This document shows positions 1-64,000 of a stretch of 64,000 nt of DNA, piece by piece. The stretch is from Candidatus Woykebacteria bacterium (GTDB lineage: Bacteria > Patescibacteriota > Microgenomatia > Woykebacterales > RBG-16-39-9b). The stretch is taken from the NCBI GenBank assembly GCA_040876345.1, contig JBBDPM010000006.1:392547-456546 (forward strand), in the 5' to 3' direction. Position numbers and translations under genes: made by a program. Numbering within the stretch: the first letter of the stretch is position 1; each line of letters begins with the position of its first letter. The notes beneath the pieces are model-generated. The model saw only the letters and a program-made list of their open reading frames with translations, made no database searches and was not told where the DNA came from.

Positions 1-20
1 TAGCTTTTGGTGATTCCATC

Positions 21-1310
21 CTAGCTTGGTAAAAGACTGTTTAAATTATAATTAGTATCGGAAAGTTTCTCTTTACTAGCGGTTATTTTAACACGCTTTT
101 TGATAAGTTCTGACACTGCATTTCGATCTTGGGAGAGATTTATCATGCTTGCACCTACTAAAACTCCTTCCTTGACGTGTAGGCGTCCTAGCTTACCTTC
201 TTGGACGGAACCTCTCTCAATAAGCTCTGTTTTTTCATCTGGAACAGGATCTCCCATAAACGCAAAAGGCACGTCAAATATTGAAATAGTATAGGCCGAG
301 ACTGTAGTGAACTGTTCACGGCTAGTTACTGACGATCCCCAACCGGCTGTCATATTTGGGCCAACAACTTTGCCTTGAGCAGCGGCATTGGACCAATTAC
401 CCATCTGGTGATATTTACCAAAAATAACGTCCTTAAATTCCGCAATGTCCCCAGCTGCCCAAACATCTTGCGTTTCGGTTTCCAAGTACTCGTTTGTAAC
501 AACACCTTTATTAATTTTTAAACCAGAGTCTTTCAAGTGATCCAAGTCCATGTGGATACCGACGCCGACTCCCGCAATTTGGGCTGGAATTTCTTGGGCT
601 TTATCTAGTTTAACCCCGCTCAAAGCTACATCACCAACAAATTCAGTTACTTGGGCTTGCGAGATAATATTGACCCCATTTTTTTCCAATATCTTGCCAA
701 TCAGCTTACCGGAGTTTTCACCAACCACGCTGCTCCAAAAATACGGCTCCCGGATAATGCAGGTGGTTTTTATTCCCGCTTTAATGAAGCTTTGAGAATA
801 CTCAATACCGATGAAGCCCCCACCAATCACTACTCCTTCTTTAGCTTTCCCCATTAAATCTTTAACTTCCTTAACATTCGCTACGGTGCGCAGATAAGTG
901 ACCCCTTTTAAATCCCCTCCGGGAATTGGTAGACGAGTGACCTTGCCACCAGAAGCAATTAGAAGTTTCTTATATTGTAGCTCTTCCCCATTTGACAGGT
1001 ATATATTGTTACTTTGAGTACTAATTTTATCCACTCTTAAACCGGTTAAGAGCTCTATATTTTTCTCTTTGTATTGTTCTGGTTTTCGAAGATAAAGTCT
1101 TTCAAAGGGTATTTGGTCTCGTAAATAATGAGGTAGCATCACTCGGGAGTAAAGTATCTCAGGCTCTTCCATGACAATGACAACTGATCCAGAAGAATCC
1201 TGCATGCGAATGAACTCTGCTGCAGTAGTACCGGCCACTCCTCCGCCAATGATTAGATAGTCCGCTTTGCGTCCTGCGACCACTTCGTGGGCTAAATCCA
1301 CTTGTTTCAT
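21..1310 (-). CDS. FAD-dependent pyridine nucleotide-disulfide oxidoreductase (NADH oxidase / CoA-disulfide reductase-like)
   Basis: N-terminal GGGVAG dinucleotide-binding motif, second Rossmann GGGFIG, 429 aa; family-level call only. Confidence 0.7.
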   Translation of the reverse strand: MKQVDLAHEVVAGRKADYLIIGGGVAGTTAAEFIRMQDSSGSVVIVMEEPEILYSRVMLPHYLRDQIPFERLYLRKPEQYKEKNIELLTGLRVDKISTQSNNIYLSNGEELQYKKLLIASGGKVTRLPIPGGDLKGVTYLRTVANVKEVKDLMGKAKEGVVIGGGFIGIEYSQSFIKAGIKTTCIIREPYFWSSVVGENSGKLIGKILEKNGVNIISQAQVTEFVGDVALSGVKLDKAQEIPAQIAGVGVGIHMDLDHLKDSGLKINKGVVTNEYLETETQDVWAAGDIAEFKDVIFGKYHQMGNWSNAAAQGKVVGPNMTAGWGSSVTSREQFTTVSAYTISIFDVPFAFMGDPVPDEKTELIERGSVQEGKLGRLHVKEGVLVGASMINLSQDRNAVSELIKKRVKITASKEKLSDTNYNLNSLLPS

Positions 1311-1359
1311 ATTTTTGATTATACAACCTTACTACTGTCGTTCTCAGCTTGACTGAGAA

Positions 1360-1701
1360 TCATTTGACTATCTCTTCGTAAAGATCTTCAAAATTTGGGT
1401 TTTCTTTTATTATTATCTCTAACTTCCAATTTCTATTCCAATGCTTAAGTTGTTTTTCTCTCTTAAGAGCATCCTCTATGTGATTGAATATCTCAAAATA
1501 TAAAATCTTGTTCAAACTGTATTTCTTAGTAAAACTTGAAACTATCCCTTTTTTGTGTTCATAAACTCTTTTAACTAAATCATTAGTCACGCCAATATAC
1601 AAGGTAGGGCGTTCGTTGCCAATAATGTAAACAAAATAATTTTTGTCCTTGAGACTCAAACTAACGGGCAAGATTCTCGCTTTCGCGAGAATGACAGACA
1701 A
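1360..1701 (-). CDS. GIY-YIG nuclease domain protein
   Basis: FVYIIGNER..LYIGVTNDLVKRVYEHK matches GIY-YIG catalytic module; 113 aa stand-alone. Confidence 0.75.
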   Translation of the reverse strand: MSVILAKARILPVSLSLKDKNYFVYIIGNERPTLYIGVTNDLVKRVYEHKKGIVSSFTKKYSLNKILYFEIFNHIEDALKREKQLKHWNRNWKLEIIIKENPNFEDLYEEIVK

Positions 1702-1702
1702 C

Positions 1703-2554
1703 TTACTTCATAGCTACGTATTCATAAAAATCCGCTTTTGGATCAAAGCCAGGAATCATGTCGCTATACATACCAAACAACCGAAACCCAGCGTCTCTTA
1801 ACAAGTTCTGCAAATCTCCACGTTTAAACGGGTAAACTTCTAGACTGCCAAGAACCTTATTTTCTTGCTTTGTATCAACGTAAGAAACTACCACTTTGCT
1901 GTCAGTAATTTCGGGCAGGATGCCTATAACCCCACCCTCAGAACTGTAAGTAGTTCTTCCTTTTTCTGCGCTACCCCCAACCCCATTGTAGCGTAGTTTA
2001 AAATTATTAATCGGGTCTTTTATAATATTTTCTCTATCATCTAAAATTGTTTGGTAATTCCGCTCGTCTATGATTAAGACCCCCCCCAAGCGTAAAATCC
2101 TTCTAAATTCAGAAACAGCTTGGAGTTGATTTTCCCTACCAAAGAGTTGGGTCAAGGAGTTACCCATGAGAACTACCGCATCAACAGATTCTGACTCAAA
2201 ACCGCTTAAATCCCGCCAATCGTAGGTAGTAATGTCCAGCTCGACGCTTTCTTTGGCAGCATTTTCCACTGCTTTCCTTCGGAATTCCCCGTCAATTTCG
2301 TTGCTGGTTACATTGAAACCAGCTTGTTTTAAAGATAGCGTATCTAAGCCGATGCCAAGGCCAGCGTCAAACACCTTCTCGGAGCCTTTTTCCTTAAGAA
2401 CACCTACCAAAAAATTTGCCCGATCTTCTTTTCCCTTTGCCCCAACAACCCTTTCCCAATGATCCGCTAGACCTTTATAGGTGTCCCCTTCACTTCTCGG
2501 TGCTTCATTACCTAGTGCTTCTGGTGGAATTTGTGTATCTCCAGGCTCTTGCAT
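1703..2554 (-). CDS. class I SAM-dependent methyltransferase
   Basis: VFDAGLGIGLDT motif I (GxGxG), acidic motif II, 283 aa. Confidence 0.7.
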   Translation of the reverse strand: MQEPGDTQIPPEALGNEAPRSEGDTYKGLADHWERVVGAKGKEDRANFLVGVLKEKGSEKVFDAGLGIGLDTLSLKQAGFNVTSNEIDGEFRRKAVENAAKESVELDITTYDWRDLSGFESESVDAVVLMGNSLTQLFGRENQLQAVSEFRRILRLGGVLIIDERNYQTILDDRENIIKDPINNFKLRYNGVGGSAEKGRTTYSSEGGVIGILPEITDSKVVVSYVDTKQENKVLGSLEVYPFKRGDLQNLLRDAGFRLFGMYSDMIPGFDPKADFYEYVAMK

Positions 2555-2560
2555 AGTAAT

Positions 2561-2776
2561 TTAGGGGAAAACCTGCTCTCCTTTTTCATTTTCAACAATA
2601 ATAGCCAGTACTGGACAAGTTTTGGCAGCTTCAAGGATCTTTTCATCGGAATCACCGTTTTGCTGCTTAACAACTGCCTTAGCCTCGCTATCCAATTCAA
2701 AAGTATTTGGTGCAATGGCAACACAGTCGGCAGTTCCGATACATAACAGTCGATCAACCTTGACCTTCAGCGTCAT
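2561..2776 (-). CDS. small single-cluster ferredoxin
   Basis: 71 aa, DRLLCIGTADC ... CPVLAI pattern; paralog of 12247..12486. Confidence 0.65.
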   Translation of the reverse strand: MTLKVKVDRLLCIGTADCVAIAPNTFELDSEAKAVVKQQNGDSDEKILEAAKTCPVLAIIVENEKGEQVFP

Positions 2777-3146
2777 CTTTAAGAGCCTCCCTAAGAGTGT
2801 CCAAACTCAGAAACGCACATTTTAATCTTGCCGGTGTTGGATTAATACCAATTAATTCAAGTATATCACTCGAGTTTACCTTTTCGACTTCATCGATCGA
2901 CTTTCCAACTACATATTCAGCCAATAGTGATGCGGAAGCCTGCGAAATTGCGCATCCATTACCACTAAACATGGCTTCTTCGATTTTCGATGTTGGATGT
3001 TGTATTTTCAATTGAAGTTTGATCTCGTCTCCACAAAGGGGGTTGACTAACCTCGCTTCAAGATCAGGTCGCTCAATCTCCCCCCGATTTTTTGGGTTTT
3101 TAGCGACTTCTAAAATAGCCTGTCGGTAGAGCTGATCTTCGATCAT
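2754..3146 (-). CDS. sufU: SufU-type Fe-S cluster scaffold (IscU/NifU-like)
   Basis: NPLCGD, GCAIS, RLKCA cysteine ligand motifs; downstream of sufS in suf operon. Confidence 0.8.
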   Translation of the reverse strand: MIEDQLYRQAILEVAKNPKNRGEIERPDLEARLVNPLCGDEIKLQLKIQHPTSKIEEAMFSGNGCAISQASASLLAEYVVGKSIDEVEKVNSSDILELIGINPTPARLKCAFLSLDTLREALKDDAEGQG

Positions 3147-4438
3147 ACCTTAAATATTTTCTTCGCCTTTTCAATCGCAGGCGAGAGCTTATCAATCTCC
3201 TCTTTCGTGTTATAAATATAAAAGCTAACTCTGGCAGCGGCTGGAATTCCAAGTACTTTCATGAGAGGCTGGGCACAATGATGACCGGAACGGACTGCAA
3301 TTCCAACTGAGTCCAAAATTGATGCAAGATCATGCGGGTGAATCGCCACTTCACCTTTGTCGTCAACGATATTAAATGAAATAACCCCAGCTCGTTTTTC
3401 TGTATCAGTTGGACCGTAAACAACAAGGTTCTTAACTTTTTCGAGCGTTTCTAATGCGTAGGCTGTGAGTTCTTTTTCATGATAGCGCACGTTTTTCATT
3501 CCAAGAGACGATAAATAATCCACTGCTGCTCCAAGCCCAACAGCACCGGCAATATCTGGAGTCCCAGCTTCAAATTTCCAAGGAACATAATTCCAGCTTG
3601 ATTTCTCAAGTGTCACTTCCATAATCATTTCTCCACCACTCAAGAACGGCTCCATTTCCTCAAGAAGTTCTTTTTTAGCATAAAGAACCCCAATTCCAGT
3701 TGGTCCAAGCATCTTATGTCCAGTAAAAACGTAGAAGTCTGGATTTATATTTTGAATAGAGACCGGCATATGCGGTACGGACTGTGCGCCATCTATCAGC
3801 ACCTTCGGTGCTGGTGATGAGTTTCTAGTTGAGAGTTCATGGATTTGCCTTATTATTTCTTTGACTGGGTTAACTGTTCCCAACACATTCGACACGTGGG
3901 TCACAGCCACCAATTTTGTCCGTTTGGAAATTTGAGATTTGAAATTTGTAATTTGTAATTGACCGAGTTCGTCTACTGGGATGAACTCTAATTTGGCTCC
4001 AATCTCTTTCGCCAAAATTTGCCACGGGACCAAGTTCGAATGGTGTTCCATCTCTGTCAAAAGTATTTCATCTCCTTTTTTTATATTTTTCCGGCCCCAA
4101 CTGTAGGCAACTAAATTAATCGCCTCGGTAGCGTTGCGGACGAAGACGATTTGGCGAGAGTCCCCAGCGTTTACAAAATTAGCAACCTTTTTTCTTGCTG
4201 ACTCATAAGCCTCTGTTGCTTCTTCAGAAAGTTTGTGAACCCCACGGTGAACATTGGCATTATAATTTTGGTAATAATCGGAAATTACGTCTATTACTTG
4301 ATGCGGTTTTTGGCTTGTAGCAGCGTTGTCAAAATACACCAAAGGCTTGCCGTAAACCTCCCTTTTAAGTATTGGAAAATCCTTGCGTATTTTTTCCACG
4401 TCTAGCGCGGTCTTTTGTTTAGTTAACATCTCTTTCAT
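3143..4438 (-). CDS. sufS: cysteine desulfurase SufS (class V aminotransferase)
   Basis: 431 aa; HKMLGPTGIG PLP-lysine region and RSGHHCAQP active-site Cys loop. Confidence 0.9.
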   Translation of the reverse strand: MKEMLTKQKTALDVEKIRKDFPILKREVYGKPLVYFDNAATSQKPHQVIDVISDYYQNYNANVHRGVHKLSEEATEAYESARKKVANFVNAGDSRQIVFVRNATEAINLVAYSWGRKNIKKGDEILLTEMEHHSNLVPWQILAKEIGAKLEFIPVDELGQLQITNFKSQISKRTKLVAVTHVSNVLGTVNPVKEIIRQIHELSTRNSSPAPKVLIDGAQSVPHMPVSIQNINPDFYVFTGHKMLGPTGIGVLYAKKELLEEMEPFLSGGEMIMEVTLEKSSWNYVPWKFEAGTPDIAGAVGLGAAVDYLSSLGMKNVRYHEKELTAYALETLEKVKNLVVYGPTDTEKRAGVISFNIVDDKGEVAIHPHDLASILDSVGIAVRSGHHCAQPLMKVLGIPAAARVSFYIYNTKEEIDKLSPAIEKAKKIFKV

Positions 4439-4489
4439 GGAGATTGGATTCTAACTCTTTGAGGCTGGAAATACAAGATTGGTCTATCT

Positions 4490-4801
4490 TTAGACCTCAA
4501 TAAGAACTTCGTCTCCTTCAACCTTCACTTTGTAAGTCTTGAGTGGCTCTGCGGCTGGTGGCACAGTATTTTTCCCGGTTTTTATATTGAAATGACTCCC
4601 GTGGCAATTACACTCTACTTCCTGGCCGTCAATTAAATAATCATCCGAGATTATACACTGCTCGTGGGTACAAATATTAGCTGTGGCAAATATATCCTTA
4701 CCTAACCTGTAAAGCGCGATTTCTTCACTGTTGATTTTGACACCTTTTACCTCACCCTCTTTAATACTAGAAAGATTTGCTGCTTTTTGAAATTCGGCCA
4801 T
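4490..4801 (-). CDS. Rieske [2Fe-2S] domain protein
   Basis: CTHEQC ... CNCHGSHF (CxH-x17-CxCH) Rieske boxes; 103 aa. Confidence 0.75.
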   Translation of the reverse strand: MAEFQKAANLSSIKEGEVKGVKINSEEIALYRLGKDIFATANICTHEQCIISDDYLIDGQEVECNCHGSHFNIKTGKNTVPPAAEPLKTYKVKVEGDEVLIEV

Positions 4802-4818
4802 TCCTCCTCCTTATGAAA

Positions 4819-5805
4819 TTATTCTACGTATTTTATACCAATTGCGTAAACCCCACCACGTTTTATTCTCTGATCATAATTAGTAAATGAGTTGATTATT
4901 TTAATCGCCTCCCCAATATCTTTTGCCTTAGGGAAAACATTCACTAAACCCTCAGTCTTGAGTAAATCATCGATGTTACGGTAGTGCTTTATATAACGTA
5001 CTTCTATTTGGGAGCTGTCAATGAAACCAATCTCATCATTTCCGTAACTAAAGTTAATAAGGTCTCCCTCCTTCATGTTTTGGTATTGATGCGAACCGAA
5101 GGGCGCCCGCAGCACGATATTAACCAAACCCGCCTTGAGTAAATTAAAGTTATCGTGATTCGTATTGAGAAGCCACTCTCGTTTACCGTCAATCACCCGG
5201 TAGACATCCCAAACCCAGTGAGAAAATGGTGAAAACTCCACAATTAGTTCCTGGCCTTCTTGAAAGCTGCGGAAGCGGATGTCTGAATAATTGTTCTCAT
5301 CGATTTTAAAGCCTCGAATGCTCCACTCTACCTTGGTCATTTTAGATTCAGTTTTCACTTCAAGTTTTACCAGCCGTCCTTGTACACTAAACACGGGGGA
5401 ACGTCTATCAAGATCAAACTCCCTGTCACCTGTATCTTTATATTTATGTTCAAGAACAACTTTTTCCCAATTCTCTAACTCACGCTGGATTAGCTTCTCT
5501 TTATACCCACCTGTAAGTAAGCTTTCCACCCTGTCTACTGCCGCTATTCTAGCAACCCGTCGCTTATAAGCTACCAATACCCACCAACCTCCAATGATAG
5601 GGGAGGCCAATCCAACTACATAACTGCCAACACTAACCAAAAACTGCGCGCCAAATTCGGGAGAACTTGGCACCTGAAACTGCCCTTCTCGGTAAGCTGA
5701 ATAAAGGGCTGCAACCTGCTCCTTAGAAAAAAGATACAAAATAAAAAAGAAAAGAGAAAAAACTAATAACGGAACGAAAACCTCAACTAATTTTTTAGCT
5801 CGCAT
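4819..5805 (-). CDS. hypothetical membrane protein (2 N-terminal TM helices + ~240-aa domain) embedded in suf operon
   Basis: long ORF, hydrophobic N-terminus, no recognisable motif. Confidence 0.4.
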   Translation of the reverse strand: MRAKKLVEVFVPLLVFSLFFFILYLFSKEQVAALYSAYREGQFQVPSSPEFGAQFLVSVGSYVVGLASPIIGGWWVLVAYKRRVARIAAVDRVESLLTGGYKEKLIQRELENWEKVVLEHKYKDTGDREFDLDRRSPVFSVQGRLVKLEVKTESKMTKVEWSIRGFKIDENNYSDIRFRSFQEGQELIVEFSPFSHWVWDVYRVIDGKREWLLNTNHDNFNLLKAGLVNIVLRAPFGSHQYQNMKEGDLINFSYGNDEIGFIDSSQIEVRYIKHYRNIDDLLKTEGLVNVFPKAKDIGEAIKIINSFTNYDQRIKRGGVYAIGIKYVE

Positions 5806-5808
5806 TAT

Positions 5809-6411
5809 TTAAATATTAAACTCTTTATAAAGAAAATTTTCTAGAGAGGCCTTTTCCCGAGTTGGAAGTTGCTCTAAAATCCCACTAAAGTATCCTTGCA
5901 CTATCAGCTTTTTTGCTTCTCTTTGATCAATTCCTCTACTCATAAGGTAAAACGTCTGTTCTTCGTCGACTGGTCCGACTGTTGAGGCATGACCAGCTTT
6001 TACTTCATTTTCATCTATCTCTAGAGATGGGATTGCTTCGGCTTTGGCGGTGTCTGATAACAATAACGCGTCTTCGCGAAAGAAAGTATTGGTATTTTTT
6101 GCCCCTTTTTTAATGGAGACTAGGCCGTAAAATCCGCCAACTGAGCGGTCTGTCAAAACTGATTTGATCAAAGTGTCACTTGTAGTATCTGGTGCTACAT
6201 GATCTATATCCACGTTTACTTTAACCTCATCTTTATTCGCCAAAAAGAAAGCCCCAATGACCGACAATTTCGCTCCCCGACCGATGAGTTTTGCTTTAAC
6301 GTTGATTTCGACTGGACCAGTTGTCTCCTTAGAGGCTGATCTTGTCGAAGCCCACACCAAAGGCAAAACCTTTTCCTGGTTTTCTTTTAAAGTGAGGTTG
6401 ATCTTTTTCAT
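5809..6411 (-). CDS. sufD: Fe-S cluster assembly protein SufD, short (200 aa, C-terminal-half-like)
   Basis: C-terminal EQTFYLMSRGIDQREAKKLIVQGF signature shared with SufB/SufD; about half normal SufD length. Confidence 0.65.
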   Translation of the reverse strand: MKKINLTLKENQEKVLPLVWASTRSASKETTGPVEINVKAKLIGRGAKLSVIGAFFLANKDEVKVNVDIDHVAPDTTSDTLIKSVLTDRSVGGFYGLVSIKKGAKNTNTFFREDALLLSDTAKAEAIPSLEIDENEVKAGHASTVGPVDEEQTFYLMSRGIDQREAKKLIVQGYFSGILEQLPTREKASLENFLYKEFNI

Positions 6412-6413
6412 AT

Positions 6414-6803
6414 CTACATTGGAATGTCCCTAACCCTAAATTTATGGGAGTCTATAACAACAATTTTCCTAATAAAATCAGAATCTTTGTATTTCTCTAA
6501 AAATTTATCAATTATTTTAAATAAATTTTGGGGAATTTTTCCTTTGTGACGAATAATAATTAAACCGTATTTAGTGGTCCCACTTATGTTCCTTAGCCTA
6601 GTAAACCCAAGATCAAAGGTTAGTATAACTCGTTCAAGTCTATGTGCCTCTTCAGTAATTATGTTATCTGGAGATCTGGATAATCCTAGCTCCTTTACAG
6701 AAACTAAATCTACGTCTTTAGTTCTTAAGTATTCATTAATTAGGTGGGGGACATTTTCATCGGAGATCAGCTTCATGTACCTTCTCTTTATCGATAAACT
6801 CAA
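6414..6803 (-). CDS. DUF5615-like (PIN-like) putative toxin partner of DUF433
   Basis: 129 aa immediately downstream/overlapping DUF433 gene; the usual DUF433-DUF5615 pair arrangement. Confidence 0.5.
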   Translation of the reverse strand: MSLSIKRRYMKLISDENVPHLINEYLRTKDVDLVSVKELGLSRSPDNIITEEAHRLERVILTFDLGFTRLRNISGTTKYGLIIIRHKGKIPQNLFKIIDKFLEKYKDSDFIRKIVVIDSHKFRVRDIPM

Positions 6804-7041
6804 TATACTCGTGCTCTAAAGCTTTTGCGCTGTAGCGAAGGCAAGCATTAATATCCTTTTCTGTCAAATTGGGGTAATAATCTCGAAGGATTTCCTCGGT
6901 AGTAACACCAGTAGCAAGCAGGTCAATAATCATGTAAACAGGTATTCTGGTGCCAGCAATTACCGGTTTACCTACCATTATTTCATGATTAACAATTATT
7001 TTACCAATATCTTTTGGATCACGGTTTTTCATAGCAGCCAA
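6757..7041 (-). CDS. DUF433 domain protein (putative antitoxin-like)
   Basis: MVGKPVIAGTRIPVYMIIDLL core is the DUF433 signature; 94 aa. Confidence 0.7.
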   Translation of the reverse strand: MAAMKNRDPKDIGKIIVNHEIMVGKPVIAGTRIPVYMIIDLLATGVTTEEILRDYYPNLTEKDINACLRYSAKALEHEYIEFIDKEKVHEADLR

Positions 7042-7622
7042 ATTTTAACACAGGCATCTCATCAATTCAATTGGAGTGGGTAAGTCAAAAAAAGAATAGC
7101 GCCGGGGTTGATCTCTGGAAACCCGCGCCCCGAAAGCCGCCACTTGCGACACCGATAGAACGCTAAAGCGTTCTGCAACCACTTTGTGGGCTAAGGACTC
7201 GAACCTACTATTCAGCTCTCCTCTATCTAGCCCAACGGTCCTCTATCTCCAAGTAGTTTTTGGTCTGCTCCTTTCTAGGTGGCCTAAGCTTCGTGTAGGA
7301 AAACCATAGAGAAAAGGTCGGTCCGTGCACCCAGCAGAGGGGCTTGAAAAATGTACCATTTACCAAACCCCTCTTGGCAAGGCGCCCCATACCATTTCCT
7401 TCGACGTAGACGAGCTGATCCTCACGCCACCGAAACTGGCCAAGAAAATTCCTCAAAGCGTCGGGCATGGTAGTTTCCCTCCTTACTTCTACCATCTAAG
7501 GCATCAATACGTTATTGGAACCGAGGTACTAACAGAAAAAACGGGGATAATCAATAGTATAAGTTTATTAACCTACAGAGCCGATCATTTCCAATTGTAT
7601 CAGGCTAGTTCAAGTATAAAAA

Positions 7623-7847
7623 CTATTTTATTTTCATAAATTCTTCTACTGAAAGCCCGGTTTGGTTGATAATTGATCTCAAAGTACCAGTTTTTACATC
7701 CTTTGCGTGATATGGCACCGGGATGCGACTCTTACTACTCGGATTTAGCATTATATAATGGCTCCCAGAAATGTGATCAACAATATAGCCAATTTTCTTA
7801 AGTTTTGATATAACTTCCCGGGGTTTGAGAGGAGAGAGTTTTGCCAT
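7623..7847 (-). CDS. hicA: HicA family mRNA interferase toxin
   Basis: 74 aa, PLKPREVISKLKKIGY..HISGSH pattern typical of HicA/YcfA; overlaps hicB by 1 nt. Confidence 0.75.
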   Translation of the reverse strand: MAKLSPLKPREVISKLKKIGYIVDHISGSHYIMLNPSSKSRIPVPYHAKDVKTGTLRSIINQTGLSVEEFMKIK

Positions 7848-8071
7848 CAGACGGAGACGGAAACCTTTTCAATTTCACCAGTCTCCTGAGGAACAGCTTC
7901 ACCGTGTTTCTTTAAAGAAGCAATATAACCTTCAATAGCATCTTTAATCATTTGCAAGGCTTCTTCTTTTGTGCCACCTTGAGTGGTACATCCTGGCAGC
8001 GCTGGTGCGGAAACAACATAGCCACCTTCTTCGGCCTTTTGCAGATAAACCGTATAGTTGAGAACTTTCAT
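7847..8071 (-). CDS. hicB: HicB family antitoxin (UPF0150)
   Basis: 74 aa, YTVYLQKAEEGGYVVSAPALPGCTTQGGTKEEAL typical HicB N-domain. Confidence 0.7.
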   Translation of the reverse strand: MKVLNYTVYLQKAEEGGYVVSAPALPGCTTQGGTKEEALQMIKDAIEGYIASLKKHGEAVPQETGEIEKVSVSV

Positions 8072-8262
8072 AAAAGCAATTATAGCACTTCTATTAAAGC
8101 TTGTCCTGAGCGAAGTCGAAGGAAAAAGTGCGCGGGCTGGACGGTTTAAGAAGGTTTGATCTGCATTTTACGTGCGCTGGGTTTAGTTCGAGGAAGTATT
8201 CGAGGGTGAGTTCTTTGACAATAGGTTCGGTCCCACTTCGCCAAGGCTACGAGGGATTTCGC

Positions 8263-9672
8263 CTATCCAACCGCTCCTACCATTTCTAGTTGAATTAATC
8301 TGTTTAGTTCGAGCGCATACTCTAAAGGTAGTTCCCGTACGATAGGCTCAATAAATCCATTGACAATCATGGAAGTGGCGTCGTTTTCGGAAAGACCACG
8401 AGACATTAAATAGAACAACTGATCTTCCCCAATTTTGGAAACAGAGGCTTCATGACCAACTTGCACATTTTCTTCATCTATTTGCATCGTTGGGTAAGTA
8501 TCGGATCTGGATTTATTGTCGAGGATCAAGGCGTCACAACGCACGTTAGATTTGGCACCCTTGGCGCCTTTTATCACTTTGAGCAACCCGCGGTAAGAAG
8601 AGCGGCCGCCGTCTTTCGAGATTGATTTAGAAATTATCTGAGACGAGGTGTAAGGCGCCAGATGAAAGGCCTTTCCACCTACATCCTGATGCTGGCCGGC
8701 TCCAGCAAAGGCGATGGAGAGTATCTCACCCCTGGCTCCCCTACCTTTCAAATAAACAGATGGGTATTTCATACTTATTTGCGATCCAAGATTGCCATCA
8801 ATCCACTCCATGGTAGCATCTTCTTCCACCATTGCCCGCTTTGTTACGAGATTGTAAACATTTTTACTCCAATTCTGAATTGTGGTGTAGCGACAGCGGG
8901 CCCCTTTTTTGACAAAAATTTCAACAACTGCAGCGTGCAGCGAATCAGTAGTGTAAATCGGCGCGGTACAGCCTTCGACGTAATGGACTTGGGCTCCTTC
9001 GTCAACGATAATTAGTGTCCGCTCAAACTGCCCCATTTGGGCCGCGTTTATGCGGAAGTAGGCTTGGAGGGGAACATCGACTTTGACGCCAGGTGGTACG
9101 TAAATGAAGGATCCACCAGACCACACAGCGCTATTTAGCGCGGCCAGTTTATTATCGGCCGGCGGAATCGCCCGGGCAAAATATTCTTTGAAATACTCTG
9201 GGTATTTTTTCAGAGCCGTATCGGTATCTAAAAAAATTACCCCTTTTTTCTCAAGATCGGCTCGTAAAGAATGGTAGATCACTTCACTGTCATACTGGGC
9301 CCCAACTCCACCAAGGTAGTTTTTTTCAGCCTCCGGAATACCGATTGCATCATATGTTTCGCGGATCTCGACAGGTAAATCTTCCCAACTTTTGCTCTGC
9401 TTTTCTGTCGGCTTTAGATAGTAATAAATCTCATCATAATTAATTCTCGAAAGATCGGCCCCCCATTTAGGCTGCTTTTTGGACTTGAAAATCTCATAGG
9501 CTCTGAGCCGAAACTCCCGCATCCAATCAGGCTCTTCTTTTTGATAAGAAATTTCTCCAACGATAGATTCGTCAAGACCTTTGCGGGTCTTAAAAACATA
9601 CTTTTCCGGCTTCGAGAACCCGTACTTCTCTCGATAGCCTTCGTTAACCTCAATTGTCGCTGTTTTTGACAT
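8263..9672 (-). CDS. sufB: Fe-S cluster assembly protein SufB
   Basis: 469 aa, full-length similarity pattern to SufB incl. C-terminal [11 protein letters not shown]. Confidence 0.9.
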
Positions 9673-9681
9673 AATTAATTC

Positions 9682-10440
9682 TTATAGTTCGTAGGAACGC
9701 AGGGCGCGAAGCGATCTATTCTCAATTCTAGCGTAGCCTTTATCTTCAATCTCTTCGGCCAATTTATGATCTCCGCTTTTCACCACCTTACCATCTACCA
9801 AAATGTGCACAAAATCAGGCTGAATATATTTCAAAATTCTTTGGTAATGAGTGATCAGTAAAATTCCAATTTTTGGCCCCGAGGTCTTTTTTATTCCTTG
9901 AGCAACCAGTTTAAGTGCGTCAACGTCGAGTCCAGAGTCCGTCTCGTCAAGCACAGCATATCTAGGCTCCAAAACGGATAGCTGAAGCACTTCCATTTTC
10001 TTTTTCTCGCCTCCGGAAAAGCCGTCATTAATTCCCCGAGAAGCAAAAGATTCGTCAATCTTGAGCTCGCTCATTTTACCTTTCAAGCTTTTTATATATT
10101 CGGCGGTATTAACGTTGCCCTTTAGATTTTTCAGGGAAGTTCGCAAAAGATTGGCTGCTGATACACCGGGAACGGCCACTGGGTATTGCATGGCGAGAAA
10201 CAAACCGGCCTTCGCTCTTTTGTCTGGAGTGAGGCTGGTTATATCTTTCCCATCGAGTTTAATGGATCCCGCTGTAATTTGGTAACGTGGGTGACCCATA
10301 AGAGCAAGCGATAGAGAACTTTTACCCGAGCCATTGGGACCCATAAGAGCGTGAATTTCCCCAGGCTTAATTTTCAAAGAAACACCTTTGAGAATTTTTT
10401 TACGGTCTGTAGAAACATGAAGGTTTTTAATCTCTAACAT
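9682..10440 (-). CDS. sufC: Fe-S cluster assembly ATPase SufC
   Basis: GPNGSGKSSL Walker A, ABC signature, 252 aa, heads suf operon. Confidence 0.9.
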   Translation of the reverse strand: MLEIKNLHVSTDRKKILKGVSLKIKPGEIHALMGPNGSGKSSLSLALMGHPRYQITAGSIKLDGKDITSLTPDKRAKAGLFLAMQYPVAVPGVSAANLLRTSLKNLKGNVNTAEYIKSLKGKMSELKIDESFASRGINDGFSGGEKKKMEVLQLSVLEPRYAVLDETDSGLDVDALKLVAQGIKKTSGPKIGILLITHYQRILKYIQPDFVHILVDGKVVKSGDHKLAEEIEDKGYARIENRSLRALRSYEL

Positions 10441-10556
10441 TTGGGCCCAAGTTTAGCACATGATTATGGAAGAATCTAGATGAGTAGCGAAATAAGTGTG
10501 GCGGAGAGACAGCTCGAAAGAGATGTCCCTCCACAGATGGTTGTTGTAAGTGTTGG

Positions 10557-11273
10557 TCAGATGATCCCGCGCTGCCACCCCAAAACCGCCGAATGGACTC
10601 GGTTCTTCGCACCTAACTTCCGGTTTATCACCCTAAAGTGTGTTCGAACCGTGTGTTCGGAGATGCATAATGTATCAGCGATCATTCTGTTGGTCTTGCC
10701 TTCTCTCAGTTGTTGAAGTACCTCGATCTCACGAGGCGTCAACTCCTCTTCAACACCGCCGGCGCCGTTGCTGGCAGACTCTAGCGCGAGACGAACGGCA
10801 AGAGGTTTGGACAATACTGTCCTACCTGCCAATGCATCACTGAATGCGGCGATGAAACCCTGAGTATCGAATGACTCATCGATCACTCCAGCAACACCCG
10901 CTTGAAGCGCTTTGCGTGCCATGGAATCTTCCACGGACGTGATCGGGAGGTAGAGTAGTTTCGCCTCAGGATAGAACCCCTGAAGTTCATCGACTCTACC
11001 TTGAACGTCATTCCCCTTAACTGAGAAGAGAACAAGGTCGAACTTATACCTCTTCTCCTTTTCAGGAAGTGATTCCAGGCGCACCTCGATCGATTGCTTC
11101 TGCGATATGATGAGAGCCACGATTGCCTCTTCCAGGAGCTCGCTTCCCAACGATACTAGCATTCGGACTGTCATTCTTCGAACCTCCTTGTTCCTCTGAA
11201 CACTGAATCGGCTTCCGTCGATCTTCCTTGACCTTAAGCTTACAACCAGGCTGGATACTAATATTAAATTCAC
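10557..11273 (-). CDS. LuxR/FixJ-family transcriptional regulator (C-terminal HTH; N-terminal receiver-like domain)
   Basis: LTPREIEVLQQLREGKTNRMIADTLCISEHTVRTHFRVINRKLG = LuxR HTH; GC-rich; real start may be the internal Met near 11174. Confidence 0.7.
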   Translation of the reverse strand: MNLILVSSLVVSLRSRKIDGSRFSVQRNKEVRRMTVRMLVSLGSELLEEAIVALIISQKQSIEVRLESLPEKEKRYKFDLVLFSVKGNDVQGRVDELQGFYPEAKLLYLPITSVEDSMARKALQAGVAGVIDESFDTQGFIAAFSDALAGRTVLSKPLAVRLALESASNGAGGVEEELTPREIEVLQQLREGKTNRMIADTLCISEHTVRTHFRVINRKLGAKNRVHSAVLGWQRGII

Positions 11274-11382
11274 AAATTGTCAACAAAATCTAAGAAAATT
11301 ATGATGGGTAGGAAAATAGTTTAGTGCGGGCGGAGGCTGAATGAGCAAGCTCACTAGCCTCTCCCCCGCACACTGTCGCGCC

Positions 11383-12045
11383 TCAGATGGCAGGCGGTCG
11401 GCAGAGGGGCGGGATCTCGAAGCCCTTATCGATCCGGTCCACGATTGTGTACGTGACCGTGAATTCCGAGAGTTCTCCGTACCCGATCATCCCCACGCCA
11501 TTGAACGTCCCAGCTGCCGATGCGAAAGCAAGGTGCTTACGCATCAAGTTATGGTAGCCGAAGTCGCCGTCTTCGTAGCAGTCCTTCGTGTCGAAAGCGA
11601 CTGGGTTGCCATCGGCCGTTAGCTCGACCCTGAGGTCGTAGCTGAAGTTGCCGACATAGACAGCGTCCTGGCCTCGCGGCAGGTACACCTCGGCTGTCAC
11701 CAACGAGCTGAGGTTGTATGTCGCCAACCCAGCTCCTGCCTTCACGTCCACGAAGGCGTAGCCAGTGGTGTACCAGAAGTCACGGCACCGCCAGAACTTG
11801 CACCGGTACGTCCGGGTTTCCACCTTCACGTTCGGGTAGAACTCGCCGGTGTCCGGGTCTTGGTACGACGGTTCGTAGACGCTCACGTTCACGTCTGTGT
11901 GAAAGTTGCGCCCGTGGTCGATGGTCATAGCCGCAAACACGGAGGACCCTTCGACCGTCTCCTGCGTGACGTTGGCCGACACGAGAGTCGGAACCAGCGC
12001 CAGCAGAGCTACCATGGCGATCACGATTCCTAGTAACCGTTTCAC
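11383..12045 (-). CDS. secreted hypothetical protein (signal peptide)
   Basis: N-terminal MKRLLGIVIAMVALLALVPTLVSA signal; GC-rich (~60%) coding-like composition. Confidence 0.5.
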   Translation of the reverse strand: MKRLLGIVIAMVALLALVPTLVSANVTQETVEGSSVFAAMTIDHGRNFHTDVNVSVYEPSYQDPDTGEFYPNVKVETRTYRCKFWRCRDFWYTTGYAFVDVKAGAGLATYNLSSLVTAEVYLPRGQDAVYVGNFSYDLRVELTADGNPVAFDTKDCYEDGDFGYHNLMRKHLAFASAAGTFNGVGMIGYGELSEFTVTYTIVDRIDKGFEIPPLCRPPAI

Positions 12046-12246
12046 TATGCACCTCCAATGTGCTTTTCCGCTAAACGTTTGTTAGCGCGAATTAGCTATA
12101 AATATAGCATATAATAGCCTAAAAGTCAACACTATAAGACGTTATGTATCTTCAAACCTTCCGCAGCAGCTCGGTTTTCAGGTACTATCACGTCTTGCGT
12201 TAGCCATCTTAATGGCTAACTAAGATCTTTAATTTGTAATTTTTAT

Positions 12247-12486
12247 TTAGGGGTAGATTTGTTTACCTTCTTTATCTTCAAGGAAAATGGCTAGTACGGG
12301 GCAGCTGCGGGCGGCGGCTATTATATCTGCACCCGAATCTTTACCTTTAAACCCAGGCTTTCCTTCGACAAGCTCAGGACTCCGTATCACTGCTTTCAAC
12401 TCATCATCAAGATCAAAAGTGTCTGGTGCGAGCACCACACAAGTTCCCGCCCCGATACATAAATCTCTGTCAATACGTATTTTCAT
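12247..12486 (-). CDS. small single-cluster ferredoxin
   Basis: 79 aa, DRDLCIGAGTC ... CPVLAI; paralog of 2561..2776; downstream of ispH. Confidence 0.65.
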   Translation of the reverse strand: MKIRIDRDLCIGAGTCVVLAPDTFDLDDELKAVIRSPELVEGKPGFKGKDSGADIIAAARSCPVLAIFLEDKEGKQIYP

Positions 12487-13430
12487 ATACTAATTCTACC
12501 CCTCACCTCTGCGGGTAATGGAAAATACACATTTTCCTCAACTGCTTCTACTTCTTGTATCTTCTCAACTCCAAGTTTCTTAAAATAACTAATCGCTTCA
12601 TCTATTAGATATTCTGGGACTGAGGCGCCAGAAGTTAGACCAACCACTTTTGCGCCCTCTAACCACTTATCGTTTATATAAGTAACATCATCAATAAGGT
12701 AAGCACGGGAACCGTAAGATTCTGCTACCTCCCGAAGCCTATTAGAATTTGAAGAGGTTTCTGAGCCAATTACCAAGACAAGTTCTGCTTTTTTAGCCAA
12801 CAGCTTCACCGCTGCTTGTCTATTTTCGGTTGCGTAACAGATGTCTTTTGATGGAGGAAATAAAGCCCGAGGAAATTTCTTTCTTAAAATATCAATAATT
12901 TCACTAGTATCGTCCAAGGATAACGTAGTCTGGGTTAGGATAGCAATTTCGTCCCTTTTTACATCAATTTTTTCTGCATCAATTTTATTATCAACTAAAT
13001 AATACTCTCCATTAACGCCTCTTACCTCTCCCTCGACCCCGATAGGTTCTAGATGCCCCCGATGCCCTACTTGAATAATCGTGTAACCTTTTTGGGCATA
13101 AGTTTTAGCTTCAACATGCACCTTAGTAACTAATGGGCAAACTGCATCTATCAACTTTAAATTTCTATTTTTTGCTTCTTCGTATTGGTGAGGCGGGGAT
13201 CCATGAGCACTAAAAACAACAACAGAATTCTTCGGTATTTCTTTAACTTCTTCTACGAATATTGCGCCTTTTCTCTCAAGATCTTTTACAACATTAACGT
13301 TGTGAACAATAGCATGCTTAACATAAACTGGGGGGCTATAAATTTCCAGTACCTTTTCTACCGCCTCAACAGCCCGGGCCACTCCCGCACAATAGCCGCG
13401 TGGTTTAGCAAGGATGAGAGTATTAACCAT
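12483..13430 (-). CDS. ispH: 4-hydroxy-3-methylbut-2-enyl diphosphate reductase IspH (LytB)
   Basis: 315 aa; RGYCAGVARAV N-terminus, conserved Cys (C13, C98 region, C196 region) and HG..P.. motifs. Confidence 0.9.
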   Translation of the reverse strand: MVNTLILAKPRGYCAGVARAVEAVEKVLEIYSPPVYVKHAIVHNVNVVKDLERKGAIFVEEVKEIPKNSVVVFSAHGSPPHQYEEAKNRNLKLIDAVCPLVTKVHVEAKTYAQKGYTIIQVGHRGHLEPIGVEGEVRGVNGEYYLVDNKIDAEKIDVKRDEIAILTQTTLSLDDTSEIIDILRKKFPRALFPPSKDICYATENRQAAVKLLAKKAELVLVIGSETSSNSNRLREVAESYGSRAYLIDDVTYINDKWLEGAKVVGLTSGASVPEYLIDEAISYFKKLGVEKIQEVEAVEENVYFPLPAEVRGRISI

Positions 13431-13492
13431 AAATTAGTACTAATAAGTTACTATTAATTCTACGCGTCAGGTTACAATCTATTTCAAGATCC

Positions 13493-14392
13493 CTATGAGC
13501 TTAATCTTTTTCCAATAATATTCTGATAACAATTTTTAACCTTGTGTTTTACCTCCGAATAATTATATACCACATAGTAGGCTGCCAGCGCGTAAACTAT
13601 TCCCCCAATCACGTCGATAACATAATGTTCCCCAAGATACACAATCGAAAACCACACTAATATCGGGTACGGCAGAAAAAACCAGAAAAGTTTTTTGGAA
13701 TAAGCTCTCAAAGCAAGCAGAGCAAGTAGTGGGTAGGCTGAGTGAAGTGAGGGCATGGCGGCTACTGGGTTGGGATTTAAGCGTGAATAATAATACGATA
13801 GGTTCCAAGTCCAGCCTAGATGATCTACTGCCAAATTAGTTATTTTTGTCACGTGGATTAAGCCTTCATTGGCTGCGTACCAAGGAGGGGCGGCCGGGAA
13901 AAACAAAAAGGTAATAAATCCTGAAAAGGACAGCACGATAAGCGCAATTATATAGCGATAATAATGTGATTTATCTCGGAGCCACAAAAAGAAAGCAACC
14001 CCCAAAGGCAGTGGAAAATGTAGAAAGTACACAATCATGGCCCCAATATCCACAAAACCAATCTGCCCGCTCGTGTAAAAAAGGCTCTGAAGAACCTCGG
14101 TTGGAATGTGACCAGCAAACAAAAACTTCTCTGCATCCACCAAAAGCTTTACGTGAGGCGCAAAGAAGTTATCCGCAAAACCACGCAGCATTTCATAGGC
14201 TAAAACTAAAGCAAAAAACGGTGTCCAATCCTTTAGAAAAGTGATCCCACGCCCAGCAATCACTGCCCCAAAAAGTAGAAAGATAAACAAACGGTCCGGA
14301 GTGATGGAAATGTTACGAGCGATCATCAAAATAACGACAGTTGCAAGATAAGCAATCAAAAGAGCCGTAATTACATTTTGTCTTTTTGTCAT
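13493..14392 (-). CDS. PAP2-superfamily integral membrane protein
   Basis: multi-TM; PSLHSAYP (PSGH-like) and GEHYVIDVIGG (SRx5Hx3D-like) phosphatase motifs. Confidence 0.6.
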   Translation of the reverse strand: MTKRQNVITALLIAYLATVVILMIARNISITPDRLFIFLLFGAVIAGRGITFLKDWTPFFALVLAYEMLRGFADNFFAPHVKLLVDAEKFLFAGHIPTEVLQSLFYTSGQIGFVDIGAMIVYFLHFPLPLGVAFFLWLRDKSHYYRYIIALIVLSFSGFITFLFFPAAPPWYAANEGLIHVTKITNLAVDHLGWTWNLSYYYSRLNPNPVAAMPSLHSAYPLLALLALRAYSKKLFWFFLPYPILVWFSIVYLGEHYVIDVIGGIVYALAAYYVVYNYSEVKHKVKNCYQNIIGKRLSS

Positions 14393-14467
14393 GATTAATA
14401 TATCTTACCTTTTAAGAACTAGATACACCAATTTGCTTATACGAAGCTCATATTTTACACTATAGTT

Positions 14468-15424
14468 ATGCAAGATGTTCCCGAAGATCCAGGAAGCCTG
14501 GGAATTCCCCCTGAGGAAATGATGACGGAAAGGGGAAAGGAAGAAATAGGCGAAAAATTCAAAGCCCAATTACCTAAATTTAAAGAGCGCCGTTATAATC
14601 TCGATTGGGATCTATTTAAATCGGAGACATACAAGGAAGTTGACCTTGACGAAAAGCGTCTTTTTGTCAACTATCGTCATGATACACCGCATTCAACGAG
14701 TTACGAACGAATTTATTTCGCTTATGATTTCCAGGCAGATTCATTCGAGCCCACTTCTGAAGCAGATGTCGCTATGGGTGGTGTACGTTTTTATAAAGCC
14801 AGGCGAATTGCCGGCCAATATTCAAGAGAACATGAGAGCCTTTATGTAGACCATTCTGATTCTGATTATTCTATTGTGGATCCCAACACTACTGTTCCTC
14901 ACATCCTTTATGAGCTAAATATTTTTTCTGGGGAAAAGAGGAGGGATGCGCTCGGTGAAGATAACACAAATCAGGAAACTGAGCCAGAATTATCTAATAG
15001 TACTTATATTTGTCCGATGTACGATAATAACGAGCTGACTGGTATAGACTTTAAGGGTCCATTAACTGAGATGGGTGGCCGTTCTAGACCAAATTTCGAA
15101 ACGACTCAAGAAATTGAGGGATTAGCTCAAAGAGCATCTGTAAAGGAAGGAGTCGAGTTTAAAGACCACAAAGGTCAAATTTGGGCTCGCGTATCTTATA
15201 ATTCGACTGACCGAAACTTTGAATTTGAATTTCGTGACTCGCAACAACAGCCGGCATATTTGATACATGTTCCACGACGTATTGGCGCTAAATTTGTATC
15301 CGATGAGACAAGGGCGAAAGTTTTACTTGACCATCCTGAACTACCACCAGAAGTGGATGAGTATTGGAAAAGAGCGGATTTTAGCGCTTTACTCGGAATC
15401 AAGATCGAACCGGTTGTCGGTTAA
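14468..15424 (+). CDS. hypothetical acidic cytoplasmic protein (orphan)
   Basis: 318-aa ORF, no signal peptide, no recognisable motif. Confidence 0.4.
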   Translation: MQDVPEDPGSLGIPPEEMMTERGKEEIGEKFKAQLPKFKERRYNLDWDLFKSETYKEVDLDEKRLFVNYRHDTPHSTSYERIYFAYDFQADSFEPTSEADVAMGGVRFYKARRIAGQYSREHESLYVDHSDSDYSIVDPNTTVPHILYELNIFSGEKRRDALGEDNTNQETEPELSNSTYICPMYDNNELTGIDFKGPLTEMGGRSRPNFETTQEIEGLAQRASVKEGVEFKDHKGQIWARVSYNSTDRNFEFEFRDSQQQPAYLIHVPRRIGAKFVSDETRAKVLLDHPELPPEVDEYWKRADFSALLGIKIEPVVG

Positions 15425-16282
15425 CTACCAAACCCCATATTTTTGCAGAAACTTTTCGAGAATTAGACCAGAATCTTTCATCTTTTTGGCATTTCCGACT
15501 CCGATATAACGAAAATGCCAAGGTTCGTAGGTATAACCAGTAATATTTTCATAGCCGGCTGGGTATGAGAGAACGAACCCGTATTTATAGGCGTTTTGGG
15601 CAAGCCATTTCCCTTCAGCAGTGTTACCGTACGCAGCCATCAATTTGTAATTAACCGAGGATGAAGTTATGTCGAGTGCCGTCCCAAGTTGATGTTGAGA
15701 AAATCCGGGCCGAGCACTAAACCTATCAGCCTCGGCTACTCCCACCTGAGAAACCCAGTAATTATAGGTAGTGACTTGAGTTTGATAGGATCGATAGGCT
15801 GAATTAACCATGTAGTCATACCCTTTTTTATTTCCGTCTTTAATCATTTTTAGTAATGCATCTGCTGCTTCTTTCCGAAGCTGCATCCCCGGGTATCCAA
15901 GCTTAATACTATTATCTAAAACCACAAGACCGACTGGTACATAGGTTGAAGGCAAACGGATAGTTTTGTTTATTAAAACCAAAAGATTATCACCCTTATT
16001 TGTAGTTTTAATCGCAGGCTTTGGTGGTGTATAAACAGATTGACCGGCTACTGATACTTTTTCTTTTAGGACAAGGGGTTTTGAGGCCTTTGTTTCTTTT
16101 GGCGGGCTTGAGTCTTCCGCTGTCAACACACTAGAATCGACTGGCAAATCCTGGCTTGCTAAAACAACACTTTGCTCAATCTTTGGATCAGGTGGTGCTA
16201 AATAGTAAAGATTAACAAAGGCGAAAATGGCCCCGATAGCAACAAAAAGGAAAAGCGAGAAAAGAGCAAGTTTAAGCTTCAT
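15425..16282 (-). CDS. VanY-like D-Ala-D-Ala carboxypeptidase (peptidase M15B)
   Basis: N-terminal TM anchor; SAYRSYQTQ, SQHQLGTALDI and EPWHFRY zinc-site motifs. Confidence 0.75.
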   Translation of the reverse strand: MKLKLALFSLFLFVAIGAIFAFVNLYYLAPPDPKIEQSVVLASQDLPVDSSVLTAEDSSPPKETKASKPLVLKEKVSVAGQSVYTPPKPAIKTTNKGDNLLVLINKTIRLPSTYVPVGLVVLDNSIKLGYPGMQLRKEAADALLKMIKDGNKKGYDYMVNSAYRSYQTQVTTYNYWVSQVGVAEADRFSARPGFSQHQLGTALDITSSSVNYKLMAAYGNTAEGKWLAQNAYKYGFVLSYPAGYENITGYTYEPWHFRYIGVGNAKKMKDSGLILEKFLQKYGVW

Positions 16283-16283
16283 G

Positions 16284-17645
16284 TTAAAATTCAGCTGCAG
16301 CAGACCCTACTCCTTCAGACCAAGTAGGGTAGGCAAATATAGCTTTTCCAATTGTGCTGATAGGAACTTTCCCAGCCATAGCGACAACAATCTGGTGGAT
16401 TAACTCGCCAGCCTGAGGACCAACAATGAAGGATCCGAGAACCTGGCCGGTTTCATCGTCCAGGATTTTTACAAAACCGTCATATTCTGCCTGAGTAGTC
16501 GCCTTGCCAAGATTTTTAAATTCAAAAATATTTTTGGTGTATTTAACTCCCTCTTCTTTTAGCTTTTCTTCCGTCTTGCCTACCCCGGCAATCTCTGGGT
16601 CGGAAAAGGCTACCCAAGGCACAACGCGATAGTCGGTTTTGACAGGTTCTTTATCTGTCAAGGCGTTGTAGGCTGCGTGAATCGCCTGATAGGTGGCCAT
16701 GTGGGTAAACTGCATAATTCCGGTGATGTCGCCGGCTGCGTAAATATTCTCAACTTTAGTCTTAAGATATTCGTCCACCACAATTCCTTTTTTGGTAGTT
16801 TCCACTCCAGTTACTTCGATATTTAGCCCGTCAAAATCTGGCCTTCGCCCAGTTGCCATAAGCACTTCTTCGGCTTCAAACATCTGCGTCTGCCCACCAC
16901 CAATATCAACTGTCGCCCTTTTCAAAGCGCCATTTTTCTCAAATTTCAACACTTTTGAATTCAAGTGAATTTTTATTCCTTGTCTTTTTAACACTTCGGC
17001 TAAAGCATTGGCAGCTTCAGCGTCCGATGCTGGAATTATGTGAGGGGCGGCCTCAAAAATAGTGACGTCCACTCCAAAACGGGAGAAAATCTCGGAAAAT
17101 TCTATTCCGACTGCTCCGGCACCAACAATTAATACAGATTTCGGCAAGGCCTTGAGGTCGACTGCTTCATTTGAGGTAATGAACCCAACTTGATCCAAAC
17201 CTTCGATTGGGAAAACAGCTGGCTGTGAACCTCCAGTAATGATAATTTTTCTGGCTTTGATAATTTCTTCGCCCACCTTTACTTCAGTGGGAGACTGGAA
17301 ACTTGCTTGTCCCCAGTAAAGATCTACCCCCTGAGATTTTAAGGACTCTTCAGATTCATGACTTACTCGCTCGGCCACCACTTTGTCTTTCCACTCCTGC
17401 ACCTTTGCCCAATCGAAACGGACATTGTCGGCAAATAAACCGTATTTTTCGGCTTGTTTAAATTCAGAAAAAAGATCGGCGGAATGGAGTAGTGCTTTTG
17501 TAGGAATACAAGCCCGGTTTGGACAGTCGCCCCCAAGCTTCCATTTTTCGGCAATTGCGGTTTTAGCACCCATACCGGAAGCCTGACCAGCAGCCACCAT
17601 CCCCGCACTCCCGGCACCAATTACAAAAGCGTCATATTCTTTCAT
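16284..17645 (-). CDS. class I pyridine nucleotide-disulfide oxidoreductase (dihydrolipoyl dehydrogenase/mercuric reductase family)
   Basis: GAGSAG FAD motif, redox-active GGDCPNRACIPTK disulfide, 453 aa. Confidence 0.8.
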   Translation of the reverse strand: MKEYDAFVIGAGSAGMVAAGQASGMGAKTAIAEKWKLGGDCPNRACIPTKALLHSADLFSEFKQAEKYGLFADNVRFDWAKVQEWKDKVVAERVSHESEESLKSQGVDLYWGQASFQSPTEVKVGEEIIKARKIIITGGSQPAVFPIEGLDQVGFITSNEAVDLKALPKSVLIVGAGAVGIEFSEIFSRFGVDVTIFEAAPHIIPASDAEAANALAEVLKRQGIKIHLNSKVLKFEKNGALKRATVDIGGGQTQMFEAEEVLMATGRRPDFDGLNIEVTGVETTKKGIVVDEYLKTKVENIYAAGDITGIMQFTHMATYQAIHAAYNALTDKEPVKTDYRVVPWVAFSDPEIAGVGKTEEKLKEEGVKYTKNIFEFKNLGKATTQAEYDGFVKILDDETGQVLGSFIVGPQAGELIHQIVVAMAGKVPISTIGKAIFAYPTWSEGVGSAAAEF

Positions 17646-17685
17646 CTTATTTTAAGAATAAAGGAACCACTATGGTCTTTCAAGG

Positions 17686-17723
17686 GTTAAAAATGGAAGA
17701 GGCCTCGATGGCTTCGAGGTCTC
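17686..17723 (-). terminator. Rho-independent terminator after the Zn-ribbon/sigma-r4 gene
   Basis: 10-bp stem GAGGCCUCGA/UCGAGGUCUC (one G-U) with UGGC loop, followed on minus strand by TTCCATTTTT. Confidence 0.6.
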
Positions 17724-17744
17724 TTGGTTTGATGATCTACCTTC

Positions 17745-18179
17745 CTATTCTTTTGGAATTGGATGGTAGCCGAGCAGGACTTTGGCAATAACAGGATGGC
17801 GCAGGTCCCTCAGCCCGAAACTTCGGTACTGATGGATTGTAGCCCTGGTAACCTTTACTTCTTCCGCCACCTGCTTATCAATTCTACTACCACCGTTATC
17901 GAGGCCGTAGAGCCGGATGAGTACCTGCTGTGTCTTTGGAGTAAGGCGAGACAAAGCCCACCTTACGGCGTCGGCGTTCGGTAGCTTTCGATACTCCCCA
18001 CTGAAGATGTCATTCATGAACGGCCCGAAATCGGCATCATCTGCCACTCTCAACCGCTTTTTGGGCCAGTTCCTGTACGAACGAGGCTTGAGCACTCGGG
18101 CGCAGTTCATGCAGAACTTCCCCGACTTCGGTGTTTCCTCCTTACACCGACGACACTTGGTCATCTCAAGTTCCATTTG
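17745..18179 (-). CDS. zinc-ribbon + sigma-70 region-4-like HTH small protein
   Basis: CRRC...CMNC ribbon then LTPKTQQVLIRLYGL...VAEEVKVTRATIHQYRSFGLRDLR (sigma r4 pattern); GC-rich cassette with own terminator; start taken at MELEMT. Confidence 0.5.
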   Translation of the reverse strand, partial: QMELEMTKCRRCKEETPKSGKFCMNCARVLKPRSYRNWPKKRLRVADDADFGPFMNDIFSGEYRKLPNADAVRWALSRLTPKTQQVLIRLYGLDNGGSRIDKQVAEEVKVTRATIHQYRSFGLRDLRHPVIAKVLLGYHPIPKE

Positions 18180-18264
18180 ATCTATCCTCCTGCAACTAGT
18201 GAATGGGCTGCGTCTCCCGGATTTTGGGCCTGACCATAGCACAACTGGATCTAAATATCAACTC

Positions 18265-20277
18265 CTATAGGTTGTCCAGAAATTTTTTGACAACGAGAAA
18301 CCCTAAGGTTAAAAACGTGATTGCTGAAACTAGATAAAGAAAATTTAACCAAACCGGTTTTTTGAACTCCAAATCCACTTCTCCCTTTGCAAAAACTAGC
18401 ATTAGATTTGGGGCGGCGCGGTAAATTTGAACGTTTTGACCATCCTTAGTGGCAGACCACCAGGGAAAGTAGGAAACCTTTACTAGGACTGGTTGGGGAG
18501 CCTCTGAGGCTATATTTATCTTCATCTTAGTCCAGTCCCTGTTGTGCTCAACAATTCCAACCTGCGTCTTTAGATCAAACTTATTTGTATCTAAATTATC
18601 AATATCTGTGCCCGGCTCTGATTTAAACGGAAGTGTAGACCATTCCCCCTCTTGGTCCCACCACTCTTCTACTTTTTTGTCAAAATCTCTACCTGCCGGT
18701 ATTGGGGCGAGGTCGACTACTTCGGCTAATACTCCTTCGCCAACCGTTTCTGTATTATAAATCTTTGACCTGTCCCCAACTTGCCAACTGCCAACTATTT
18801 CTCCTTTTTCCTCGCCCAAATTTAATACATATTTAATTCCAAATAAATCCACCGCTTTTTTTACATTTTTTTCAGAGATAAATTTTGTTTCAATATATTT
18901 TCCCTCCCCTTCTGGGTAAGCCTCAGGGCGAAGTGAGCGGATCAAACTTCCTAAATATGGGCCATTTGGCGTGGCGTCTGTGAAAAGTCCATAAGCCCAT
19001 GGGTTATTTTCTGGATTCTGCATCGCTAGCTTCGTCTGGGCTGTATAGATAAGTGGTTCACTCTCAGTTCTTCGAGATGATTCGATAAACCTACCATCTA
19101 ATTTTGTGTCCTCGACTGTAAACTTCGACCCAGTTACAACTGGACTTCGGAAGATTAGGTAAGCTAGCAGAACTAAAAATAAACCCAAGCTTCCAAACCT
19201 AAATAATCTGGTGCTTCTTAATAAACCAAAATCCGACATCAAAGATCCTAACCCCAAAATCAAGGCGAGATAGGCATAAGGCTGGAATCGGTAAAAGTGC
19301 AGTGAATAAAGGGTGTCGGAGACTGGTGTTCGAATGTTATTCGTGATCAACCAACTATCAAGCGCAGCGACTAATGTGATGACCACTGCAAAAGTTGAAA
19401 GTGCGCCGGCTTCAGTCAATCGACTCCTCAAACTATAGAAAAGGAGGCCCGCTGCAACTGCAGCCAAAACAATATTCAATGTGAAATAAGAAGGAACGTG
19501 GGCGGAAACTGAGGTAAAAGAAAAATTTGCCCAAAAAGGAACCCAGAAAAAAGCGGTGATTGCCGATGCCAAGGTCAGCAACCAAATAAACGGGATAACT
19601 TTAAGTTCTCCGCGGCGCCAAAGGAAAAAAGCGTAGATAAATAAGTAAATCTCCGCCGAAGCCACGGCAACGATGTGCGTCAAAATCAGGGATGCGTGGA
19701 CGAGCGCCAAAAGTAAGATTTTTCCCTGCTTAAGGTCTCTATGAAGCAATCCGATAAAAATAAAAAGTAAAACTGTTGAAACAAAATTTGGAATAAGCCC
19801 TATCTGAAACAAACCCCGGAATCCAATCCCGAGAAAATTTGGTAAGACTGCCAAAAAAATCATAATTAATAAGGTAGTCGGGATGTGATATTTAGTATCG
19901 GGGATAGTATTTTTGGCCACAAAATAGGCAGCAAACGGAAGTGATAGAATTACCAGTGAAATAATTATTTTAATTGAGGTTTCGATATCTGCTAAAAATG
20001 ACAATGTGGCAGCTACCCAATGGAATAAAGGAGGATAGAAAATACCTTGCGGAAAACCTGCGAGGAAGAAGGGATTCCAACCCATGAAGCTCGGCCAGAG
20101 ATAGTTTTTTATGTACCAAACAAGACTTACGTGACCAGGAGCGTCATAAATTTCCAGGCTATTATTTTCCCAAAAAGATACCACCAGCAAACCCAAAAAC
20201 ACGAGTGATAAACCAACCAATATTCTTTGTTCTTTAAAGTAATTTATTGTATTTTGGACTATATTATTACCTATCAT
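18265..20277 (-). CDS. large polytopic membrane protein (GT-C-like glycosyltransferase candidate)
   Basis: 670 aa, >10 predicted TM helices then ~280-aa soluble C-terminal domain; next to femAB. Confidence 0.45.
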   Translation of the reverse strand: MIGNNIVQNTINYFKEQRILVGLSLVFLGLLVVSFWENNSLEIYDAPGHVSLVWYIKNYLWPSFMGWNPFFLAGFPQGIFYPPLFHWVAATLSFLADIETSIKIIISLVILSLPFAAYFVAKNTIPDTKYHIPTTLLIMIFLAVLPNFLGIGFRGLFQIGLIPNFVSTVLLFIFIGLLHRDLKQGKILLLALVHASLILTHIVAVASAEIYLFIYAFFLWRRGELKVIPFIWLLTLASAITAFFWVPFWANFSFTSVSAHVPSYFTLNIVLAAVAAGLLFYSLRSRLTEAGALSTFAVVITLVAALDSWLITNNIRTPVSDTLYSLHFYRFQPYAYLALILGLGSLMSDFGLLRSTRLFRFGSLGLFLVLLAYLIFRSPVVTGSKFTVEDTKLDGRFIESSRRTESEPLIYTAQTKLAMQNPENNPWAYGLFTDATPNGPYLGSLIRSLRPEAYPEGEGKYIETKFISEKNVKKAVDLFGIKYVLNLGEEKGEIVGSWQVGDRSKIYNTETVGEGVLAEVVDLAPIPAGRDFDKKVEEWWDQEGEWSTLPFKSEPGTDIDNLDTNKFDLKTQVGIVEHNRDWTKMKINIASEAPQPVLVKVSYFPWWSATKDGQNVQIYRAAPNLMLVFAKGEVDLEFKKPVWLNFLYLVSAITFLTLGFLVVKKFLDNL

Positions 20278-21302
20278 GATAATCTCAGTATTTTCCTAAC
20301 AGGCTTTCGAATATTCTCAATAAATTTCGCAAATAAATACTTATTTGAGGTTGGAAGATCAAAAACTGGGCTGTAACAAATTCTTTCCCCACCAAAACTC
20401 ATTTTGAATGAAGTGACTCCGGACCAAGGGTGATTTTCACCTGCGTTTTCTGGAGCAACTCCCCAAAAGTCGAAATATTTAAAGCCTCTTTTTTTACCTT
20501 CCAACATGACTTTCCAAACTAAAAGGTAGGGTGCACGTAATTTAGGCTGAGTCCTTGATGAAGCCGCGTGCAAATAAGTAGCGGTATCGCCATAAAACAC
20601 TACCAAAGCTGCAGCCAGAGGTTGTCCATTGTATTCGGCCACCAAAACCTTCATAATCCCCTTCTCGCTTAGAATTTCGTATTGTTTTCTGTAATATCCA
20701 GGTTTAATATCAACTGTAAATTGGTGGCGAGATGCTGTTTCTTTTAAGAGTTTTTCGAAAATACCTATGTCTTCTGAATTTCCAATCCTTACCTTTACCC
20801 CTTTCCTTTCCACCATTCCCACGTTATAGCGAGTAGAATCGCTCATTGCGGAAAGTAACTCTTCTTCACTTTTGGAAAGATTCATTATGCTTGTGCACTC
20901 TGGCTGAGTAAAGAATCGGCTTTGCCTAAATCCCCCTCTTTCAAGAATCTCCGCTTCCGACCCCCCAATAACCCGCGGCTCAAGTCTGACAAAATCTAGA
21001 TTATCTTCTTTCGCAATCTTGGCTAACTTGTTGAGAAGAGGCTCAACTTTTTGCTTTTCCCAATCCTTAATTAGCGGTCCCCAAGGAACATAAAGAAATG
21101 AGGCAAATTTAGCTTTAACCTTCTGAGCGGAGACTACGCCGACTAGTTTTTCTGAATCAAAAACCCCGAATCGATACACTTTGTTTTCAATTTGTTTTTG
21201 AAACTGGCCCCAAGCGAAACTTTGTAAAAAAGGGGTGTGCGGAAAATCTCCGAGAAAATATTCTAAGTCTTCTTTATCTATTTCTTTGCAGGATAAGCTC
21301 AT
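20274..21302 (-). CDS. FemAB-family peptidoglycan interpeptide-bridge aminoacyltransferase
   Basis: 342 aa; FLQSFAWGQF and ATYLHAASS motifs typical of FemX/FemAB. Confidence 0.75.
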   Translation of the reverse strand: MSLSCKEIDKEDLEYFLGDFPHTPFLQSFAWGQFQKQIENKVYRFGVFDSEKLVGVVSAQKVKAKFASFLYVPWGPLIKDWEKQKVEPLLNKLAKIAKEDNLDFVRLEPRVIGGSEAEILERGGFRQSRFFTQPECTSIMNLSKSEEELLSAMSDSTRYNVGMVERKGVKVRIGNSEDIGIFEKLLKETASRHQFTVDIKPGYYRKQYEILSEKGIMKVLVAEYNGQPLAAALVVFYGDTATYLHAASSRTQPKLRAPYLLVWKVMLEGKKRGFKYFDFWGVAPENAGENHPWSGVTSFKMSFGGERICYSPVFDLPTSNKYLFAKFIENIRKPVRKILRLS

Positions 21303-21429
21303 TGACTCGTTCTAAATTAACCTAAGTACTGCCAAAAATCAACTTAAGATTATTAATTAGTTGCAATTTAATTGATTGTTGTGGTAAATTACGCCTACTA
21401 AAATCAAGTGTAGCTGTCCCGGAAGGTCT

Positions 21430-22101
21430 TTGGCAATGAATAAACTTGCCTCCATCTTTAATAGATATGGGGCCCTTTTGAAGGCTAAGAAAGGGAGGAT
21501 ACTTTTCGGCGTTGACGACCCACCCACAAAAATATACCTGGTAAAAGAAGGTGCTATAAAGATCTACCGCTACACTGAAGACGGCAAAGAAGTCATGCTC
21601 CACATCCACGGTCAAGGAGAGCTAATTACCATCAGTCCCCTATTTAAAGACATGGACCACGTAGTTTACGCCGAAAGTTTAATCGACACCGACCTTCTTT
21701 GGATTCCTATCTCCCAATTCAAGGAACTTATCAAGGAAGATGCTGCTACTCTTCTTGAAATCGGTCGATCCTTATCTGACAACTGGGACGAGGTGGAGGA
21801 AAGAATAGAGGCTTTTGTCACTCACGATTCTCTTGGTCGGCTGGCGTACATCATCTCCCAGCTTGCTAAAAAACATGGCACGAAAAAATCAAGTAAAACT
21901 ACGATTCCCTTTCCCCTAACTCATCAAGAGCTAGCCAATCTTACCGGGATGTTTCGCGAAACTATTAGTATTTCAATTCAAGAATTAAAAAAGGCCGGGA
22001 TTATCTCTATCGAGAAACATTATATTTTGGTGGAGGACTCAGAAAGACTCGAAGAATGTGCAAGAAGCGGAAAACAGGCTATGCCCAAAAAAACCCCGTG
22101 A
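21430..22101 (+). CDS. Crp/Fnr-family transcriptional regulator
   Basis: cNMP-binding beta-roll N-domain, C-terminal HTH RETISISIQELKKAGII. Confidence 0.8.
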   Translation: MAMNKLASIFNRYGALLKAKKGRILFGVDDPPTKIYLVKEGAIKIYRYTEDGKEVMLHIHGQGELITISPLFKDMDHVVYAESLIDTDLLWIPISQFKELIKEDAATLLEIGRSLSDNWDEVEERIEAFVTHDSLGRLAYIISQLAKKHGTKKSSKTTIPFPLTHQELANLTGMFRETISISIQELKKAGIISIEKHYILVEDSERLEECARSGKQAMPKKTP

Positions 22102-22635
22102 CACTTTTGTTACAAATGTAATCCAAATTACAATTCCTTAGTAATTCAAATCACTAATTTATAGTAAGGGCCCTTACGGATAACTGCTCTCTCACCGCTT
22201 AATATAGATCTTGATGGTTCTCCAACCCCTAGGGGGGTTGGAGGTAGGTAGAAGAGGATTAGTGAGTCGCTTCGGCGGGAGTGGGATCACGAGCTACCAA
22301 GGGCCCGAACAAGAGCAGCACACTCAGAGAGAGCCCAAAGGATCACAGCCGTGGAGGTGACAAGCCAACACACTCCGTCAGAGACACACTATATCCTCTT
22401 CAACTAGAGAGAACGATCAATCGGGGAAGGAGACCCAACGCATGTCGTATACACATGCGATCGAGGCTGGACCTTGCAAATTCGCCTCGAAATAAGCGGT
22501 CGTACCATACTAGGAACTCGCGCACAACACAATGCGCTAGGCCCATGGATGGAACGACCGCTTCCGCGTTTAAAGGTGCTCACCCTTGTGATAAAGTAAT
22601 GCTAGAGTGAAAAAAAATTCTTCCTTATTTTAATC

Positions 22636-23796
22636 TTGGTGGTGATTGCCTTAGGAGCTGTCTTCCTTTGGTTCAAAGTCGGGAAAGGTTTAGTTCCTGC
22701 ATTTTTCCCACCGAAGGAAAACACTGCCGAACAGCTGGAAAAAGCCGTAGTAAAACAGTCTTCTGGGCAGAAGGTCGATTTCCCCCTAAAAATAGATGGC
22801 AGCTTTGAAATCCGCTTGTTTGCTAAGGATTTAACAGCTGGTGCCAGAGTCCTTGCTTTTGATAAAAACCAAAATCTTTTAGTAAGCTTGCCTGACGGTG
22901 GTAAGGTTATCGCCCTACCAGACAGCAATAGGGACGGCAAAGCCGACAAACAAATCACCATACTGCAGAATTTAAATAGACCCCACGGCCTTGCTTTTTA
23001 TGAAGGATTCCTCTACGTTGCGCAGGAGAATGAAGTCGTCCAGTATAAATATGATCCCGACCAAATTTCAGCTTCAGATCCTAAAAAGATACTAGATTTA
23101 CCCTCCGGTGGTGGGCACTCTTCCAGAACAATAAAGTTTGGTCCTGACGGAAAGCTCTACATAACCGCTGGCTCTTCCTGCAACATCTGTGAAGAAAAAG
23201 ATAACCGCCGCGCTGCGATGATGAGAGCCGATCCTGATGGATCAAACTTCGAAATATTTGCAAAAGGCCTGCGAAACACAGTCTTCTTCACATTTGATGA
23301 GTCTGGCCAAATCTGGGGAAACGATATGGGCAGAGATCTTCTTGGTGATCAATTACCACCAGATGAGCTAAATATAATTCAAAAGGGTGGTGACTATGGC
23401 TGGCCCTATTGCAACGGCAAAAGCGTAGTTGACCCGTTTGGCAAGTCAGAGGAACGTTGCAAAAGTACCATTTCACCCCACTGGAACTACCACGCCCACA
23501 TTGCTCCTTTGGGCATTACTTTTATCAACTCTGGCCAATTCCCAGATGAATGGCAAGGAGACCTTTTAGCCTCCTTTCATGGTTCTTGGAACAGCTCAGT
23601 TCCAGTTGGTTATAAAATAGTTCTTCTTGAGGTTGAAGATGGAAAAGTTGTTGCTGAAAGGGATTTTGTAACTGGATTTATTACCGGCTCGGTTGCAGCT
23701 GGAAGGCCGGTCGACCTTATATTTGGTAGCGGCGGTTCACTTTTTATTTCGGACGATAAATCAAACGCAGTCTATATCCTTCGCAAAAAATCCTAG
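22636..23796 (+). CDS. PQQ-dependent soluble sugar (glucose/sorbosone) dehydrogenase, beta-propeller
   Basis: N-terminal TM/signal, KGGDYGWPYCNGK hallmark motif, 386 aa. Confidence 0.8.
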   Translation: MVVIALGAVFLWFKVGKGLVPAFFPPKENTAEQLEKAVVKQSSGQKVDFPLKIDGSFEIRLFAKDLTAGARVLAFDKNQNLLVSLPDGGKVIALPDSNRDGKADKQITILQNLNRPHGLAFYEGFLYVAQENEVVQYKYDPDQISASDPKKILDLPSGGGHSSRTIKFGPDGKLYITAGSSCNICEEKDNRRAAMMRADPDGSNFEIFAKGLRNTVFFTFDESGQIWGNDMGRDLLGDQLPPDELNIIQKGGDYGWPYCNGKSVVDPFGKSEERCKSTISPHWNYHAHIAPLGITFINSGQFPDEWQGDLLASFHGSWNSSVPVGYKIVLLEVEDGKVVAERDFVTGFITGSVAAGRPVDLIFGSGGSLFISDDKSNAVYILRKKS

Positions 23797-23855
23797 AATA
23801 CACCACTTTGGTAGCTTGACACTTTTTTACCTCAAACTTAAACTAAAGTTAGGCT

Positions 23856-25808
23856 GTGCAATCCCTGCCAAAGGCGTACCACTTTGTATTGTCAATATTT
23901 CTGCGGGAAATTCCCCACGTTGTTGGGTTTTCCGCCGTTTGTGTGATTTTTCTTTCATCTCTTATCTTTCTTGCCCTACCCGCCAAAGCTTCGCTAACCT
24001 CAGAACAAGTTGAACAAAAATTAAATGAACCAATTTATTTAAACTTTAAGTTCCCAATTAAAAGAGCCTCGGTAAAAGTAGAAGTTTTTCCACCAGTAGA
24101 ATTTGATCATTCCTGGTCTGGGCTTCTAGTCAACCAGAATCTTATTATTAAACCAAAAAACCTACTTCAACCGAACCAAACTTATCAAGTGGTAGTGAAG
24201 GATTCAAAAAACCCAATTGGACTCTCGGCAAAATCTTCTTCATTTTCTTTTAAAACCGAGTCTCTACCCAAAATTGTTGGCTCTTACCCGAAACCAGATG
24301 AAGGGCGTATTAAATCCAATCCAATCTTTTCTTTTACCCTGGATAAAAAAGTAGATTACGGGGACTTTGAACTCATATCCAATCCTCCCATTGAAGTTGA
24401 GCAAAAAAGGCTCGGCGAGAAGGTGGAATTTATTCCAAAGGCAAATCTTTTCCAAGGCAAGAAGTATTTTATTGCTCTCTCTTTCAAAGCGGCCGGTATA
24501 GATGTTACTAATCTTTTTGCCGGTGAATATCTAGTTGTTGAACCTTTGAAGATAGTTAAAACTTCCCCAAAACAAAAAGTAACTAACGCCAGCAAAAAAA
24601 GTGTTGTCTCCATAAAATTTAACAAGGAAGTGAAAACCGTCTTTTTGGGCTCGTTTATAAAACTAAATCCGTCTCAAGAAGGGAGTCTTGAATTTGTTAA
24701 TAAAAAGGAAGTGAAGTTCACCCCAAATCCTCAATTCTTGACTGATACTGAGTACAAGATCACTGTTGATAAAAATCTTGAGGCGGAAGATGGTGGTATG
24801 TTGGAAGAAGACTTCGTCCTTAAGTTCGAAATCGCTGGTCCTGTACAAGTAGTCGGGGCCACTCCCCAAGGTTGGGGAATACCTTTAATTTCGCCAGTCT
24901 CAGTTACATTTGATCAGGTAGTCGATAAAAAATCTGCCCAAGCAAAGTTCTCTGTTCAACCAAAAGTTGCCGGCACTTTTAGTTGGTCGGGCAATACGAT
25001 GACATTCGTACCGAAAAGGGTTCTAAATCTCTTTAAAAATTATGGCTTTAGCTTAAGTATTGGTGTGAAAGGAAACGGAGGGGAACCAAGCAATAAAGTC
25101 TTCAACTTCAATTTTAGAACCACCCTAGAGCGCTCCAGAACTATTGGCTACTCTATTCAAGGTCGGCCGATAAAAGCTTACTATTTTGGTGTTGGTTCCA
25201 AGAAAATCCTTTTAGTTGGGGCAATGCATGGAAGTGAGGCCAATTCTGGCAATCTACTCACTAGCTGGGTAGCGTACCTAAGAGCCAACCAAAACTCAAT
25301 AGCAGAGGGCCGCACCTTTATAGTTGTGCCTCTTGCAAACCCGGACGGTGTCGCCAAAGAAAACCGCTTTAACGCTCGTGGTGTCGATCTAAATAGAAAC
25401 TGGAATACTCCAACCTGGCAAAAAACTACCTACTGGAACGGTGGTCCAGTTACGAATGGGGGCGGGGCAAAACCATTTTCTGAACCAGAGACAAAAGCTC
25501 TAAGAGACTTAATAAACACCGAGAATCCAAAAATTACTCTCTCTTACCACTCTGCCGCTGGGGTAGTAATCAGCGATGGCGTGTCAAACAGCTTAAGAGA
25601 TTGGTATTCGTCCAAAACAGGCTACACCGCTCTTTTAGGGGCTGCCCAATACGATGAGGTCTTCTCTTACGATGTTACTGGATCACTTGAAGAGTGGCTT
25701 GGCGAGAAAAACAAAATCGTGGTCGTGGTTGAACTGGCCTCCCCTTACTCATCAGAATATCTAAGAAACCTCCCCGCCCTAAAAGGGTTGCTAAATTACC
25801 CTTTATAA
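23856..25808 (+). CDS. secreted M14 zinc carboxypeptidase with N-terminal Ig-like domains
   Basis: signal peptide; GAMHGSEANSG (HxxE), PLANPDGVAKENRFNARGVDLNRNW M14 motifs in C-terminal domain. Confidence 0.75.
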   Translation: MQSLPKAYHFVLSIFLREIPHVVGFSAVCVIFLSSLIFLALPAKASLTSEQVEQKLNEPIYLNFKFPIKRASVKVEVFPPVEFDHSWSGLLVNQNLIIKPKNLLQPNQTYQVVVKDSKNPIGLSAKSSSFSFKTESLPKIVGSYPKPDEGRIKSNPIFSFTLDKKVDYGDFELISNPPIEVEQKRLGEKVEFIPKANLFQGKKYFIALSFKAAGIDVTNLFAGEYLVVEPLKIVKTSPKQKVTNASKKSVVSIKFNKEVKTVFLGSFIKLNPSQEGSLEFVNKKEVKFTPNPQFLTDTEYKITVDKNLEAEDGGMLEEDFVLKFEIAGPVQVVGATPQGWGIPLISPVSVTFDQVVDKKSAQAKFSVQPKVAGTFSWSGNTMTFVPKRVLNLFKNYGFSLSIGVKGNGGEPSNKVFNFNFRTTLERSRTIGYSIQGRPIKAYYFGVGSKKILLVGAMHGSEANSGNLLTSWVAYLRANQNSIAEGRTFIVVPLANPDGVAKENRFNARGVDLNRNWNTPTWQKTTYWNGGPVTNGGGAKPFSEPETKALRDLINTENPKITLSYHSAAGVVISDGVSNSLRDWYSSKTGYTALLGAAQYDEVFSYDVTGSLEEWLGEKNKIVVVVELASPYSSEYLRNLPALKGLLNYPL

Positions 25809-25880
25809 AGCTCGTAACAAAGTTCGCTACTAGTCGGTACTAAAACTCAGTTCTTTTAATTTAAAAGAATAAAAACTACA

Positions 25881-27866
25881 ATGAACTCAATGTATAAGAA
25901 AATTTCGGACTATGGTGTGATCGGTAATTGCCGCACGGCAGCTCTAGTTGCAAGCGACGGCTCAATTGATTGGGCCGCTCTTCCCAATTTTGACTCGCCA
26001 GCCTATTTTTGCTCTATTTTAGACTCTAAAAAAGGCGGTTTTTTCAAAATAGCACCAGAAGGGTTTTATAAATCGGACCAAAGCTATATTTACCACACCA
26101 ACATATTGGAGACTTTATTCTTTAATCAGGAAGGAAGCGTTCTCCTTTCTGATTTCATGCCTCTTTCTAGAGACGAGGAGGAGACAAATAGTATACCCGA
26201 GTTTGGTACCAAATTTGTCCGCCGATTGAAGGCTCTCAAGGGCAGTCATAGAATAAACTTAACTTTAAAAATCACTCCTGACTTTGCGAAAGAAAAGGTT
26301 GAAGTGTTTTTTCAAGAAGGTTTAGGGCTCATCGCCGACAATCGAGAAAATACCCTAGTGCTCTGGACCGAGAGAAAACCCAAAATCGAAGATAGGGTTG
26401 TTTACTTAGATTTTGATTTAAAGGAAGGCGAGACGGCTCTTTTTGCCCTTGGTTTTTTTAGAAAGGGTGGTACAATTCCTGCTTTTGGAGAAAGTGAGTT
26501 CCGAAGTCTTTTTAATAAAACAGCCCGCTTTTGGCGCTGGTGGGCCGGAATCTGTCAATACAAGGGGATGTTTTATGAAGAGGTCATTCGTAGCGCCCTT
26601 GTATTAAAGCTTCTAACTTATAATCCCACCGGTGCGGTTGTGGCTTCCCCGACAACTTCGCTGCCAGAAAAGATTGGTGGATTCCTGAACTGGGACTACC
26701 GTTACACATGGCTTAGAGACGCTTCTCTTATAATGTACTCCCTACTAGCCTTGGGGTATCTGAAAGAGGCGAGTGAATTTATGCGCTGGCTTGAAAACGT
26801 GGCGGTAAAAGAGGAGGAGGGTATAAGGATAATGTACGGCATTAATGGCGAAAGGGAGTTAAAGGAAACAGATCTTGATCACCTAGAAGGCTACCTGGGA
26901 TCAAAACCGGTCCGGATTGGCAACGCTGCCTCAAACCAAAAGCAGTTTGATGTTTTTGGAGAGGCTCTTGCGACCATCAATTTATATGTTCAGTGTGGTG
27001 GCAGTCTTTCTCCAAAAATGAAGAGTTTTGTGAAACGGCTGGTAGAGTATTGCGCTCTCCACTGGAAAGAGGCAGATGCTGGAATTTGGGAAGGCAGAGG
27101 CGATTACAAACATCATACTTATTCTAAATTAATGGCTTGGGTAGGCATGGATCGGGGAATAAGAATTGCTAAAAAGCTTGGAATTGATGCCGATTTTGAT
27201 TATTGGCAGGCTGTACGAGACGAGATAAAAGTTGATCTTCTTGAAAATGGTTTTAATAAAAAGCTAGGCGCTTTTGTTGAAAGTTACGGATCGGATATTA
27301 TCGATGCCAGTAATTTAAACATATCATTGGTTGGGTTTCTGGCACCAGATGATCCAACAATGCTTTCAACTCTAGAAAAAACGATGTCTACTCTTACAAA
27401 AGATTGGTTTGTTTTGCGCACCTCAAATGAAAAAGACGAACTTAAAAATGGGGAGGGTGCTTTTTTCCTCACTACTTTTTGGCTAATTGATAACTTGTCT
27501 CTGCTTGGTAGAGTCAAAGAGGCTAAAATTTGGTTGGAAAAGGTACTCCACTTTGCCACTCCTCTTGGTCTCTACGCTGAGGAGTTTGACCCTTACACCA
27601 AAGAACACCTGGGTAACTTCCCCATGGGGTTCACTCATCTTGGTTTAATCAATTCAGTTTTAACACTAGATCAGGTAGCTAATTACGGTCAGCGAACCAA
27701 GGAAACAATACCAGCCGAGAGGTTAGTAAACACTATTGGTCAAGTTCTTCTAACCGGAGGCAAAAGAACTAGAAAAACAGTTGAAGACGTTCTTGAAATA
27801 GTCTTACCTGGACCAATCAAAGGGACACTCCTGAAGGACTCTCGCCGCAAGACAAAAAACAACTAA
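25881..27866 (+). CDS. glycoside hydrolase family 15 (glucoamylase/trehalase-like)
   Basis: YGVIGNCRTAALV..GSIDW N-domain and WDYRYTWLRDAS catalytic-domain signature; 661 aa. Confidence 0.8.
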   Translation: MNSMYKKISDYGVIGNCRTAALVASDGSIDWAALPNFDSPAYFCSILDSKKGGFFKIAPEGFYKSDQSYIYHTNILETLFFNQEGSVLLSDFMPLSRDEEETNSIPEFGTKFVRRLKALKGSHRINLTLKITPDFAKEKVEVFFQEGLGLIADNRENTLVLWTERKPKIEDRVVYLDFDLKEGETALFALGFFRKGGTIPAFGESEFRSLFNKTARFWRWWAGICQYKGMFYEEVIRSALVLKLLTYNPTGAVVASPTTSLPEKIGGFLNWDYRYTWLRDASLIMYSLLALGYLKEASEFMRWLENVAVKEEEGIRIMYGINGERELKETDLDHLEGYLGSKPVRIGNAASNQKQFDVFGEALATINLYVQCGGSLSPKMKSFVKRLVEYCALHWKEADAGIWEGRGDYKHHTYSKLMAWVGMDRGIRIAKKLGIDADFDYWQAVRDEIKVDLLENGFNKKLGAFVESYGSDIIDASNLNISLVGFLAPDDPTMLSTLEKTMSTLTKDWFVLRTSNEKDELKNGEGAFFLTTFWLIDNLSLLGRVKEAKIWLEKVLHFATPLGLYAEEFDPYTKEHLGNFPMGFTHLGLINSVLTLDQVANYGQRTKETIPAERLVNTIGQVLLTGGKRTRKTVEDVLEIVLPGPIKGTLLKDSRRKTKNN

Positions 27867-27898
27867 ATTCCTGGTCAACTCTAAGAAACTGGGGTGTT

Positions 27899-28168
27899 TT
27901 AGGAAACGTCTAGGTGGGTCTTGTACATGAATGAAGCGTCCCCATTGTACTTCGACAGCGATTTCGTCACTTGTTCAAAAATCTCTCTATAGTCAACTTC
28001 ACTTTTATCCTTAAGCCACTGATTAATGTCTTTAGAGACTTTATCAGCGATGCCCTCGGCCTCTTGATCTTTCATGTGAACATTTAGACACGCCGCGTAG
28101 ACACTAGCGTAGACTTTTCGATCGTCATATTCCTGTTTGTGACCTTTGCGTTTAACTATATGAGCCAT
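27899..28168 (-). CDS. ATP-cone domain protein
   Basis: 89 aa; HIVKRKGHKQEYDDRKVYASVYAAC fits ATP-cone (VIKRdG..E.Fd..KI) pattern. Confidence 0.5.
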   Translation of the reverse strand: MAHIVKRKGHKQEYDDRKVYASVYAACLNVHMKDQEAEGIADKVSKDINQWLKDKSEVDYREIFEQVTKSLSKYNGDASFMYKTHLDVS

Positions 28169-28215
28169 AATTGTTAACCAAAATTACTGGGCCAGCGTTC
28201 TTGCAAACTCTGGCA

Positions 28216-28926
28216 TTAGCCAAAGTTTATAGTCCCGTTAGCAATCAGAATCAAGAGCCAACCAAGCGCGATTAGGAGTAGTCCAATAAATAGTCTCATG
28301 TAACCGCGAGACTCTTGCTTCCATTTCTTTAATGCTTGAAGTTTCACTCCACTTGCTACCAAAACAAGGATGAAAAGAAGTGGCGCTACAAAAATTATAT
28401 TGTAAAGAACTAGCATTAAGAAAGCTGCAAAATTAAAGTTAAGTGAAAGTATTGTAATGATTGCAAGATAAGGTGCGCCCGTACAAGGAAGCTCTACTCC
28501 AGCAACAAAGGCGCCCAGTAGAAGAACCCCCGGGATAGTAGTGTTACGGGCAAACCGATTGATTTTATCAACAAAAGCTAACGGTATGTGAAGCGATAAG
28601 CCCTGGCCGTACCAAAAAAAGTCTTTCACTTCTATAAGACCGGCAACGATGATGAAGGAGCCAACTATTATGGATAAATATTCGGTGACAAAAAGTGGAA
28701 CTGAAGCAAGAAAGTAAATAAGTCCAAGTCCGGCGGTAAGATAAGTGACAAATACTGCAAATACGTATAAGCTTCCAAGGAAAAGCATGCGGCGAACAGT
28801 ACCTCCCCCGGATAGAACCACTGAAACCATTAAAATCAGCACCCCGATAGCGCAGGGATTAATACTATCTATTGCCGCGCTTCCAACGACCACTCCTAAG
28901 GTGGGTAAATGTGCCTCAATTCCCAT
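28216..28926 (-). CDS. ccdA: CcdA/DsbD-family thiol-disulfide transmembrane electron transporter
   Basis: multi-TM; SINPCAIGVL and ELPCTGAPY paired-Cys motifs. Confidence 0.8.
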   Translation of the reverse strand: MGIEAHLPTLGVVVGSAAIDSINPCAIGVLILMVSVVLSGGGTVRRMLFLGSLYVFAVFVTYLTAGLGLIYFLASVPLFVTEYLSIIVGSFIIVAGLIEVKDFFWYGQGLSLHIPLAFVDKINRFARNTTIPGVLLLGAFVAGVELPCTGAPYLAIITILSLNFNFAAFLMLVLYNIIFVAPLLFILVLVASGVKLQALKKWKQESRGYMRLFIGLLLIALGWLLILIANGTINFG

Positions 28927-29737
28927 ATAAATTCCCTTTCAAGACTTGGAGCTTGTATTGCTCACAGAGCTTTTCAGTTTTTTCTTTATCTTCTGAGCCA
29001 AATTCGACAATTATACAATCTCCTGGTGGAATTCTTCCGTGAGGAGAGAGAACGTATGAGCCTGGATCGTCAAGTTTTTTCTGAGTAAATATTTTGCCTT
29101 CTGTCTGATCCACAAATACTTGCAAACTTCCGGGGATGCCATCTGGACAAAGATCTCCATTTTGCCGCGATACAACGCCAGAGTTGGTGGGGACTTCAAG
29201 ACTCGTACTTGTTAATTGACCGCCGACAACCTGGAAAAACTTACCCAGACTGGCATCTTTCTGGTCTATAATAACTCCTTCCAGATGAATCCAACCATCA
29301 TTATGTTCGTGCAGGGCAGCTGTTCCGACTTTATTCGAAAAGCCCTTGGGGTCAATAATATCTAATTTTTTACCACAATCCCAAATCTCAAATTGAGCGT
29401 GCCAATGCACTGGTCCACCACTACTGCTTGCTAAGTTTAAACGCACCGTAGAGCCAGCTAAAAATACTGAGGCTAAAAGGGTTGGCACTACAATTCCTAC
29501 AAAAAGAATTTTTTTGAGGAGGCCGCTGGCATTTTTAAACAAAAAAGTCAGAACAACAAAAATAGTTATTAGTGCCGAGGCTACCAATACAACTTTTATT
29601 GAATTTGCCCGAGTTGCATCTTCCAGAGTTGAGGAGGCATCAGCTGAAGTTAAACCATAGGCAGCGGAGACTTTCGTAGGGAGGAAAAAAAATAGGCTAA
29701 GTAATACGGTTATTAATCTAGGCAGTTTTCTTAACAC
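28916..29737 (-). CDS. membrane-anchored periplasmic hypothetical protein with His motifs (HWHAQFEIWDCG, LHEHNDGWIH)
   Basis: 273 aa; N-terminal TM segments, several Cys/His clusters; adjacent to ccdA. Confidence 0.4.
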   Translation of the reverse strand: MLRKLPRLITVLLSLFFFLPTKVSAAYGLTSADASSTLEDATRANSIKVVLVASALITIFVVLTFLFKNASGLLKKILFVGIVVPTLLASVFLAGSTVRLNLASSSGGPVHWHAQFEIWDCGKKLDIIDPKGFSNKVGTAALHEHNDGWIHLEGVIIDQKDASLGKFFQVVGGQLTSTSLEVPTNSGVVSRQNGDLCPDGIPGSLQVFVDQTEGKIFTQKKLDDPGSYVLSPHGRIPPGDCIIVEFGSEDKEKTEKLCEQYKLQVLKGNLYGN

Positions 29738-29771
29738 CTTATTAAATTTATACCATAAAATATTTTATTAA

Positions 29772-29804
29772 GGTAGACCCCAAGCTTAAAGCTTGGGGTC
29801 TACC
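29772..29804. terminator. bidirectional Rho-independent terminator (perfect 15-bp palindrome)
   Basis: GGTAGACCCCAAGCTT-AA-AGCTTGGGGTCTACC flanked by A/T runs on both strands, between 28916..29737 and 29832..30473. Confidence 0.7.
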
Positions 29805-29831
29805 ATTTTAGCACTGATTAGTCTTAGGTTC

Positions 29832-30473
29832 TTATATTGATGTCTTGTTCTTTCTTAAACTTAAGACCAAGGCAGCTACTGCGACCACCAAAGCTGCGTA
29901 TGCAGACCAGGTGGTGAGCCGATCAGTACCGGGATTCTCGGTTTTGCTCTCCTGACCAGAAAGATCATCGACAACTTTAGTTGTCGAGTACGGCCCTAAA
30001 CCCTTCTTTTCCATTTCTTCTTGCTCTTCTTCACTCAAGTTTTCTTTGGGCTCCTGATCCCAAGACACCACCGTGCCGTCGGAATAAGTTTGGTAGGCTT
30101 TCCAGAGTAAATTGGCTTTTTCACCGGGAGCTTGGGCGCTGAAGAGAAACTCATCCCTTTGCCCCTCTGGTATTAACCCGCCTGTCCAATTTATCTCGAC
30201 CTCTTTAGCTTCTTCCCCCTTACCCTCTTTTTTTATCGCTATCTTCCATCCAGGCTTTACATTAGGAATCACGCTATCAAGACCCTCTGGTATAACAAGC
30301 CTCAGGGCTACAGTTGGTATTTCCATTTCATTGGGAACGCTAACCGTAAATACTTGACGAGCGGCGAGGCCAACCTCATCCGGTTTTACAACTACATGAG
30401 CGAACACACTTGTTGCGGCTAATCCAAGCATTATCGGTAAGAGAGCTAAACTAATGAATAACTTATTTCTCAT
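29832..30473 (-). CDS. YcnI-like (DUF1775) secreted copper-binding-type protein, C-terminal TM anchor
   Basis: signal peptide ending VFA then mature N-terminus HVVVKP (His1), acidic linker, C-terminal hydrophobic anchor; family call moderate. Confidence 0.5.
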   Translation of the reverse strand: MRNKLFISLALLPIMLGLAATSVFAHVVVKPDEVGLAARQVFTVSVPNEMEIPTVALRLVIPEGLDSVIPNVKPGWKIAIKKEGKGEEAKEVEINWTGGLIPEGQRDEFLFSAQAPGEKANLLWKAYQTYSDGTVVSWDQEPKENLSEEEQEEMEKKGLGPYSTTKVVDDLSGQESKTENPGTDRLTTWSAYAALVVAVAALVLSLRKNKTSI

Positions 30474-30523
30474 AAGAAAACTCCTTTCAATAAGAAATAC
30501 GCTTAAATAATAAAGACTGATGA

Positions 30524-31357
30524 TTAAGCCGCGTCGGGAGGGGATTTATTGTCGATTGATCTAAATTTTGATAGTGAAGGACTCTCATGTTCAATTTCTA
30601 ACAACAGCCCAGCCACATCGACAAAAGACTCCACACCAAGGGGCGTTATCGGTACAATCGGTTGCGCCATACAGCAGGGATGTTCTGACGAGTGTGATTG
30701 CTGGGTATCATGATTTTCATGATGACGGAACAATAAGAAACCTGATGGTAAAGCCTGATGTAGAACGAATGTGGCTATGATAATTAACAACCAAAATTTT
30801 GGGTTAGTTGATTTTTCACTTACTGACTCCTTAGATTTCCTCTTCAATCTAAAAATGAAAGAGAAGGTAGCTACGGCAGCTATAATTAACCCAATTGTCA
30901 TATAAAGTCCGCTAGAGTCTCCCTTAGAATCTGATGAATTTCCCAAACGCTCTCTAGATACCCTTAGATCGTAAGTGATATTAAAAGGCTGAAAAGCGTC
31001 TGGCTCCTTAGGAGTTCCTTTTAGGACTAGTGTGTAGACCGCTTTTTCTCGAAAGGTAAAGGAAAAACTTTCTGAGGTAAGACCAGTTTCTTGAATAAGC
31101 GGGGCGGAAAATATTTCTTTTCTGCTTCGTAAAATACTTACAGCACAACTGCAGTTTGAGGAATTGAATTTTCCGCTTTTATCTTTTATTTCAAAATAAA
31201 AGTCAGCCACTTCCCCCACATAGGGATCATCATCCGGATTTATATGAATAACCGCCCCGATTGAACCATCTGTTTTTAAGATGTGAGCCTCAACTGGGGA
31301 GGCCCCTAAGCTTAGTATCGATATGACCAGCAACGGGATAAGAAGAAGCTTTCTCAT
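30524..31357 (-). CDS. secreted membrane-anchored protein with mature N-terminal His, CxC and C-terminal His-rich (HHENHDTQQSHSSEHPCC) tail
   Basis: start taken at MRKLLLIPLLV; signal peptide ...PVEA then HILK; TM then His/Cys-rich tail. Confidence 0.4.
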   Translation of the reverse strand: MRKLLLIPLLVISILSLGASPVEAHILKTDGSIGAVIHINPDDDPYVGEVADFYFEIKDKSGKFNSSNCSCAVSILRSRKEIFSAPLIQETGLTSESFSFTFREKAVYTLVLKGTPKEPDAFQPFNITYDLRVSRERLGNSSDSKGDSSGLYMTIGLIIAAVATFSFIFRLKRKSKESVSEKSTNPKFWLLIIIATFVLHQALPSGFLLFRHHENHDTQQSHSSEHPCCMAQPIVPITPLGVESFVDVAGLLLEIEHESPSLSKFRSIDNKSPPDAA

Positions 31358-31364
31358 AGATAAT

Positions 31365-32921
31365 CTATTCAACTTTGACGGTAAAATAGGCAACAAATAG
31401 TTTGCCATTGTGATTAAACTGGGCAAACGCTCTGTAGACTCCAGCCTTAAAAGGCCCATAAATACCAATCGGTAAAAATTCGACAGTTGGTCCACCAGAG
31501 GCGTCCTTTACCGGCGGCGTCAAATTGTAAGGGTGGACGTGTAAATAATCGTAATTATCCTGTTTTATCATTACGAGATGCCCAAAGGCGTTTAAGTAGG
31601 GCTTTAAGTTGGTTACTGGCTCTTTGGTATTAGCATCTTTAATAGTAAAGCTGATTTTTTGTTTTCCCAAAGACATATCCGCTGCTTTTAACGGGGCGCC
31701 CGTAGATAACTCTACTTCATAATCACCAAAAATCTTAACTGGGTGGTGGTCGACAGGCTGGCTAGCTTTTACCTCTTTCTTTTCGCCAACTTGTAAGCTG
31801 AAAGCGATCTGCTGCTCAATTCCTCCGAAAGGCTGAAAGTTAGCGTAAAGACGGTAGGTTGAATCGTGGGGGAAGGAAGTAGTGATTACAAATTCGGCTC
31901 CTTTCTGCACTGGATGAATATGATCAAAGTAAGCTAACTCTCCATCCACAATAATTAAATGGAAAGTTTTTTCCCAGGGAGCTTTGAAAAGCGACACGGG
32001 AGAACCGCTGCTAGCATCAAAAACTTTAAACCTTAGGGTAGTTTTTTGTTTTGGTAAAATGCCCTCTTGATGATCAAAATTTACAGTATAACGCTTTGTT
32101 TTGTCTCCATCTAAACCTGGTGAATTGTTTGTGGTGGTGGAAGGGGCGGTTCCCTTTTGAGCCTCTTCGGCAAGCTTAATGTGTTGGGAGTGAATACCTA
32201 TCGACGTTGTGCCTTCATGTGGTGGCTTAAGATAAAAGCTTGCGTAAGTTATTAAACCTACTACCAACGCTAAGCTTAAACCTACTTTGGGCAGCCAAAG
32301 AAACTTCTCGGCTAAAAACCGGTCAAATCTTATTGCCTCCAAAATTAAAAGGACCGAAAGGGCCACGAAAAATATCTTTGGGATAGATGCCGACAAATCA
32401 ATAAAGTGGGTGCCAAGCATTAAGGCGTGAATTCCAATTAAGGTCGCCGCAATATATACCAATCGATGCAGCATCTTCCAACGTCTTCCAAGTTTCTGAA
32501 CCGCCCAATTAAATGAAGTAGCGGCCATAGAAGACAAGATCAGTAAAGCGATGAAACTGAGGCTGATTGCTTTTAAATAAGCGTTGCTAAGAAACCCAAG
32601 CCCTGAAAAGCCACCTAAAAGCCACCAAAAAGCTATTTGAGAGTGGAGCAGAGCAAAAAAGAAAGCCGAAACACCAATCCCCCTTCTGGCCACTAAATGA
32701 AGGGATTTAGTGGGTAGTCTGGGAAAAAGCTTGTATAAAGGGCTGGCTATTAGCGCCAAGTACAAATAAGTTACCGCTGTCAGAGCGTATATTTGGGCCA
32801 GTCTAATTTTTTGAAGATCGGCAGATTCTATATTCGTTTTTACGAATAAATAGATCAAGAGGGCTACCGCTGCACTAGTTATTAAAATTATTTTTCTTAT
32901 GTTCTTAATTAAAAAAATCAT
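31365..32921 (-). CDS. MsrQ/YedZ-like ferric-reductase-type heme b membrane domain fused to periplasmic His-motif domain
   Basis: N-domain LHLVARRGIGVSAFFFALLHS and LGRRWKMLHRLVYIAATLIGIH (MsrQ His pairs); C-domain with FDHIHPV and YLHVHPYN motifs; 518 aa. Confidence 0.55.
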   Translation of the reverse strand: MIFLIKNIRKIILITSAAVALLIYLFVKTNIESADLQKIRLAQIYALTAVTYLYLALIASPLYKLFPRLPTKSLHLVARRGIGVSAFFFALLHSQIAFWWLLGGFSGLGFLSNAYLKAISLSFIALLILSSMAATSFNWAVQKLGRRWKMLHRLVYIAATLIGIHALMLGTHFIDLSASIPKIFFVALSVLLILEAIRFDRFLAEKFLWLPKVGLSLALVVGLITYASFYLKPPHEGTTSIGIHSQHIKLAEEAQKGTAPSTTTNNSPGLDGDKTKRYTVNFDHQEGILPKQKTTLRFKVFDASSGSPVSLFKAPWEKTFHLIIVDGELAYFDHIHPVQKGAEFVITTSFPHDSTYRLYANFQPFGGIEQQIAFSLQVGEKKEVKASQPVDHHPVKIFGDYEVELSTGAPLKAADMSLGKQKISFTIKDANTKEPVTNLKPYLNAFGHLVMIKQDNYDYLHVHPYNLTPPVKDASGGPTVEFLPIGIYGPFKAGVYRAFAQFNHNGKLFVAYFTVKVE

Positions 32922-33802
32922 CTCTTTACCCGGCTTAAATAAATACTCAAACCAACAGAGCCCAGAACGAAGACTACTATTATATATAGTAAAGGTGACT
33001 TAGTTACATCTTTAGAACCAGCTGATTCTGTAACAACTGGAACTTTACCACCCACCGTACTAATATCAACAAATTTTAACGTTTCTCCTTCTCTGTCTAC
33101 CCTTACTCCAGTATGATCAATCAGTCCATTCTTATCCTTAACTTGAAGAAGAATAAAGCTTGTTGAAAACTCATCCGCGGTAAAGGAGCGCTGGGCGATT
33201 CTACCTTTTACATACTTATTCTCCCCCAAAAACCACTCCTCAGAATCTAGAGATGTGGAAGAATCGCTCCTAGACTGGCTCACAAATTTAATCTGCTTTC
33301 CCACCTTAAATTCTCCCTGCAGCAAGGCTATTTTTGCCTCCGGCATCTTATATTCTCTTGAGGCAACTACATCTATCTGCACACTATCCAAAAGGGTAAA
33401 CTCCGGAGAATCTGGAGATTTAGCCTCGATTGTGGTTAGGTAAGACCCAATTTTTTCATAAAGATGACTTTGATCAATACCATAGGAAAAGTCTTTTGTG
33501 TCGTCCCCCCACTTCCAGCGAAAGGTTGAGTTTTCGATTATCTCCTTAGGGGCCGAGAATTGTTTTGTGTCGATTAGAAACTGGATTGTCTCGTTAACTA
33601 AATACTTATCCGCTGCGTTGTCCCAGGAAATACCAGGTTTAAAAATAGAGTCCCCTAGATAATAAAGGTTAGTCTGGGCATACTTACCGTTTATTAAAAG
33701 GAAGGGTGGACCAGCGCCATGGGCCGACACAGGAACGGGTAAAAACATTGTCGTGATAATAGCTAATAAAATCAGAGAAACCAAAAAGCTCTTAAACATC
33801 AC
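32918..33802 (-). CDS. secreted hypothetical protein, mature N-terminal His, C-terminal TM anchor
   Basis: signal peptide ...PVSA then HGAGPP; C-terminal LLYIIVVFVLGSVGLSIYL anchor. Confidence 0.4.
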   Translation of the reverse strand: MMFKSFLVSLILLAIITTMFLPVPVSAHGAGPPFLLINGKYAQTNLYYLGDSIFKPGISWDNAADKYLVNETIQFLIDTKQFSAPKEIIENSTFRWKWGDDTKDFSYGIDQSHLYEKIGSYLTTIEAKSPDSPEFTLLDSVQIDVVASREYKMPEAKIALLQGEFKVGKQIKFVSQSRSDSSTSLDSEEWFLGENKYVKGRIAQRSFTADEFSTSFILLQVKDKNGLIDHTGVRVDREGETLKFVDISTVGGKVPVVTESAGSKDVTKSPLLYIIVVFVLGSVGLSIYLSRVKR

Positions 33803-33875
33803 AACCTATATTTTTACCACAAAAAGAACTTTTTCGCTAAGGGGTTTATATCGCTTCTTTGAGGATCAATATCTC

Positions 33876-36602
33876 CTAAGTTTTTGGTGCTGGAACACTG
33901 TTAGTAGCCTTGTCTAGGAAGCCGTCGAAAAATCTAAACACAACGTAGAGCGCAAGACCCACGACGACGATGTATCCCCAGTCGAACATGTCTATCGGGG
34001 AGAGTTCGAACCAGTTTGCAAAGAGGGGTACATAAACTATCAGTAGTTGGAGCAAAACAGCGGCCGCTATAGATATTGGTAGGAGCAGATTTGCTGTCCA
34101 AGGAATATTATAGTCGCTGCGAATGTTTACAAGTCTTATCAGTTCAAAAATAACTATTGAGATAAAAGCCACCGCCCGCGCCTCGCCAAGGCTTTCGGAA
34201 AGATTTATGTAAAAACCTAGTAAGACGGCTCCCGCCAGAATGAATCCAAAAAAAACAATCTCAAACCAAACTCTTTTGTTCATTATCTGTTCTTGGTATT
34301 TCCTTGGGGAATAGCGAAATATCCCTTTTTCAGCAGGATCAAGTCCTAGGGCTACTGCCGGAATACCATCGGTAACAATGTTTATCCACAAAAGCATCAC
34401 GGCTGTCAATATTACGTCTTGGAATAAAATTAGAGCCAGGAAGACCACGATAACTTCACCGACATTACAGGAAAGCAGGTAGTCTACAAATTTACGGATA
34501 TTGTCGAATATGCCTCTGCCTTCTTCAATGGCCGAAATTATCGTTCCGAATTTATCATCCAGAAGGACCATGTCAGAAGCTTCCTTAGCTACATCAGTAC
34601 CCGTGATACCCATCGCGATACCAATGTCAGCTTTCTTCAGAGCTGGAGCATCGTTTACACCGTCTCCAGTCATAGCTACAAGGTGCCCGTGCTTCTTCAA
34701 CCCTTCCACAATTTTGTATTTATGTTCCGGGTTTACCCTGGCGTAGATGTTTATCTTCTCGACTTTACTGCTAAACTCCTCATCGGAGAGCTTTTCAAGA
34801 TCAGCCCCAGAAATTGCCTCGCCTTTTATGCCAATCTCGGCAGCAACTGCTTTGGCGGTGTCCAGATGATCTCCAGTGATCATTACCACACTAATTCCGC
34901 TTTCGGTTGCTTGCTCTATCAATCCTCTAATATCTTCTCTTGGTGGATCCATCATTGCCTGCATTCCAACGAAGACTAGATCCTCCTCGACTTTTTCAGG
35001 ATCAGCCTTAGCTATCTTTTTGTAAGCAAATCCCAGCACCCTTAGAGCCTTGGCCGCCATTTTCCCGTTTTCCTGCAGAAACTTCTTTTTAGACTCCTCG
35101 GTCAAATCCGCTTCAGACCCATCTTTAATGAACTTTGAGCATTTGGAAAGTACGATTTCCGGAGCCCCTTTTGTGTAAACGAAAAGATCGCCATTTTCTT
35201 TTGAAACTACGCTCATCATCTTTCTCTCTGAGCTGAAAGGGACTTCGTTGACCCTCTCCCCAACTGATTTAAGACCGGCCTTGGAGGCCGAAACAATCAA
35301 AGCTGCCTCGGTTGGATCTCCTAGCACTTTCCCATCTTGCAGATGGGCATTGTTACAGGAAAGCCCACATTTGAGAATCATCTCAATTTCCTTAGGATTC
35401 GCTGGCGCACCGCCCTTTTCAAATTTACCTTCTATATCATAGCCTCGGCCGCTAACGCTGTAGCTCGCCCCGTCAAAATATATCTCTCTCACGGTCATCT
35501 CACCCTTGGTTAGAGTTCCGGTCTTATCTGCACAAATCACGTCCACGCTTCCGAGAGTCTCCACGCTGGTCAGTTTTCTCACCAAAGCATTTTTCTTCAA
35601 CATTCTCTGCGTGCCAAAGGCCAAGGATATGGTAACTACCGCTGGCAACCCTTCCGGAATTGCGGCTACTGCCAGAGCAACCGCGGCAATAAATGAATGG
35701 AGGACTCTCTGAAGCAGGCTAAGATGGGCAAAGTCTTTGGCAAAAAAGACAATAAATACAAAAACTACGGTGCTAACCGCTAGAGTCCCATACCCCAAAA
35801 TCTTCCCCAGTTTATCAAGCCTTTTTTGAATCGGAGTCTCTTCGTCTTCAGTTTCGGCAACTGAAGTGGCAATCTTACCAATCTCAGTCGAGTCTCCAGT
35901 AGCTACCACAATTCCTCTGCCCCGACCGCTGGTTATAGAAGTGCCCGAGAAAACCATATTTTTTTGATCGGCGATTTGTAAATCGCCTTCGAGGCTGTCG
36001 GCGATTTTATTAACGGGTGTGGACTCCCCAGTTAGAGAAGCTTCGTTTGTTTGAAGACTAGCTAACTCAATTATCCTTATATCGGCGGGAACTTTTTCAC
36101 CCTCTTCTAAAACAACCAAGTCTCCCGGAACAAGCTCGCTGGTGTCTATTTCCTTGGTTACCCCTTCCCTTATCACCTTTGCCTTAAAGGCTAATAGCTT
36201 TTTCAAAGCTTCAATCGCTTTTTCCGCTCTGTATTCTTGAAAAAAGCCTAAAACGGCTATCATAATAACGATGGCGAGAATTAGCCCCGCCTCAATTAAA
36301 TCCGATTGATCCCTACCGCCGAAAAAATAAACAAGTAGCGTCATAGCTGCGGAAGCCAGTAAGATAATCGTTAGAAGGTTTTTAAACTGGTCGACTAGAA
36401 TAACCAGCGGGGAGATTCTTTTCGCCTCAGTTAGTTTGTTGGGGCCGTATTTTTCAAGACGAGCTTTTACTTCTGCTAAGCTTAAACCCTTTTCACTCGA
36501 ATCCAGATTTTTTAATACTTCTTCTTTTGAAAGTAAATAGACGTGCTTTTCGGAGGTTTGCGACATTAATTTAAGCATAATCAAATTAATTTCACTATGC
36601 AA
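33876..36602 (-). CDS. P2-type cation-transporting ATPase (Ca2+/Mn2+ pump family)
   Basis: TGES, CADKTGTLT phosphorylation site, AIPEGLPAV TM4 motif, TGDHLDTA, GDGVNDAPALKKADIGIAMG; ~908 aa. Confidence 0.9.
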   Translation of the reverse strand: MHSEINLIMLKLMSQTSEKHVYLLSKEEVLKNLDSSEKGLSLAEVKARLEKYGPNKLTEAKRISPLVILVDQFKNLLTIILLASAAMTLLVYFFGGRDQSDLIEAGLILAIVIMIAVLGFFQEYRAEKAIEALKKLLAFKAKVIREGVTKEIDTSELVPGDLVVLEEGEKVPADIRIIELASLQTNEASLTGESTPVNKIADSLEGDLQIADQKNMVFSGTSITSGRGRGIVVATGDSTEIGKIATSVAETEDEETPIQKRLDKLGKILGYGTLAVSTVVFVFIVFFAKDFAHLSLLQRVLHSFIAAVALAVAAIPEGLPAVVTISLAFGTQRMLKKNALVRKLTSVETLGSVDVICADKTGTLTKGEMTVREIYFDGASYSVSGRGYDIEGKFEKGGAPANPKEIEMILKCGLSCNNAHLQDGKVLGDPTEAALIVSASKAGLKSVGERVNEVPFSSERKMMSVVSKENGDLFVYTKGAPEIVLSKCSKFIKDGSEADLTEESKKKFLQENGKMAAKALRVLGFAYKKIAKADPEKVEEDLVFVGMQAMMDPPREDIRGLIEQATESGISVVMITGDHLDTAKAVAAEIGIKGEAISGADLEKLSDEEFSSKVEKINIYARVNPEHKYKIVEGLKKHGHLVAMTGDGVNDAPALKKADIGIAMGITGTDVAKEASDMVLLDDKFGTIISAIEEGRGIFDNIRKFVDYLLSCNVGEVIVVFLALILFQDVILTAVMLLWINIVTDGIPAVALGLDPAEKGIFRYSPRKYQEQIMNKRVWFEIVFFGFILAGAVLLGFYINLSESLGEARAVAFISIVIFELIRLVNIRSDYNIPWTANLLLPISIAAAVLLQLLIVYVPLFANWFELSPIDMFDWGYIVVVGLALYVVFRFFDGFLDKATNSVPAPKT

Positions 36603-36646
36603 TAAGAATTGACAACAACTCTCCTTCCAGGTAAAATTAATTTGTT

Positions 36647-36838
36647 ATGGGGCTTTTTGGCGGTGATGACAAAAAGGAAGAAGTAAAAACTTGTCCCAAC
36701 TGTGGTAAGGAATTAAAACCTGGTGAGGGTATCCGAAAAGAAAACGGCCATTTTTGTTGTGACAAATGCTGCGAGGTGGGACCAAGGATTGAGGAAAAGA
36801 AGAAACAAGGTAAACCTCTTACTTGCGAGTTTTGCTAA
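36647..36838 (+). CDS. TRASH/YHS-like Cys-rich metal-binding mini-protein
   Basis: 63 aa, CPNCGKELKPGEGIRKENGHFCCDKCCE fits C..CG...nG..FCs..C pattern; divergent from P-type ATPase. Confidence 0.45.
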   Translation: MGLFGGDDKKEEVKTCPNCGKELKPGEGIRKENGHFCCDKCCEVGPRIEEKKKQGKPLTCEFC

Positions 36839-37134
36839 TACCTCGTAAAAAACTTCCCGATAATTTCCTTGCTTGAAATGTATCCAAAGCTACGGCTGTC
36901 TTGACTGTCCTCTTGATTAAGACCAACTACGTAGTAGCTTTTATCTAAGATTTTTTTCACTTTTTTGAGGGCTATCTTTCCCTTATCGTGGCGGTCGCGA
37001 AAAGCAATAATATCGCCTATCGTAGGATCGGAAAAAATGTACGCCCAACGATTTATTATAATGCGCTGGCCAGAATAAAAATCTGGCTCCATACTGTGGC
37101 CGACTATTTTGAAGCGCTCTAAGGGAAACCGCAT
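36835..37134 (-). CDS. sodX: SodX-like S26 (signal-peptidase-I-type) maturation protease for Ni-SOD
   Basis: GHSMEP catalytic Ser box and VVGLNQEDSQDSRSFGYI box E; immediately downstream of sodN with 1-nt overlap. Confidence 0.65.
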   Translation of the reverse strand: MRFPLERFKIVGHSMEPDFYSGQRIIINRWAYIFSDPTIGDIIAFRDRHDKGKIALKKVKKILDKSYYVVGLNQEDSQDSRSFGYISSKEIIGKFFTRY

Positions 37135-37628
37135 TACCCTTTTGTGGGAAGAACTATCTCACCACCTGATGGATAGTTAGAAGGGGCTTTAGTAGGTTTA
37201 ACTCCCTTAGTCTCCCAGAAAATTTCGGTAAAGTCTTGCACTTTAGCTAATAATTGCTCCGAGGCTTCTGGGTTAATTTCTTGGCGAACCTTTGAAGAGA
37301 GTTTCATTATTTCGAAAACCAGAGAGTGTAATTTAGGATATCTCTCAAGGTGTTCTGGCTTGAAATAGTCGCCCCAAATAACCCTAACTTCTTTCTTTAC
37401 TAGTTCAGCGTGTTCTTCTTTGACAAGTGTGTAGCGAGCAAGTTTGTGCTCTCTATCTTTACTATCTTCATCTGGCAACTCGTTGATAAGAGCAGTCATT
37501 CGAATAACGGTGTGGGCGGCTACTTGAGCTAAGTGTGGGTCATAAATTCCACAAGGAATATCGCAATGGGCATAAATAGTTTTTGGTGTGGAAATCTTAT
37601 CGATCGCTCTTAGCAAAACCTTAATCAT
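37134..37628 (-). CDS. sodN: nickel superoxide dismutase precursor (Ni-SOD)
   Basis: 20-aa leader then HCDIPCGIYDP Ni-hook (His-Cys-x-x-Pro-Cys-Gly-x-Tyr); 164 aa. Confidence 0.85.
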   Translation of the reverse strand: MIKVLLRAIDKISTPKTIYAHCDIPCGIYDPHLAQVAAHTVIRMTALINELPDEDSKDREHKLARYTLVKEEHAELVKKEVRVIWGDYFKPEHLERYPKLHSLVFEIMKLSSKVRQEINPEASEQLLAKVQDFTEIFWETKGVKPTKAPSNYPSGGEIVLPTKG

Positions 37629-37734
37629 AAATTCCTCCCTACGGGAAATAATTTAGCAGACAAATAAGGTAAAGTAAACAACCAACTAGAGGTTGAACCT
37701 ACTTGAACTTAATGGTAAAATTGCAATCTGTTAT

Positions 37735-37809
37735 TCCCCGGTAGCTCAATGGTAGAGCGCGCGACTGTTAATCGCTAGGTTGTAGGTTCGAGTCCTACCC
37801 GGGGAGCCA
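37735..37809 (+). tRNA. tRNA-Asn (anticodon GTT)
   Basis: 7-bp acceptor TCCCCGG/CCGGGGA, D and T arms (GTAGG-TTCGAGT-CCTAC), anticodon loop cTGTTaa, 3' CCA encoded. Confidence 0.85.
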
Positions 37810-38187
37810 ATTTTGAGTTTTTGCGTGTGAGAGGATTACATCAAAGGGCTTTTGGAGTGTTATATCAAGACTTTTTCCGTTCCAATTAGAGTTCTGAAAT
37901 AGGTATTTTAGCAATTCTCTCTTTTCTTCCAAATCCGCTTTTTCGAATAGCTCGTAAGCTCGACTTGCCAGTTCTAACACTTTTGTAGCTTCAATGTAGT
38001 AGGTCTCGTCAGCCTTGCTGTGTCGTTCGCTTTGAGTAAGTATATCGTTCTGCTTATTCTTGTATTCTTTGAATTTCTTGTCATAGAAATCTTGAGTAAT
38101 CCACCGCACAACGTAGAGGCGGGTTAAATTTTTTCTTGGTTTTGGAATCGAATCCCTGTGAGAGCCCATTAGTCGCAAAGCGATCAT
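37795..38187 (-). CDS. hypothetical protein abutting tRNA-Asn 3' end (possible remnant of integrated element)
   Basis: 130-aa ORF whose last codons are read from the tRNA 3' end; no recognisable motif. Confidence 0.3.
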   Translation of the reverse strand: MIALRLMGSHRDSIPKPRKNLTRLYVVRWITQDFYDKKFKEYKNKQNDILTQSERHSKADETYYIEATKVLELASRAYELFEKADLEEKRELLKYLFQNSNWNGKSLDITLQKPFDVILSHAKTQNWLPG

Positions 38188-38213
38188 TAGAAGCGAAGCG
38201 ACGCGTAAATCTC

Positions 38214-38272
38214 TAGCTTTCTACCGGGAGAGCCAATCATTTTTAGCCTCAATTTCAATGTCAAAAATGCCT
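38214..38272 (+). repeat. cassette-boundary repeat element copy A (tRNA-Asn 3'-end-like CTACCGGGAGAGCCAAT + TTTTAGCCTCA module)
   Basis: 14/17 identity to tRNA-Asn 3' end CTACCCGGGGAGCCAAT; shares TTTTAGCCTCAA with copies B,C. Confidence 0.6.
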
Positions 38273-38304
38273 ACTATTATTTTTGAAGTTTTCCTATAAA
38301 ATCT

Positions 38305-38613
38305 TTGTTAAGTAAAAAATTTGTAGAGGAGGTGATTTTCTTGCCAATAGGCACATTTCTAGATTCTTTTCCAACAATGCTATTTGTCAGTGTTCACATA
38401 GCACTTCTTTTGGTAGGGGTGTGGGCAGTTAAAAAAGCTATGGATATGAAGCTACCGTTTGCTCAAGCTTTCTGGCTGTATCCGTTAGTGCACGTTGGAT
38501 TCCTTTCCTACTTTGGAGGAATTTTCACGTTTAAAATGGCAGTTTTTTTGGAGCAAGTCCTTGTGGTTATTATGGTAGTTTGGATTGTAACAAAAGCTCA
38601 AAAAGCTGGCTAG
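38305..38613 (+). CDS. small membrane protein (3 TM)
   Basis: 102 aa hydrophobic ORF followed by terminator. Confidence 0.45.
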   Translation: MLSKKFVEEVIFLPIGTFLDSFPTMLFVSVHIALLLVGVWAVKKAMDMKLPFAQAFWLYPLVHVGFLSYFGGIFTFKMAVFLEQVLVVIMVVWIVTKAQKAG

Positions 38614-38627
38614 CTTTGGTGGCTAGA

Positions 38628-38659
38628 AAAACGACTCAGAAATGGGTCGTTTTTCTTTG
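38628..38659 (+). terminator. Rho-independent terminator
   Basis: AAAACGAC-loop-GTCGTTTTTCTTTGG; same GGGTCGTTTTTCTTTGG tail as terminator at 49148..49186. Confidence 0.6.
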
Positions 38660-38676
38660 GTCAAAAAACCTTGGTA

Positions 38677-38772
38677 GTAAGTTCCAACATAGTTTACTAG
38701 TCCGAGCCAATAGTACAAACCCCAATAACTAACAATTTACATTGTCATCACAATACTTTTTAAGTTCCAACG
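38677..38772 (+). repeat. degenerate repeat element copy (GAGCCAATAG...CCCCAATAAC core flanked by direct TAAGTTCCAAC repeats)
   Basis: TAAGTTCCAAC at 38677 and 38760 flank GTCCGAGCCAATAGTACAAACCCCAATAACTAACAA. Confidence 0.45.
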
Positions 38773-38811
38773 ATCTTTTTATTACCCACACTTTTTGTTA
38801 GAATAGTTTCT

Positions 38812-39192
38812 ATGTCAGCCTTTGAAGCTTGGGAAGACCCGCAAACAAAAACAAAATTCTATTTCAGTCATTCAGACAAGAATTTTACAACTGGTGTGAT
38901 GGTTCTACCGCCACACTCCGAGTTACCAAAACACAACAGACCTTTAGCCTATGAAAATCTAGTACAAGTTTCTGGAAAATGTGTGATGAAAGTCTTTGAT
39001 AAGAATGGCCAAATGAACGAACACACTCTAGAAGTAAGTAGTTCTTTAAGTATGGATAAAGGTCAATTTCATATCCACGCTAATCCTTTTGAGGAAATTT
39101 CCTACACTCTTTTCAAAGCAGAGGGGGATATCACCTCTATAGTTGAAACAATACGCAATTCCTTTAAGAAGATTGAACTAACTGAAAGCTAA
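38812..39192 (+). CDS. cupin-like hypothetical protein
   Basis: 126 aa; PPHSELPKH...E and GQFHIHANPFEE resemble the two cupin metal motifs. Confidence 0.4.
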   Translation: MSAFEAWEDPQTKTKFYFSHSDKNFTTGVMVLPPHSELPKHNRPLAYENLVQVSGKCVMKVFDKNGQMNEHTLEVSSSLSMDKGQFHIHANPFEEISYTLFKAEGDITSIVETIRNSFKKIELTES

Positions 39193-39259
39193 TATTCTCT
39201 TGGCAAAAAGTTCTAACCGCACCTATAAACTGGTGTCAAATTAGCTAGATGAGAAAAAT

Positions 39260-39523
39260 ATGAAGAAATACACCTTTGAATTTGTCAGTTACTCAAAACC
39301 CAAAAATAATGATAAAGATTTTGATACATACGAAAGTGTTGTAAACTCGGAGTTTAAAAATCTAAATGTCGTAGTATTTCAAGAGAACTATTCTTCTGCT
39401 GAGGATAAAGCAAAAAACCAGGTAGGCGAAGTGATAGACAAAATATACAAGAAGTATAGGGTTCAGGGAGACTATATCCATTTAAAGTTAAAACTAATAG
39501 AAGAGTTACAAAATGATTCTTGA
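39260..39523 (+). CDS. hypothetical small protein
   Basis: 87-aa ORF in cassette-like array, no motif. Confidence 0.35.
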   Translation: MKKYTFEFVSYSKPKNNDKDFDTYESVVNSEFKNLNVVVFQENYSSAEDKAKNQVGEVIDKIYKKYRVQGDYIHLKLKLIEELQNDS

Positions 39524-39566
39524 GCTGCGGTAGTAGTTCCCAACATAATCGACCAGAGCGAGACAC

Positions 39567-39628
39567 GATTTTTAGCCTCAAAATACCCTATCAAAATGCA
39601 TCAGCCCCAACAGGATTCGAACTTCTGA
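39567..39628 (+). repeat. repeat element copy B (module 2: TTTTAGCCTCAAAATACCCTATCAAAATGCATCAGCCCCAACAGGATTCGAACTT)
   Basis: ~80% identity to copy C module 2. Confidence 0.65.
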
Positions 39629-39642
39629 TATAATTAATTTGC

Positions 39643-40137
39643 ATGAAAGTTAAAATATTTGTAACGGGTGGGACATTTGATAAAGAGTACAACGATAAGG
39701 ATGGACAACTCTTCTTTAAATATACCCATCTTCCCGAAATACTTGAGCTGGGACGTTCACGTGTCGTTGTTGATGTAGAAACCTTGATGATGATTGACAG
39801 TCTGGAAATGACAGACGAAGGTAGAGAAAAAATCGCCAAAAATTGCCTTGATATAAATGAAAACAAGATTATCCTTACTCACGGGACTGATACTATGGTA
39901 GAAACTGCCAAAGTGCTTGCTAAAAGAATAAAAAATAAGACTATTGTCCTTACAGGTGCTATGGTTCCTTTTGTATTTAGAAGTTCTGATGGATTATTTA
40001 ATTTAGGAGCAGCCTTGGCTTTTGTCCAAGCTCTTCCTACAGGTGTTTACATTGCTATGAATGGGAGATATTTTAATTGGGACAATGCTAGGAAGAATAA
40101 GGAGACGGGAGAGTTTGAACCAGTACCACAGGACTAG
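39643..40137 (+). CDS. L-asparaginase/glutaminase family protein, short (N-domain only)
   Basis: IFVTGGTFD and ILTHGTDTM asparaginase active-site motifs; 164 aa; 3' end of ORF contains a repeat-module copy (CAGGACTAGAACTCTAGCTTCAA). Confidence 0.65.
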   Translation: MKVKIFVTGGTFDKEYNDKDGQLFFKYTHLPEILELGRSRVVVDVETLMMIDSLEMTDEGREKIAKNCLDINENKIILTHGTDTMVETAKVLAKRIKNKTIVLTGAMVPFVFRSSDGLFNLGAALAFVQALPTGVYIAMNGRYFNWDNARKNKETGEFEPVPQD

Positions 40138-40237
40138 AACTCTAGCTTCAACTTTTTTGCAAGTTAATTTCTCGTACTGTTTTGTTGTAACAACTCAACT
40201 AAATTTAAAGTATTTGTGAATAACGATCCCAATTATA

Positions 40238-40345
40238 AGTTCTAAGTGCGTCGAGTAGCGGGAGCCAGATATTTTAGCCTCAGAGTACTCCTATCAAACT
40301 AGTTCAACCCCAACAGGACTAGAACTTTTAGCTTCAAAGAGCCTT
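40238..40345 (+). repeat. repeat element copy C (most complete: modules 1+2 with 8-nt terminal inverted repeat AAGTTCTA...TAGAACTT)
   Basis: AAGTTCTAAGTGCGTCGAGTAGCGGGAGCCAGATATTTTAGCCTCAGAGTACTCCTATCAAACTAGTTCAACCCCAACAGGACTAGAACTT. Confidence 0.7.
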
Positions 40346-40384
40346 TCTTTATGAGATAATGATTAGCGTGAAGGAATACCAAAG

Positions 40385-41194
40385 ATGGATATTTTTACGG
40401 CTCAGCTTATAACGGCATTTTTAATTGGAGGAGTACTTGTCTCTTCACTTTCACTATTAGCAGAAAAAGCTCCTTCTAAAACTGCAGGGTTAATATTATC
40501 ACTACCATCAACTTCAGTAGTCAGTTTTTTCTTTATAGGATTAGTTACTTCAAAGGGCCAGATTTATGAGGCTGCGTTGGGGGCATTTCCAGCATTGGGA
40601 GCGTCTCTAATTTTTGCAGTTGTGTACATTTATGTTGCAAATTTATTCAAACAGAAAAACCTGAGTCTTACTGTAAGCCTTATTGGCGGTTTTGTAGTTT
40701 GGTTTTTTCTAGCAATTCTGATTGTTTCATTTGAACCTTTAAATTTACCTTATTCTTTAGGAATATATACCTTCCTTGCCGTAGTTTCCCACTATTTCTT
40801 ATTTATCAGAACTAAGGATAAAACAGACGGATTAGTTGCCAATGTACCACTTGACGCTAATTCACTCATCGTTCGTTCGGCCTTTGCAGGAGCAGTTGTA
40901 GCTACAGTGGTCCTGATGTCAAAGGTAGCTGGCCCTTTTTGGGGTGGTGTTTTTAGTGTTTTCCCTGCGGCTTATGCTTCTAACCTGATCGCCTTTCATA
41001 ACAAGCTTGGTGCGGATTCGCTGTTCCGCTTTTCAAAAGTACTTCCGATAGGTTCGCCCTCCTTTGTTTTGTATGCTTCTGCAGCCGCTTTTACCTTCCC
41101 GTTAATTGGGCTCATTTGGGGGACAATTGTTTCTTATATTGTGTCCGCTATGTTCGTTTATATAGTTTGGAAAATAAGTTTTCAAAATCGCTAG
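40385..41194 (+). CDS. polytopic membrane protein (~8 TM)
   Basis: 269-aa hydrophobic ORF. Confidence 0.5.
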   Translation: MDIFTAQLITAFLIGGVLVSSLSLLAEKAPSKTAGLILSLPSTSVVSFFFIGLVTSKGQIYEAALGAFPALGASLIFAVVYIYVANLFKQKNLSLTVSLIGGFVVWFFLAILIVSFEPLNLPYSLGIYTFLAVVSHYFLFIRTKDKTDGLVANVPLDANSLIVRSAFAGAVVATVVLMSKVAGPFWGGVFSVFPAAYASNLIAFHNKLGADSLFRFSKVLPIGSPSFVLYASAAAFTFPLIGLIWGTIVSYIVSAMFVYIVWKISFQNR

Positions 41195-41246
41195 GCAGTA
41201 TTGTTAGTGGTGAACACAGATGAGAGTTGATAATTACTCCAATCAA

Positions 41247-41310
41247 AAATTCTAAGTACGTGGCGTAGTGGGAGCCAATATTCAAAGATAAAACCCCTAC
41301 TTCAGTTTTT
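41247..41310 (+). repeat. repeat element copy D (module 1: TTCTAAGTACGTGGCGTAGTGGGAGCCAATATT)
   Basis: close match to module 1 of copy C. Confidence 0.6.
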
Positions 41311-41316
41311 AGTTTA

Positions 41317-41640
41317 TTGGAGATACAATTATCTTGTATGGCTGGAAATAACAATTACTGGGCTTACTGGGATTTTGCATTTCCTATTAGATTAGGAAAT
41401 AAAAATATGTTGTCTAAAAGAATCGTAGTATTTTTGCTTTTACAGTACTCAACTGTTTTTTTATACTTGATAATACTTTTTAGTTTTTTTGAGAGTAATA
41501 TTAATACCACAGGTGGTCGTGGATTATTTGCTCCAGGAAAAGCTCCGGCTACTACAGGTGATTTTCTAGCTTTTGCTGGTTATTTAACTATAGCCTGGGT
41601 TTTTTGGTATATTTACGACAAAAAATATCAGCGTCAATAA
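41317..41640 (+). CDS. small membrane protein
   Basis: 107 aa, two hydrophobic helices. Confidence 0.35.
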   Translation: MEIQLSCMAGNNNYWAYWDFAFPIRLGNKNMLSKRIVVFLLLQYSTVFLYLIILFSFFESNINTTGGRGLFAPGKAPATTGDFLAFAGYLTIAWVFWYIYDKKYQRQ

Positions 41641-41647
41641 CAAGTCT

Positions 41648-41726
41648 AAAAAGTTCCCACATACTACACCAAAGCGGGCCAGCTACTACTTAATGCAAAT
41701 TTTCCCCAACCTGCACCGAATCTTCC
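41648..41726 (+). repeat. repeat element copy E (AAGTTCCCACATACTACACCAAAGCGGGCCAGC ... CCCCAACCTGCACCGAATCTTCC)
   Basis: degenerate modules 1 and 2 upstream of brnT. Confidence 0.5.
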
Positions 41727-41766
41727 ATTGACAATACCAACTTAATTGTATATTATTGTCATATAC

Positions 41767-42075
41767 ATGGGGCTTGACGATATAGGTGGTTTTGATTGGG
41801 ATGAGGGAAACATTTTAAAGAACTGGGAGAAACACAAGGTAAAGCATACAGAAGCGGAAGAAGTTTTTGAAAACAAACCAAGGTTTGTTTTTCCAGACAC
41901 TCAACATTCTAAGGTAGAGTTAAGATACGGTATATTAGGAGTAACCAACGAGAAAAGATTACTTTCAGTTACCTTTATGTTGAGAAGCAATCGGACAAGA
42001 GTGGTAAGTGCTCGGGATATGAGCAAAAGAGAAAGGAAATTTTATGAAAAAATTAAAGCAGCTACCAAAATTTAA
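41767..42075 (+). CDS. brnT: BrnT-family ribonuclease toxin (DUF497)
   Basis: FDWDEGNILKNWEKHKVKHTEAEEVF matches BrnT signature; start taken at MGLDD. Confidence 0.75.
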   Translation: MGLDDIGGFDWDEGNILKNWEKHKVKHTEAEEVFENKPRFVFPDTQHSKVELRYGILGVTNEKRLLSVTFMLRSNRTRVVSARDMSKRERKFYEKIKAATKI

Positions 42076-42325
42076 AAACGAAGATGGGGAGCGTGATTTT
42101 TGGGCAAAGCACGATTTTATTGATTACTTCGATGTCGACAAGGTGATCGTTAATCCTTCCTTCCCAAATTTAAAGCCTTCAACTCAAACCATCTCAATCC
42201 GTCTAACTCAGTCGTTACTAAATGCCCTTAAAGAGCTCGCAAACAAAAAAGATGTTCCCTATCAATCCCTAATGAAGATGTATTTGTCGGAAAAGGTTGA
42301 GGAGGAGTTGCAATCTGTAAAGTAA
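42044..42325 (+). CDS. brnA: BrnA-type antitoxin
   Basis: overlaps brnT 3' end; ISIRLTQSLLNALKELANKKDVPYQSLMKMYL resembles BrnA/DUF4415 C-domain. Confidence 0.65.
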   Translation: MKKLKQLPKFKNEDGERDFWAKHDFIDYFDVDKVIVNPSFPNLKPSTQTISIRLTQSLLNALKELANKKDVPYQSLMKMYLSEKVEEELQSVK

Positions 42326-42383
42326 GTTTCAACTCTTGAAGCTACCCGAAAAGCTAGTTTTTTGTTTTGCTATAATCAATGGC

Positions 42384-43115
42384 ATGAAAGTGGCCATAAT
42401 AACTGGTGCTAGTAGTGGCATCGGCAAGGTAGCTGCAGAGCGGCTCTTGAAAAATGGCTGGAGAATATACGGCTTATCACGCACTGAACCGAACATTAAA
42501 AATGGTAACTTTGTGTGGCTCGCCTGTGACCTAGCAAAGCCTGATACCATCGCAAAAACATTAGAGAAGATCGCTGAGCCCAGAGTCGACTTACTCGTCA
42601 GTAATGCTGGCGTAGCCTTTGAACAGCCACCGACGGGAGCCACACAAGAATCCTATGAAAAGATGTTTTCTGTTAATGTTTTAGCCCCGATGCTGCTAAC
42701 TGCTATGTTGAAAGATAAGATCGCCCACTCTACTATCATTAGTATTTCATCAGTTTCCGACCGTCTTATTGAGAAAGATTACGCACTTTATTGTAGTTCC
42801 AAGGCCGCGAATACTCGTTTTTTTGAAGCTCTAGCAGATAATTTAGTGGGCGCTAAAGTCTACACTTTGCTACCTGATTACGTTGATACCCCAATGTTAA
42901 GAGAACTTGAGGAAGGCCGTAACTTCAATTGGTCGCAAGCATTGAGTGTAGAAGATCTTGTAAAGTTAGTGGTTGATCTCGCATTAGGGAAATTTGATTT
43001 GGCGTCAGGTTCAAATATAATTGTCGTGAATAACGCACTCAAAGAGGATCTTGCAAGTCGAGAAAAACTCTATGGTTTTAATACTGATACAGGCGAATTA
43101 GTTAAGTTGCAATGA
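42384..43115 (+). CDS. short-chain dehydrogenase/reductase (SDR)
   Basis: TGASSGIG cofactor motif, YCSSKAA (YxxxK) catalytic motif. Confidence 0.8.
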   Translation: MKVAIITGASSGIGKVAAERLLKNGWRIYGLSRTEPNIKNGNFVWLACDLAKPDTIAKTLEKIAEPRVDLLVSNAGVAFEQPPTGATQESYEKMFSVNVLAPMLLTAMLKDKIAHSTIISISSVSDRLIEKDYALYCSSKAANTRFFEALADNLVGAKVYTLLPDYVDTPMLRELEEGRNFNWSQALSVEDLVKLVVDLALGKFDLASGSNIIVVNNALKEDLASREKLYGFNTDTGELVKLQ

Positions 43116-43166
43116 AGTTCTAATTTCAGTCACTAGTAGGATCCATTGAATTTAGCCTCGTTTTTT
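43114..43166 (+). repeat. repeat element copy F (GAAGTTCTAATTTCAG ... TTTAGCCTCG)
   Basis: shares AAGTTCTAA start and TTTAGCCTC module. Confidence 0.45.
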
Positions 43167-43376
43167 CATATCCCCAGGTAGGACGTTCGAGACTTTATTT
43201 GCATTCAATTTGGCCACGAGTTCTTCTACAATCTTTGCAGAAATAATGTTTTCATTCTTTTCAAAATCCAAGGTTTGTTTTGAGTAGCGACTTTCCGCTC
43301 TTGGTGTTAAATTAACTGCTGTCTCAGAGGTAAATACGTACGGGTAGGCGCTTTTATTGCCACTGCTCCAGAGCAT
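43152..43376 (-). pseudogene. DinJ/RelB-like antitoxin fragment (C-terminal half only)
   Basis: RYSKQTLDFEKNENIISAKIVEELVAKLNANK aligns with C-terminus of intact DinJ-like gene at 49436..49726; N-terminal RHH part missing, no toxin partner. Confidence 0.5.
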
Positions 43377-43418
43377 GTGGAGCGGGTGTTAGAAGGGCTT
43401 TGATTGAATACACAAGTG

Positions 43419-43830
43419 ATAATATAAGTTATTTTATCGATAAAATCTCCCTATTTCACCTTGTTTTTGAAACCATTCATCCGTTCAATGATGGGAACGG
43501 TAGAATCGGCCGAATATTAATTATCAATTATACAAATTAGGATTTCCGGGAATAATTATTCGTGATAAAGAGAAGCAAGTCTACTAACGTTCTTTCAAAG
43601 AATATCGTGATGATAGAAACACTAAAACAATTGAAAGAATAATATTGCTGGCAATAATGGAAAGCTTGCATAAAAGGACCGCGTATCTTAAAGGAATAAA
43701 AATTATTAGGGCTTCTGAGTTTGCAATACAGAAAAACAAGCCCCTTCCGGTAATTCTTAATGCAGCAAGGCGCCAAACAATCCCCGCTTTCAGAGAAAAA
43801 GGTGTGTGGAAAATTGGAATAGATGCGTAA
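43419..43830 (+). pseudogene. Fic/Doc-family protein pseudogene (N-truncated, frameshifted)
   Basis: [23 protein letters not shown] (Fic motif HPFxDGNGR) then stop; downstream [16 protein letters not shown] continues in another frame. Confidence 0.6.
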
Positions 43831-43924
43831 TTTACATTTTTCGCCGATCTATCAATATTTCCAGCTTAATCTATAACACTAGCCCAATGATTTTTTTTAC
43901 TCCTTAACTTATTTTCCTAACCTT

Positions 43925-44806
43925 TTAACTTTTCAATTCACGAAGATTGATTGGTGTCCAAATCTCACCAAATATCCCACTGGCTAGCAGCTGATCAAGA
44001 GTTGTAAGAGCAAAAGTAAAATGAGTCTTAAAAAAAGTCTTTTCTAGAGCCTTTTTAATAAACTTTGTTAGGAAGAGCCGAGTTTGATCATTGGCGCAGA
44101 TAAATAGCGCCACCGGATTAGTTCCCGGTTGCTGGTCTGTATCTGAGTCTGAGTACTTAAGGTACTGTCGGACTCTATAGCGAAGATAGTACCTGGGGAC
44201 TCCTTGCTCCATTAGTTCAAGGAAGTAGCGCCGCTCTTTCCTAGATTTGAAACGGCTTCTTTGCCCTTCCTCAAAAGTCTCTCCAAGGCTCTCTTGCGTC
44301 TTTTCTTTTTTGATTATCTCTGAAGGCGCTCGGTTGAGAGAAAAGAGAGCATCGGGATAGGGTTCAATCATGTCCTCAACCTCAGAGAGGTCTACCTTGG
44401 TGTGGAAATAGTTAAGGGCATTTAGGTCCTTTGTCCTTTGCAAAAGCTCAATGTATAGATTAGCAAGAGATAAACAATGATTTCTAAATTTATCTGATCG
44501 ATACTTTTCTCGGTACAGTTTGTGGACGATATCAGAATTCCCTTTTCTTTTTAAGAGCCGGACTCCAGTGGGGGCAGCAAAATAGACTGCCGGTTGAATG
44601 TTTAAAGGTATCTTCCTCTCGTAAATCCTCACCAGATAACCCTTACTAACCAAGTCTCTTAACCAAGCATTGATTCTTTTGTAATCTTTGTGCTCCAGGA
44701 GTGTTTGAACCTGAATTCTATCTAGAAATCTAAACTTATAAATAAACATCATGACTTCTTGTTGTTTGCTAGTTATGTAGGGAAGATCCGCAGACCAGTT
44801 TTTCAT
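43925..44806 (-). CDS. replication-relaxation family protein (plasmid/ICE-type wHTH)
   Basis: ITSKQQEVMMFIYKFRFLDRIQVQTLL...INAWLRDLVSKGYLVRI matches Replic_Relax N-terminal wHTH pattern. Confidence 0.55.
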   Translation of the reverse strand: MKNWSADLPYITSKQQEVMMFIYKFRFLDRIQVQTLLEHKDYKRINAWLRDLVSKGYLVRIYERKIPLNIQPAVYFAAPTGVRLLKRKGNSDIVHKLYREKYRSDKFRNHCLSLANLYIELLQRTKDLNALNYFHTKVDLSEVEDMIEPYPDALFSLNRAPSEIIKKEKTQESLGETFEEGQRSRFKSRKERRYFLELMEQGVPRYYLRYRVRQYLKYSDSDTDQQPGTNPVALFICANDQTRLFLTKFIKKALEKTFFKTHFTFALTTLDQLLASGIFGEIWTPINLRELKS

Positions 44807-44946
44807 AGGTAAGGGCAGGTAATTTGGCAGAAGATTCCTTGAGTAGTGGGTAGAATAAAGAAATATTATTTTACTCCCTTTAGTATACTAAAGGAAAGAG
44901 GGAACAACCCCTATAAAATTCGACGCGTATAGTAGGCGCAGAAATT

Positions 44947-44978
44947 GTGGCCACTACTGCCCTAGATGGTGGCCACTA
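44947..44978 (+). promoter_or_regulatory. direct repeat GTGGCCACTA x2 (22-nt spacing) upstream of replication-relaxation gene
   Basis: GTGGCCACTActgccctagatgGTGGCCACTA; each contains TGGCCA palindrome. Confidence 0.4.
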
Positions 44979-45132
44979 AATGTGATTCTAATAAAACGCT
45001 AATTTTTTTCATTTTTAGAACCAACCCAAATTTAATCTGGTTTTATATTAATCAAGCGTTCCCAACTTCACTCGCCCATATTTAAATTTGAGTTGAAATT
45101 GAAGCTATAGGTACTATATAATCCGCTTTGTT

Positions 45133-46395
45133 ATGAACACGCTTCTTCGTTGGCCGTTTCCGGCAATTTTCTTTATACTAGCCCTGATAGTTGTTTTTTG
45201 GCTTAACAAGACGCCGCCATCTGTGTCGGTGCAAAGTGGGCCGAGCCAAAAAATGACCGAGGAGCAGGCTGAAACTTTTGTCGAAAATGAAATGCTAAAA
45301 TGCTCAAAGCAGTTTAACCCTGCTGGCTGCACCGAGCAAGCTTCAAAACTTTTTTTGTCCCAAATGAGCTATGACCAATTATTAAAGGCTCTTAAAACTG
45401 CGACAAAAACCCCTTCCGTTTATGAAATTTGTCACCCACTAGTCCATTTTATCGGTCGGTCTAGCTACACATTAGAACATGACATGGATAAACTTTTCGC
45501 TGCTGACAGATCAGTTTGTGATTCTGGCTTTTACCACGGGGTAATTGAGCAAAACCTAGAAGAGAAGGGCACTATTGTTTTCCAAGACAACCAGGTGAAA
45601 TCTTTTGAGGGCGTTAAGGATTTATGCGGGAAAATAGAAGACTACTCTATTCCACTTCGATACAGTAGTTGTGTTCATGGCCTTGGCCATGGTTTGATGT
45701 ACGTGACCGATAATGACCTGATGATTTCTCTGAAAGGTTGCGACACAACACCTGGTCCTGGTACTTGTTATGGCGGGGTGTTTATGGAAAACGGTGGCTC
45801 GGCTACAAACCCCTATCACTATTCAAAGTATCTTCGAGCTGACGACCTACTTTATCCATGTAATAGCCTCGAAGAAAAATATCTAGTCGCCTGTTATCGA
45901 TACCAAAGCCTTTATTATGCCCGGCTTACCAGTCGAGATTGGCCAAAAACCCTAGATTTGTGCTTAAAAGTGCCCAAGGAATATCAAGGAACCTGTATTC
46001 AGTTTGTAGGTAGTAACCTGATTAATTATTCTGAAGATATAAATCTGATGAAAAGTGTCTATGCAAAAGTTCCCGAGGCTTACCAAGGGTATTTTATAAC
46101 CGGCCTTGTCTCTGGTCTAGGAGAGGATAATGTGGGGGTGCCTAGCAAAATGAAAGCAGTTTGTGATTTTGTTAGTGGTTCGAGCTTAGAGACCAGTTGT
46201 TATAAAGACATAGGAGTTGCCATAAGAAGGTGGTCGTTTGACCTGCAAGAGAGGCAACACTTTTGTGAAGAAGCTCTTGCAAGATCTGCCTTTGAAAACT
46301 GTGCTTATGCTAGCATACCCAACTTTGATCCCTTCTTTTATCGAGTATTCTCGGGGATAAAAGAGCTAACAAACTTCAGATTAGATTATTACTAG
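45133..46395 (+). CDS. Cys-rich secreted/membrane-anchored hypothetical protein
   Basis: 420 aa, N-terminal TM anchor, ~24 Cys. Confidence 0.45.
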   Translation: MNTLLRWPFPAIFFILALIVVFWLNKTPPSVSVQSGPSQKMTEEQAETFVENEMLKCSKQFNPAGCTEQASKLFLSQMSYDQLLKALKTATKTPSVYEICHPLVHFIGRSSYTLEHDMDKLFAADRSVCDSGFYHGVIEQNLEEKGTIVFQDNQVKSFEGVKDLCGKIEDYSIPLRYSSCVHGLGHGLMYVTDNDLMISLKGCDTTPGPGTCYGGVFMENGGSATNPYHYSKYLRADDLLYPCNSLEEKYLVACYRYQSLYYARLTSRDWPKTLDLCLKVPKEYQGTCIQFVGSNLINYSEDINLMKSVYAKVPEAYQGYFITGLVSGLGEDNVGVPSKMKAVCDFVSGSSLETSCYKDIGVAIRRWSFDLQERQHFCEEALARSAFENCAYASIPNFDPFFYRVFSGIKELTNFRLDYY

Positions 46396-46445
46396 TGAGA
46401 CCTTTTGAGGCTCTTTTTCTTTTAAATGTGTAGTATACTTACTTC

Positions 46446-47480
46446 TTGATGAAAGTATCAGCTGCTCCAATTTTGGTAAAACCCAAGTTCTCTCATTCTG
46501 AAGGCTCAAAGATTTACTCAGGTCTGAGAGAAAAAGTGACTGCGGCTGGGATACTGGGCCGATCCTACTATTATTATTTATTTTCGACTCTTGTAACCAT
46601 TTTGGGGACAGCCGTCTCAGTTCATGGGGCTCTTGTTTCCTCGTCCATTTTAGAAGTCGCTCTTTGGTCAATAGCTTTTGTGTTTTTTTCAATACAGCTA
46701 GCTGGTTTTTTCCATGATGCAGGTCACCGGGCAGTATTTAAGAGCACCTTTTTTAATGACTTGTTCGGCGGTTTTATTGCCGCTCTTGCCAACATCTCCT
46801 ACTCTTACTGGAAGTTTAAACATAATAAGCATCACGCTAGTCCCAATGAAGTCGATGAAGACCCGGACATCGAAATCCCCTTTATCTCTTTTACCCACCG
46901 GAAAAAGATGGCTAACCCCCTGGAAGAAAGGCTTAAACCCTACCAAGCTTACTTATACTTTCCGCTGGGAGTTTTTGCCCTAGTGTATTTTAAGTTTCGA
47001 AGCCTTGTGTTCTTTAAAGGAAATCGAGGAACCTATCTTCTTTTGGAAATCCCAATTTACCTAATTGGAGGTGTCATTTGGTACATTGTTCCTTTCTTTC
47101 TCGTTCCCCTCCCCCACGCTTTGGTATTCTTGGCCTTATCAAACTTGGGTGTTGGTTTCTATCTGATGAATATTTTTGCTCCAAATCATAAAGGGATGCC
47201 TCAGATAGAAAAAGGCGCTGAATTTTCCTTCTTGGAGCAGCAAATAATAACCGCCCGAAACGTCAAGAGTAATCCCCTTTTGGATATTCTATACATCGGT
47301 TTAAATTACCAAATTGAACATCATCTTTTCCCTAATTGTCCTCGTAACAAACTAAAATTAATCACTCCTTACGTTTTGGAAATTTGTAAAAAATACAATT
47401 TGGAATACAGCGAGGTAAGTTTGGTTGAAACTAACTTGATTATTCTAGGTGAACTAAACGAGGTAGCCAGCAGTTCTTAA
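46446..47480 (+). CDS. membrane fatty-acid desaturase
   Basis: three His boxes HDAGH, HNKHH, QIEHH; multi-TM. Confidence 0.8.
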   Translation: MMKVSAAPILVKPKFSHSEGSKIYSGLREKVTAAGILGRSYYYYLFSTLVTILGTAVSVHGALVSSSILEVALWSIAFVFFSIQLAGFFHDAGHRAVFKSTFFNDLFGGFIAALANISYSYWKFKHNKHHASPNEVDEDPDIEIPFISFTHRKKMANPLEERLKPYQAYLYFPLGVFALVYFKFRSLVFFKGNRGTYLLLEIPIYLIGGVIWYIVPFFLVPLPHALVFLALSNLGVGFYLMNIFAPNHKGMPQIEKGAEFSFLEQQIITARNVKSNPLLDILYIGLNYQIEHHLFPNCPRNKLKLITPYVLEICKKYNLEYSEVSLVETNLIILGELNEVASSS

Positions 47481-47484
47481 GGCA

Positions 47485-48210
47485 TTGATAACTGCGCCAA
47501 AAAATGCTCTACTTTTAATAAGTATGGATCAACTAGCACCAAAATCCAAAACTTTTCAAGATTCTTTGTATGAAAAGGCGGCTCGCAACCAGAGCCTGGT
47601 TAAAGCCTTGTTTGACATTTCCTACTCAATACTAATTTCCATTGTGGTTTTAACTACAATCTCAGCCTTCAGAGACCAAGAAGTATTTAATTACTTTCTG
47701 GTAAAAAGAGCTATTTTTGGCAGACTTGCTCTGGTAGTTTTACTTATCACTCTGACACCAGGAATACTGGGAAGATTTAACATCCAGATAAAGGCTATAA
47801 GAATAATTACCCTTTTTCGAAGGCGCCTCGGAATTTTGGTTTTCTTGCTAGCCTTTACTCATGCAAGTTTAATGTTCCTTCCGAAAATCGTCAAAATTGA
47901 ACCGTTCCTAATCCCCCCACCCACCTTTCAGATTTTTGGAATCCTGGCCTTAACCATACTTTCTTTCATGTTCCTCACTTCAAACAATTTTAGTGTGCGA
48001 AGGCTTGGACCTTGGTGGAAAAGGCTGCACCGTCTTGTCTACGTTGCGCTCTTATTTATCTTGCTACACACCGCTTTACAAAGAACTAGTATTTGGAGCA
48101 TATCGGCCGGGGTATTTTTCGCTCTGGAGATTTCTTCATTAATATACGCTTACTTAAAGGGTGGTTCATTCAACAATCCCACTCTAAAACAAACCCCAAA
48201 AACCCCGTGA
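47485..48210 (+). CDS. MsrQ/YedZ-like ferric-reductase-type heme b membrane protein
   Basis: LAFTHASLMF and LGPWWKRLHRLVYVALLFILLH motifs; 6 TM; directly downstream of desaturase. Confidence 0.55.
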   Translation: MITAPKNALLLISMDQLAPKSKTFQDSLYEKAARNQSLVKALFDISYSILISIVVLTTISAFRDQEVFNYFLVKRAIFGRLALVVLLITLTPGILGRFNIQIKAIRIITLFRRRLGILVFLLAFTHASLMFLPKIVKIEPFLIPPPTFQIFGILALTILSFMFLTSNNFSVRRLGPWWKRLHRLVYVALLFILLHTALQRTSIWSISAGVFFALEISSLIYAYLKGGSFNNPTLKQTPKTP

Positions 48211-48255
48211 AATTTGCCAACTAGCAGATTTTTATTGCTAAAAATTAGTCTATGA

Positions 48256-48519
48256 TTAAATACCCCGGTAGATATCCTTTCTGTGGCGGAAGCGGTGGAG
48301 AGTAAAGGAAGTTTCAGTAAAAGAGTAGGTGAGTCGGTATTGTCCAATGCGAACTCGGTAAACCTTATCTTTTATTCCAGTGCTTTTGCGAATATTAAGT
48401 TTAGGATCAAGCGGATTTTCCAGGAGAATAGAGGTTAGATGATTAGATTTTTGACGAATTTCGGTAGATATTTTGGCCAAATCTTTCCTGAATTGAGGGG
48501 TCACAAGTAGGGATCGCAT
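48256..48519 (-). CDS. RelE/ParE-family toxin
   Basis: KDKVYRVRIGQYRLTYSF...FTLHRFRHRKDIYRG C-terminal RelE signature. Confidence 0.7.
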   Translation of the reverse strand: MRSLLVTPQFRKDLAKISTEIRQKSNHLTSILLENPLDPKLNIRKSTGIKDKVYRVRIGQYRLTYSFTETSFTLHRFRHRKDIYRGI

Positions 48520-48530
48520 TTAATGCCTGG

Positions 48531-48755
48531 TTAGTACAGGTCTGCTAAGGATTTGATTTTTTTCACTTTGCCGACTCGTTCTTCCTCAATTGATTTTTTT
48601 AGACCATTGAGAAACTCTTCGCGGTAAGCACCTTGCGATTCAAGTATATTTTCAGTGAGATCGGAGAGCTCAGAGCTTAATTTGTGGATTTTTTTAATTT
48701 CTTTGGTAGAAACAGTTGTGGATGCTTTTTCCATATCAAAGCCATTATAGCTCAA
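48531..48755 (-). CDS. putative antitoxin partner of RelE
   Basis: 74-aa ORF immediately upstream of toxin in same strand; no clear motif. Confidence 0.4.
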   Translation of the reverse strand: MSYNGFDMEKASTTVSTKEIKKIHKLSSELSDLTENILESQGAYREEFLNGLKKSIEEERVGKVKKIKSLADLY

Positions 48756-49147
48756 AGGAGGGATTCATATCGTCCGATAGTCAGGAGGGCATACAGCACT
48801 TGTCCACCTCGATTGTCGAGATACCGGCACACGAAAAACCGTTGTTACAGAACTGGCCCCTTCAGCGCCGGATTATCGTGGCGGAGCTCTCAAATATGTT
48901 TGGCGAGATTGCCAAGCACGCTCACGAGGAAATGGTCTTGCTGCAGAACAGCTAGATCTCACCCGTGAGCTAGTAGGACGACAACGTCGACAGAAACTTC
49001 CACGGGGAATGGCAGACACTTTCGTGTCCGCCCTCTTCCCCTCAATGGCTGCATCCGCCAACTGGCGGAGATCTACCTCTACGTGGTGCAGCTAGATACG
49101 TTCGACAGTCTCAGTACTGTGGAACTAACTAAAGATCAAAAAGAATG

Positions 49148-49186
49148 ACGACCCGTTCGACTACGCTCAGGGTCGTTTTTCTTTGG
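49148..49186. terminator. Rho-independent terminator
   Basis: ACGACCC-loop-GGGTCGTTTTTCTTTGG; T-rich on both sides. Confidence 0.6.
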
Positions 49187-49191
49187 GTTAC

Positions 49192-49455
49192 TTAATAAAC
49201 TTGATTGTGGGTGCCGATGTCGTACAGCCAAAGCTCGTTACCAACTACTTTGTAAACCACTCTTACATCTCCCGAAATTGAAAAGGCTCGGTAGCTGCTT
49301 AGCTTTCCAATAAGTTTGTGATCTTTTAAAGTAGGTTGGTCTGGATCGTCGACGAACTGTTTTAACCGGGTTTGAAATTTAGAAACAAGCTTGGGGTTGT
49401 GGATTATTCGTTTCTGGTAATTCTTAACAAAAGTTTTATGAACCTTTATTTGCAT
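49192..49455 (-). CDS. YafQ/RelE-family toxin
   Basis: LKDHKLIGKLSSYRAFSISGDVRVVYKVVGNELWLYDIGTHNQVY typical YafQ C-terminus. Confidence 0.75.
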   Translation of the reverse strand: MQIKVHKTFVKNYQKRIIHNPKLVSKFQTRLKQFVDDPDQPTLKDHKLIGKLSSYRAFSISGDVRVVYKVVGNELWLYDIGTHNQVY

Positions 49456-49726
49456 CCAATTTGGCTATCAAGTCTGACACATTTTTCGCAGAAACGATAT
49501 TTTTATTCTTTTCAAAATCAGCAGTTTGCTTTAAATAGCGGCGCTCCGAATTGCCTGACAGTTTAACAGTTTCCTGTATCATAATCTCAAGTTTATCAGC
49601 AGCCAGTTTTGTCAAGAAAATTCTTATAGATTCCTGCAGGGAAGAAAATCCCTGACGAGTAGCGGCTTTCTCGGCCCTTTCTTTTAAATCTTTCGAGACT
49701 GGAACTTGCAAGATCGACTTAGTCAT
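49436..49726 (-). CDS. DinJ/RelB-family antitoxin
   Basis: overlaps toxin start; N-terminal RHH-like SILQVPVSKDLKERAEKAATRQGFS; homolog of fragment at 43152..43376. Confidence 0.7.
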   Translation of the reverse strand: MTKSILQVPVSKDLKERAEKAATRQGFSSLQESIRIFLTKLAADKLEIMIQETVKLSGNSERRYLKQTADFEKNKNIVSAKNVSDLIAKLDANKGS

Positions 49727-49760
49727 AATATAATTATATAGTTTTGGTAATAGTTGTCAA

Positions 49761-50300
49761 CTACTTTTTATACTCTTCTTTTACATCTTCTCCAAACTCT
49801 TTGTAGAGTTTTGTTATCTTAGGATCGATGACAACAGTGCAGTAGCCGGCGGTTCGATTTTTTTCGTAGTATTCTTGGTGATAGCCTTCGGCCGGGAAGA
49901 AATTTTTAAATGGGGCTATTTCCGTAACAATCTTGCCTTGATAAGCTTTACTGTTAAGATCTTCCTTCACTTTTTCGGCAACCTTTCTCTGCCCTTCATC
50001 GTGATAAAAGACCATCGATCGATACTGAGTACCAATATCAGCCCCTTGTTGGTTTTTACTAGTCGGGTCATGAAGTTTGAAGAAAACTTCGAGGAGTTTT
50101 TCGTACGAGATAATTTTTGGGTCAAACTTTATTTGGATTGCTTCAGCGTGCCCAGTAGTACCTTCGGACACTCTGTGATAGGAAGGGTTTTCCATATCGC
50201 CTCCGGAATAGCCGGAAACGACAGACTCTACTCCTTTCAATCTTTTAAAAATCGCCTCGGTACACCAAAAACAGCCCGCAGCTAGAGTTGTAGTTTCCAT
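49761..50300 (-). CDS. msrA: peptide methionine sulfoxide reductase MsrA
   Basis: GCFWCTEAIF active-site motif; start taken at METTTLAAGCFWC (the longer ORF N-extension is probably not translated). Confidence 0.85.
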   Translation of the reverse strand: METTTLAAGCFWCTEAIFKRLKGVESVVSGYSGGDMENPSYHRVSEGTTGHAEAIQIKFDPKIISYEKLLEVFFKLHDPTSKNQQGADIGTQYRSMVFYHDEGQRKVAEKVKEDLNSKAYQGKIVTEIAPFKNFFPAEGYHQEYYEKNRTAGYCTVVIDPKITKLYKEFGEDVKEEYKK

Positions 50301-50360
50301 CGCTTTTGAATTATCTAATATCAAGCCGTATATTTCAATTATTTGTGGTATTATTGGTCT

Positions 50361-52235
50361 ATGCCGGCAAGTACTGATATAAAAAGGTTGAGGGAACTGG
50401 CAAAACTTGTCCGCTACTACATAATTAGGGGAACTACTAAAGCTGGCTCTGGCCACCCAACCTCGTCTTTATCAGCCACCGATCTAATGACCGCTCTCTT
50501 CTTTCACACACTTCGGTTTGATTTGAAAAACCCCTCTCACCCAAACAACGACCGCGTTATTTTTTCCAAAGGCCACGCTTCCCCATTACTCTACGCTCTC
50601 TATGCTGCGGCTGGCTCAATTAGTGAAAAAGAGATAGATAGTCTGCGCAAGTTTGGCAGCCCTTTGGAAGGCCACCCAACACCAAATTTTAAATATGTTG
50701 AAGTGTCTAGCGGATCATTAGGGCAGGGATTATCGGTCGGTTTTGGCATGGCCCTAAACGCTAAATATTTGGATAAACTCCCTTATAAAACTTATGTACT
50801 TCTGGGGGATTCAGAAATGGCCGAGGGTAGTGTTTGGGAAGCAATCGAACTTTCATCTTACTACAGGCTCGATAATTTAATCGGGATTATAGACGTTAAC
50901 AGGCTGGGACAGTCTCAAGAAACAATGCTCGGTCATCATGTTGAAGAATACCGAAAAAGGGTTGAGTCCTTTGGCTGGAGTGTAAAAGTGGTCGACGGCC
51001 ATAAACTAGAGCAAATTGTTTCAGCTTATGATACTGTCAACTCGACCAATGGCAAACCCACTATGATAGTGGCCAAGACAATCAAAGGCAAGGGTGTTTC
51101 ATTCTTAGAAGACAAGGGGGGCTGGCACGGAAAGGCGTTATCTGCTGAGGATTATGAGAAGGCTATAAAAGAATTAGGCGAGATCGATATGGGCGTCAAA
51201 ATGTCGATCAAAAAGCCTAGTGATCTTAAAGCTAAAAAAGTTATAGCAGCAAAGAAAATCGAACCAGTCAACTACAAAAAGGGTGAGAAAGTGGCTACAA
51301 GAAAGGCATATGGAAACGCGCTAAAAAGGCTCGGTGGTTACTACACAAACGTAGTTAGTTTGGACGGTGAAACTAAAAATTCAACCTTCGCTGAAATTTT
51401 CAAAGAGGTCTATCCAGAAAGATTTTTTGAAATGTTTATTGCTGAACAAAACATGGTTGGGGCGGCCTTGGGTTTATCAAAACGGGGTAAAATCCCCTTC
51501 GTCTCCACTTTTGCTGCTTTTTTGACAAGAGCTTACGATCAAATTCGGATGGCCAGTTATTCCAAACCAAATATAAAATTCATCGGTTCCCACGCTGGAG
51601 TTTCTATCGGTGAGGACGGGCCAAGTCAAATGGCCCTTGAAGACCTTGCGATGTTCCGGGCAATCGCCGAAAGTATAGTTCTTTACCCCTCTGATGCAGT
51701 CTCCACCGAAAAAATGGTCGAGGAGGCGATAAAAAATACTGGGCTTTTTTACATTCGGGCGAGTAGGCCGGCAACAGAGGTAATTTACGCAAACTCGGAA
51801 AGATTTCCAGTGGGTGGAAGTAAAGTGGTATTAAAAAGCAAAAACGACTCTATCACAGTGGTAGCTTGCGGAGTAACTCTATTCGAAGCGCTGAAAGCGG
51901 CGGATATTCTTTCGAAGAAGAGTGTAAATATCCGCGTGATTGATGCCTACTCAATTAAGCCAATTGATAAAAAGAGCTTAAAAAAAGCAGCTGCTGAGAC
52001 TAACAATTTACTCATTACCGTAGAGGATCACCGAATCGAAGGTGGGCTTGGCGACTCTGTGCTTGAGGCACTGTCAGATACTCCCAACAAAGTGTATAAA
52101 TTAGCGGTCACAAAAATCCCAACTTCAGGAAAACCGGAAGAACTTTTAGATCTTGAAGGGATTTCGGCAAAAGCACTTGCTCAAAAAGTTCTCGCGGTGC
52201 TAAAGTCAAAAGGCAATGAAAAAAGGCGACCTTAA
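50361..52235 (+). CDS. tkt: transketolase
   Basis: SGHPTSSLSATDL TPP-binding N-domain, GDSEMAEG, pyrimidine and C-terminal domains; ~625 aa. Confidence 0.85.
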   Translation: MPASTDIKRLRELAKLVRYYIIRGTTKAGSGHPTSSLSATDLMTALFFHTLRFDLKNPSHPNNDRVIFSKGHASPLLYALYAAAGSISEKEIDSLRKFGSPLEGHPTPNFKYVEVSSGSLGQGLSVGFGMALNAKYLDKLPYKTYVLLGDSEMAEGSVWEAIELSSYYRLDNLIGIIDVNRLGQSQETMLGHHVEEYRKRVESFGWSVKVVDGHKLEQIVSAYDTVNSTNGKPTMIVAKTIKGKGVSFLEDKGGWHGKALSAEDYEKAIKELGEIDMGVKMSIKKPSDLKAKKVIAAKKIEPVNYKKGEKVATRKAYGNALKRLGGYYTNVVSLDGETKNSTFAEIFKEVYPERFFEMFIAEQNMVGAALGLSKRGKIPFVSTFAAFLTRAYDQIRMASYSKPNIKFIGSHAGVSIGEDGPSQMALEDLAMFRAIAESIVLYPSDAVSTEKMVEEAIKNTGLFYIRASRPATEVIYANSERFPVGGSKVVLKSKNDSITVVACGVTLFEALKAADILSKKSVNIRVIDAYSIKPIDKKSLKKAAAETNNLLITVEDHRIEGGLGDSVLEALSDTPNKVYKLAVTKIPTSGKPEELLDLEGISAKALAQKVLAVLKSKGNEKRRP

Positions 52236-53076
52236 ATCCAAAATTTTCGTCGATGGTGGGGATCCGGATGAGACAAGAGAAGCCAAAAAGCTACTTGGTT
52301 TTGTTGACGGCCAAACTACAAATCCAACCTTAATCTCAAAGAATCCCGATGTTCAAAAAAGGCTTGATAGCGGCAAAAAATTTACTGAGAAAGAAGCCTA
52401 CAAATTTTATAGGGAAGTTGTGGAAGAACTTGCAAAAATTACTGAGGGGCCCATATCAATAGAGGTCTACGCCGACCATAGTACACCTTACGAAAAAATG
52501 CTCGCTCAAGGCCGAGAGATGTTTACCTGGATACCAAATGCTTACGTAAAATTCCCAACAACAAAAGAGGGGTTAAAAGCCGCGTCAACTGTGGTGAAAG
52601 AAGGGCTTAGGGTAAACATGACCCTTTGCTTTTCCCAAGAACAAGCGGCTGCCGTTTACGCCGCCACCCTTGGTACAAAAGAACCAGCGTTTGTTTCCCC
52701 TTTCGTCGGTAGATTTGATGACAGAGGAGAAAACGGTATGGGCCTAATTGAAAATATCTTGAAAATGTACGAAAAAGGTGATGGTCACGTTCTTGCATTG
52801 ACTGCATCCGTCCGCAACGTCGCTCACCTTCTCTACGCGATAAAGCTTGGCTCCCCACTAATCACAGCTCCATTCAAAGTTATCAAGGACTGGTCCGAAA
52901 AAGGACTTACGTTGCCTGATGAGAATTTTGGTTACAATCCAAAGGGCTTAAAACCGATTCCATACAAAGAAATTCCCCTGGACAAAACCTGGACCGAATA
53001 CAACATCCAACATGATCTAACAGACACTGGAATCAAAAGATTTTCAGAAGATTGGAACCAACTAGTCCAAAATTAG
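52216..53076 (+). CDS. tal: transaldolase
   Basis: IFVDGGDPDE...GQTTNPTL N-terminal transaldolase/FSA signature; overlaps tkt stop. Confidence 0.8.
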   Translation: MKKGDLKSKIFVDGGDPDETREAKKLLGFVDGQTTNPTLISKNPDVQKRLDSGKKFTEKEAYKFYREVVEELAKITEGPISIEVYADHSTPYEKMLAQGREMFTWIPNAYVKFPTTKEGLKAASTVVKEGLRVNMTLCFSQEQAAAVYAATLGTKEPAFVSPFVGRFDDRGENGMGLIENILKMYEKGDGHVLALTASVRNVAHLLYAIKLGSPLITAPFKVIKDWSEKGLTLPDENFGYNPKGLKPIPYKEIPLDKTWTEYNIQHDLTDTGIKRFSEDWNQLVQN

Positions 53077-53138
53077 TATCAGCTAAAGAAAAACCACCCT
53101 TTCGGATCGCTCCTCCTAACAGGATCTCAAATGCTAAA

Positions 53139-53231
53139 AGGCACCTGATAACTGGTTCTAATATGTAGATACTTCAGGGCATTTCTGCAATGACAGTTAC
53201 AAATACAATTATCACCAGTTATAAGATGCCT
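53139..53231. other. long imperfect inverted repeat (18-nt arms, ~57-nt spacer) in 250-nt intergenic region
   Basis: AGGCACCTGATAACTGGT ... ACCAGTTATAAGATGCCT (15/19 complementarity). Confidence 0.4.
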
Positions 53232-53323
53232 TTAAAGAACAGGTTAATTGTATCATATTTTTACCCTATAGTCAAGTTTGGTGAGAAGTAGACGTGGTGT
53301 CCGCATCAAACGCGACTGATATG

Positions 53324-53797
53324 TTAAACGTGTCTGTCGGCTACTTTAGTAGCACCGAAGGACTCTGGCTTTATTTTATATTCAAATCCGCTTCCTAGCA
53401 CCATCCCAGTCACCCAACGAATCATATCGCGGGTTACGCCATCCTCCCCGACATCCAGGTGAACTTCTGGCTCATACCCGGAAAGGCCGTTGTGCTGGAA
53501 GGTATCCCGTATTTTCCAGGCAAGTTCAATCGAAAATTGAGTTTCTTTTGCTATTCTCTCTGGCAAAGAAAATACTTTCTGGATATTGTTTTTTTGCCAA
53601 AAATATACCCCACCCTTACCGATTCGGTGAGCAATAATAGCTGTGGCAAACTCCACGTGTGAATTACGGGCTTCAGAATCCGTCCCGACAATTACTTTGT
53701 ATTTGAAACTCGAATCCTTTTTTATATACTCGGCTACTTTTTCGATGACTTCTTCGTAGTCCAAAGGTCCGAATGTTGGCGAGGTAAACTTATCCAT
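53324..53797 (-). CDS. YkuK-family RNase H-like protein (DUF458)
   Basis: FTSPTFGPLDYEEV...KVIVGTDSEARNSHVEFATAIIAHRIGKGG parallels B. subtilis YkuK (FHSPTFG...IGTDSQ) by recall. Confidence 0.6.
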   Translation of the reverse strand: MDKFTSPTFGPLDYEEVIEKVAEYIKKDSSFKYKVIVGTDSEARNSHVEFATAIIAHRIGKGGVYFWQKNNIQKVFSLPERIAKETQFSIELAWKIRDTFQHNGLSGYEPEVHLDVGEDGVTRDMIRWVTGMVLGSGFEYKIKPESFGATKVADRHV

Positions 53798-53819
53798 AAC
53801 GCAACATTGTACTATTTTT

Positions 53820-54362
53820 TCAAAAAATTTCCAAGTTTAAGAAGCTTTCTACTAAAGCTATTCCACCACCCCAAAAGACTCCTGTCCAAAAAAATGAGTT
53901 TGCGAAGCAGCTAGCCACAAGAAGTAGTTTTACTTTTGCGCCTTTAAAATTTAGTAACCTAAAGGCAAGTGCTACCGGAAATGGCCCGACTGTAAAAACT
54001 AGCGGGATAAAGGCTGATATTGTCCCAATTTTCAAAGCTTTTTGATAATGGGCTGGTAGTCTCCGACTCCACTTATTAATTTTATCTAAAGATTCCTCCT
54101 TTGTAATTTCGTCGAAGAAGTAAATTACGAGAATCGAGGCTAGTGACGCCATTATCAATGTGGCGGGTATTACCCCAAAAAGTAAAATAAAAGCCGGTGT
54201 GAGAAACTTAAACAGCGTAATTGGGAGAGGCCCGTTTATAGGCCCTGGCCAAATTATTGCGGCGATAGCTAGATGGGGATGCTTGAACACTTTACTCCAG
54301 GTAATCTTTGAGTTTCTTTGAACGTGTTGGATGGCGGAGCTTCCGAAGGGCTTTGGCCTCAA
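53820..54362 (-). CDS. hypothetical membrane protein
   Basis: 180-aa hydrophobic ORF; overlaps rpoD 3' end so true start probably internal. Confidence 0.35.
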
Positions 54363-55356
54363 TTTGCCGGATTCTTTCGCGCGTTACTCCAAATTCTCTA
54401 CCGACTTCTTCAAGAGTTCTTTGCCGGCCATCTTCCAAGCCAAAACGAAGCTTCAAGACTTTCTTTTCTCGGTCGTTAAGAGTGTCAAGCACCTCAGAAA
54501 GATGCGATTTCAAAAGTTCGACGCTAGCTTGATCCTCAGGACGGATTTCCTCATCGGGAATAAAATCTCCCAAGGTTGAGTCTTTCTCTTCACCGACTGG
54601 TGCTTCTAAGCTTGTTGGTTGCTGGGATACTTTAATAATTTCGCGAACTTTTTCCGGCTCAATACCCATCTCGGCCGCTATCTCCTCAGGCCTTGCTTCT
54701 CTACCAAGCTCCTGCATTAACATACGGCTAACTCTAATAAATCGGTTGATAGTTTCAACCATGTGGACTGGTATTCTGATTGTCCGGGCTTGATCGGCAA
54801 TTGCCCGGGTAATAGCCTGACGAATCCACCAAGTAGCGTAAGTTGAAAACTTGAAGCCCTTCCGATAATCGAATTTCTCGACTGCCCGCATCAAGCCGAT
54901 ATTGCCCTCTTCAATTAGATCAAGTAGAGATAGACCTCTGCCCACATATTTTTTAGCGATGGAGACAACCAACCTCAAGTTGGAATTAATTAGTCTTTCC
55001 TTAGCTTTTGGATCTCCCCTCTCCACTCTTTTCGCAAGTTCGGTCTCATCGGCAGCAGAAAGTAGCGACACTCTTCCAATTTCCTTCAAATACATACGAA
55101 CAGGGTCTGTGATGGAAACTTTTTCCAAAGTTTCAAGAACATCCAACTCTTTTTCCATATCGGCTCCCTTCTTTTCCTCACCTATCTCAAAGACATCGAC
55201 CCCTTCTTCGGCAAGTTTAGTGTAAAGCTCATCCAGCGCTTGAATATCAGCTTCGGCTTCCGGAAAAACCTCGAGAATATCATCTTGGGTTAGAAACCCT
55301 TGATTTTTACCTTTTTTTAGAAGATCTTGAATCGGTGTGGTGGTTGATTTTGCCAT
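54292..55356 (-). CDS. rpoD: RNA polymerase primary sigma factor (sigma-70, short form)
   Basis: region 2 [37 protein letters not shown], region 3 and 4 HTH; 354 aa. Confidence 0.9.
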
Positions 55357-55358
55357 CT

Positions 55359-57146
55359 CTATTTACTAGATTTATACTGCGAGAGTTGTAGGGAAAGATC
55401 TCGGAACTCCTCTGTTAGGGCCCGTATCTTTTGAGATTCCGAAATAGCCTCGGCCTGTTTAATTTCTAATCCTAGCCTACGAAGCTTTGATCGTAAGTTT
55501 AACTCTTTAATGCGAGCGACGCAAGAGGAAATCTCACTTTGGGAAAGCTCGTGTTGATCTAAAATCTTTTCGTCAATTTCATATAAAATTACCTCATCGT
55601 ATGTAGGGGATAGCTCTTCTGGAATTTGTACCGAGAGTTTCTTTAATCTTATCGCTCCTTCTCTTTTATAATGCTCTTTGATGAGGGTGAAAAGTTTCGC
55701 GATATTTGGATCATTTAATTCTTCACTACTCATATCCGGAAGAATCCCCGTCTGTAATATTAGAGCAAGTAGATACTTTTCTAAAACACCTAATTTATCT
55801 TCGGCTTCGATTCTATCATTGGCGAAATCGCCCCTTGCCTCAACTGTATCCTCCCTTCCTGAATATTTTTTTAGATCAAGTCTCAGAGCCTCTTCGCTAA
55901 CTTTTAAACTCGCTGAAATCTTGCGGACATAATACTCCTTAGTAACCGCGTCTTGTATCGAGACTATAAAGGGTACAACTTCCTTTAATATTTGCTTTTT
56001 GCCTTCCACCTCATCTGGACTCCATTTTCGCAAAGCGCTAATAATAACAAAATCATAGACAGGTACTGCCTCCTTTATTTTTTTCTTCCATAAAGTCGGG
56101 TCTTTCTTAATAATTTCGTCCGGATCTTTCTCCGTTCCCAAATCGATAACTTTTACGGAAAGTCCTTTGCTTTCGGCAATTTCAATTCCTCTTTTGGCAG
56201 CTGCAACACCGGCAATATCAGTGTCAAACCCAATTAAAACACTCTCGGAAAACCTCGCCAGAATATCTACTTGCCGTTCGGTAAGAGCTGTTCCCAAAGG
56301 GGCGACCACATTGGTAACGCCAACTTGATGAGACGATAATACATCAAGGTTTCCCTCCACTAAAATTGCGGTTTTTTGTTTTCTAATTTCCTCTTTGGCC
56401 AAATCTATACCGTAAAGAGAGTTGCTCTTATTAAAGACTGGTGTGTCTGGTGAATTTAAATACTTTGGCTCTCTTGAACCAAGGGCTCTGGCCGAAAATC
56501 CCAACACTCGCCCTTGAATATCCTTAATGGGGAAGGTTATTCTGCCTCTGAATCTATCAGTTAACCTACCATTTTTTGGCAACACTAGACCAGCCAAAGT
56601 TAAATCTGCTCCAACAAAACCTTTCTTCAACAAAAAATTGGTGACTACTTCTCTTTCCGGCGCAAATCCAAGTTGAAATTTTTTTATTATGGCGTCGTTT
56701 ATTTTTCTTGCGTACAAATAATCTAGAGCTATCTTGCCAGCTTTGTGTTTCATCAACAGATAGTGAAACAGCTCCGAGGCTACCCGATTAGCCGAAAAGA
56801 TTTTCTCTTTTTTCTTATCTGGCTCTCCCAAATTAAATTTCTTAAGAGTTATGCCTGCCCTAGCAGCTAACTTTTTAAGTGCGTCAGCAAATTCGACCCC
56901 GTCTATTTTTTTCACGAAGGCAAAAACATCACCGCCTTCATTGCAACCAAAGCATTTGAAAATTTGTCTGTCTGGGCTAACCACAAAAGAAGGGGTTTTT
57001 TCCGAGTGAAATGGGCACAAACCCTTATAGTTTCTGCCGGTCTTTTTCAAAGGGACATATCCACTAATCAACGAAACTATATCAGATCTTTGTTTAATTT
57101 CTTCAATCTCGTTTTCCATCACAGGCATTATATGCCACGCATACAA
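55359..57146 (-). CDS. dnaG: DNA primase DnaG
   Basis: CHC2 zinc finger [15 protein letters not shown], Toprim domain; 595 aa; upstream of rpoD as in dnaG-rpoD operon. Confidence 0.9.
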
Positions 57147-57216
57147 GGCGTGTCATGTAATGACCAGCATTATACTACTTATTAATTAACCATAAGGAGA
57201 TATCGACGAGGCAGAA

Positions 57217-59400
57217 TTAGATCACTAAGTTCTGTAGTAGAGCTCTCGCGTCCCTAACTGACTTTAAATTGAATCTGGCCTTTGAACTCCCTAAGCCGAC
57301 TTTAATTGAATAAGCACCGCCCGGAAGCTGGCCAAAAATATCCTCGTCAGTTACATCATCTCCTAAAGCCAGTACAAAATCCCACTTTTTACTACCTAAA
57401 AACCCTATCGTAGCTCTCCCCTTATTTATTTGGTCGCTTTTGATTTCGACCACTTTGCTCCCTTCCAAATATTGAAGGTTAAAATTAGGAGTAAGACCAT
57501 TTAAGGTTGCGGAAAGTTCCCGGCATCTTATCATTCCAAGACCAGGATCTACCTTTCGGTAATGCCAAGCAAGAGAAAAATCTTTCTCTTCTATGAATGA
57601 TCCTGGGGTTCGGTCAACATACCTTACCAAGATTGGGTAAATTTCTTTCTTCCAATCAGAAGAGATATTATCTACAAGGTCCCATTCTTTGTTTTTTTCT
57701 TTTATCCAGGCTCCGTGCTCCGCTACTAAGTTGAGGGGTAAATCACCAAACCATTCATCCAATGTTTCCTTATTTCTACCGCTTATAATAACTAGCTCGT
57801 TCTTCGTATCTTTAGACATAATACTCAACAAATTTAAAAGATCTTTATCTGGCTTCGCTTGCTCAGGCGTTGCCGCAAAAGTCACTAAAGTCCCGTCATA
57901 ATCTAGCAAAAGGAGTCTCTTTTTTGCTTTTGCATAATTTTGCGCCAAGTTGTCTCTTGAATCTTTATTTAAGATCTTTTTCTTGAGATTATCCTGAATA
58001 CACCTAATCTCTTCTAATCTTTCCAGAAAACTTTTAACCCACCATTTTTCAGTGTAGTGAGCTAATTCTTTTTGCATAAGCCTCACCCTAGATATCTTCT
58101 CTTCATCACTCATCGCAATACCTTTCTTCAAAGCTTCGACAATCTCATCCTTATTGTTAGGGTTTATTACTAATGCTTCTCCAAGTTCTTCGGCGGCACC
58201 GGCCATCTCACTTAAAATCAAAACTCCCCGGCCATCTCGCTTAGTAGCCACAAACTCCTTGGCAATTAGATTCATCCCATCCCTTATTGGGGTAACTAAG
58301 GCAACGTCCGCCACGCTGTAAAGAGCCGCAAGTTCCGTGAAGTCAAAAGTACGATACAGATACCAGATAGGGGTCCAGCCAACGTTTCCATATTTACCAT
58401 TAATTCTTCCAGTGAGCTCATCAACTTGTTTTTTTATAACTTGATACTCTTCAACCTTAGTGCGGGTCGGAGCAGCCAATAAAATAAAAACCACCTTATC
58501 GTGGGTGAGAGGATTTCTTTCCAAAAAATCACTATACGCCTCAAGCCTTTGGGGAATACCCTTTGTATAATCAAGCCTATCAACAGACAAAATCACTTTA
58601 CGATTTCCAATCTTTCTTTTTAATTTTGTAATTTCTGTCTGCACCTTGATATCTTTGTGAGCATTATTGAACTTTTCGTAATCAACACCCAAAGGGAAAG
58701 CATCTGCTTTTACAATGCGCTCTCCGGTGTTAATTTGGCCAAGAGAATGATCCAGTCCTAAAAGACGGTGAACACTGTTTAAAAAGTGACGCGCGTATTC
58801 ATAGGTATGAAATCCAATAACGTCTGCTCCAAGAAGTCCTTTTAAAATTTCTACCCGTTGGGGAAGAAGGCGAAAAAGTTCAAACGACGGAAAAGGTATA
58901 TGAAGAAAAAACCCAATTTTTGCATTTGGTAGTTTTTCTCGGAGAAGTGCGGGAAGAAGCATTAAGTGGTAATCATGAACCCAAATGGTATCTTTAGCTT
59001 CGGCATTTTCCAGTACCGCGTCCCGAAAGGATTCGTTAACCTTTTTGTAAGACTGCCAAAAACTCTTATTATAGGTGGCTGTTTTACTAAAATAGTGAAA
59101 AAGTGGCCAAATAGTACTATTGCAAAATCCGCCGTAATAATTCTCAATTTCTTTCTGGGATTGAAAAACAGGATAATAGTTGAAATTTGAAATTAGCTTT
59201 TTCTTTAATTCTCTCGCTTTTTTTTCCAGACTACTAATTATATAGGCTCCTGGCCAACCAACCCAAAGGTAGTTACCAGATTTCTGAAATGAATCCAAAC
59301 CTGAAGACAAACCACCAGCCGCGTGCGCAAATTTAAAACCTTCTTTTGTATTTTTAACTCTTATTGGTAGTCTATTTGAGACTAAAATTATTTTTGACAC
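57217..59400 (-). CDS. bifunctional trehalose-6-phosphate synthase / trehalose-phosphatase (OtsA-OtsB fusion)
   Basis: N-terminal SKIILVSNRLP (GT20) and C-terminal LLLDYDGTLV HAD motif; start set at GTG (59400) because the longer ORF N-terminus is read through tRNA-Ser. Confidence 0.8.
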   Translation of the reverse strand: MSKIILVSNRLPIRVKNTKEGFKFAHAAGGLSSGLDSFQKSGNYLWVGWPGAYIISSLEKKARELKKKLISNFNYYPVFQSQKEIENYYGGFCNSTIWPLFHYFSKTATYNKSFWQSYKKVNESFRDAVLENAEAKDTIWVHDYHLMLLPALLREKLPNAKIGFFLHIPFPSFELFRLLPQRVEILKGLLGADVIGFHTYEYARHFLNSVHRLLGLDHSLGQINTGERIVKADAFPLGVDYEKFNNAHKDIKVQTEITKLKRKIGNRKVILSVDRLDYTKGIPQRLEAYSDFLERNPLTHDKVVFILLAAPTRTKVEEYQVIKKQVDELTGRINGKYGNVGWTPIWYLYRTFDFTELAALYSVADVALVTPIRDGMNLIAKEFVATKRDGRGVLILSEMAGAAEELGEALVINPNNKDEIVEALKKGIAMSDEEKISRVRLMQKELAHYTEKWWVKSFLERLEEIRCIQDNLKKKILNKDSRDNLAQNYAKAKKRLLLLDYDGTLVTFAATPEQAKPDKDLLNLLSIMSKDTKNELVIISGRNKETLDEWFGDLPLNLVAEHGAWIKEKNKEWDLVDNISSDWKKEIYPILVRYVDRTPGSFIEEKDFSLAWHYRKVDPGLGMIRCRELSATLNGLTPNFNLQYLEGSKVVEIKSDQINKGRATIGFLGSKKWDFVLALGDDVTDEDIFGQLPGGAYSIKVGLGSSKARFNLKSVRDARALLQNLVI

Positions 59401-59462
59401 TAGAATTTGTTTAAGCAGGCTTAACTTATGGCTTTGACCACCTGAACCCAAGGGGGCGAAGG

Positions 59463-59552
59463 TGGCGGAGGGGGTGGGATTCGAACCCACGGTACCCTCG
59501 CGGGCACGCACGCTTTCCAAGCGTGTGCACTAGGCCACTATGCGACCCCTCC
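59463..59552 (-). tRNA. tRNA-Ser (anticodon GGA), long variable arm
   Basis: acceptor GGAGGGG/CCCCTCC, anticodon loop ttGGAaa, long variable arm, GTGGG-TTCGAAT-CCCAC T-arm, CCA encoded. Confidence 0.8.
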
Positions 59553-60318
59553 ACAAAGCGCGTCATATTATACCAGAAAGCGGAATAACTTGACTAAGCA
59601 AGCTAGCGGTGGTATAAGAATCCATGGGAGAAGGATGATCGACCGGACCGGAAGTTCCACTAGGAGGTTTACCATGACCCAGTATGACCAGCGCGGCAGC
59701 CCTGTCGGCCACCACGCTGCGGCGCAGACGGCGACAACGGCCCCCACAGCGGGCACAACGACGCCGACTATGCCGAAGACCACCCGTCGCCCCGGCCGGA
59801 GGTAGCTCGCAGTCCCGCCCGCGCGAAGGTAGAAGACACCAGCACTTCGAACTGCGTGACCATACCGTCACCAGCAGGTGAGGTCGGATACGCACCGTAC
59901 TGGCCTTAGGCACTAGAACGTGCGCTTCTTGCCTGCGTTTTACGAGCCCGTGGCCTAAGTCGACGAACCTATCACCTAGAACCAGGCCCGCCCGACGCAC
60001 AACTGTGCTGACGGCCCATATCCCCACACAAGGAAACTGCCGCACAAAGGCAAGGACCACGTGGGATCGTATGGTTAGCAAGTACTCAAGGATGGGCATA
60101 CGAATCCGGTCGACACTGACTCCCAAGGACCCACCAGGTGTACCTATCACAGGAGCACTCGGTGGGTCCTCTCTCATTTATTTGAACTTCACAAGACAAA
60201 AACCAATTAAAACTTTCTCAAAACCTCTCTTAGCAAGTAGCTTTTCTAATGGTAAGATAATTTTGATGGCGGAGTGAAACCATAACGTTAAGGAAGAGAT
60301 CAACGGAGGGAAGGATCC

Positions 60319-61020
60319 ATGAACCGTTACATCATAATGGTCGCCTTGTCCATTGCATTTTTCTTGGCGGTTACGAGGCCGAACAGTGGAGTTCCGCCGG
60401 CAATTCAGCCAACCACCCAGACGGTGCCTATCACACCAAATTCCGTGGTAATCACCAAATACATCGAGGTACCAGCTCCAACCCAGGCTCAGCCAAGTCC
60501 GACAGCGAGAGCGGAGCAATCAACGGCAACTTCAGTGCAAACCGTACCTAGGGCGGAGGCCGCGATTAGCCGAATCCGTATACCGGAGTACGAGGTGGAC
60601 GCACCGGTAATAACCATGGGGATAGACGATAACGGCGTGATGGAGGCTCCCGAGAAACCAACAGATGTGGCGTGGTACGATTTCACCAACAATCCAAGCT
60701 CTGGAAGGCAGTGCTGCAACGCTGTTTTCGCGGGACACGTGGACAGCAGCTACTCAGGGGATCCTGGACCAGCGGTCTTCTGGCCTCTGAAATACCTCGT
60801 TCGCGGCGATGTGGTTGAGGTGGAGATGGAAGACGGAACAGTTTACCACTACCAAGTGGTATCAAACGAGCTGGTGGATGCAGCCACTGCCGATGTCGGC
60901 GAGATCATCGGTCCAACCCAAAAAGAGACTGTCACCCTCATAACTTGTGGCGGACACTTTAACCAAGTGACTCACCACCACGAAGGGCGGGTGATCGTGA
61001 AAGCAGAAAAGGTTCCCTGA
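60319..61020 (+). CDS. sortase (transpeptidase), membrane-anchored
   Basis: N-terminal TM; catalytic TLITC Cys motif and upstream FAGHVD His; GC-rich. Confidence 0.75.
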   Translation: MNRYIIMVALSIAFFLAVTRPNSGVPPAIQPTTQTVPITPNSVVITKYIEVPAPTQAQPSPTARAEQSTATSVQTVPRAEAAISRIRIPEYEVDAPVITMGIDDNGVMEAPEKPTDVAWYDFTNNPSSGRQCCNAVFAGHVDSSYSGDPGPAVFWPLKYLVRGDVVEVEMEDGTVYHYQVVSNELVDAATADVGEIIGPTQKETVTLITCGGHFNQVTHHHEGRVIVKAEKVP

Positions 61021-61133
61021 GGTTGCACCAACCAAGCGACTCATGATATCTTCTCCTTGGATAATGGCCACTAAAGCCAGTTTGGCAAGGAAGGGAGGGA
61101 CAAACACACGGCCATTCCAATTCATCGGTAAGT

Positions 61134-61676
61134 TTGGAGACTGAGAGGTGCGAGATGCCTAAAAGGCACAAGCTCCTGGGGTTGGCTCTCTCCTATGCGT
61201 TCCCGCAGAGAGCTAGCTGGCCTCGGCATCTAACAGTCGTTGCAACGCTTGGGGTGGGGGCTTTTCTGTTCATCAGCCTCGGAATACCCCCAGCGACTGG
61301 GCCCCCGGCCCACGCAGCGACAACCAACAGTCTGGCTAGCCATGAGACGCCAGACCACGCCATAAGTAGCGCTGTCGGCAGGGAAGACAGGGTAGACCTA
61401 ACGGTCACCACCGCTCCAATAGTGCAGGGGGGTTGGGACGCCGCACCAGTAGAGTCCCTACCAGAAGCTACACACGAGGCTTCCGGGACCGGAACGCTGG
61501 TGATCATTAGCGCAGTTGCAGCCACCTTCGGCACCATTTTCGTCACTAGCTGCGTAGTCAGAGCAGTTCGAAACCGGGAGAGGCTTACTCCCTCCATGCT
61601 CCGCGCAGAACTAAGTCAACTGGTGGCGAAGCTGCGACAAGCGCTGGGAACAGGAAGAGTGACCCAAGACCGCTAG
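61134..61676 (+). CDS. putative sortase substrate surface protein (LPEAT sorting-signal-like C-terminus)
   Basis: signal-peptide-like N-terminus; C-terminal LPEAT + hydrophobic segment GTLVIISAVAATFGTIFV + basic tail RAVRNRER. Confidence 0.5.
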   Translation: METERCEMPKRHKLLGLALSYAFPQRASWPRHLTVVATLGVGAFLFISLGIPPATGPPAHAATTNSLASHETPDHAISSAVGREDRVDLTVTTAPIVQGGWDAAPVESLPEATHEASGTGTLVIISAVAATFGTIFVTSCVVRAVRNRERLTPSMLRAELSQLVAKLRQALGTGRVTQDR

Positions 61677-61789
61677 TAACCTTGGGCGGCTACAAACAGG
61701 CTTTATAAAAAGCCTGGTTCTTCGGAACAATATCGTTGGAGTCAAACTCCTGCTGGGGGTTGTACGCTTGCGTATTGCCCCCAGCGAAC

Positions 61790-62203
61790 TCACAACAAGT
61801 TTTTTGCTTCCTGGAAAACTTTTTTATCCGTTTTGAACGATAGTCTCTCTTCAACCTTACCAACTGGTAACCACTCTGCATTTTCCATTTCCCAATCGTG
61901 ATATTCAATATTTCCCGACACGTATGCCATTAAAAAATAAGTTACTTTCTTTTTAATTTTGTCTCCCTTGAGTTGATAAAAATATTCTGTGGGTGAGAGT
62001 TCTTTAATTATTTTGGCTTCCACCCCGCCTTCTTCTTTTACTTCGCGAAGGGCGGTAGCTTCTTTTGTCTCACCCGGGTCAATCAATCCTTTGGGGAAAA
62101 CCCAACCGTGATGTTGGGAATGTTGAACAACCAAAATATAAATTTGATCGTTTTCTCGTCTAACTACGATGCCGCCAGCAGATTCTTCAAATTTAAATGT
62201 CAT
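61790..62203 (-). CDS. NUDIX hydrolase
   Basis: Nudix box GETKEATALREVKEEGGVEA (Gx5Ex7REUxEExGU). Confidence 0.8.
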   Translation of the reverse strand: MTFKFEESAGGIVVRRENDQIYILVVQHSQHHGWVFPKGLIDPGETKEATALREVKEEGGVEAKIIKELSPTEYFYQLKGDKIKKKVTYFLMAYVSGNIEYHDWEMENAEWLPVGKVEERLSFKTDKKVFQEAKNLL

Positions 62204-62289
62204 AGTTTTGAATTTGAGCTCAAACTCTGTTAAAATATTTAATCACTTAGATGCAAGACAGTTATAACTGAATTATATCATTCCAACTT

Positions 62290-62365
62290 GCCCCCGTAGC
62301 TCAGTGGATAGAGCGCAACGTTGCGGACGTTGAGGTCGGAGGTTCGAATCCTCTCGGGGGCGCCA
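62290..62365 (+). tRNA. tRNA-Arg (anticodon GCG as read; unusual, verify)
   Basis: acceptor GCCCCCG/CGGGGGC, anticodon stem CAACG/CGTTG, loop ttGCGga, T54-T55-C56, CCA encoded. Confidence 0.7.
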
Positions 62366-62366
62366 C

Positions 62367-62458
62367 GGAGGGATGGCAGAGCCCGGTTTAATGCGCCGCT
62401 CTCGAAAAGCGGTTGGGTCGCAAGATCCTCGGAGGTTCGAATCCTCCTCCCTCCGCCA
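62367..62458 (+). tRNA. tRNA-Ser (anticodon CGA), long variable arm
   Basis: acceptor GGAGGGA/TCCCTCC, anticodon loop ctCGAaa, long variable arm, CCA encoded. Confidence 0.8.
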
Positions 62459-62486
62459 TGGTTCGACTACGCTCGCTATTCAAACT

Positions 62487-62562
62487 GCGCCTGTAGCTCA
62501 GTGGATAGAGCACAAGCCTCCGGAGCTTGAGGTCGAGAGTTCGAATCTCTCTAGGCGCGCCA
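62487..62562 (+). tRNA. tRNA-Arg (anticodon CCG)
   Basis: acceptor GCGCCTG/TAGGCGC (one G-U), anticodon loop ctCCGga, CCA encoded. Confidence 0.8.
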
Positions 62563-62567
62563 GGAAT

Positions 62568-63257
62568 TTAACTAGCGATTTTGTGGAAAATATTAGAAAG
62601 GGAGTCTCCAAAACTATCTATCCAAGTGGTTTTTGGCACTTCTCTAAATGGCAGGTGACGCAAAAGAATATTTTTTATCTTTTCTTTATCTTCTTTGTCG
62701 ACAATAATAATCAATCTACCCGGAAACCCAACCAGTATGTCCATATTTAACAGCGTGTGGCCGTGTTTTTCGGAAAACCAAAAATCGTAGATTTCCTCCC
62801 ACAAAAAATCTCTTTTGCCAGAAATTACCCCTTCAGTCGTAATCCTGTGCTCAATCTCATTAGCCGGCGCCGAGGATAAAATAAAAGCGAGGAAGGAGAC
62901 GGCAACCACTGGGGCAATTATGAAATACTCACCCACCAAAAGTAATACTAAAATAATTAGAATGGCTACCAAAACAATATAGGTTATCCATTTTTTACCC
63001 CTGGGTATAAAGACGTGTGAGGGGGAGGACCACTCCTGTAAAGTCGTTACTTCCATCTGTCTGTTTCCGTCTTGAGAATCTTCAAGATTTGAAATTTTTG
63101 ATTGTAGGCCTCTCAGCTGTTCCTTTAAATCTGCGACTGATTCTTTGCTAGCTGCGTCTTTCTCTTCAATCAGAGAGCTACTCGGAGATTTTTTCTCTAC
63201 TTGAGAAGCCGGCGTAGTGTTTTTTCTTACGAAAAATTTTTTTTGCGGGGCAGCCAT
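62568..63257 (-). CDS. hypothetical membrane protein (2 TM) with low-complexity N-terminus
   Basis: 229-aa ORF, central hydrophobic pair. Confidence 0.4.
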   Translation of the reverse strand: MAAPQKKFFVRKNTTPASQVEKKSPSSSLIEEKDAASKESVADLKEQLRGLQSKISNLEDSQDGNRQMEVTTLQEWSSPSHVFIPRGKKWITYIVLVAILIILVLLLVGEYFIIAPVVAVSFLAFILSSAPANEIEHRITTEGVISGKRDFLWEEIYDFWFSEKHGHTLLNMDILVGFPGRLIIIVDKEDKEKIKNILLRHLPFREVPKTTWIDSFGDSLSNIFHKIAS

Positions 63258-63436
63258 ACTTTTATATTACTACGATTCAAGAGGGTTTTCTACATAGAGG
63301 AGCTGTGTTGTTGAATCACAATTAGTATGGTACTTTTAATTAGTTCAGGAAGCTTTCACGAACAGAGGATGGAGATCATCAACAAGCACCTTAAAATCGG
63401 CCCATTTCCAGAAACGTAGTCAAGGAGGTAACCCCC

Positions 63437-64000
63437 ATGGTGTCAAGAACAATGGACCAAATAACCGCTAGCCGCGTACTACGCAATCCTGAACCTGCAG
63501 CGTCCTTACCACCCAACCTAAAAAGCGACTACGATGATCTGAAGGGACTAGTCGAGAGGGCGGGGCTGCTCGACAAGCAGCTTTCGTACTACATCGGCAA
63601 CATCACCATCAGGCTCGCTTTGCTCACCGGGAGCGTGGCGTTTCTCCTCTTCTTCGACAACTTCTGGCTCCAGCTTCTGAACGCTGCCTTCCTCGCTTTC
63701 GCGTTCGCCCAGATCGGCTTTCTCGGCCACGATGCCGGACACAAGCAGATCTTTGCGGGCAGTTCCTGGAACTACCTGTTCGGCCTGTTGCCGAACTTGT
63801 TGCTCGGCCTCAGCCGGGGTTGGTGGGTCGATACTCACAACGAGCATCACAGTAATCCAAACGACCTTGCCCGCGATCCGCACACCAGGCTGCCGATCTT
63901 CGCGTTCTCCGAGGATCAGGCGCTCAGCAAGCAAGGGCTACCGCGGCTCCTAATTCGCTACCAGGCACTCTACTTCTTCCCGATCCTGCTCCTTGAAGGG
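63437..64000 (+). CDS. fatty-acid desaturase, GC-rich paralog of 46446..47480 (3' partial, runs off window)
   Basis: open frame from ATG 63437 to window end; His boxes HDAGH and HNEHH; not in ORF track because no stop is reached. Confidence 0.7.
   Translation, partial: MVSRTMDQITASRVLRNPEPAASLPPNLKSDYDDLKGLVERAGLLDKQLSYYIGNITIRLALLTGSVAFLLFFDNFWLQLLNAAFLAFAFAQIGFLGHDAGHKQIFAGSSWNYLFGLLPNLLLGLSRGWWVDTHNEHHSNPNDLARDPHTRLPIFAFSEDQALSKQGLPRLLIRYQALYFFPILLLEG

Follow-up and report, generated by a model that had tools for sequence, protein, structure and literature searches.

Large serine recombinases (LSRs) that serve as integrases, such as those of phiC31, Bxb1, A118/LI and TP901-1 as well as SprA and CcrAB, are built from a Resolvase domain, a Recombinase domain, a zinc ribbon and a coiled coil, and the full-length members of the recombinase family described here share this architecture (PHROG 'integrase' match at E 3.5e-62). 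Like the known LSR integrases, the family, which occurs in CPR bacteria, uses short att sites and leaves attL and attR with few bases in common. To our knowledge, well-studied LSRs use protein-coding or intergenic sites, whereas the CPR family targets the 3' end of a tRNA gene. It would further differ from known LSRs in placing attP across the 3' end of the integrase gene, so that integration rewrites the last residues, and in its hosts. The window, that is, the whole stretch of 64,000 nt from a Candidatus Woykebacteria genome analysed here, differs from all of these systems by carrying only the last 101 codons of such a gene and no catalytic domain.

Two kinds of tyrosine recombinase systems provide the closest parallels in behaviour. 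As in P4-like tyrosine-integrase islands, the 3' end of a tRNA is used and the tRNA is kept, with the integrase gene adjacent and copies of the tRNA end at the borders; as in tandem tRNA islands, remnants accumulate in tandem and presence or absence varies among relatives. Tyrosine integrases typically use an identity block of tens of nucleotides. In contrast to the islands that they form, the CPR family has a recombinase of another family and an identity block of 5-11 nt, and its far end is marked by a recombinase-binding P arm instead of a long tRNA repeat. The SSV1-type integrases of fuselloviruses, archaeal tyrosine recombinases whose gene is split in two by integration, likewise place the att site inside the integrase ORF, overlap the tRNA and leave fragments beside tRNAs as a fossil record. 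However, the CPR family is a serine recombinase that exchanges only its last few codons, and the 101-codon fragments owe their origin to a precise truncation that is distinct from the integration crossover.

Within the window, a tRNA-Asn with an adjoining recombinase fragment lies at one border and the att core recurs at the other, an arrangement of the kind expected of a genomic island and absent in a related locus (L004). The initial annotation had recognized here the footprint of site-specific integration at a tRNA gene, which proved right in kind: P-arm attR sites, an LSR remnant and relatives with an intact element or none are all found. We consider it very probable, from sequence comparison, that the region downstream of tRNA-Asn represents a stack of remnants of small LSR-moved integrative elements (6-10 kb when intact) targeting the extreme 3' end of this tRNA. 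The LSR family that targets the tRNA-Asn 3' end in CPR bacteria appears to be undescribed, as no description of it or of its precise truncation point was found in the literature searched. The features are collected in Table 1.

Table 1. Positions of the tRNA-Asn locus features, predicted attachment sites and neighbouring mobile-type genes in the window
Feature	Position	Strand	Details
Functional tRNA-Asn(GTT)	37735..37809	+	ARAGORN; Rfam tRNA model 71 bits
130-aa ORF as called	37795..38187	-	Overlaps tRNA-Asn by 15 nt
LSR C-terminal fragment	37795..38100	-	Last 101 codons and stop; first ~30 nt by the tRNA are the predicted att P' arm
Core common to tRNA-Asn end and attR sites	37802-37809		GGGAGCCA, last 8 nt of the tRNA; from core comparison
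Truncation junction	38096..38105		+ strand GTAAT/CCACC; gene orientation GGTGG/ATTAC
Decayed second tRNA-Asn copy	38137..38235	+	Leader ~38137-38152, pseudo-tRNA ~38153-38235
Older recombinase 3' end remnant	38236..38280	-	Reads ..IFDIEIEAKNDWL, then SR-stop from the pseudo-tRNA
Small membrane-protein gene	38305..38613	+	Putative P-side cargo of an old element layer; homologues 72-79% identical after the L007 tRNA-Asn
Decayed P arm and core, putative attR of oldest inner layer	38681..38709	+	Position matches the L007 attR, past the corresponding gene and its terminator
Predicted attR: P arm GTTCTAAGTGCGTCGAGTAGC and core GGGAGCCA	40239..40267	+	PWM 38.1 bits (40240-40267)
Predicted attR: second P arm and core TTCTAAGTACGTGGCGTAGTGGGAGCCA	41250..41277	+	PWM 24.6 bits
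Candidate further decayed P arm	43118..43145	+	Just past a short-chain dehydrogenase gene; PWM 11.6 bits, null level
BrnT/BrnA (mobile-type)	41746-42325
Replic_Relax protein (mobile-type)	43925-44806
Fic fragment (mobile-type)
RelE-like toxins	48256-48519; 49192-49455
Antitoxin	49436-49726

A recombinase fragment that ends in the tRNA-Asn

The single minus-strand ORF of 130 aa between the tRNA-Asn and a near-copy of its 3' end had been noted to take its C terminus from the tRNA, and this is indeed the case: the ORF ends in N-W-L-P-G-stop, of which W-L-P-G-stop is the complement of the acceptor stem and CCA. Direct searches of the ORF against Pfam, NCBIfam and PDB sequences gave noise only. Its identity was obtained by a profile search for homologues followed by Pfam searches of the full-length matches. 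Its close homologues are all short, keep W-L without exception and often have a tail of antisense tRNA (LDSNQ.P, read from the T arm, is one example), and the family comprises 4,503 members at E <= 0.001 in the profile search. Its full-length relatives (~500 aa) carry Resolvase, Recombinase and Zn_ribbon_recom domains, with PF00239, PF07508 and PF13408 all present in full-length P0029, P0032, P0048, P0061 and P0123. A tyrosine integrase, the other of the two recombinase classes that had been proposed, is thus out, as the full-length family carries the serine-recombinase Resolvase domain.

Consistent with this assignment, an HMM built from 16 full-length LSRs matched the window at 37774-38154 (model positions 372-498, E 1.3e-41) in a six-frame scan of the 64 kb, and residues 30-128 of the ORF aligned with residues 391-489 of an intact LSR from a related locus (L018; BLASTP, 42% identity over 99 aa). 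The alignment of full-length LSRs itself is too divergent for scanning loci. Residues 1-29 of the ORF are unrelated to recombinases and are read from the antisense of a pseudo-tRNA and its leader, described below. By homology, then, what the ORF retains of a large serine recombinase gene of ~500 aa is its last 101 codons, and the suggestion that the enclosed gene is the remnant of a recombination module was borne out. The same scan finds only model positions 372-498, and the window contains no Resolvase (PF00239), Recombinase (PF07508) or zinc-ribbon (PF13408) domain. Because no catalytic part of a recombinase is found in the 64 kb, the remnants in the window would be unable to mobilize themselves. 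The AlphaFold model of the fragment (pLDDT 68.5, falling below 50 for residues 1-27) consists of a long helix and a small alpha/beta unit, and the predicted fold had no Foldseek match in the PDB at E <= 0.001. No relatives were detected among IMG/VR viral contigs.

Attachment sites and a decayed second tRNA-Asn

To define the att structure of the family, we used a comparison set of 83 related loci, comprising 80 metagenome loci together with L001, L003 and L018. The 3' end of the LSR gene overlaps or abuts tRNA-Asn in 32 of these 83 loci and tRNA-Gln, His, Ser or Trp in 7 others. After a conserved 'WL', the proteins end in one of two ways, either in an antisense-tRNA tail or in a conserved PLLDxFRT tail, and the latter is the P arm of the element, of the form GTTCTRAAYNYGTC...GGGGAGCCA. 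In eight loci with an intact LSR, the P arm occurs again 5.9-10.1 kb from the tRNA with no recombinase upstream. The P arm and the tRNA end have 5-11 nt in common, with GGAGC as the minimum block, and in the attR of this family the conserved P arm of ~28 nt always lies to the left of the core. The most direct comparison is provided by L155 and L156, which match at every position over 10,323 nt (100% identity) before continuing with the P arm in one and with tRNA-Asn in the other; the common boundary is GGAGC, and the breakpoint falls inside the last codons of the recombinase ORF. To judge from this alignment, the pair is a natural integration polymorphism. From the two classes of C-terminal tail and the L155/L156 breakpoint, attP therefore appears to span the 3' end of the LSR gene, with the crossover in the acceptor/CCA end. 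Att sites that can be read from genomes in this way, with a P arm of ~28 nt and, next to the GGAGC core, a P' arm in the 3' end of the gene, are candidate genetic tools for organisms that have none. Past the tRNA-Asn end in L155, positions 10324-16618 hold a newly integrated element with ORFs of 510, 762 and 570 aa, which we guessed from their opening residues to be an ATPase, a helicase and a methylase, possibly defence cargo.

Predicted attR sites of this type are present in the window. A weight matrix for the P arm was built from ten attR P arms of other genomes only, and its best score in shuffled windows was 15.4 bits. The sites near 40255 and 41266, which had been listed as more degraded copies of the tRNA end suggestive of repeated events, are two copies of one 28-nt motif and score well above this maximum (Table 1), so that both the copies and the repeated events stood up to analysis. 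The P arm of the former differs by 1 nt from that of L007; its minus strand reads WLPLLDALRTYNW, the tail of attP-type family members, and its right flank (40268-40295) resembles a recombinase 3' remnant. Together with the decayed site at 38681-38709, which owes its assignment to its position and scores 12.6 bits, that is, at null level, these two sites are, as judged by their P arms, the true far ends of the elements. The G+C content is modestly different, at 0.33-0.40 between 38.5 and 41.5 kb compared with 0.38-0.48 between 34.5 and 38 kb.

We next consider the second copy of the tRNA end. The 17-mer CTACCCGGGGAGCCAAT at 37795-37811 has a near-copy, CTACCGGGAGAGCCAAT, at 38221-38237 (15 of 17 identical, 2 mismatches), as the initial annotation had pointed out, and this is its sole further match in the 64 kb with <=3 mismatches. 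By chance 0.09 matches are expected, and none of 100 shuffles reached two. Local alignment of the tRNA-Asn with 38104-38245 revealed that the similarity extends well past 17 nt, reaching from position 19 to position 77 of the tRNA and interrupted in the T arm by a gap of 11 nt, and that it is significant (score 36 compared with 18.2 +/- 3.4 and a maximum of 33 in shuffles; 0 of 1000 as good). Further, the region 38137-38235 is homologous to the tRNA-Asn locus of another genome. A repeat of just 17 nt with two mismatches might be thought a chance similarity, but given these three results we regard that explanation as having next to no probability.

The similarity reflects a decayed second tRNA-Asn, in which a stretch of the anticodon arm is duplicated and the T arm is partly deleted, and the 3' end of which is the second 17-mer. 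It was recognized by alignment only, with no ARAGORN match and no Rfam match even at E <= 10; likewise, neither the P arms nor the pseudo-tRNA matched anything in Rfam. In a three-way alignment of window positions 38100-38360, the window tRNA-Asn and the L007 locus with its functional tRNA-Asn, the match runs from the leader through the complete tRNA and TTTTTAGCCTCA downstream of it into the next gene. A 47-nt stretch of the decayed copy is also common to L089 (score 43 compared with 16.1 +/- 2.7 in shuffles; 0 of 500 as good). The flank beyond the pseudo-tRNA reads, in gene orientation, ..IFDIEIEAKNDWLSR-stop, a decayed LSR end, and TTTTTAGCCTCA is common to the flank of the functional L007 tRNA-Asn and the right flank of the site ending at 40267. 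The small membrane-protein gene comes next, and in L007 a terminator and then a P arm come after each of its homologues. Because the likeness to the whole tRNA and its leader, the LSR remnant and the downstream gene of L007 all flank 38221-38237, the second 17-mer is, on this comparison, the end of a fossil attL, formed by the pseudo-tRNA-Asn and an old recombinase remnant, and marks an older, displaced copy of the target. The order in L089 is as in the window: functional tRNA-Asn, element with truncated LSR, attR, leader-like module, pseudo-tRNA end and LSR remnant.

Two smaller observations belong here. In L007, positions 5440-6880 downstream of tRNA-Asn hold two tandem units, each with a small membrane-protein gene, a terminator and a P arm, a repeated P-side element end. 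In the window, the second 17-mer coincides with a terminator-like + strand hairpin (GCTTTCT-ACCG-GGAGAGC followed by a T-run, within 38216-38264), which is a consensus match only.

Nickel superoxide dismutase (Ni-SOD), encoded beside the tRNA-Asn, was used as a synteny anchor; most matches came from unrelated lineages, and L004, L007 and L018 alone were useful. With the same Ni-SOD-tRNA-Asn synteny, L018 has an intact LSR of 491 aa that overlaps tRNA-Asn by 15 nt, within an element of 8.1 kb whose cargo comprises a SpoVG-like gene, two unknown ORFs and a type I restriction-modification system. L004, in which this synteny is also found, lacks an LSR; the gene of a RelE-like toxin ends 27 nt past its tRNA, the contig stops 106 nt past the tRNA, and the window homologue of this toxin gene (49192-49455) lies 11.4 kb from tRNA-Asn. 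Relatives therefore include one without an element, over the 106 nt of flank available, and one with a different, intact element.

Recurrent truncation at GT/ATTAC

In the window, homology to the LSR stops between 38100 and 38101, and the fragment starts at ATTAC. Truncated copies at 23 independent loci start at this same nucleotide, GT/ATTAC (the slash marks the breakpoint), and are joined to unrelated upstream partners. Pairs of truncated and full-length copies are 85-98% identical from ATTAC on and unrelated just before it. In a further, independent library of proteins, 50 fragments carry an N-terminal extension, and 29 of them start at model positions 384-390. The full-length genes keep GT/ATTAC at synonymous sites as well, with the Ile codon being ATT in 25 of 26 compared with 40% ATT usage overall. 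The flank of the partners has the consensus GGAGR and never a T at position -1, where intact genes have GGNAGT.

Several origins of the common breakpoint were considered and rejected. An assembly artefact does not account for more than 20 different sequences from many assemblies together with the 29 of 50 fragments of the independent library. A single origin of all truncated copies is contradicted by their being interspersed among full-length lineages and by the differing partner sequences, which include three points within element cargo genes (P0007, L096 and L101). A crossover at ATTAC in which a resident C-terminal fragment serves as attB was ruled out because the attR of the eight intact elements is not preceded by such a fragment, and also by the L155/L156 breakpoint at the tRNA end. 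Finally, similarity of the boundary to a P arm, which would make it a pseudo-att site for the LSR, was not consistent, with only 2 of 16 comparisons beating nearly all shuffles.

We tentatively propose, as a possibility that is well short of established, that LSR genes hold a conserved internal DNA site, (A or C)GT/ATTAC, at codon ~386 and ~335 nt from the att core, at which nucleotide-exact truncation recurs. Its products would keep the P' arm and mostly the P arm, and may be non-autonomous mini-elements or resident 'landing-pad' fragments that recombine with incoming elements; the site could be the nick or crossover site of another enzyme. Illegitimate recombination anchored at a nick site would fit the GT/ATTAC pattern. 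Michel and Ehrlich reportedly described in 1986 that deletions in rolling-circle replicons (pC194, M13) are anchored at the nick site. As in such deletions, one endpoint is fixed to the nucleotide and the other is variable, with a short consensus like the left half of the fixed site (GGAGR compared with GGNAGT). This likeness is a lead, not a membership, as no Rep or relaxase was identified in the LSR elements; the 390-aa ORF of L018 had no Pfam, PHROG or PDB match. Recurrent truncation with nucleotide precision lies beyond known LSR biology and points to a second cis-acting site or enzyme. We also note that the loci L091 (9530-9999) and L095 (8209-8264) have flanks that are 98.9% identical, and that between ..CAGCAAG and the ATTAC boundary the two carry unrelated segments of 469 nt and 55 nt, respectively, which looks like an exchange at the boundary.

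History of the locus and its neighbourhood

Comparison across the family shows how an element integrates. AttP lies across the 3' end of the element's own LSR gene, with a P arm, a core containing GGAGC and a P' arm that reads as the antisense of the last codons. The crossover takes place within the acceptor/CCA end and the tRNA stays whole. Integration sets the LSR gene convergent with the tRNA, with an overlap of ~15 nt, exchanges the last residues of the protein for antisense-tRNA codons and sends the P arm to the far end, the attR. The LSR itself presumably catalyses this reaction. In the window, we infer that an older tRNA-Asn copy, now the pseudogene at 38153-38235, took successive elements, the far ends of which may survive at 38681-38709, 40239-40267 and 41250-41277. 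The upstream functional tRNA-Asn would later have taken another element, which was presumably then deleted from codon ~386 of the LSR gene outward beyond its own attR, so as to leave the 101-codon fragment abutting the old leader and pseudo-tRNA. A hairpin at 38104-38128, just beyond the junction, was rejected as a terminator, being no better than shuffles (z = 0.12). The feature in the window is itself an ordinary decay product, a pile of fossil integrations beside a tRNA gene that is seen here in unusual detail. Beyond the window, integration, anchored deletion and allele replacement can be traced at one hot spot in very small genomes.

Three other accounts of the locus have to be weighed. 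In the initial annotation, the two 17-mers were the attL and attR of a single element decayed to ~420 bp and enclosing only a recombinase fragment, and both the statistically unusual direct repeat (15 of 17 identical) and the recombinase remnant between the two copies speak for it. Here the pairing is wrong. An attR of this family always carries its P arm on the left-hand side of the core, with tRNA identity of only 5-11 nt, but no P arm lies to the left of 38221, where the sequence resembles the tRNA all the way to position 1, with the leader before it; to the right of 38237 come an LSR 3' remnant and then the gene that follows the functional tRNA-Asn in L007, an arrangement of attL type, not attR type. 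We therefore judge a single 420-bp element to be highly improbable. Slightly less remote, albeit still unlikely, is a duplication of the tRNA in which a small circle with the leader, tRNA-Asn and a truncated fragment inserted by homologous (Campbell-type) recombination, with no older tandem pair. This predicts exactly the observed order of tRNA, fragment, junction, leader, pseudo-tRNA and old flank, and truncated fragments do recombine with other alleles: between L091 and L092, identity drops from ~97%, the value for the flank and for the fragment's 5' part, to 67-83% in most of the final ~180 nt. In L089, however, the leader and pseudo-tRNA directly follow a complete attR with no fragment junction, and a pre-existing tandem pair of tRNAs, as in the stack of remnants, is the simpler explanation.

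The third account concerns the fragment alone and is compatible with the stack of remnants. The 101 codons could be a maintained small gene for a protein consisting of the C-terminal domain only, for example an inhibitor of incoming recombinases, a role that we think doubtful, if the least so of the three. The frame is open in the window and at the majority of the 23 independent truncated loci, truncated copies compared with each other give a dN/dS of 0.05-0.25, the same as in full-length genes, the junction flank has the SD-like consensus GGAGR, and a promoter-like site lies upstream of the fragment in the window. On the other hand, the dN/dS values are confounded, as flanks are 97-99% identical and the 3' part of the fragment 67-87%, with the differences imported by recombination from functional genes. 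Because the variation in the 3' part of the fragment was imported by recombination with other LSR alleles, it is no proof of selection, and dN/dS as proof of fragment function was withdrawn once this mosaicism was seen. In addition, the start codon is not consistent, the nearest ATG, present in only about half of the loci, lies 13 nt away from the SD-like motif, and the predicted fold is without any match. The promoter-like site (TTGACA-17-AATGAT, minus strand 38264-38236) is a consensus match only; it lies inside the old recombinase remnant and points at the 130-aa ORF.

The reconstruction of the history is limited because the locus is rearranged relative to relatives (window 33876-37734 and 53300-63000 compared with L004, L085 and L089). 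The order in L004 is toxin, tRNA-Asn, Ni-SOD/peptidase/P-type ATPase and a block homologous to 53.3-63 kb of the window. In L085 and L089 this block comes right after tRNA-Asn, without Ni-SOD or ATPase, and in the window it lies 15.5 kb from tRNA-Asn on the 3' side.

The stretch from the last clear attR to the L004-type toxin gene (41746-49726) is rich in mobile-type genes (Table 1). Within it, 48680-49130 is G+C-rich and non-coding-looking by eye, matched no Rfam family at gathering threshold and precedes a hairpin and T-run at 49150-49185; it might be a structured RNA. Inside one of the element layers by the tRNA-Asn, an ORF of 164 aa (39643-40137) matches only the N-terminal domain of L-asparaginase (PF00710), maybe by coincidence. 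Upstream of tRNA-Asn, 36835-37628 encodes the Ni-SOD (HCDIPCGIYDP motif) and an S26-type maturation peptidase, here in a CPR genome; the closest relatives of this Ni-SOD are from DPANN archaea, Chloroflexota and CPR at 50-65% identity, which suggests horizontal transfer.

What the first reader, a model, noticed from the sequence alone, without database searches (positions are those of the whole stretch)
59553..61690. GC-rich (~60%) island beside tRNA-Ser carrying a sortase and an LPEAT-type substrate, plus about 760 nt with no convincing gene
Composition switches abruptly at the tRNA-Ser(GGA) 5' side and switches back at about 61690. The island encodes a TLITC sortase. Directly downstream is a protein ending LPEAT + hydrophobic helix + RAVRNRER; the motif lacks a G after the T, so the sortase class is unclear. 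59553-60318 contains only Arg-rich junk ORFs, repeated ACCTATCAC and GTCGAC motifs, and may hold a pseudogene or RNA. This looks like a horizontally acquired surface-display cassette. The rest of the window gives no evidence of a typical Gram-positive envelope.
Basis: partly seen in the sequence, partly recalled or inferred. Interest (0 to 1): 0.6.

Follow-up and report, generated by a model that had tools for sequence, protein, structure and literature searches.

The report
Foreign sortase gene islet in CPR bacterium
A 2.2-kb GC-rich insert next to a serine tRNA gene in a tiny-genome (CPR, Woykebacteria) bacterium carries an intact surface-protein-anchoring enzyme (sortase) taken from high-GC Chloroflexota-type bacteria. 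The proposed "substrate" gene and the 550-nt "empty" stretch beside it have no detectable relatives, so this is an ordinary gene-transfer islet rather than a complete surface-display cassette.

Summary
The window comes from a Candidatus Woykebacteria MAG (Microgenomates, CPR; host GC about 0.40). Positions 59618-61789 are the strongest compositional outlier in the 64 kb.

The insert fills a slot between the NUDIX gene and the promoter of tRNA-Ser(GGA). That slot is empty (0-200 nt) in 56 of 64 related metagenome loci. Independent assemblies span both junctions, so it is not a chimera.

The sortase (60319-61020) is intact: N-terminal membrane helix, sortase fold, and His140/Cys210/Arg224. It is class-F-like. 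Its closest relatives (50-61% identity) sit in GC 0.65-0.69 Dehalococcoidia-type contigs, next to canonical LPXTG proteins.

Two sister CPR lineages carry sortases in the same slot, but the three do not group together in a tree. This points to separate captures or replacements.

The "LPEAT substrate" (61155-61676) is not supported:
- the motif is not LPXTG;
- 30 residues follow the basic cluster;
- it has no homologue among 1.84 billion representative proteins;
- similarly built small membrane-protein genes occupy the same position in relatives that lack a sortase.

The 59618-60170 block matches no gene or RNA family.

One point is unexplained: most donor loci have the sortase beside the same two tRNA-Ser genes (CGA and GGA). 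No integrase or att repeats are present. Interest is modest.

The parts
59463..59552 (-). Host tRNA-Ser(GGA), the left anchor of the slot
   Evidence: Found by ARAGORN and Rfam tRNA at 55.5 bits. Its D-arm, anticodon stem and variable arm differ from the donor-lineage tRNA-Ser(GGA). Only the T-arm/acceptor 3' part is near-identical.
59553..59617 (-). Conserved host tRNA promoter region. It has TAGTCA-18-TATAAT with TG on the minus strand (59596..59567). By inspection there is also a divergent plus-strand TTGACT(59590-59595)-17-TGgTATAAG(59610-59618).
   Evidence: Promoter scan. Positions 59463-59617 align at 82% to L010 6824-6977 and at 67% to L011/L012. The plus-strand site is my reading of the sequence.
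59618..60170 (.). GC-rich block (GC 0.61) with no identifiable gene or RNA; probably decaying foreign DNA. It contains a 204-aa minus-strand ORF (59563-60177) and a 43-aa plus-strand ORF (59674-59805) preceded by AGGAGG.
   Evidence: No Pfam, NCBIfam or Rfam hit. No protein homologue was found (inconclusive). There is no remnant of the donor beta-propeller gene. There is no DNA homology to relatives' slots, plasmids or phages. Codon-phase GC changes along the block. Fold z-scores are -2.75 (plus strand) and -4.51 (minus strand).
60126..60170 (+). Imperfect 20-nt inverted repeat followed by TCTCTCATTTATTT; terminator-like on the plus strand
   Evidence: the repeat finder I4 and the MFE fold. 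The terminator scan did not call it, so this is inference only.
60171..60318 (+). AT-rich spacer. By inspection it holds a promoter-like TTAGCA-17-TGgTAAGAT (60230-60258) and a GGAGGG Shine-Dalgarno (60305-60310) for the sortase.
   Evidence: Sequence and GC dip. Function is inferred.
60319..61020 (+). Class-F-like sortase, 233 aa: TM helix at residues 4-18, disordered Pro/Thr linker, catalytic domain at about 83-233 with His140, Cys210 (TLITC) and Arg224
   Evidence: Pfam PF04203 at 77.6 bits. The best NCBIfam match is class F at 104 bits, below its cutoff of 166. The triad lies in 100%-conserved columns of 124 homologues. The AF2 model has pLDDT 85-95 in the domain and matches solved sortases at probability 1.0.
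61155..61676 (+). Orphan 173-aa membrane protein with two hydrophobic segments: signal/anchor at 24-47, about 60 aa outside, ...SLPEATHEASGTG, TM at 111-138, RAVRNRER, then a 30-aa tail. It is not a demonstrable sortase substrate.
   Evidence: Its only hit among 1.84e9 representatives is itself. No Pfam or NCBIfam hit. Hydropathy. Called as a gene in the Logan contigs but not in the NCBI record.
61677..61789 (.). Intergenic right edge with two hairpins (61696-61720 and 61752-61785) between the convergent 173-aa ORF and NUDIX
   Evidence: the repeat finder I8 and the sequence. Not homologous to relatives.
61790..62203 (-). Host NUDIX hydrolase, the right anchor of the slot
   Evidence: Pfam NUDIX, E 3e-22. 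It is 69-80% identical to the NUDIX of relatives.
62290..62562 (+). Host tRNA-Arg(GCG)/tRNA-Ser(CGA)/tRNA-Arg(CCG) cluster, inverted here relative to the four closest relatives
   Evidence: ARAGORN and minus-strand blastn matches to L010-L013.

Best explanation
Window 59618-61789 is a real, small, integrase-less foreign insert. It sits in a lineage-specific variable slot of a Candidatus Woykebacteria (Microgenomates, CPR) chromosome, between the 3' end of a NUDIX hydrolase gene and the promoter of tRNA-Ser(GGA).

Its one recognisable gene is an intact, membrane-anchored, class-F-like sortase. That gene was acquired from high-GC Chloroflexota (Dehalococcoidia-type) bacteria and is partly ameliorated towards host composition.

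Shown:
- foreign composition;
- an empty slot in most relatives;
- donor-type nearest homologues;
- an intact fold and catalytic triad;
- polyphyly of the sortases found in the same slot of sister lineages.

Inferred:
- The enzyme is expressed from the AT-rich spacer.
- It inserts by its N-terminal helix.
- It cleaves LPXTG-type sorting signals through a Cys210 thioacyl intermediate (with His140 and Arg224) and links the proteins to the cell wall.
- It acts on substrates encoded elsewhere in the genome, because the donor cassette's own LPXTG proteins were not co-transferred.

The downstream 173-aa ORF is an orphan membrane protein with two hydrophobic segments. It belongs to a positional class of fast-evolving small membrane-protein genes found next to NUDIX in relatives with or without a sortase. 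It is probably not a sortase substrate. The upstream 550-nt GC-rich block is most likely decayed remains of acquired DNA. Integration was by illegitimate or short-homology recombination, because there is no integrase and there are no att repeats.
For: Host identity and independent assemblies.

Composition. GC3 is 0.59 for the sortase, 0.34-0.35 for host genes and 0.76-0.87 for donor sortases.

Empty slot: 56 of 64 NUDIX/tRNA-Ser(gga) loci have a gap of 200 nt or less. All fills of 0.9 kb or more are in the closest relatives. Host homology ends at 59617 and resumes at NUDIX.

Donors: the best hit P0002 (61% identity) and P0011, P0008, P0030, P0009 and P0013 all lie on contigs of GC 0.65-0.69. 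The order there is LPXTG protein(s), beta-propeller, sortase.

Polyphyly:
- window-L010 identity is 43% and window-L013 is 47%;
- L013 is 68% identical to donor L008a;
- the three CPR sortases group together in 0 of 100 NJ bootstraps;
- L013 shares a 3-residue deletion with the L008a/L015 clade, and the window sortase does not.

Intact enzyme.

The 173-aa ORF as an orphan. Similarly built small membrane-protein genes in sortase-less slots (L011, L018, L023, L025).

No att repeats. No mobility gene or any other domain hit. Donors and CPR relatives co-occur in the same samples (ERZ23486227: L010 and L096; Ga0247727: L006 and L020).
Against: - All three CPR sortases occupy the same slot in the same orientation. 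A single old acquisition with fast divergence would also explain this.
- The tree is only NJ on 219 columns, and most sequences carry no taxon label.
- NCBIfam class F scores below its curated cutoff.
- Three near-invariant positions deviate (S127, H221, K231) and there is a 4-residue insert, so activity is not guaranteed.
- The left block shows some codon-phase periodicity, promoter-like, SD-like and terminator-like signals, and a fold z-score of -4.5. It may therefore not be mere junk.
- Six of the seven distinct donor loci examined have the sortase next to tRNA-Ser(CGA) and tRNA-Ser(GGA). These are the same two tRNAs that bracket the CPR slot. Random illegitimate insertion does not explain this.
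Confidence: 0.65

Rival explanations
1. True sortase-substrate cassette. The 173-aa protein would be a dedicated substrate with a non-canonical LPEAT signal, cleaved and anchored by the adjacent sortase.
For: It lies immediately downstream on the same strand. It shows the order signal-like N-terminus, short ectodomain, LPEAT, 8-residue spacer, TM helix, Arg-rich cluster. This mirrors the layout of donor LPXTG signals. L013 also has a small signal/TM ORF downstream of its slot sortase.
Against: LPEAT has Ala where Thr is required and Thr/His where Gly is required. Thirty residues follow the basic cluster. The protein has no homologue anywhere. The donor-substrate C-terminal profile gives E 0.31 in a database of 7 sequences. 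Similarly built small membrane-protein genes exist next to NUDIX in relatives without a sortase (L011, L018, L023, L025). L010 has a sortase but no such gene.
Confidence: 0.15
2. Single ancient acquisition, or vertical inheritance. One sortase entered (or was already in) the slot in the ancestor of this Woykebacteria clade, and the three copies have diverged rapidly since. The link with tRNA-Ser would reflect old synteny shared with Chloroflexota.
For: The slot and the orientation are the same in the window, L010/L022 and L013. Donor loci also have the sortase beside tRNA-Ser(CGA)/(GGA). CPR proteins are known to evolve fast (my own knowledge).
Against: The three copies never cluster (0/100). 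L013 is 68% identical to a donor paralogue but 45-47% to the other CPR copies, and it shares that paralogue's deletion. The flanking NUDIX is 69-80% identical. GC3 remains 0.51-0.60, far above the host's 0.34-0.42. Close relatives L024 and L011/12 lack it.
Confidence: 0.15
3. The 59618-60170 block encodes a functional product. This would be either a roughly 550-nt plus-strand transcript with a 43-aa leader ORF or a structured RNA, rather than decayed DNA.
For: By inspection the plus strand has TTGACT-17-TGgTATAAG, AGGAGG 6 nt before the ATG at 59674, and a hairpin plus T-rich tract at 60126-60188. Fold z-scores are -2.75 and -4.51. Codon-phase GC is strong in 59850-60150.
Against: No Rfam match even at E up to 5. 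No homologous block in any relative or elsewhere. The frame favoured by the periodicity contains several stop codons. GC-rich DNA gives long spurious ORFs and low folding energies.
Confidence: 0.12
4. Assembly chimera that joins a high-GC organism's DNA into a CPR contig.
For: There are abrupt GC switches. Both Logan contigs stop at 59466-59468, inside the tRNA.
Against: Both junctions are internal to two Logan assemblies from different runs and to the 586-kb MAG contig, all 100% identical. Relatives from other samples have GC-rich sortases in the same slot. GC3 is intermediate rather than donor-like.
Confidence: 0.03

Closest known systems
Class F sortases (NCBIfam NF033748; characterised example: Cutibacterium/Propionibacterium acnes SrtF, which recognises LPXTG; Girolamo et al. 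2019 as cited in PMC8225981)
   Same: Class F is the best-scoring sortase class (E 4.8e-30, against 1.5e-08 for the next class). The protein has the TLITC motif, the His-Cys-Arg triad, an N-terminal membrane anchor and the sortase beta-barrel fold. NCBI itself names it a class F sortase. Donor-lineage homologues sit beside LPXTG proteins.
   Different: The score (104 bits) is below the curated cutoff (166). There is no solved close relative (phmmer against PDB finds nothing). There is a 4-residue insert before the catalytic His, and three near-invariant positions are substituted. No cognate LPXTG protein is nearby. The host is a CPR bacterium.
Dehalococcoidia-type sortase cassette (LPXTG Big_1/Invasin_D3-like protein(s), PD40/Tricorn-like beta-propeller, sortase, tRNA-Ser(CGA), tRNA-Ser(GGA)), seen here in L005-L009, L014, L015 and L096
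   Same: The sortase catalytic domain is 50-61% identical. The gene lies close to tRNA-Ser(GGA) and tRNA-Ser(CGA).
   Different: Only the sortase is present in the window. No LPXTG protein, beta-propeller or donor tRNA remnant is found. The orientation relative to tRNA-Ser(GGA) is opposite. The N-terminal cytoplasmic segment and the C-terminal extension are trimmed.
tRNA-associated genomic islands / integrative elements
   Same: Foreign composition, position next to a tRNA gene, and absence from most relatives.
   Different: The insert lies on the 5' (promoter) side of the tRNA, not in its 3' end. It has no integrase, no att direct repeats and no other mobility genes, and it is only 2.2 kb long.
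Sortases of Microgenomates/CPR (family fam000526 in Meheust et al. 2019, PMC6744442)
   Same: Sortases are near-ubiquitous in Microgenomates, so a sortase in this host is expected.
   Different: This copy is compositionally foreign and groups with Chloroflexota-type sequences rather than with the sortases in the same slot of sister CPR lineages. I could not test whether the genome also has a native sortase.

Membership tests
Sortase superfamily (PF04203) | Significant match to the sortase domain over its full length | tested here: met
   Pfam gives 77.6 bits against a cutoff of 26.6, covering profile positions 1-125 of 125.
Sortase superfamily (PF04203) | Catalytic His-Cys-Arg triad with the TLxTC motif | tested here: met
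   His140, Cys210 (TLITC) and Arg224 fall in columns that are 100% conserved in 124 homologues.
Sortase superfamily (PF04203) | Eight-stranded beta-barrel sortase fold | tested here: met
   The AF2 model has pLDDT 85-95 over residues 83-233. Foldseek hits solved sortases of classes C, E, A and D at probability 1.0 with TM(target) 0.55-0.72.
Sortase superfamily (PF04203) | Transpeptidase activity on a sorting signal | not testable with these tools
   This needs a peptide cleavage assay.
Class F sortase (NF033748) | Score at or above the curated NCBIfam cutoff | tested here: not met
   The score is 104.2 bits against a cutoff of 166. Class F is still by far the best class, and the NCBI record names the protein class F.
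Cell-wall sorting signal (sortase substrate), for the 173-aa ORF | LPXTG-type pentapeptide (Thr at position 4, Gly/Ala/Asn at position 5) | tested here: not met
   The sequence reads SLPEATHE, with Ala at position 4 and Thr at position 5. Donor substrates read LPPTG, LPGTG, LPTTG and LPVTG.
Cell-wall sorting signal (sortase substrate), for the 173-aa ORF | Hydrophobic segment shortly after the motif | tested here: met
   A hydrophobic segment spans residues 111-138, starting 8 residues after LPEAT.
Cell-wall sorting signal (sortase substrate), for the 173-aa ORF | Short positively charged tail that ends the protein | tested here: not met
   RAVRNRER is followed by 30 more residues before the stop at 61676.
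Cell-wall sorting signal (sortase substrate), for the 173-aa ORF | Signal conserved in homologues | tested here: inconclusive
   There are no homologues to align: only a self-hit among 1.84e9 representatives.
tRNA-targeting integrative genomic island | Compositional deviation and absence from related genomes | tested here: met
tRNA-targeting integrative genomic island | Integrase/recombinase gene | tested here: not met
   None of the island ORFs submitted to Pfam/NCBIfam (four to Pfam, three to NCBIfam) matches any domain other than sortase.
tRNA-targeting integrative genomic island | Flanking direct repeats (att) that duplicate the tRNA 3' end | tested here: not met
   No flanking direct repeat of 12 nt or more is present. 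The insert lies on the 5' side of the tRNA.

The most novel reading that the evidence does not exclude
The slot between NUDIX and tRNA-Ser(GGA) may be a hotspot that has repeatedly captured sortase genes from Chloroflexota. In those donors the genes themselves sit beside tRNA-Ser(CGA)/tRNA-Ser(GGA). Capture would be by an integrase-independent route guided by the conserved tRNA-Ser sequences, followed by local inversions. Repeated one-way flow, together with co-occurrence of donors and recipients in the same samples, would then point to a physical (episymbiotic) association between these Woykebacteria and Dehalococcoidia-type hosts.
Probability: 0.15. Interest if true: 0.6.

Novelty: new member of a known kind. 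Interest (0 to 1): 0.32.

Why it matters
By itself this is one more horizontally acquired gene in a streamlined genome, in a group where sortases are already known to be common.

The comparative result is more useful. A defined, otherwise empty intergenic slot in one CPR clade holds sortases of three different Chloroflexota-type lineages, and a second GC-rich gene lies next to another tRNA-Ser pair nearby.

That gives a concrete, testable case of repeated cross-phylum gene flow into CPR bacteria without recognisable mobile-element machinery. It may also hint at who these uncultured bacteria live with.

It is a caution as well: an ORF that follows a sortase and contains "LP..T" is not thereby a substrate.

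Tried and rejected
- **Rfam.** Gathering thresholds on the whole window and E up to 5 on 59300-61900 returned only the tRNAs.
- **Pfam and NCBIfam.** The 204-aa, 90-aa, 71-aa and 173-aa ORFs gave nothing.
- **att-type direct repeats.** None flank the island or the desaturase insert.
- **tblastx of donor loci against the island.** Only the sortase domain and the host tRNA match.
- **Profile of donor beta-propeller genes against six-frame translations of the slots.** No remnant.
- **Donor tRNA and spacer DNA against the slots.** Only chance 9-12-mers.
- **Metallopeptidase-like slot genes of L013/L018/L023 against the window.** Nothing.
- **Profile of donor LPXTG C-termini against the small slot proteins.** Not significant.
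- **All-against-all of the small slot proteins.** Only L018 and L023 are related.
- **Big-database search with concatenated candidate peptides of the left block.** No hit. The candidate list was saturated, so this is inconclusive.
- **Plasmid and phage DNA searches.** No match.
- **Viral contigs for this sortase type.** None.
- **phmmer against PDB.** None.
- **Genome-contig scan.** Only one Thermomicrobiaceae locus.
- **Cluster-member names for the top hits.** Uninformative.
- **Co-transfer of the tRNA.** Rejected, because the window's tRNA-Ser(GGA) body differs from the donor tRNAs.
Full report
**Origin and observation.**
The sortase protein is identical to one annotated in the MAG GCA_040881185.1, contig JBBEDR010000006.1 (586 kb), named Candidatus Woykebacteria. 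This taxon belongs to the Microgenomates group of the Patescibacteria/CPR. Most 1-kb windows have GC of about 0.35-0.48. GC rises to 0.54-0.65 from about 59620 and returns to host level near 61690, with an AT-rich dip at 60171-60318. In strand-symmetric tetranucleotide space the island is the most deviant 2.2-kb stretch of the window: L1 distance 0.52, against a host mean of 0.21 with sd 0.04. tRNA-Ser(gga) lies at 59463-59552 on the minus strand, so the island abuts its 5' side.

**Not an assembly artefact.**
Two Logan assemblies of different runs (SRR27977658, 5245 bp; SRR27977662, 2929 bp) are 100% identical to the window from 59466/59468 onwards. They contain the tRNA, the whole island and the NUDIX flank. 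Both stop inside the 3' end of the tRNA, which I did not explain. Related genomes from other samples carry GC-rich sortases at the same place (see below).

**Boundaries and the empty site.**
I recovered relatives through the neighbouring OtsAB gene (loci L010-L013) and through a NUDIX alignment against JGI metagenomes (80 loci).
- The conserved backbone is tRNA-Arg(gcg) / tRNA-Ser(cga) / tRNA-Arg(ccg), NUDIX, tRNA-Ser(gga), and in the closest relatives OtsAB, DnaG, RpoD.
- Host-homologous DNA ends at window 59617 (tRNA plus promoter, 82% to L010) and resumes with the NUDIX coding sequence, whose stop is at 61790.
- In 56 of 64 informative loci tRNA-Ser(gga) starts 0-200 nt after NUDIX.
- Fills of 0.9-3 kb occur only among the closest relatives, those with NUDIX at least 69% identical.
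- The insert is therefore 59618-61789.
- No direct repeats flank it, and no integrase or other mobility domain is present.

**The sortase.**
ORF 60319-61020 (233 aa) matches Pfam Sortase over the full model (E 8.8e-22). Its best NCBIfam match is class F (104 bits, E 4.8e-30; next best class D at 1.5e-08), which is below the curated cutoff of 166. His140, Cys210 (TLITC) and Arg224 lie in invariant columns of an alignment of 124 homologues. S127, H221 and K231 depart from near-invariant residues, and a 4-residue insert (RQCC) precedes the catalytic His. An AlphaFold2 model shows an N-terminal helix (4-18), a disordered linker, and a confident beta-barrel domain (pLDDT 85-95). That domain matches solved sortases of classes C, E, A and D at probability 1.0. 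phmmer finds no solved close relative.

**Donor lineage.**
Of 981 homologues, the named ones are Dehalococcoidia class F sortases. Every close homologue whose contig I fetched lies in DNA of GC 0.65-0.69:
- P0002, the best hit at 61% identity (L014);
- P0011 (L005/L006);
- P0008 (L007);
- P0030 (L008/L009);
- P0009 (L015);
- P0013 (L096).

In six of these seven distinct loci the sortase is followed within about 50-120 nt by tRNA-Ser(cga), and by tRNA-Ser(gga) after it wherever the contig extends that far (L009 and L015 end inside tRNA-Ser(cga)); L096 lacks the tRNAs. Wherever upstream sequence is available, the loci also carry a divergent PD40/Tricorn-like beta-propeller gene. L005/L006, L007, L008 and L096 additionally carry one or two surface proteins ending in canonical signals (LPPTG, LPGTG, LPTTG, LPVTG, then TM, then WRYARTR-like tails). 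GC3 values are 0.34-0.42 for host genes, 0.59 for the window sortase and 0.76-0.87 for donor sortases. This fits transfer from a high-GC donor followed by partial amelioration. Donor-type and CPR contigs co-occur in the same samples: ERZ23486227 (L096 and L010) and Ga0247727 (L006 and L020).

**Sortases in the same slot of sister lineages are not each other's relatives.**
L010/L022 and L013 also carry a sortase between NUDIX and tRNA-Ser(gga), in the same orientation.
- Pairwise identities among the three CPR copies are 43-47%, while the flanking NUDIX proteins are 69-80% identical.
- L013 is 68% identical to donor L008a, and the window copy is 52-61% identical to L005/L014.
- In an NJ tree (124 sequences, 219 columns) the window copy groups with P0002/P0003/P0006/P0007/P0013. 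L013 groups with P0030/P0009/P0018. L010 groups with a Thermomicrobiaceae sequence.
- The CPR trio is together in 0 of 100 bootstraps, and any pair in at most 3.
- L013 shares a 3-residue deletion with the L008a/L015 clade that the window copy lacks.

I read this as separate captures or replacements at one slot. A single old capture with fast divergence remains a weaker alternative.

**The proposed substrate.**
The ORF most likely starts at the ATG at 61155 (173 aa; GAGAGG Shine-Dalgarno), as called on the Logan contigs. The NCBI record does not call it. It has two hydrophobic segments, 24-47 and 111-138.
- LPEAT fails positions 4 and 5 of LPXTG.
- A full HMMER pass over 1.84 billion representative proteins finds only the protein itself.
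- A profile of donor sorting signals does not recognise it.
- In relatives, the DNA next to NUDIX is likewise GC-rich (0.55-0.64). It encodes, convergent with NUDIX, small proteins with a signal peptide, a TM helix and (except in L011) an Arg-rich stretch after it. This holds in L011, L018, L023, L025 (no sortase; L020 shows the same but its contig ends within the slot) and L013 (sortase). Only L018 and L023 are alignable with each other.
- L010 has a sortase but no such gene.

So this gene type is not tied to the sortase. I put the substrate reading at about 0.15.

**The left block (59618-60170).**
- No Pfam, NCBIfam or Rfam match.
- No similarity to any relative's slot, to donor flanking genes, to plasmids or phages, or to slot genes of relatives.
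- A database search with concatenated candidate peptides returned nothing, but its candidate list was saturated, so it is inconclusive.
- The 204-aa minus-strand ORF is Arg-rich in its second half. Codon-phase GC is periodic in 59850-60150 but switches phase further left, and the best plus-strand frame has stop codons.
- By inspection there is a plus-strand TTGACT-17-TGgTATAAG, an AGGAGG 6 nt before an ATG at 59674 (43-aa ORF), and a hairpin plus T-rich tract at 60126-60188. Fold z-scores are -2.75 (plus strand) and -4.51 (minus strand).

Without any homologue these signals cannot be evaluated. Decayed foreign DNA is the most economical reading, and a transcript remains possible.

**Mechanism.**
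Inferred function: the sortase is anchored by its N-terminal helix. It would cleave LPXTG-type signals through Cys210 and attach the proteins to the wall. Its substrates are presumably encoded elsewhere. Sortases are near-ubiquitous in Microgenomates (PMC6744442), and the one characterised class F enzyme uses LPXTG (PMC8225981). No canonical substrate or second sortase lies in the 71 kb I could read.

Inferred acquisition: illegitimate or short-homology recombination into a permissive intergenic site.

Unexplained: donor sortases sit beside the same two tRNA-Ser genes that bracket the CPR slot, yet the window's tRNA body is host-type. No donor tRNA remnant exists, and the orientation is opposite. 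tRNA genes in this region are often inverted among relatives, so tRNA-guided recombination followed by inversion is conceivable but unproven.

**Verdict.**
This is a real, small, horizontally acquired islet. Its only recognisable cargo is an intact class-F-like sortase of Chloroflexota type. The 'substrate' and the 'cassette' are not supported. It is a new member of a known kind, of modest interest. The recurrent-capture and tRNA-Ser pattern is the only part worth following up.

Noticed in passing
window 62276-62566: The tRNA-Arg(gcg)/tRNA-Ser(cga)/tRNA-Arg(ccg) cluster is inverted in this genome relative to NUDIX when compared with the four closest relatives (L010-L013). Among the 80 metagenome loci, tRNA-Ser(gga) or the cluster is also inverted in several (for example L023, L025, L026, L050, L065).
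   Followed up: partly
window 63452-64000 (continues to about 64501; L001 13134-14183): A second GC-rich (0.58-0.60) single-gene insert encodes a fatty-acid desaturase (PF00487). It lies about 180 nt from tRNA-Ser(tga)/tRNA-Ser(gct), which are followed by tmRNA and SmpB. Relative L010 has no gene at that place. No att-like repeat is present. A desaturase is unexpected in a CPR genome.
   Followed up: partly
window 10557-12045: This is the second strongest compositional outlier of the window (GC up to 0.61). It holds a GerE/LuxR-type regulator (10557-11273, minus strand) and a 220-aa secreted protein with no Pfam match (11383-12045, minus strand). It may be another acquired pair.
   Followed up: partly
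window 59466-59468: Both independent Logan contigs end at the same point, inside the 3' end of tRNA-Ser(gga). The cause could be a repeated tRNA k-mer or population variation to the left of the tRNA.
   Followed up: no
window 29832-30545 and 32918-33805 (both minus strand): Two proteins have a C-terminal TM helix plus a short basic tail but no LPXTG. One is a DUF1775 (YcnI-like) protein ending ...NPGTD-TM-RKNKTSI. The other is a weakly PKD-like protein ending ...TM-SRVKR.
   Followed up: partly
L018 6766-7575, L023 6185-7024, L013 5033-5881: In relatives, the slot gene next to tRNA-Ser(gga) is a protein of about 270-280 aa at host GC. The L018 protein matches Tox-MPTase4 (metallopeptidase toxin 4, E 1.2e-06). 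L018 and L023 are about 50% identical. The L013 protein has an HEIAH motif. The window has no trace of this gene.
   Followed up: partly
L008 4001-5941: One Dehalococcoidia contig has two sortase paralogues (49% identical) flanking the tRNA-Ser(cga)/tRNA-Ser(gga) pair. In the NJ tree, the L013 sortase groups with the first paralogue's clade and the window sortase falls in the larger clade that contains the second.
   Followed up: partly
window 57217-59520: The mechanical 767-aa ORF for OtsAB runs over the tRNA-Ser gene. The real bifunctional trehalose-phosphate synthase/phosphatase is the 727-aa product starting at 59400.
   Followed up: yes
L010 and L096 (ENA ERZ23486227); L006 and L020 (JGI Ga0247727): Donor-type high-GC sortase contigs and CPR relatives with filled slots come from the same metagenome samples.
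   Followed up: no
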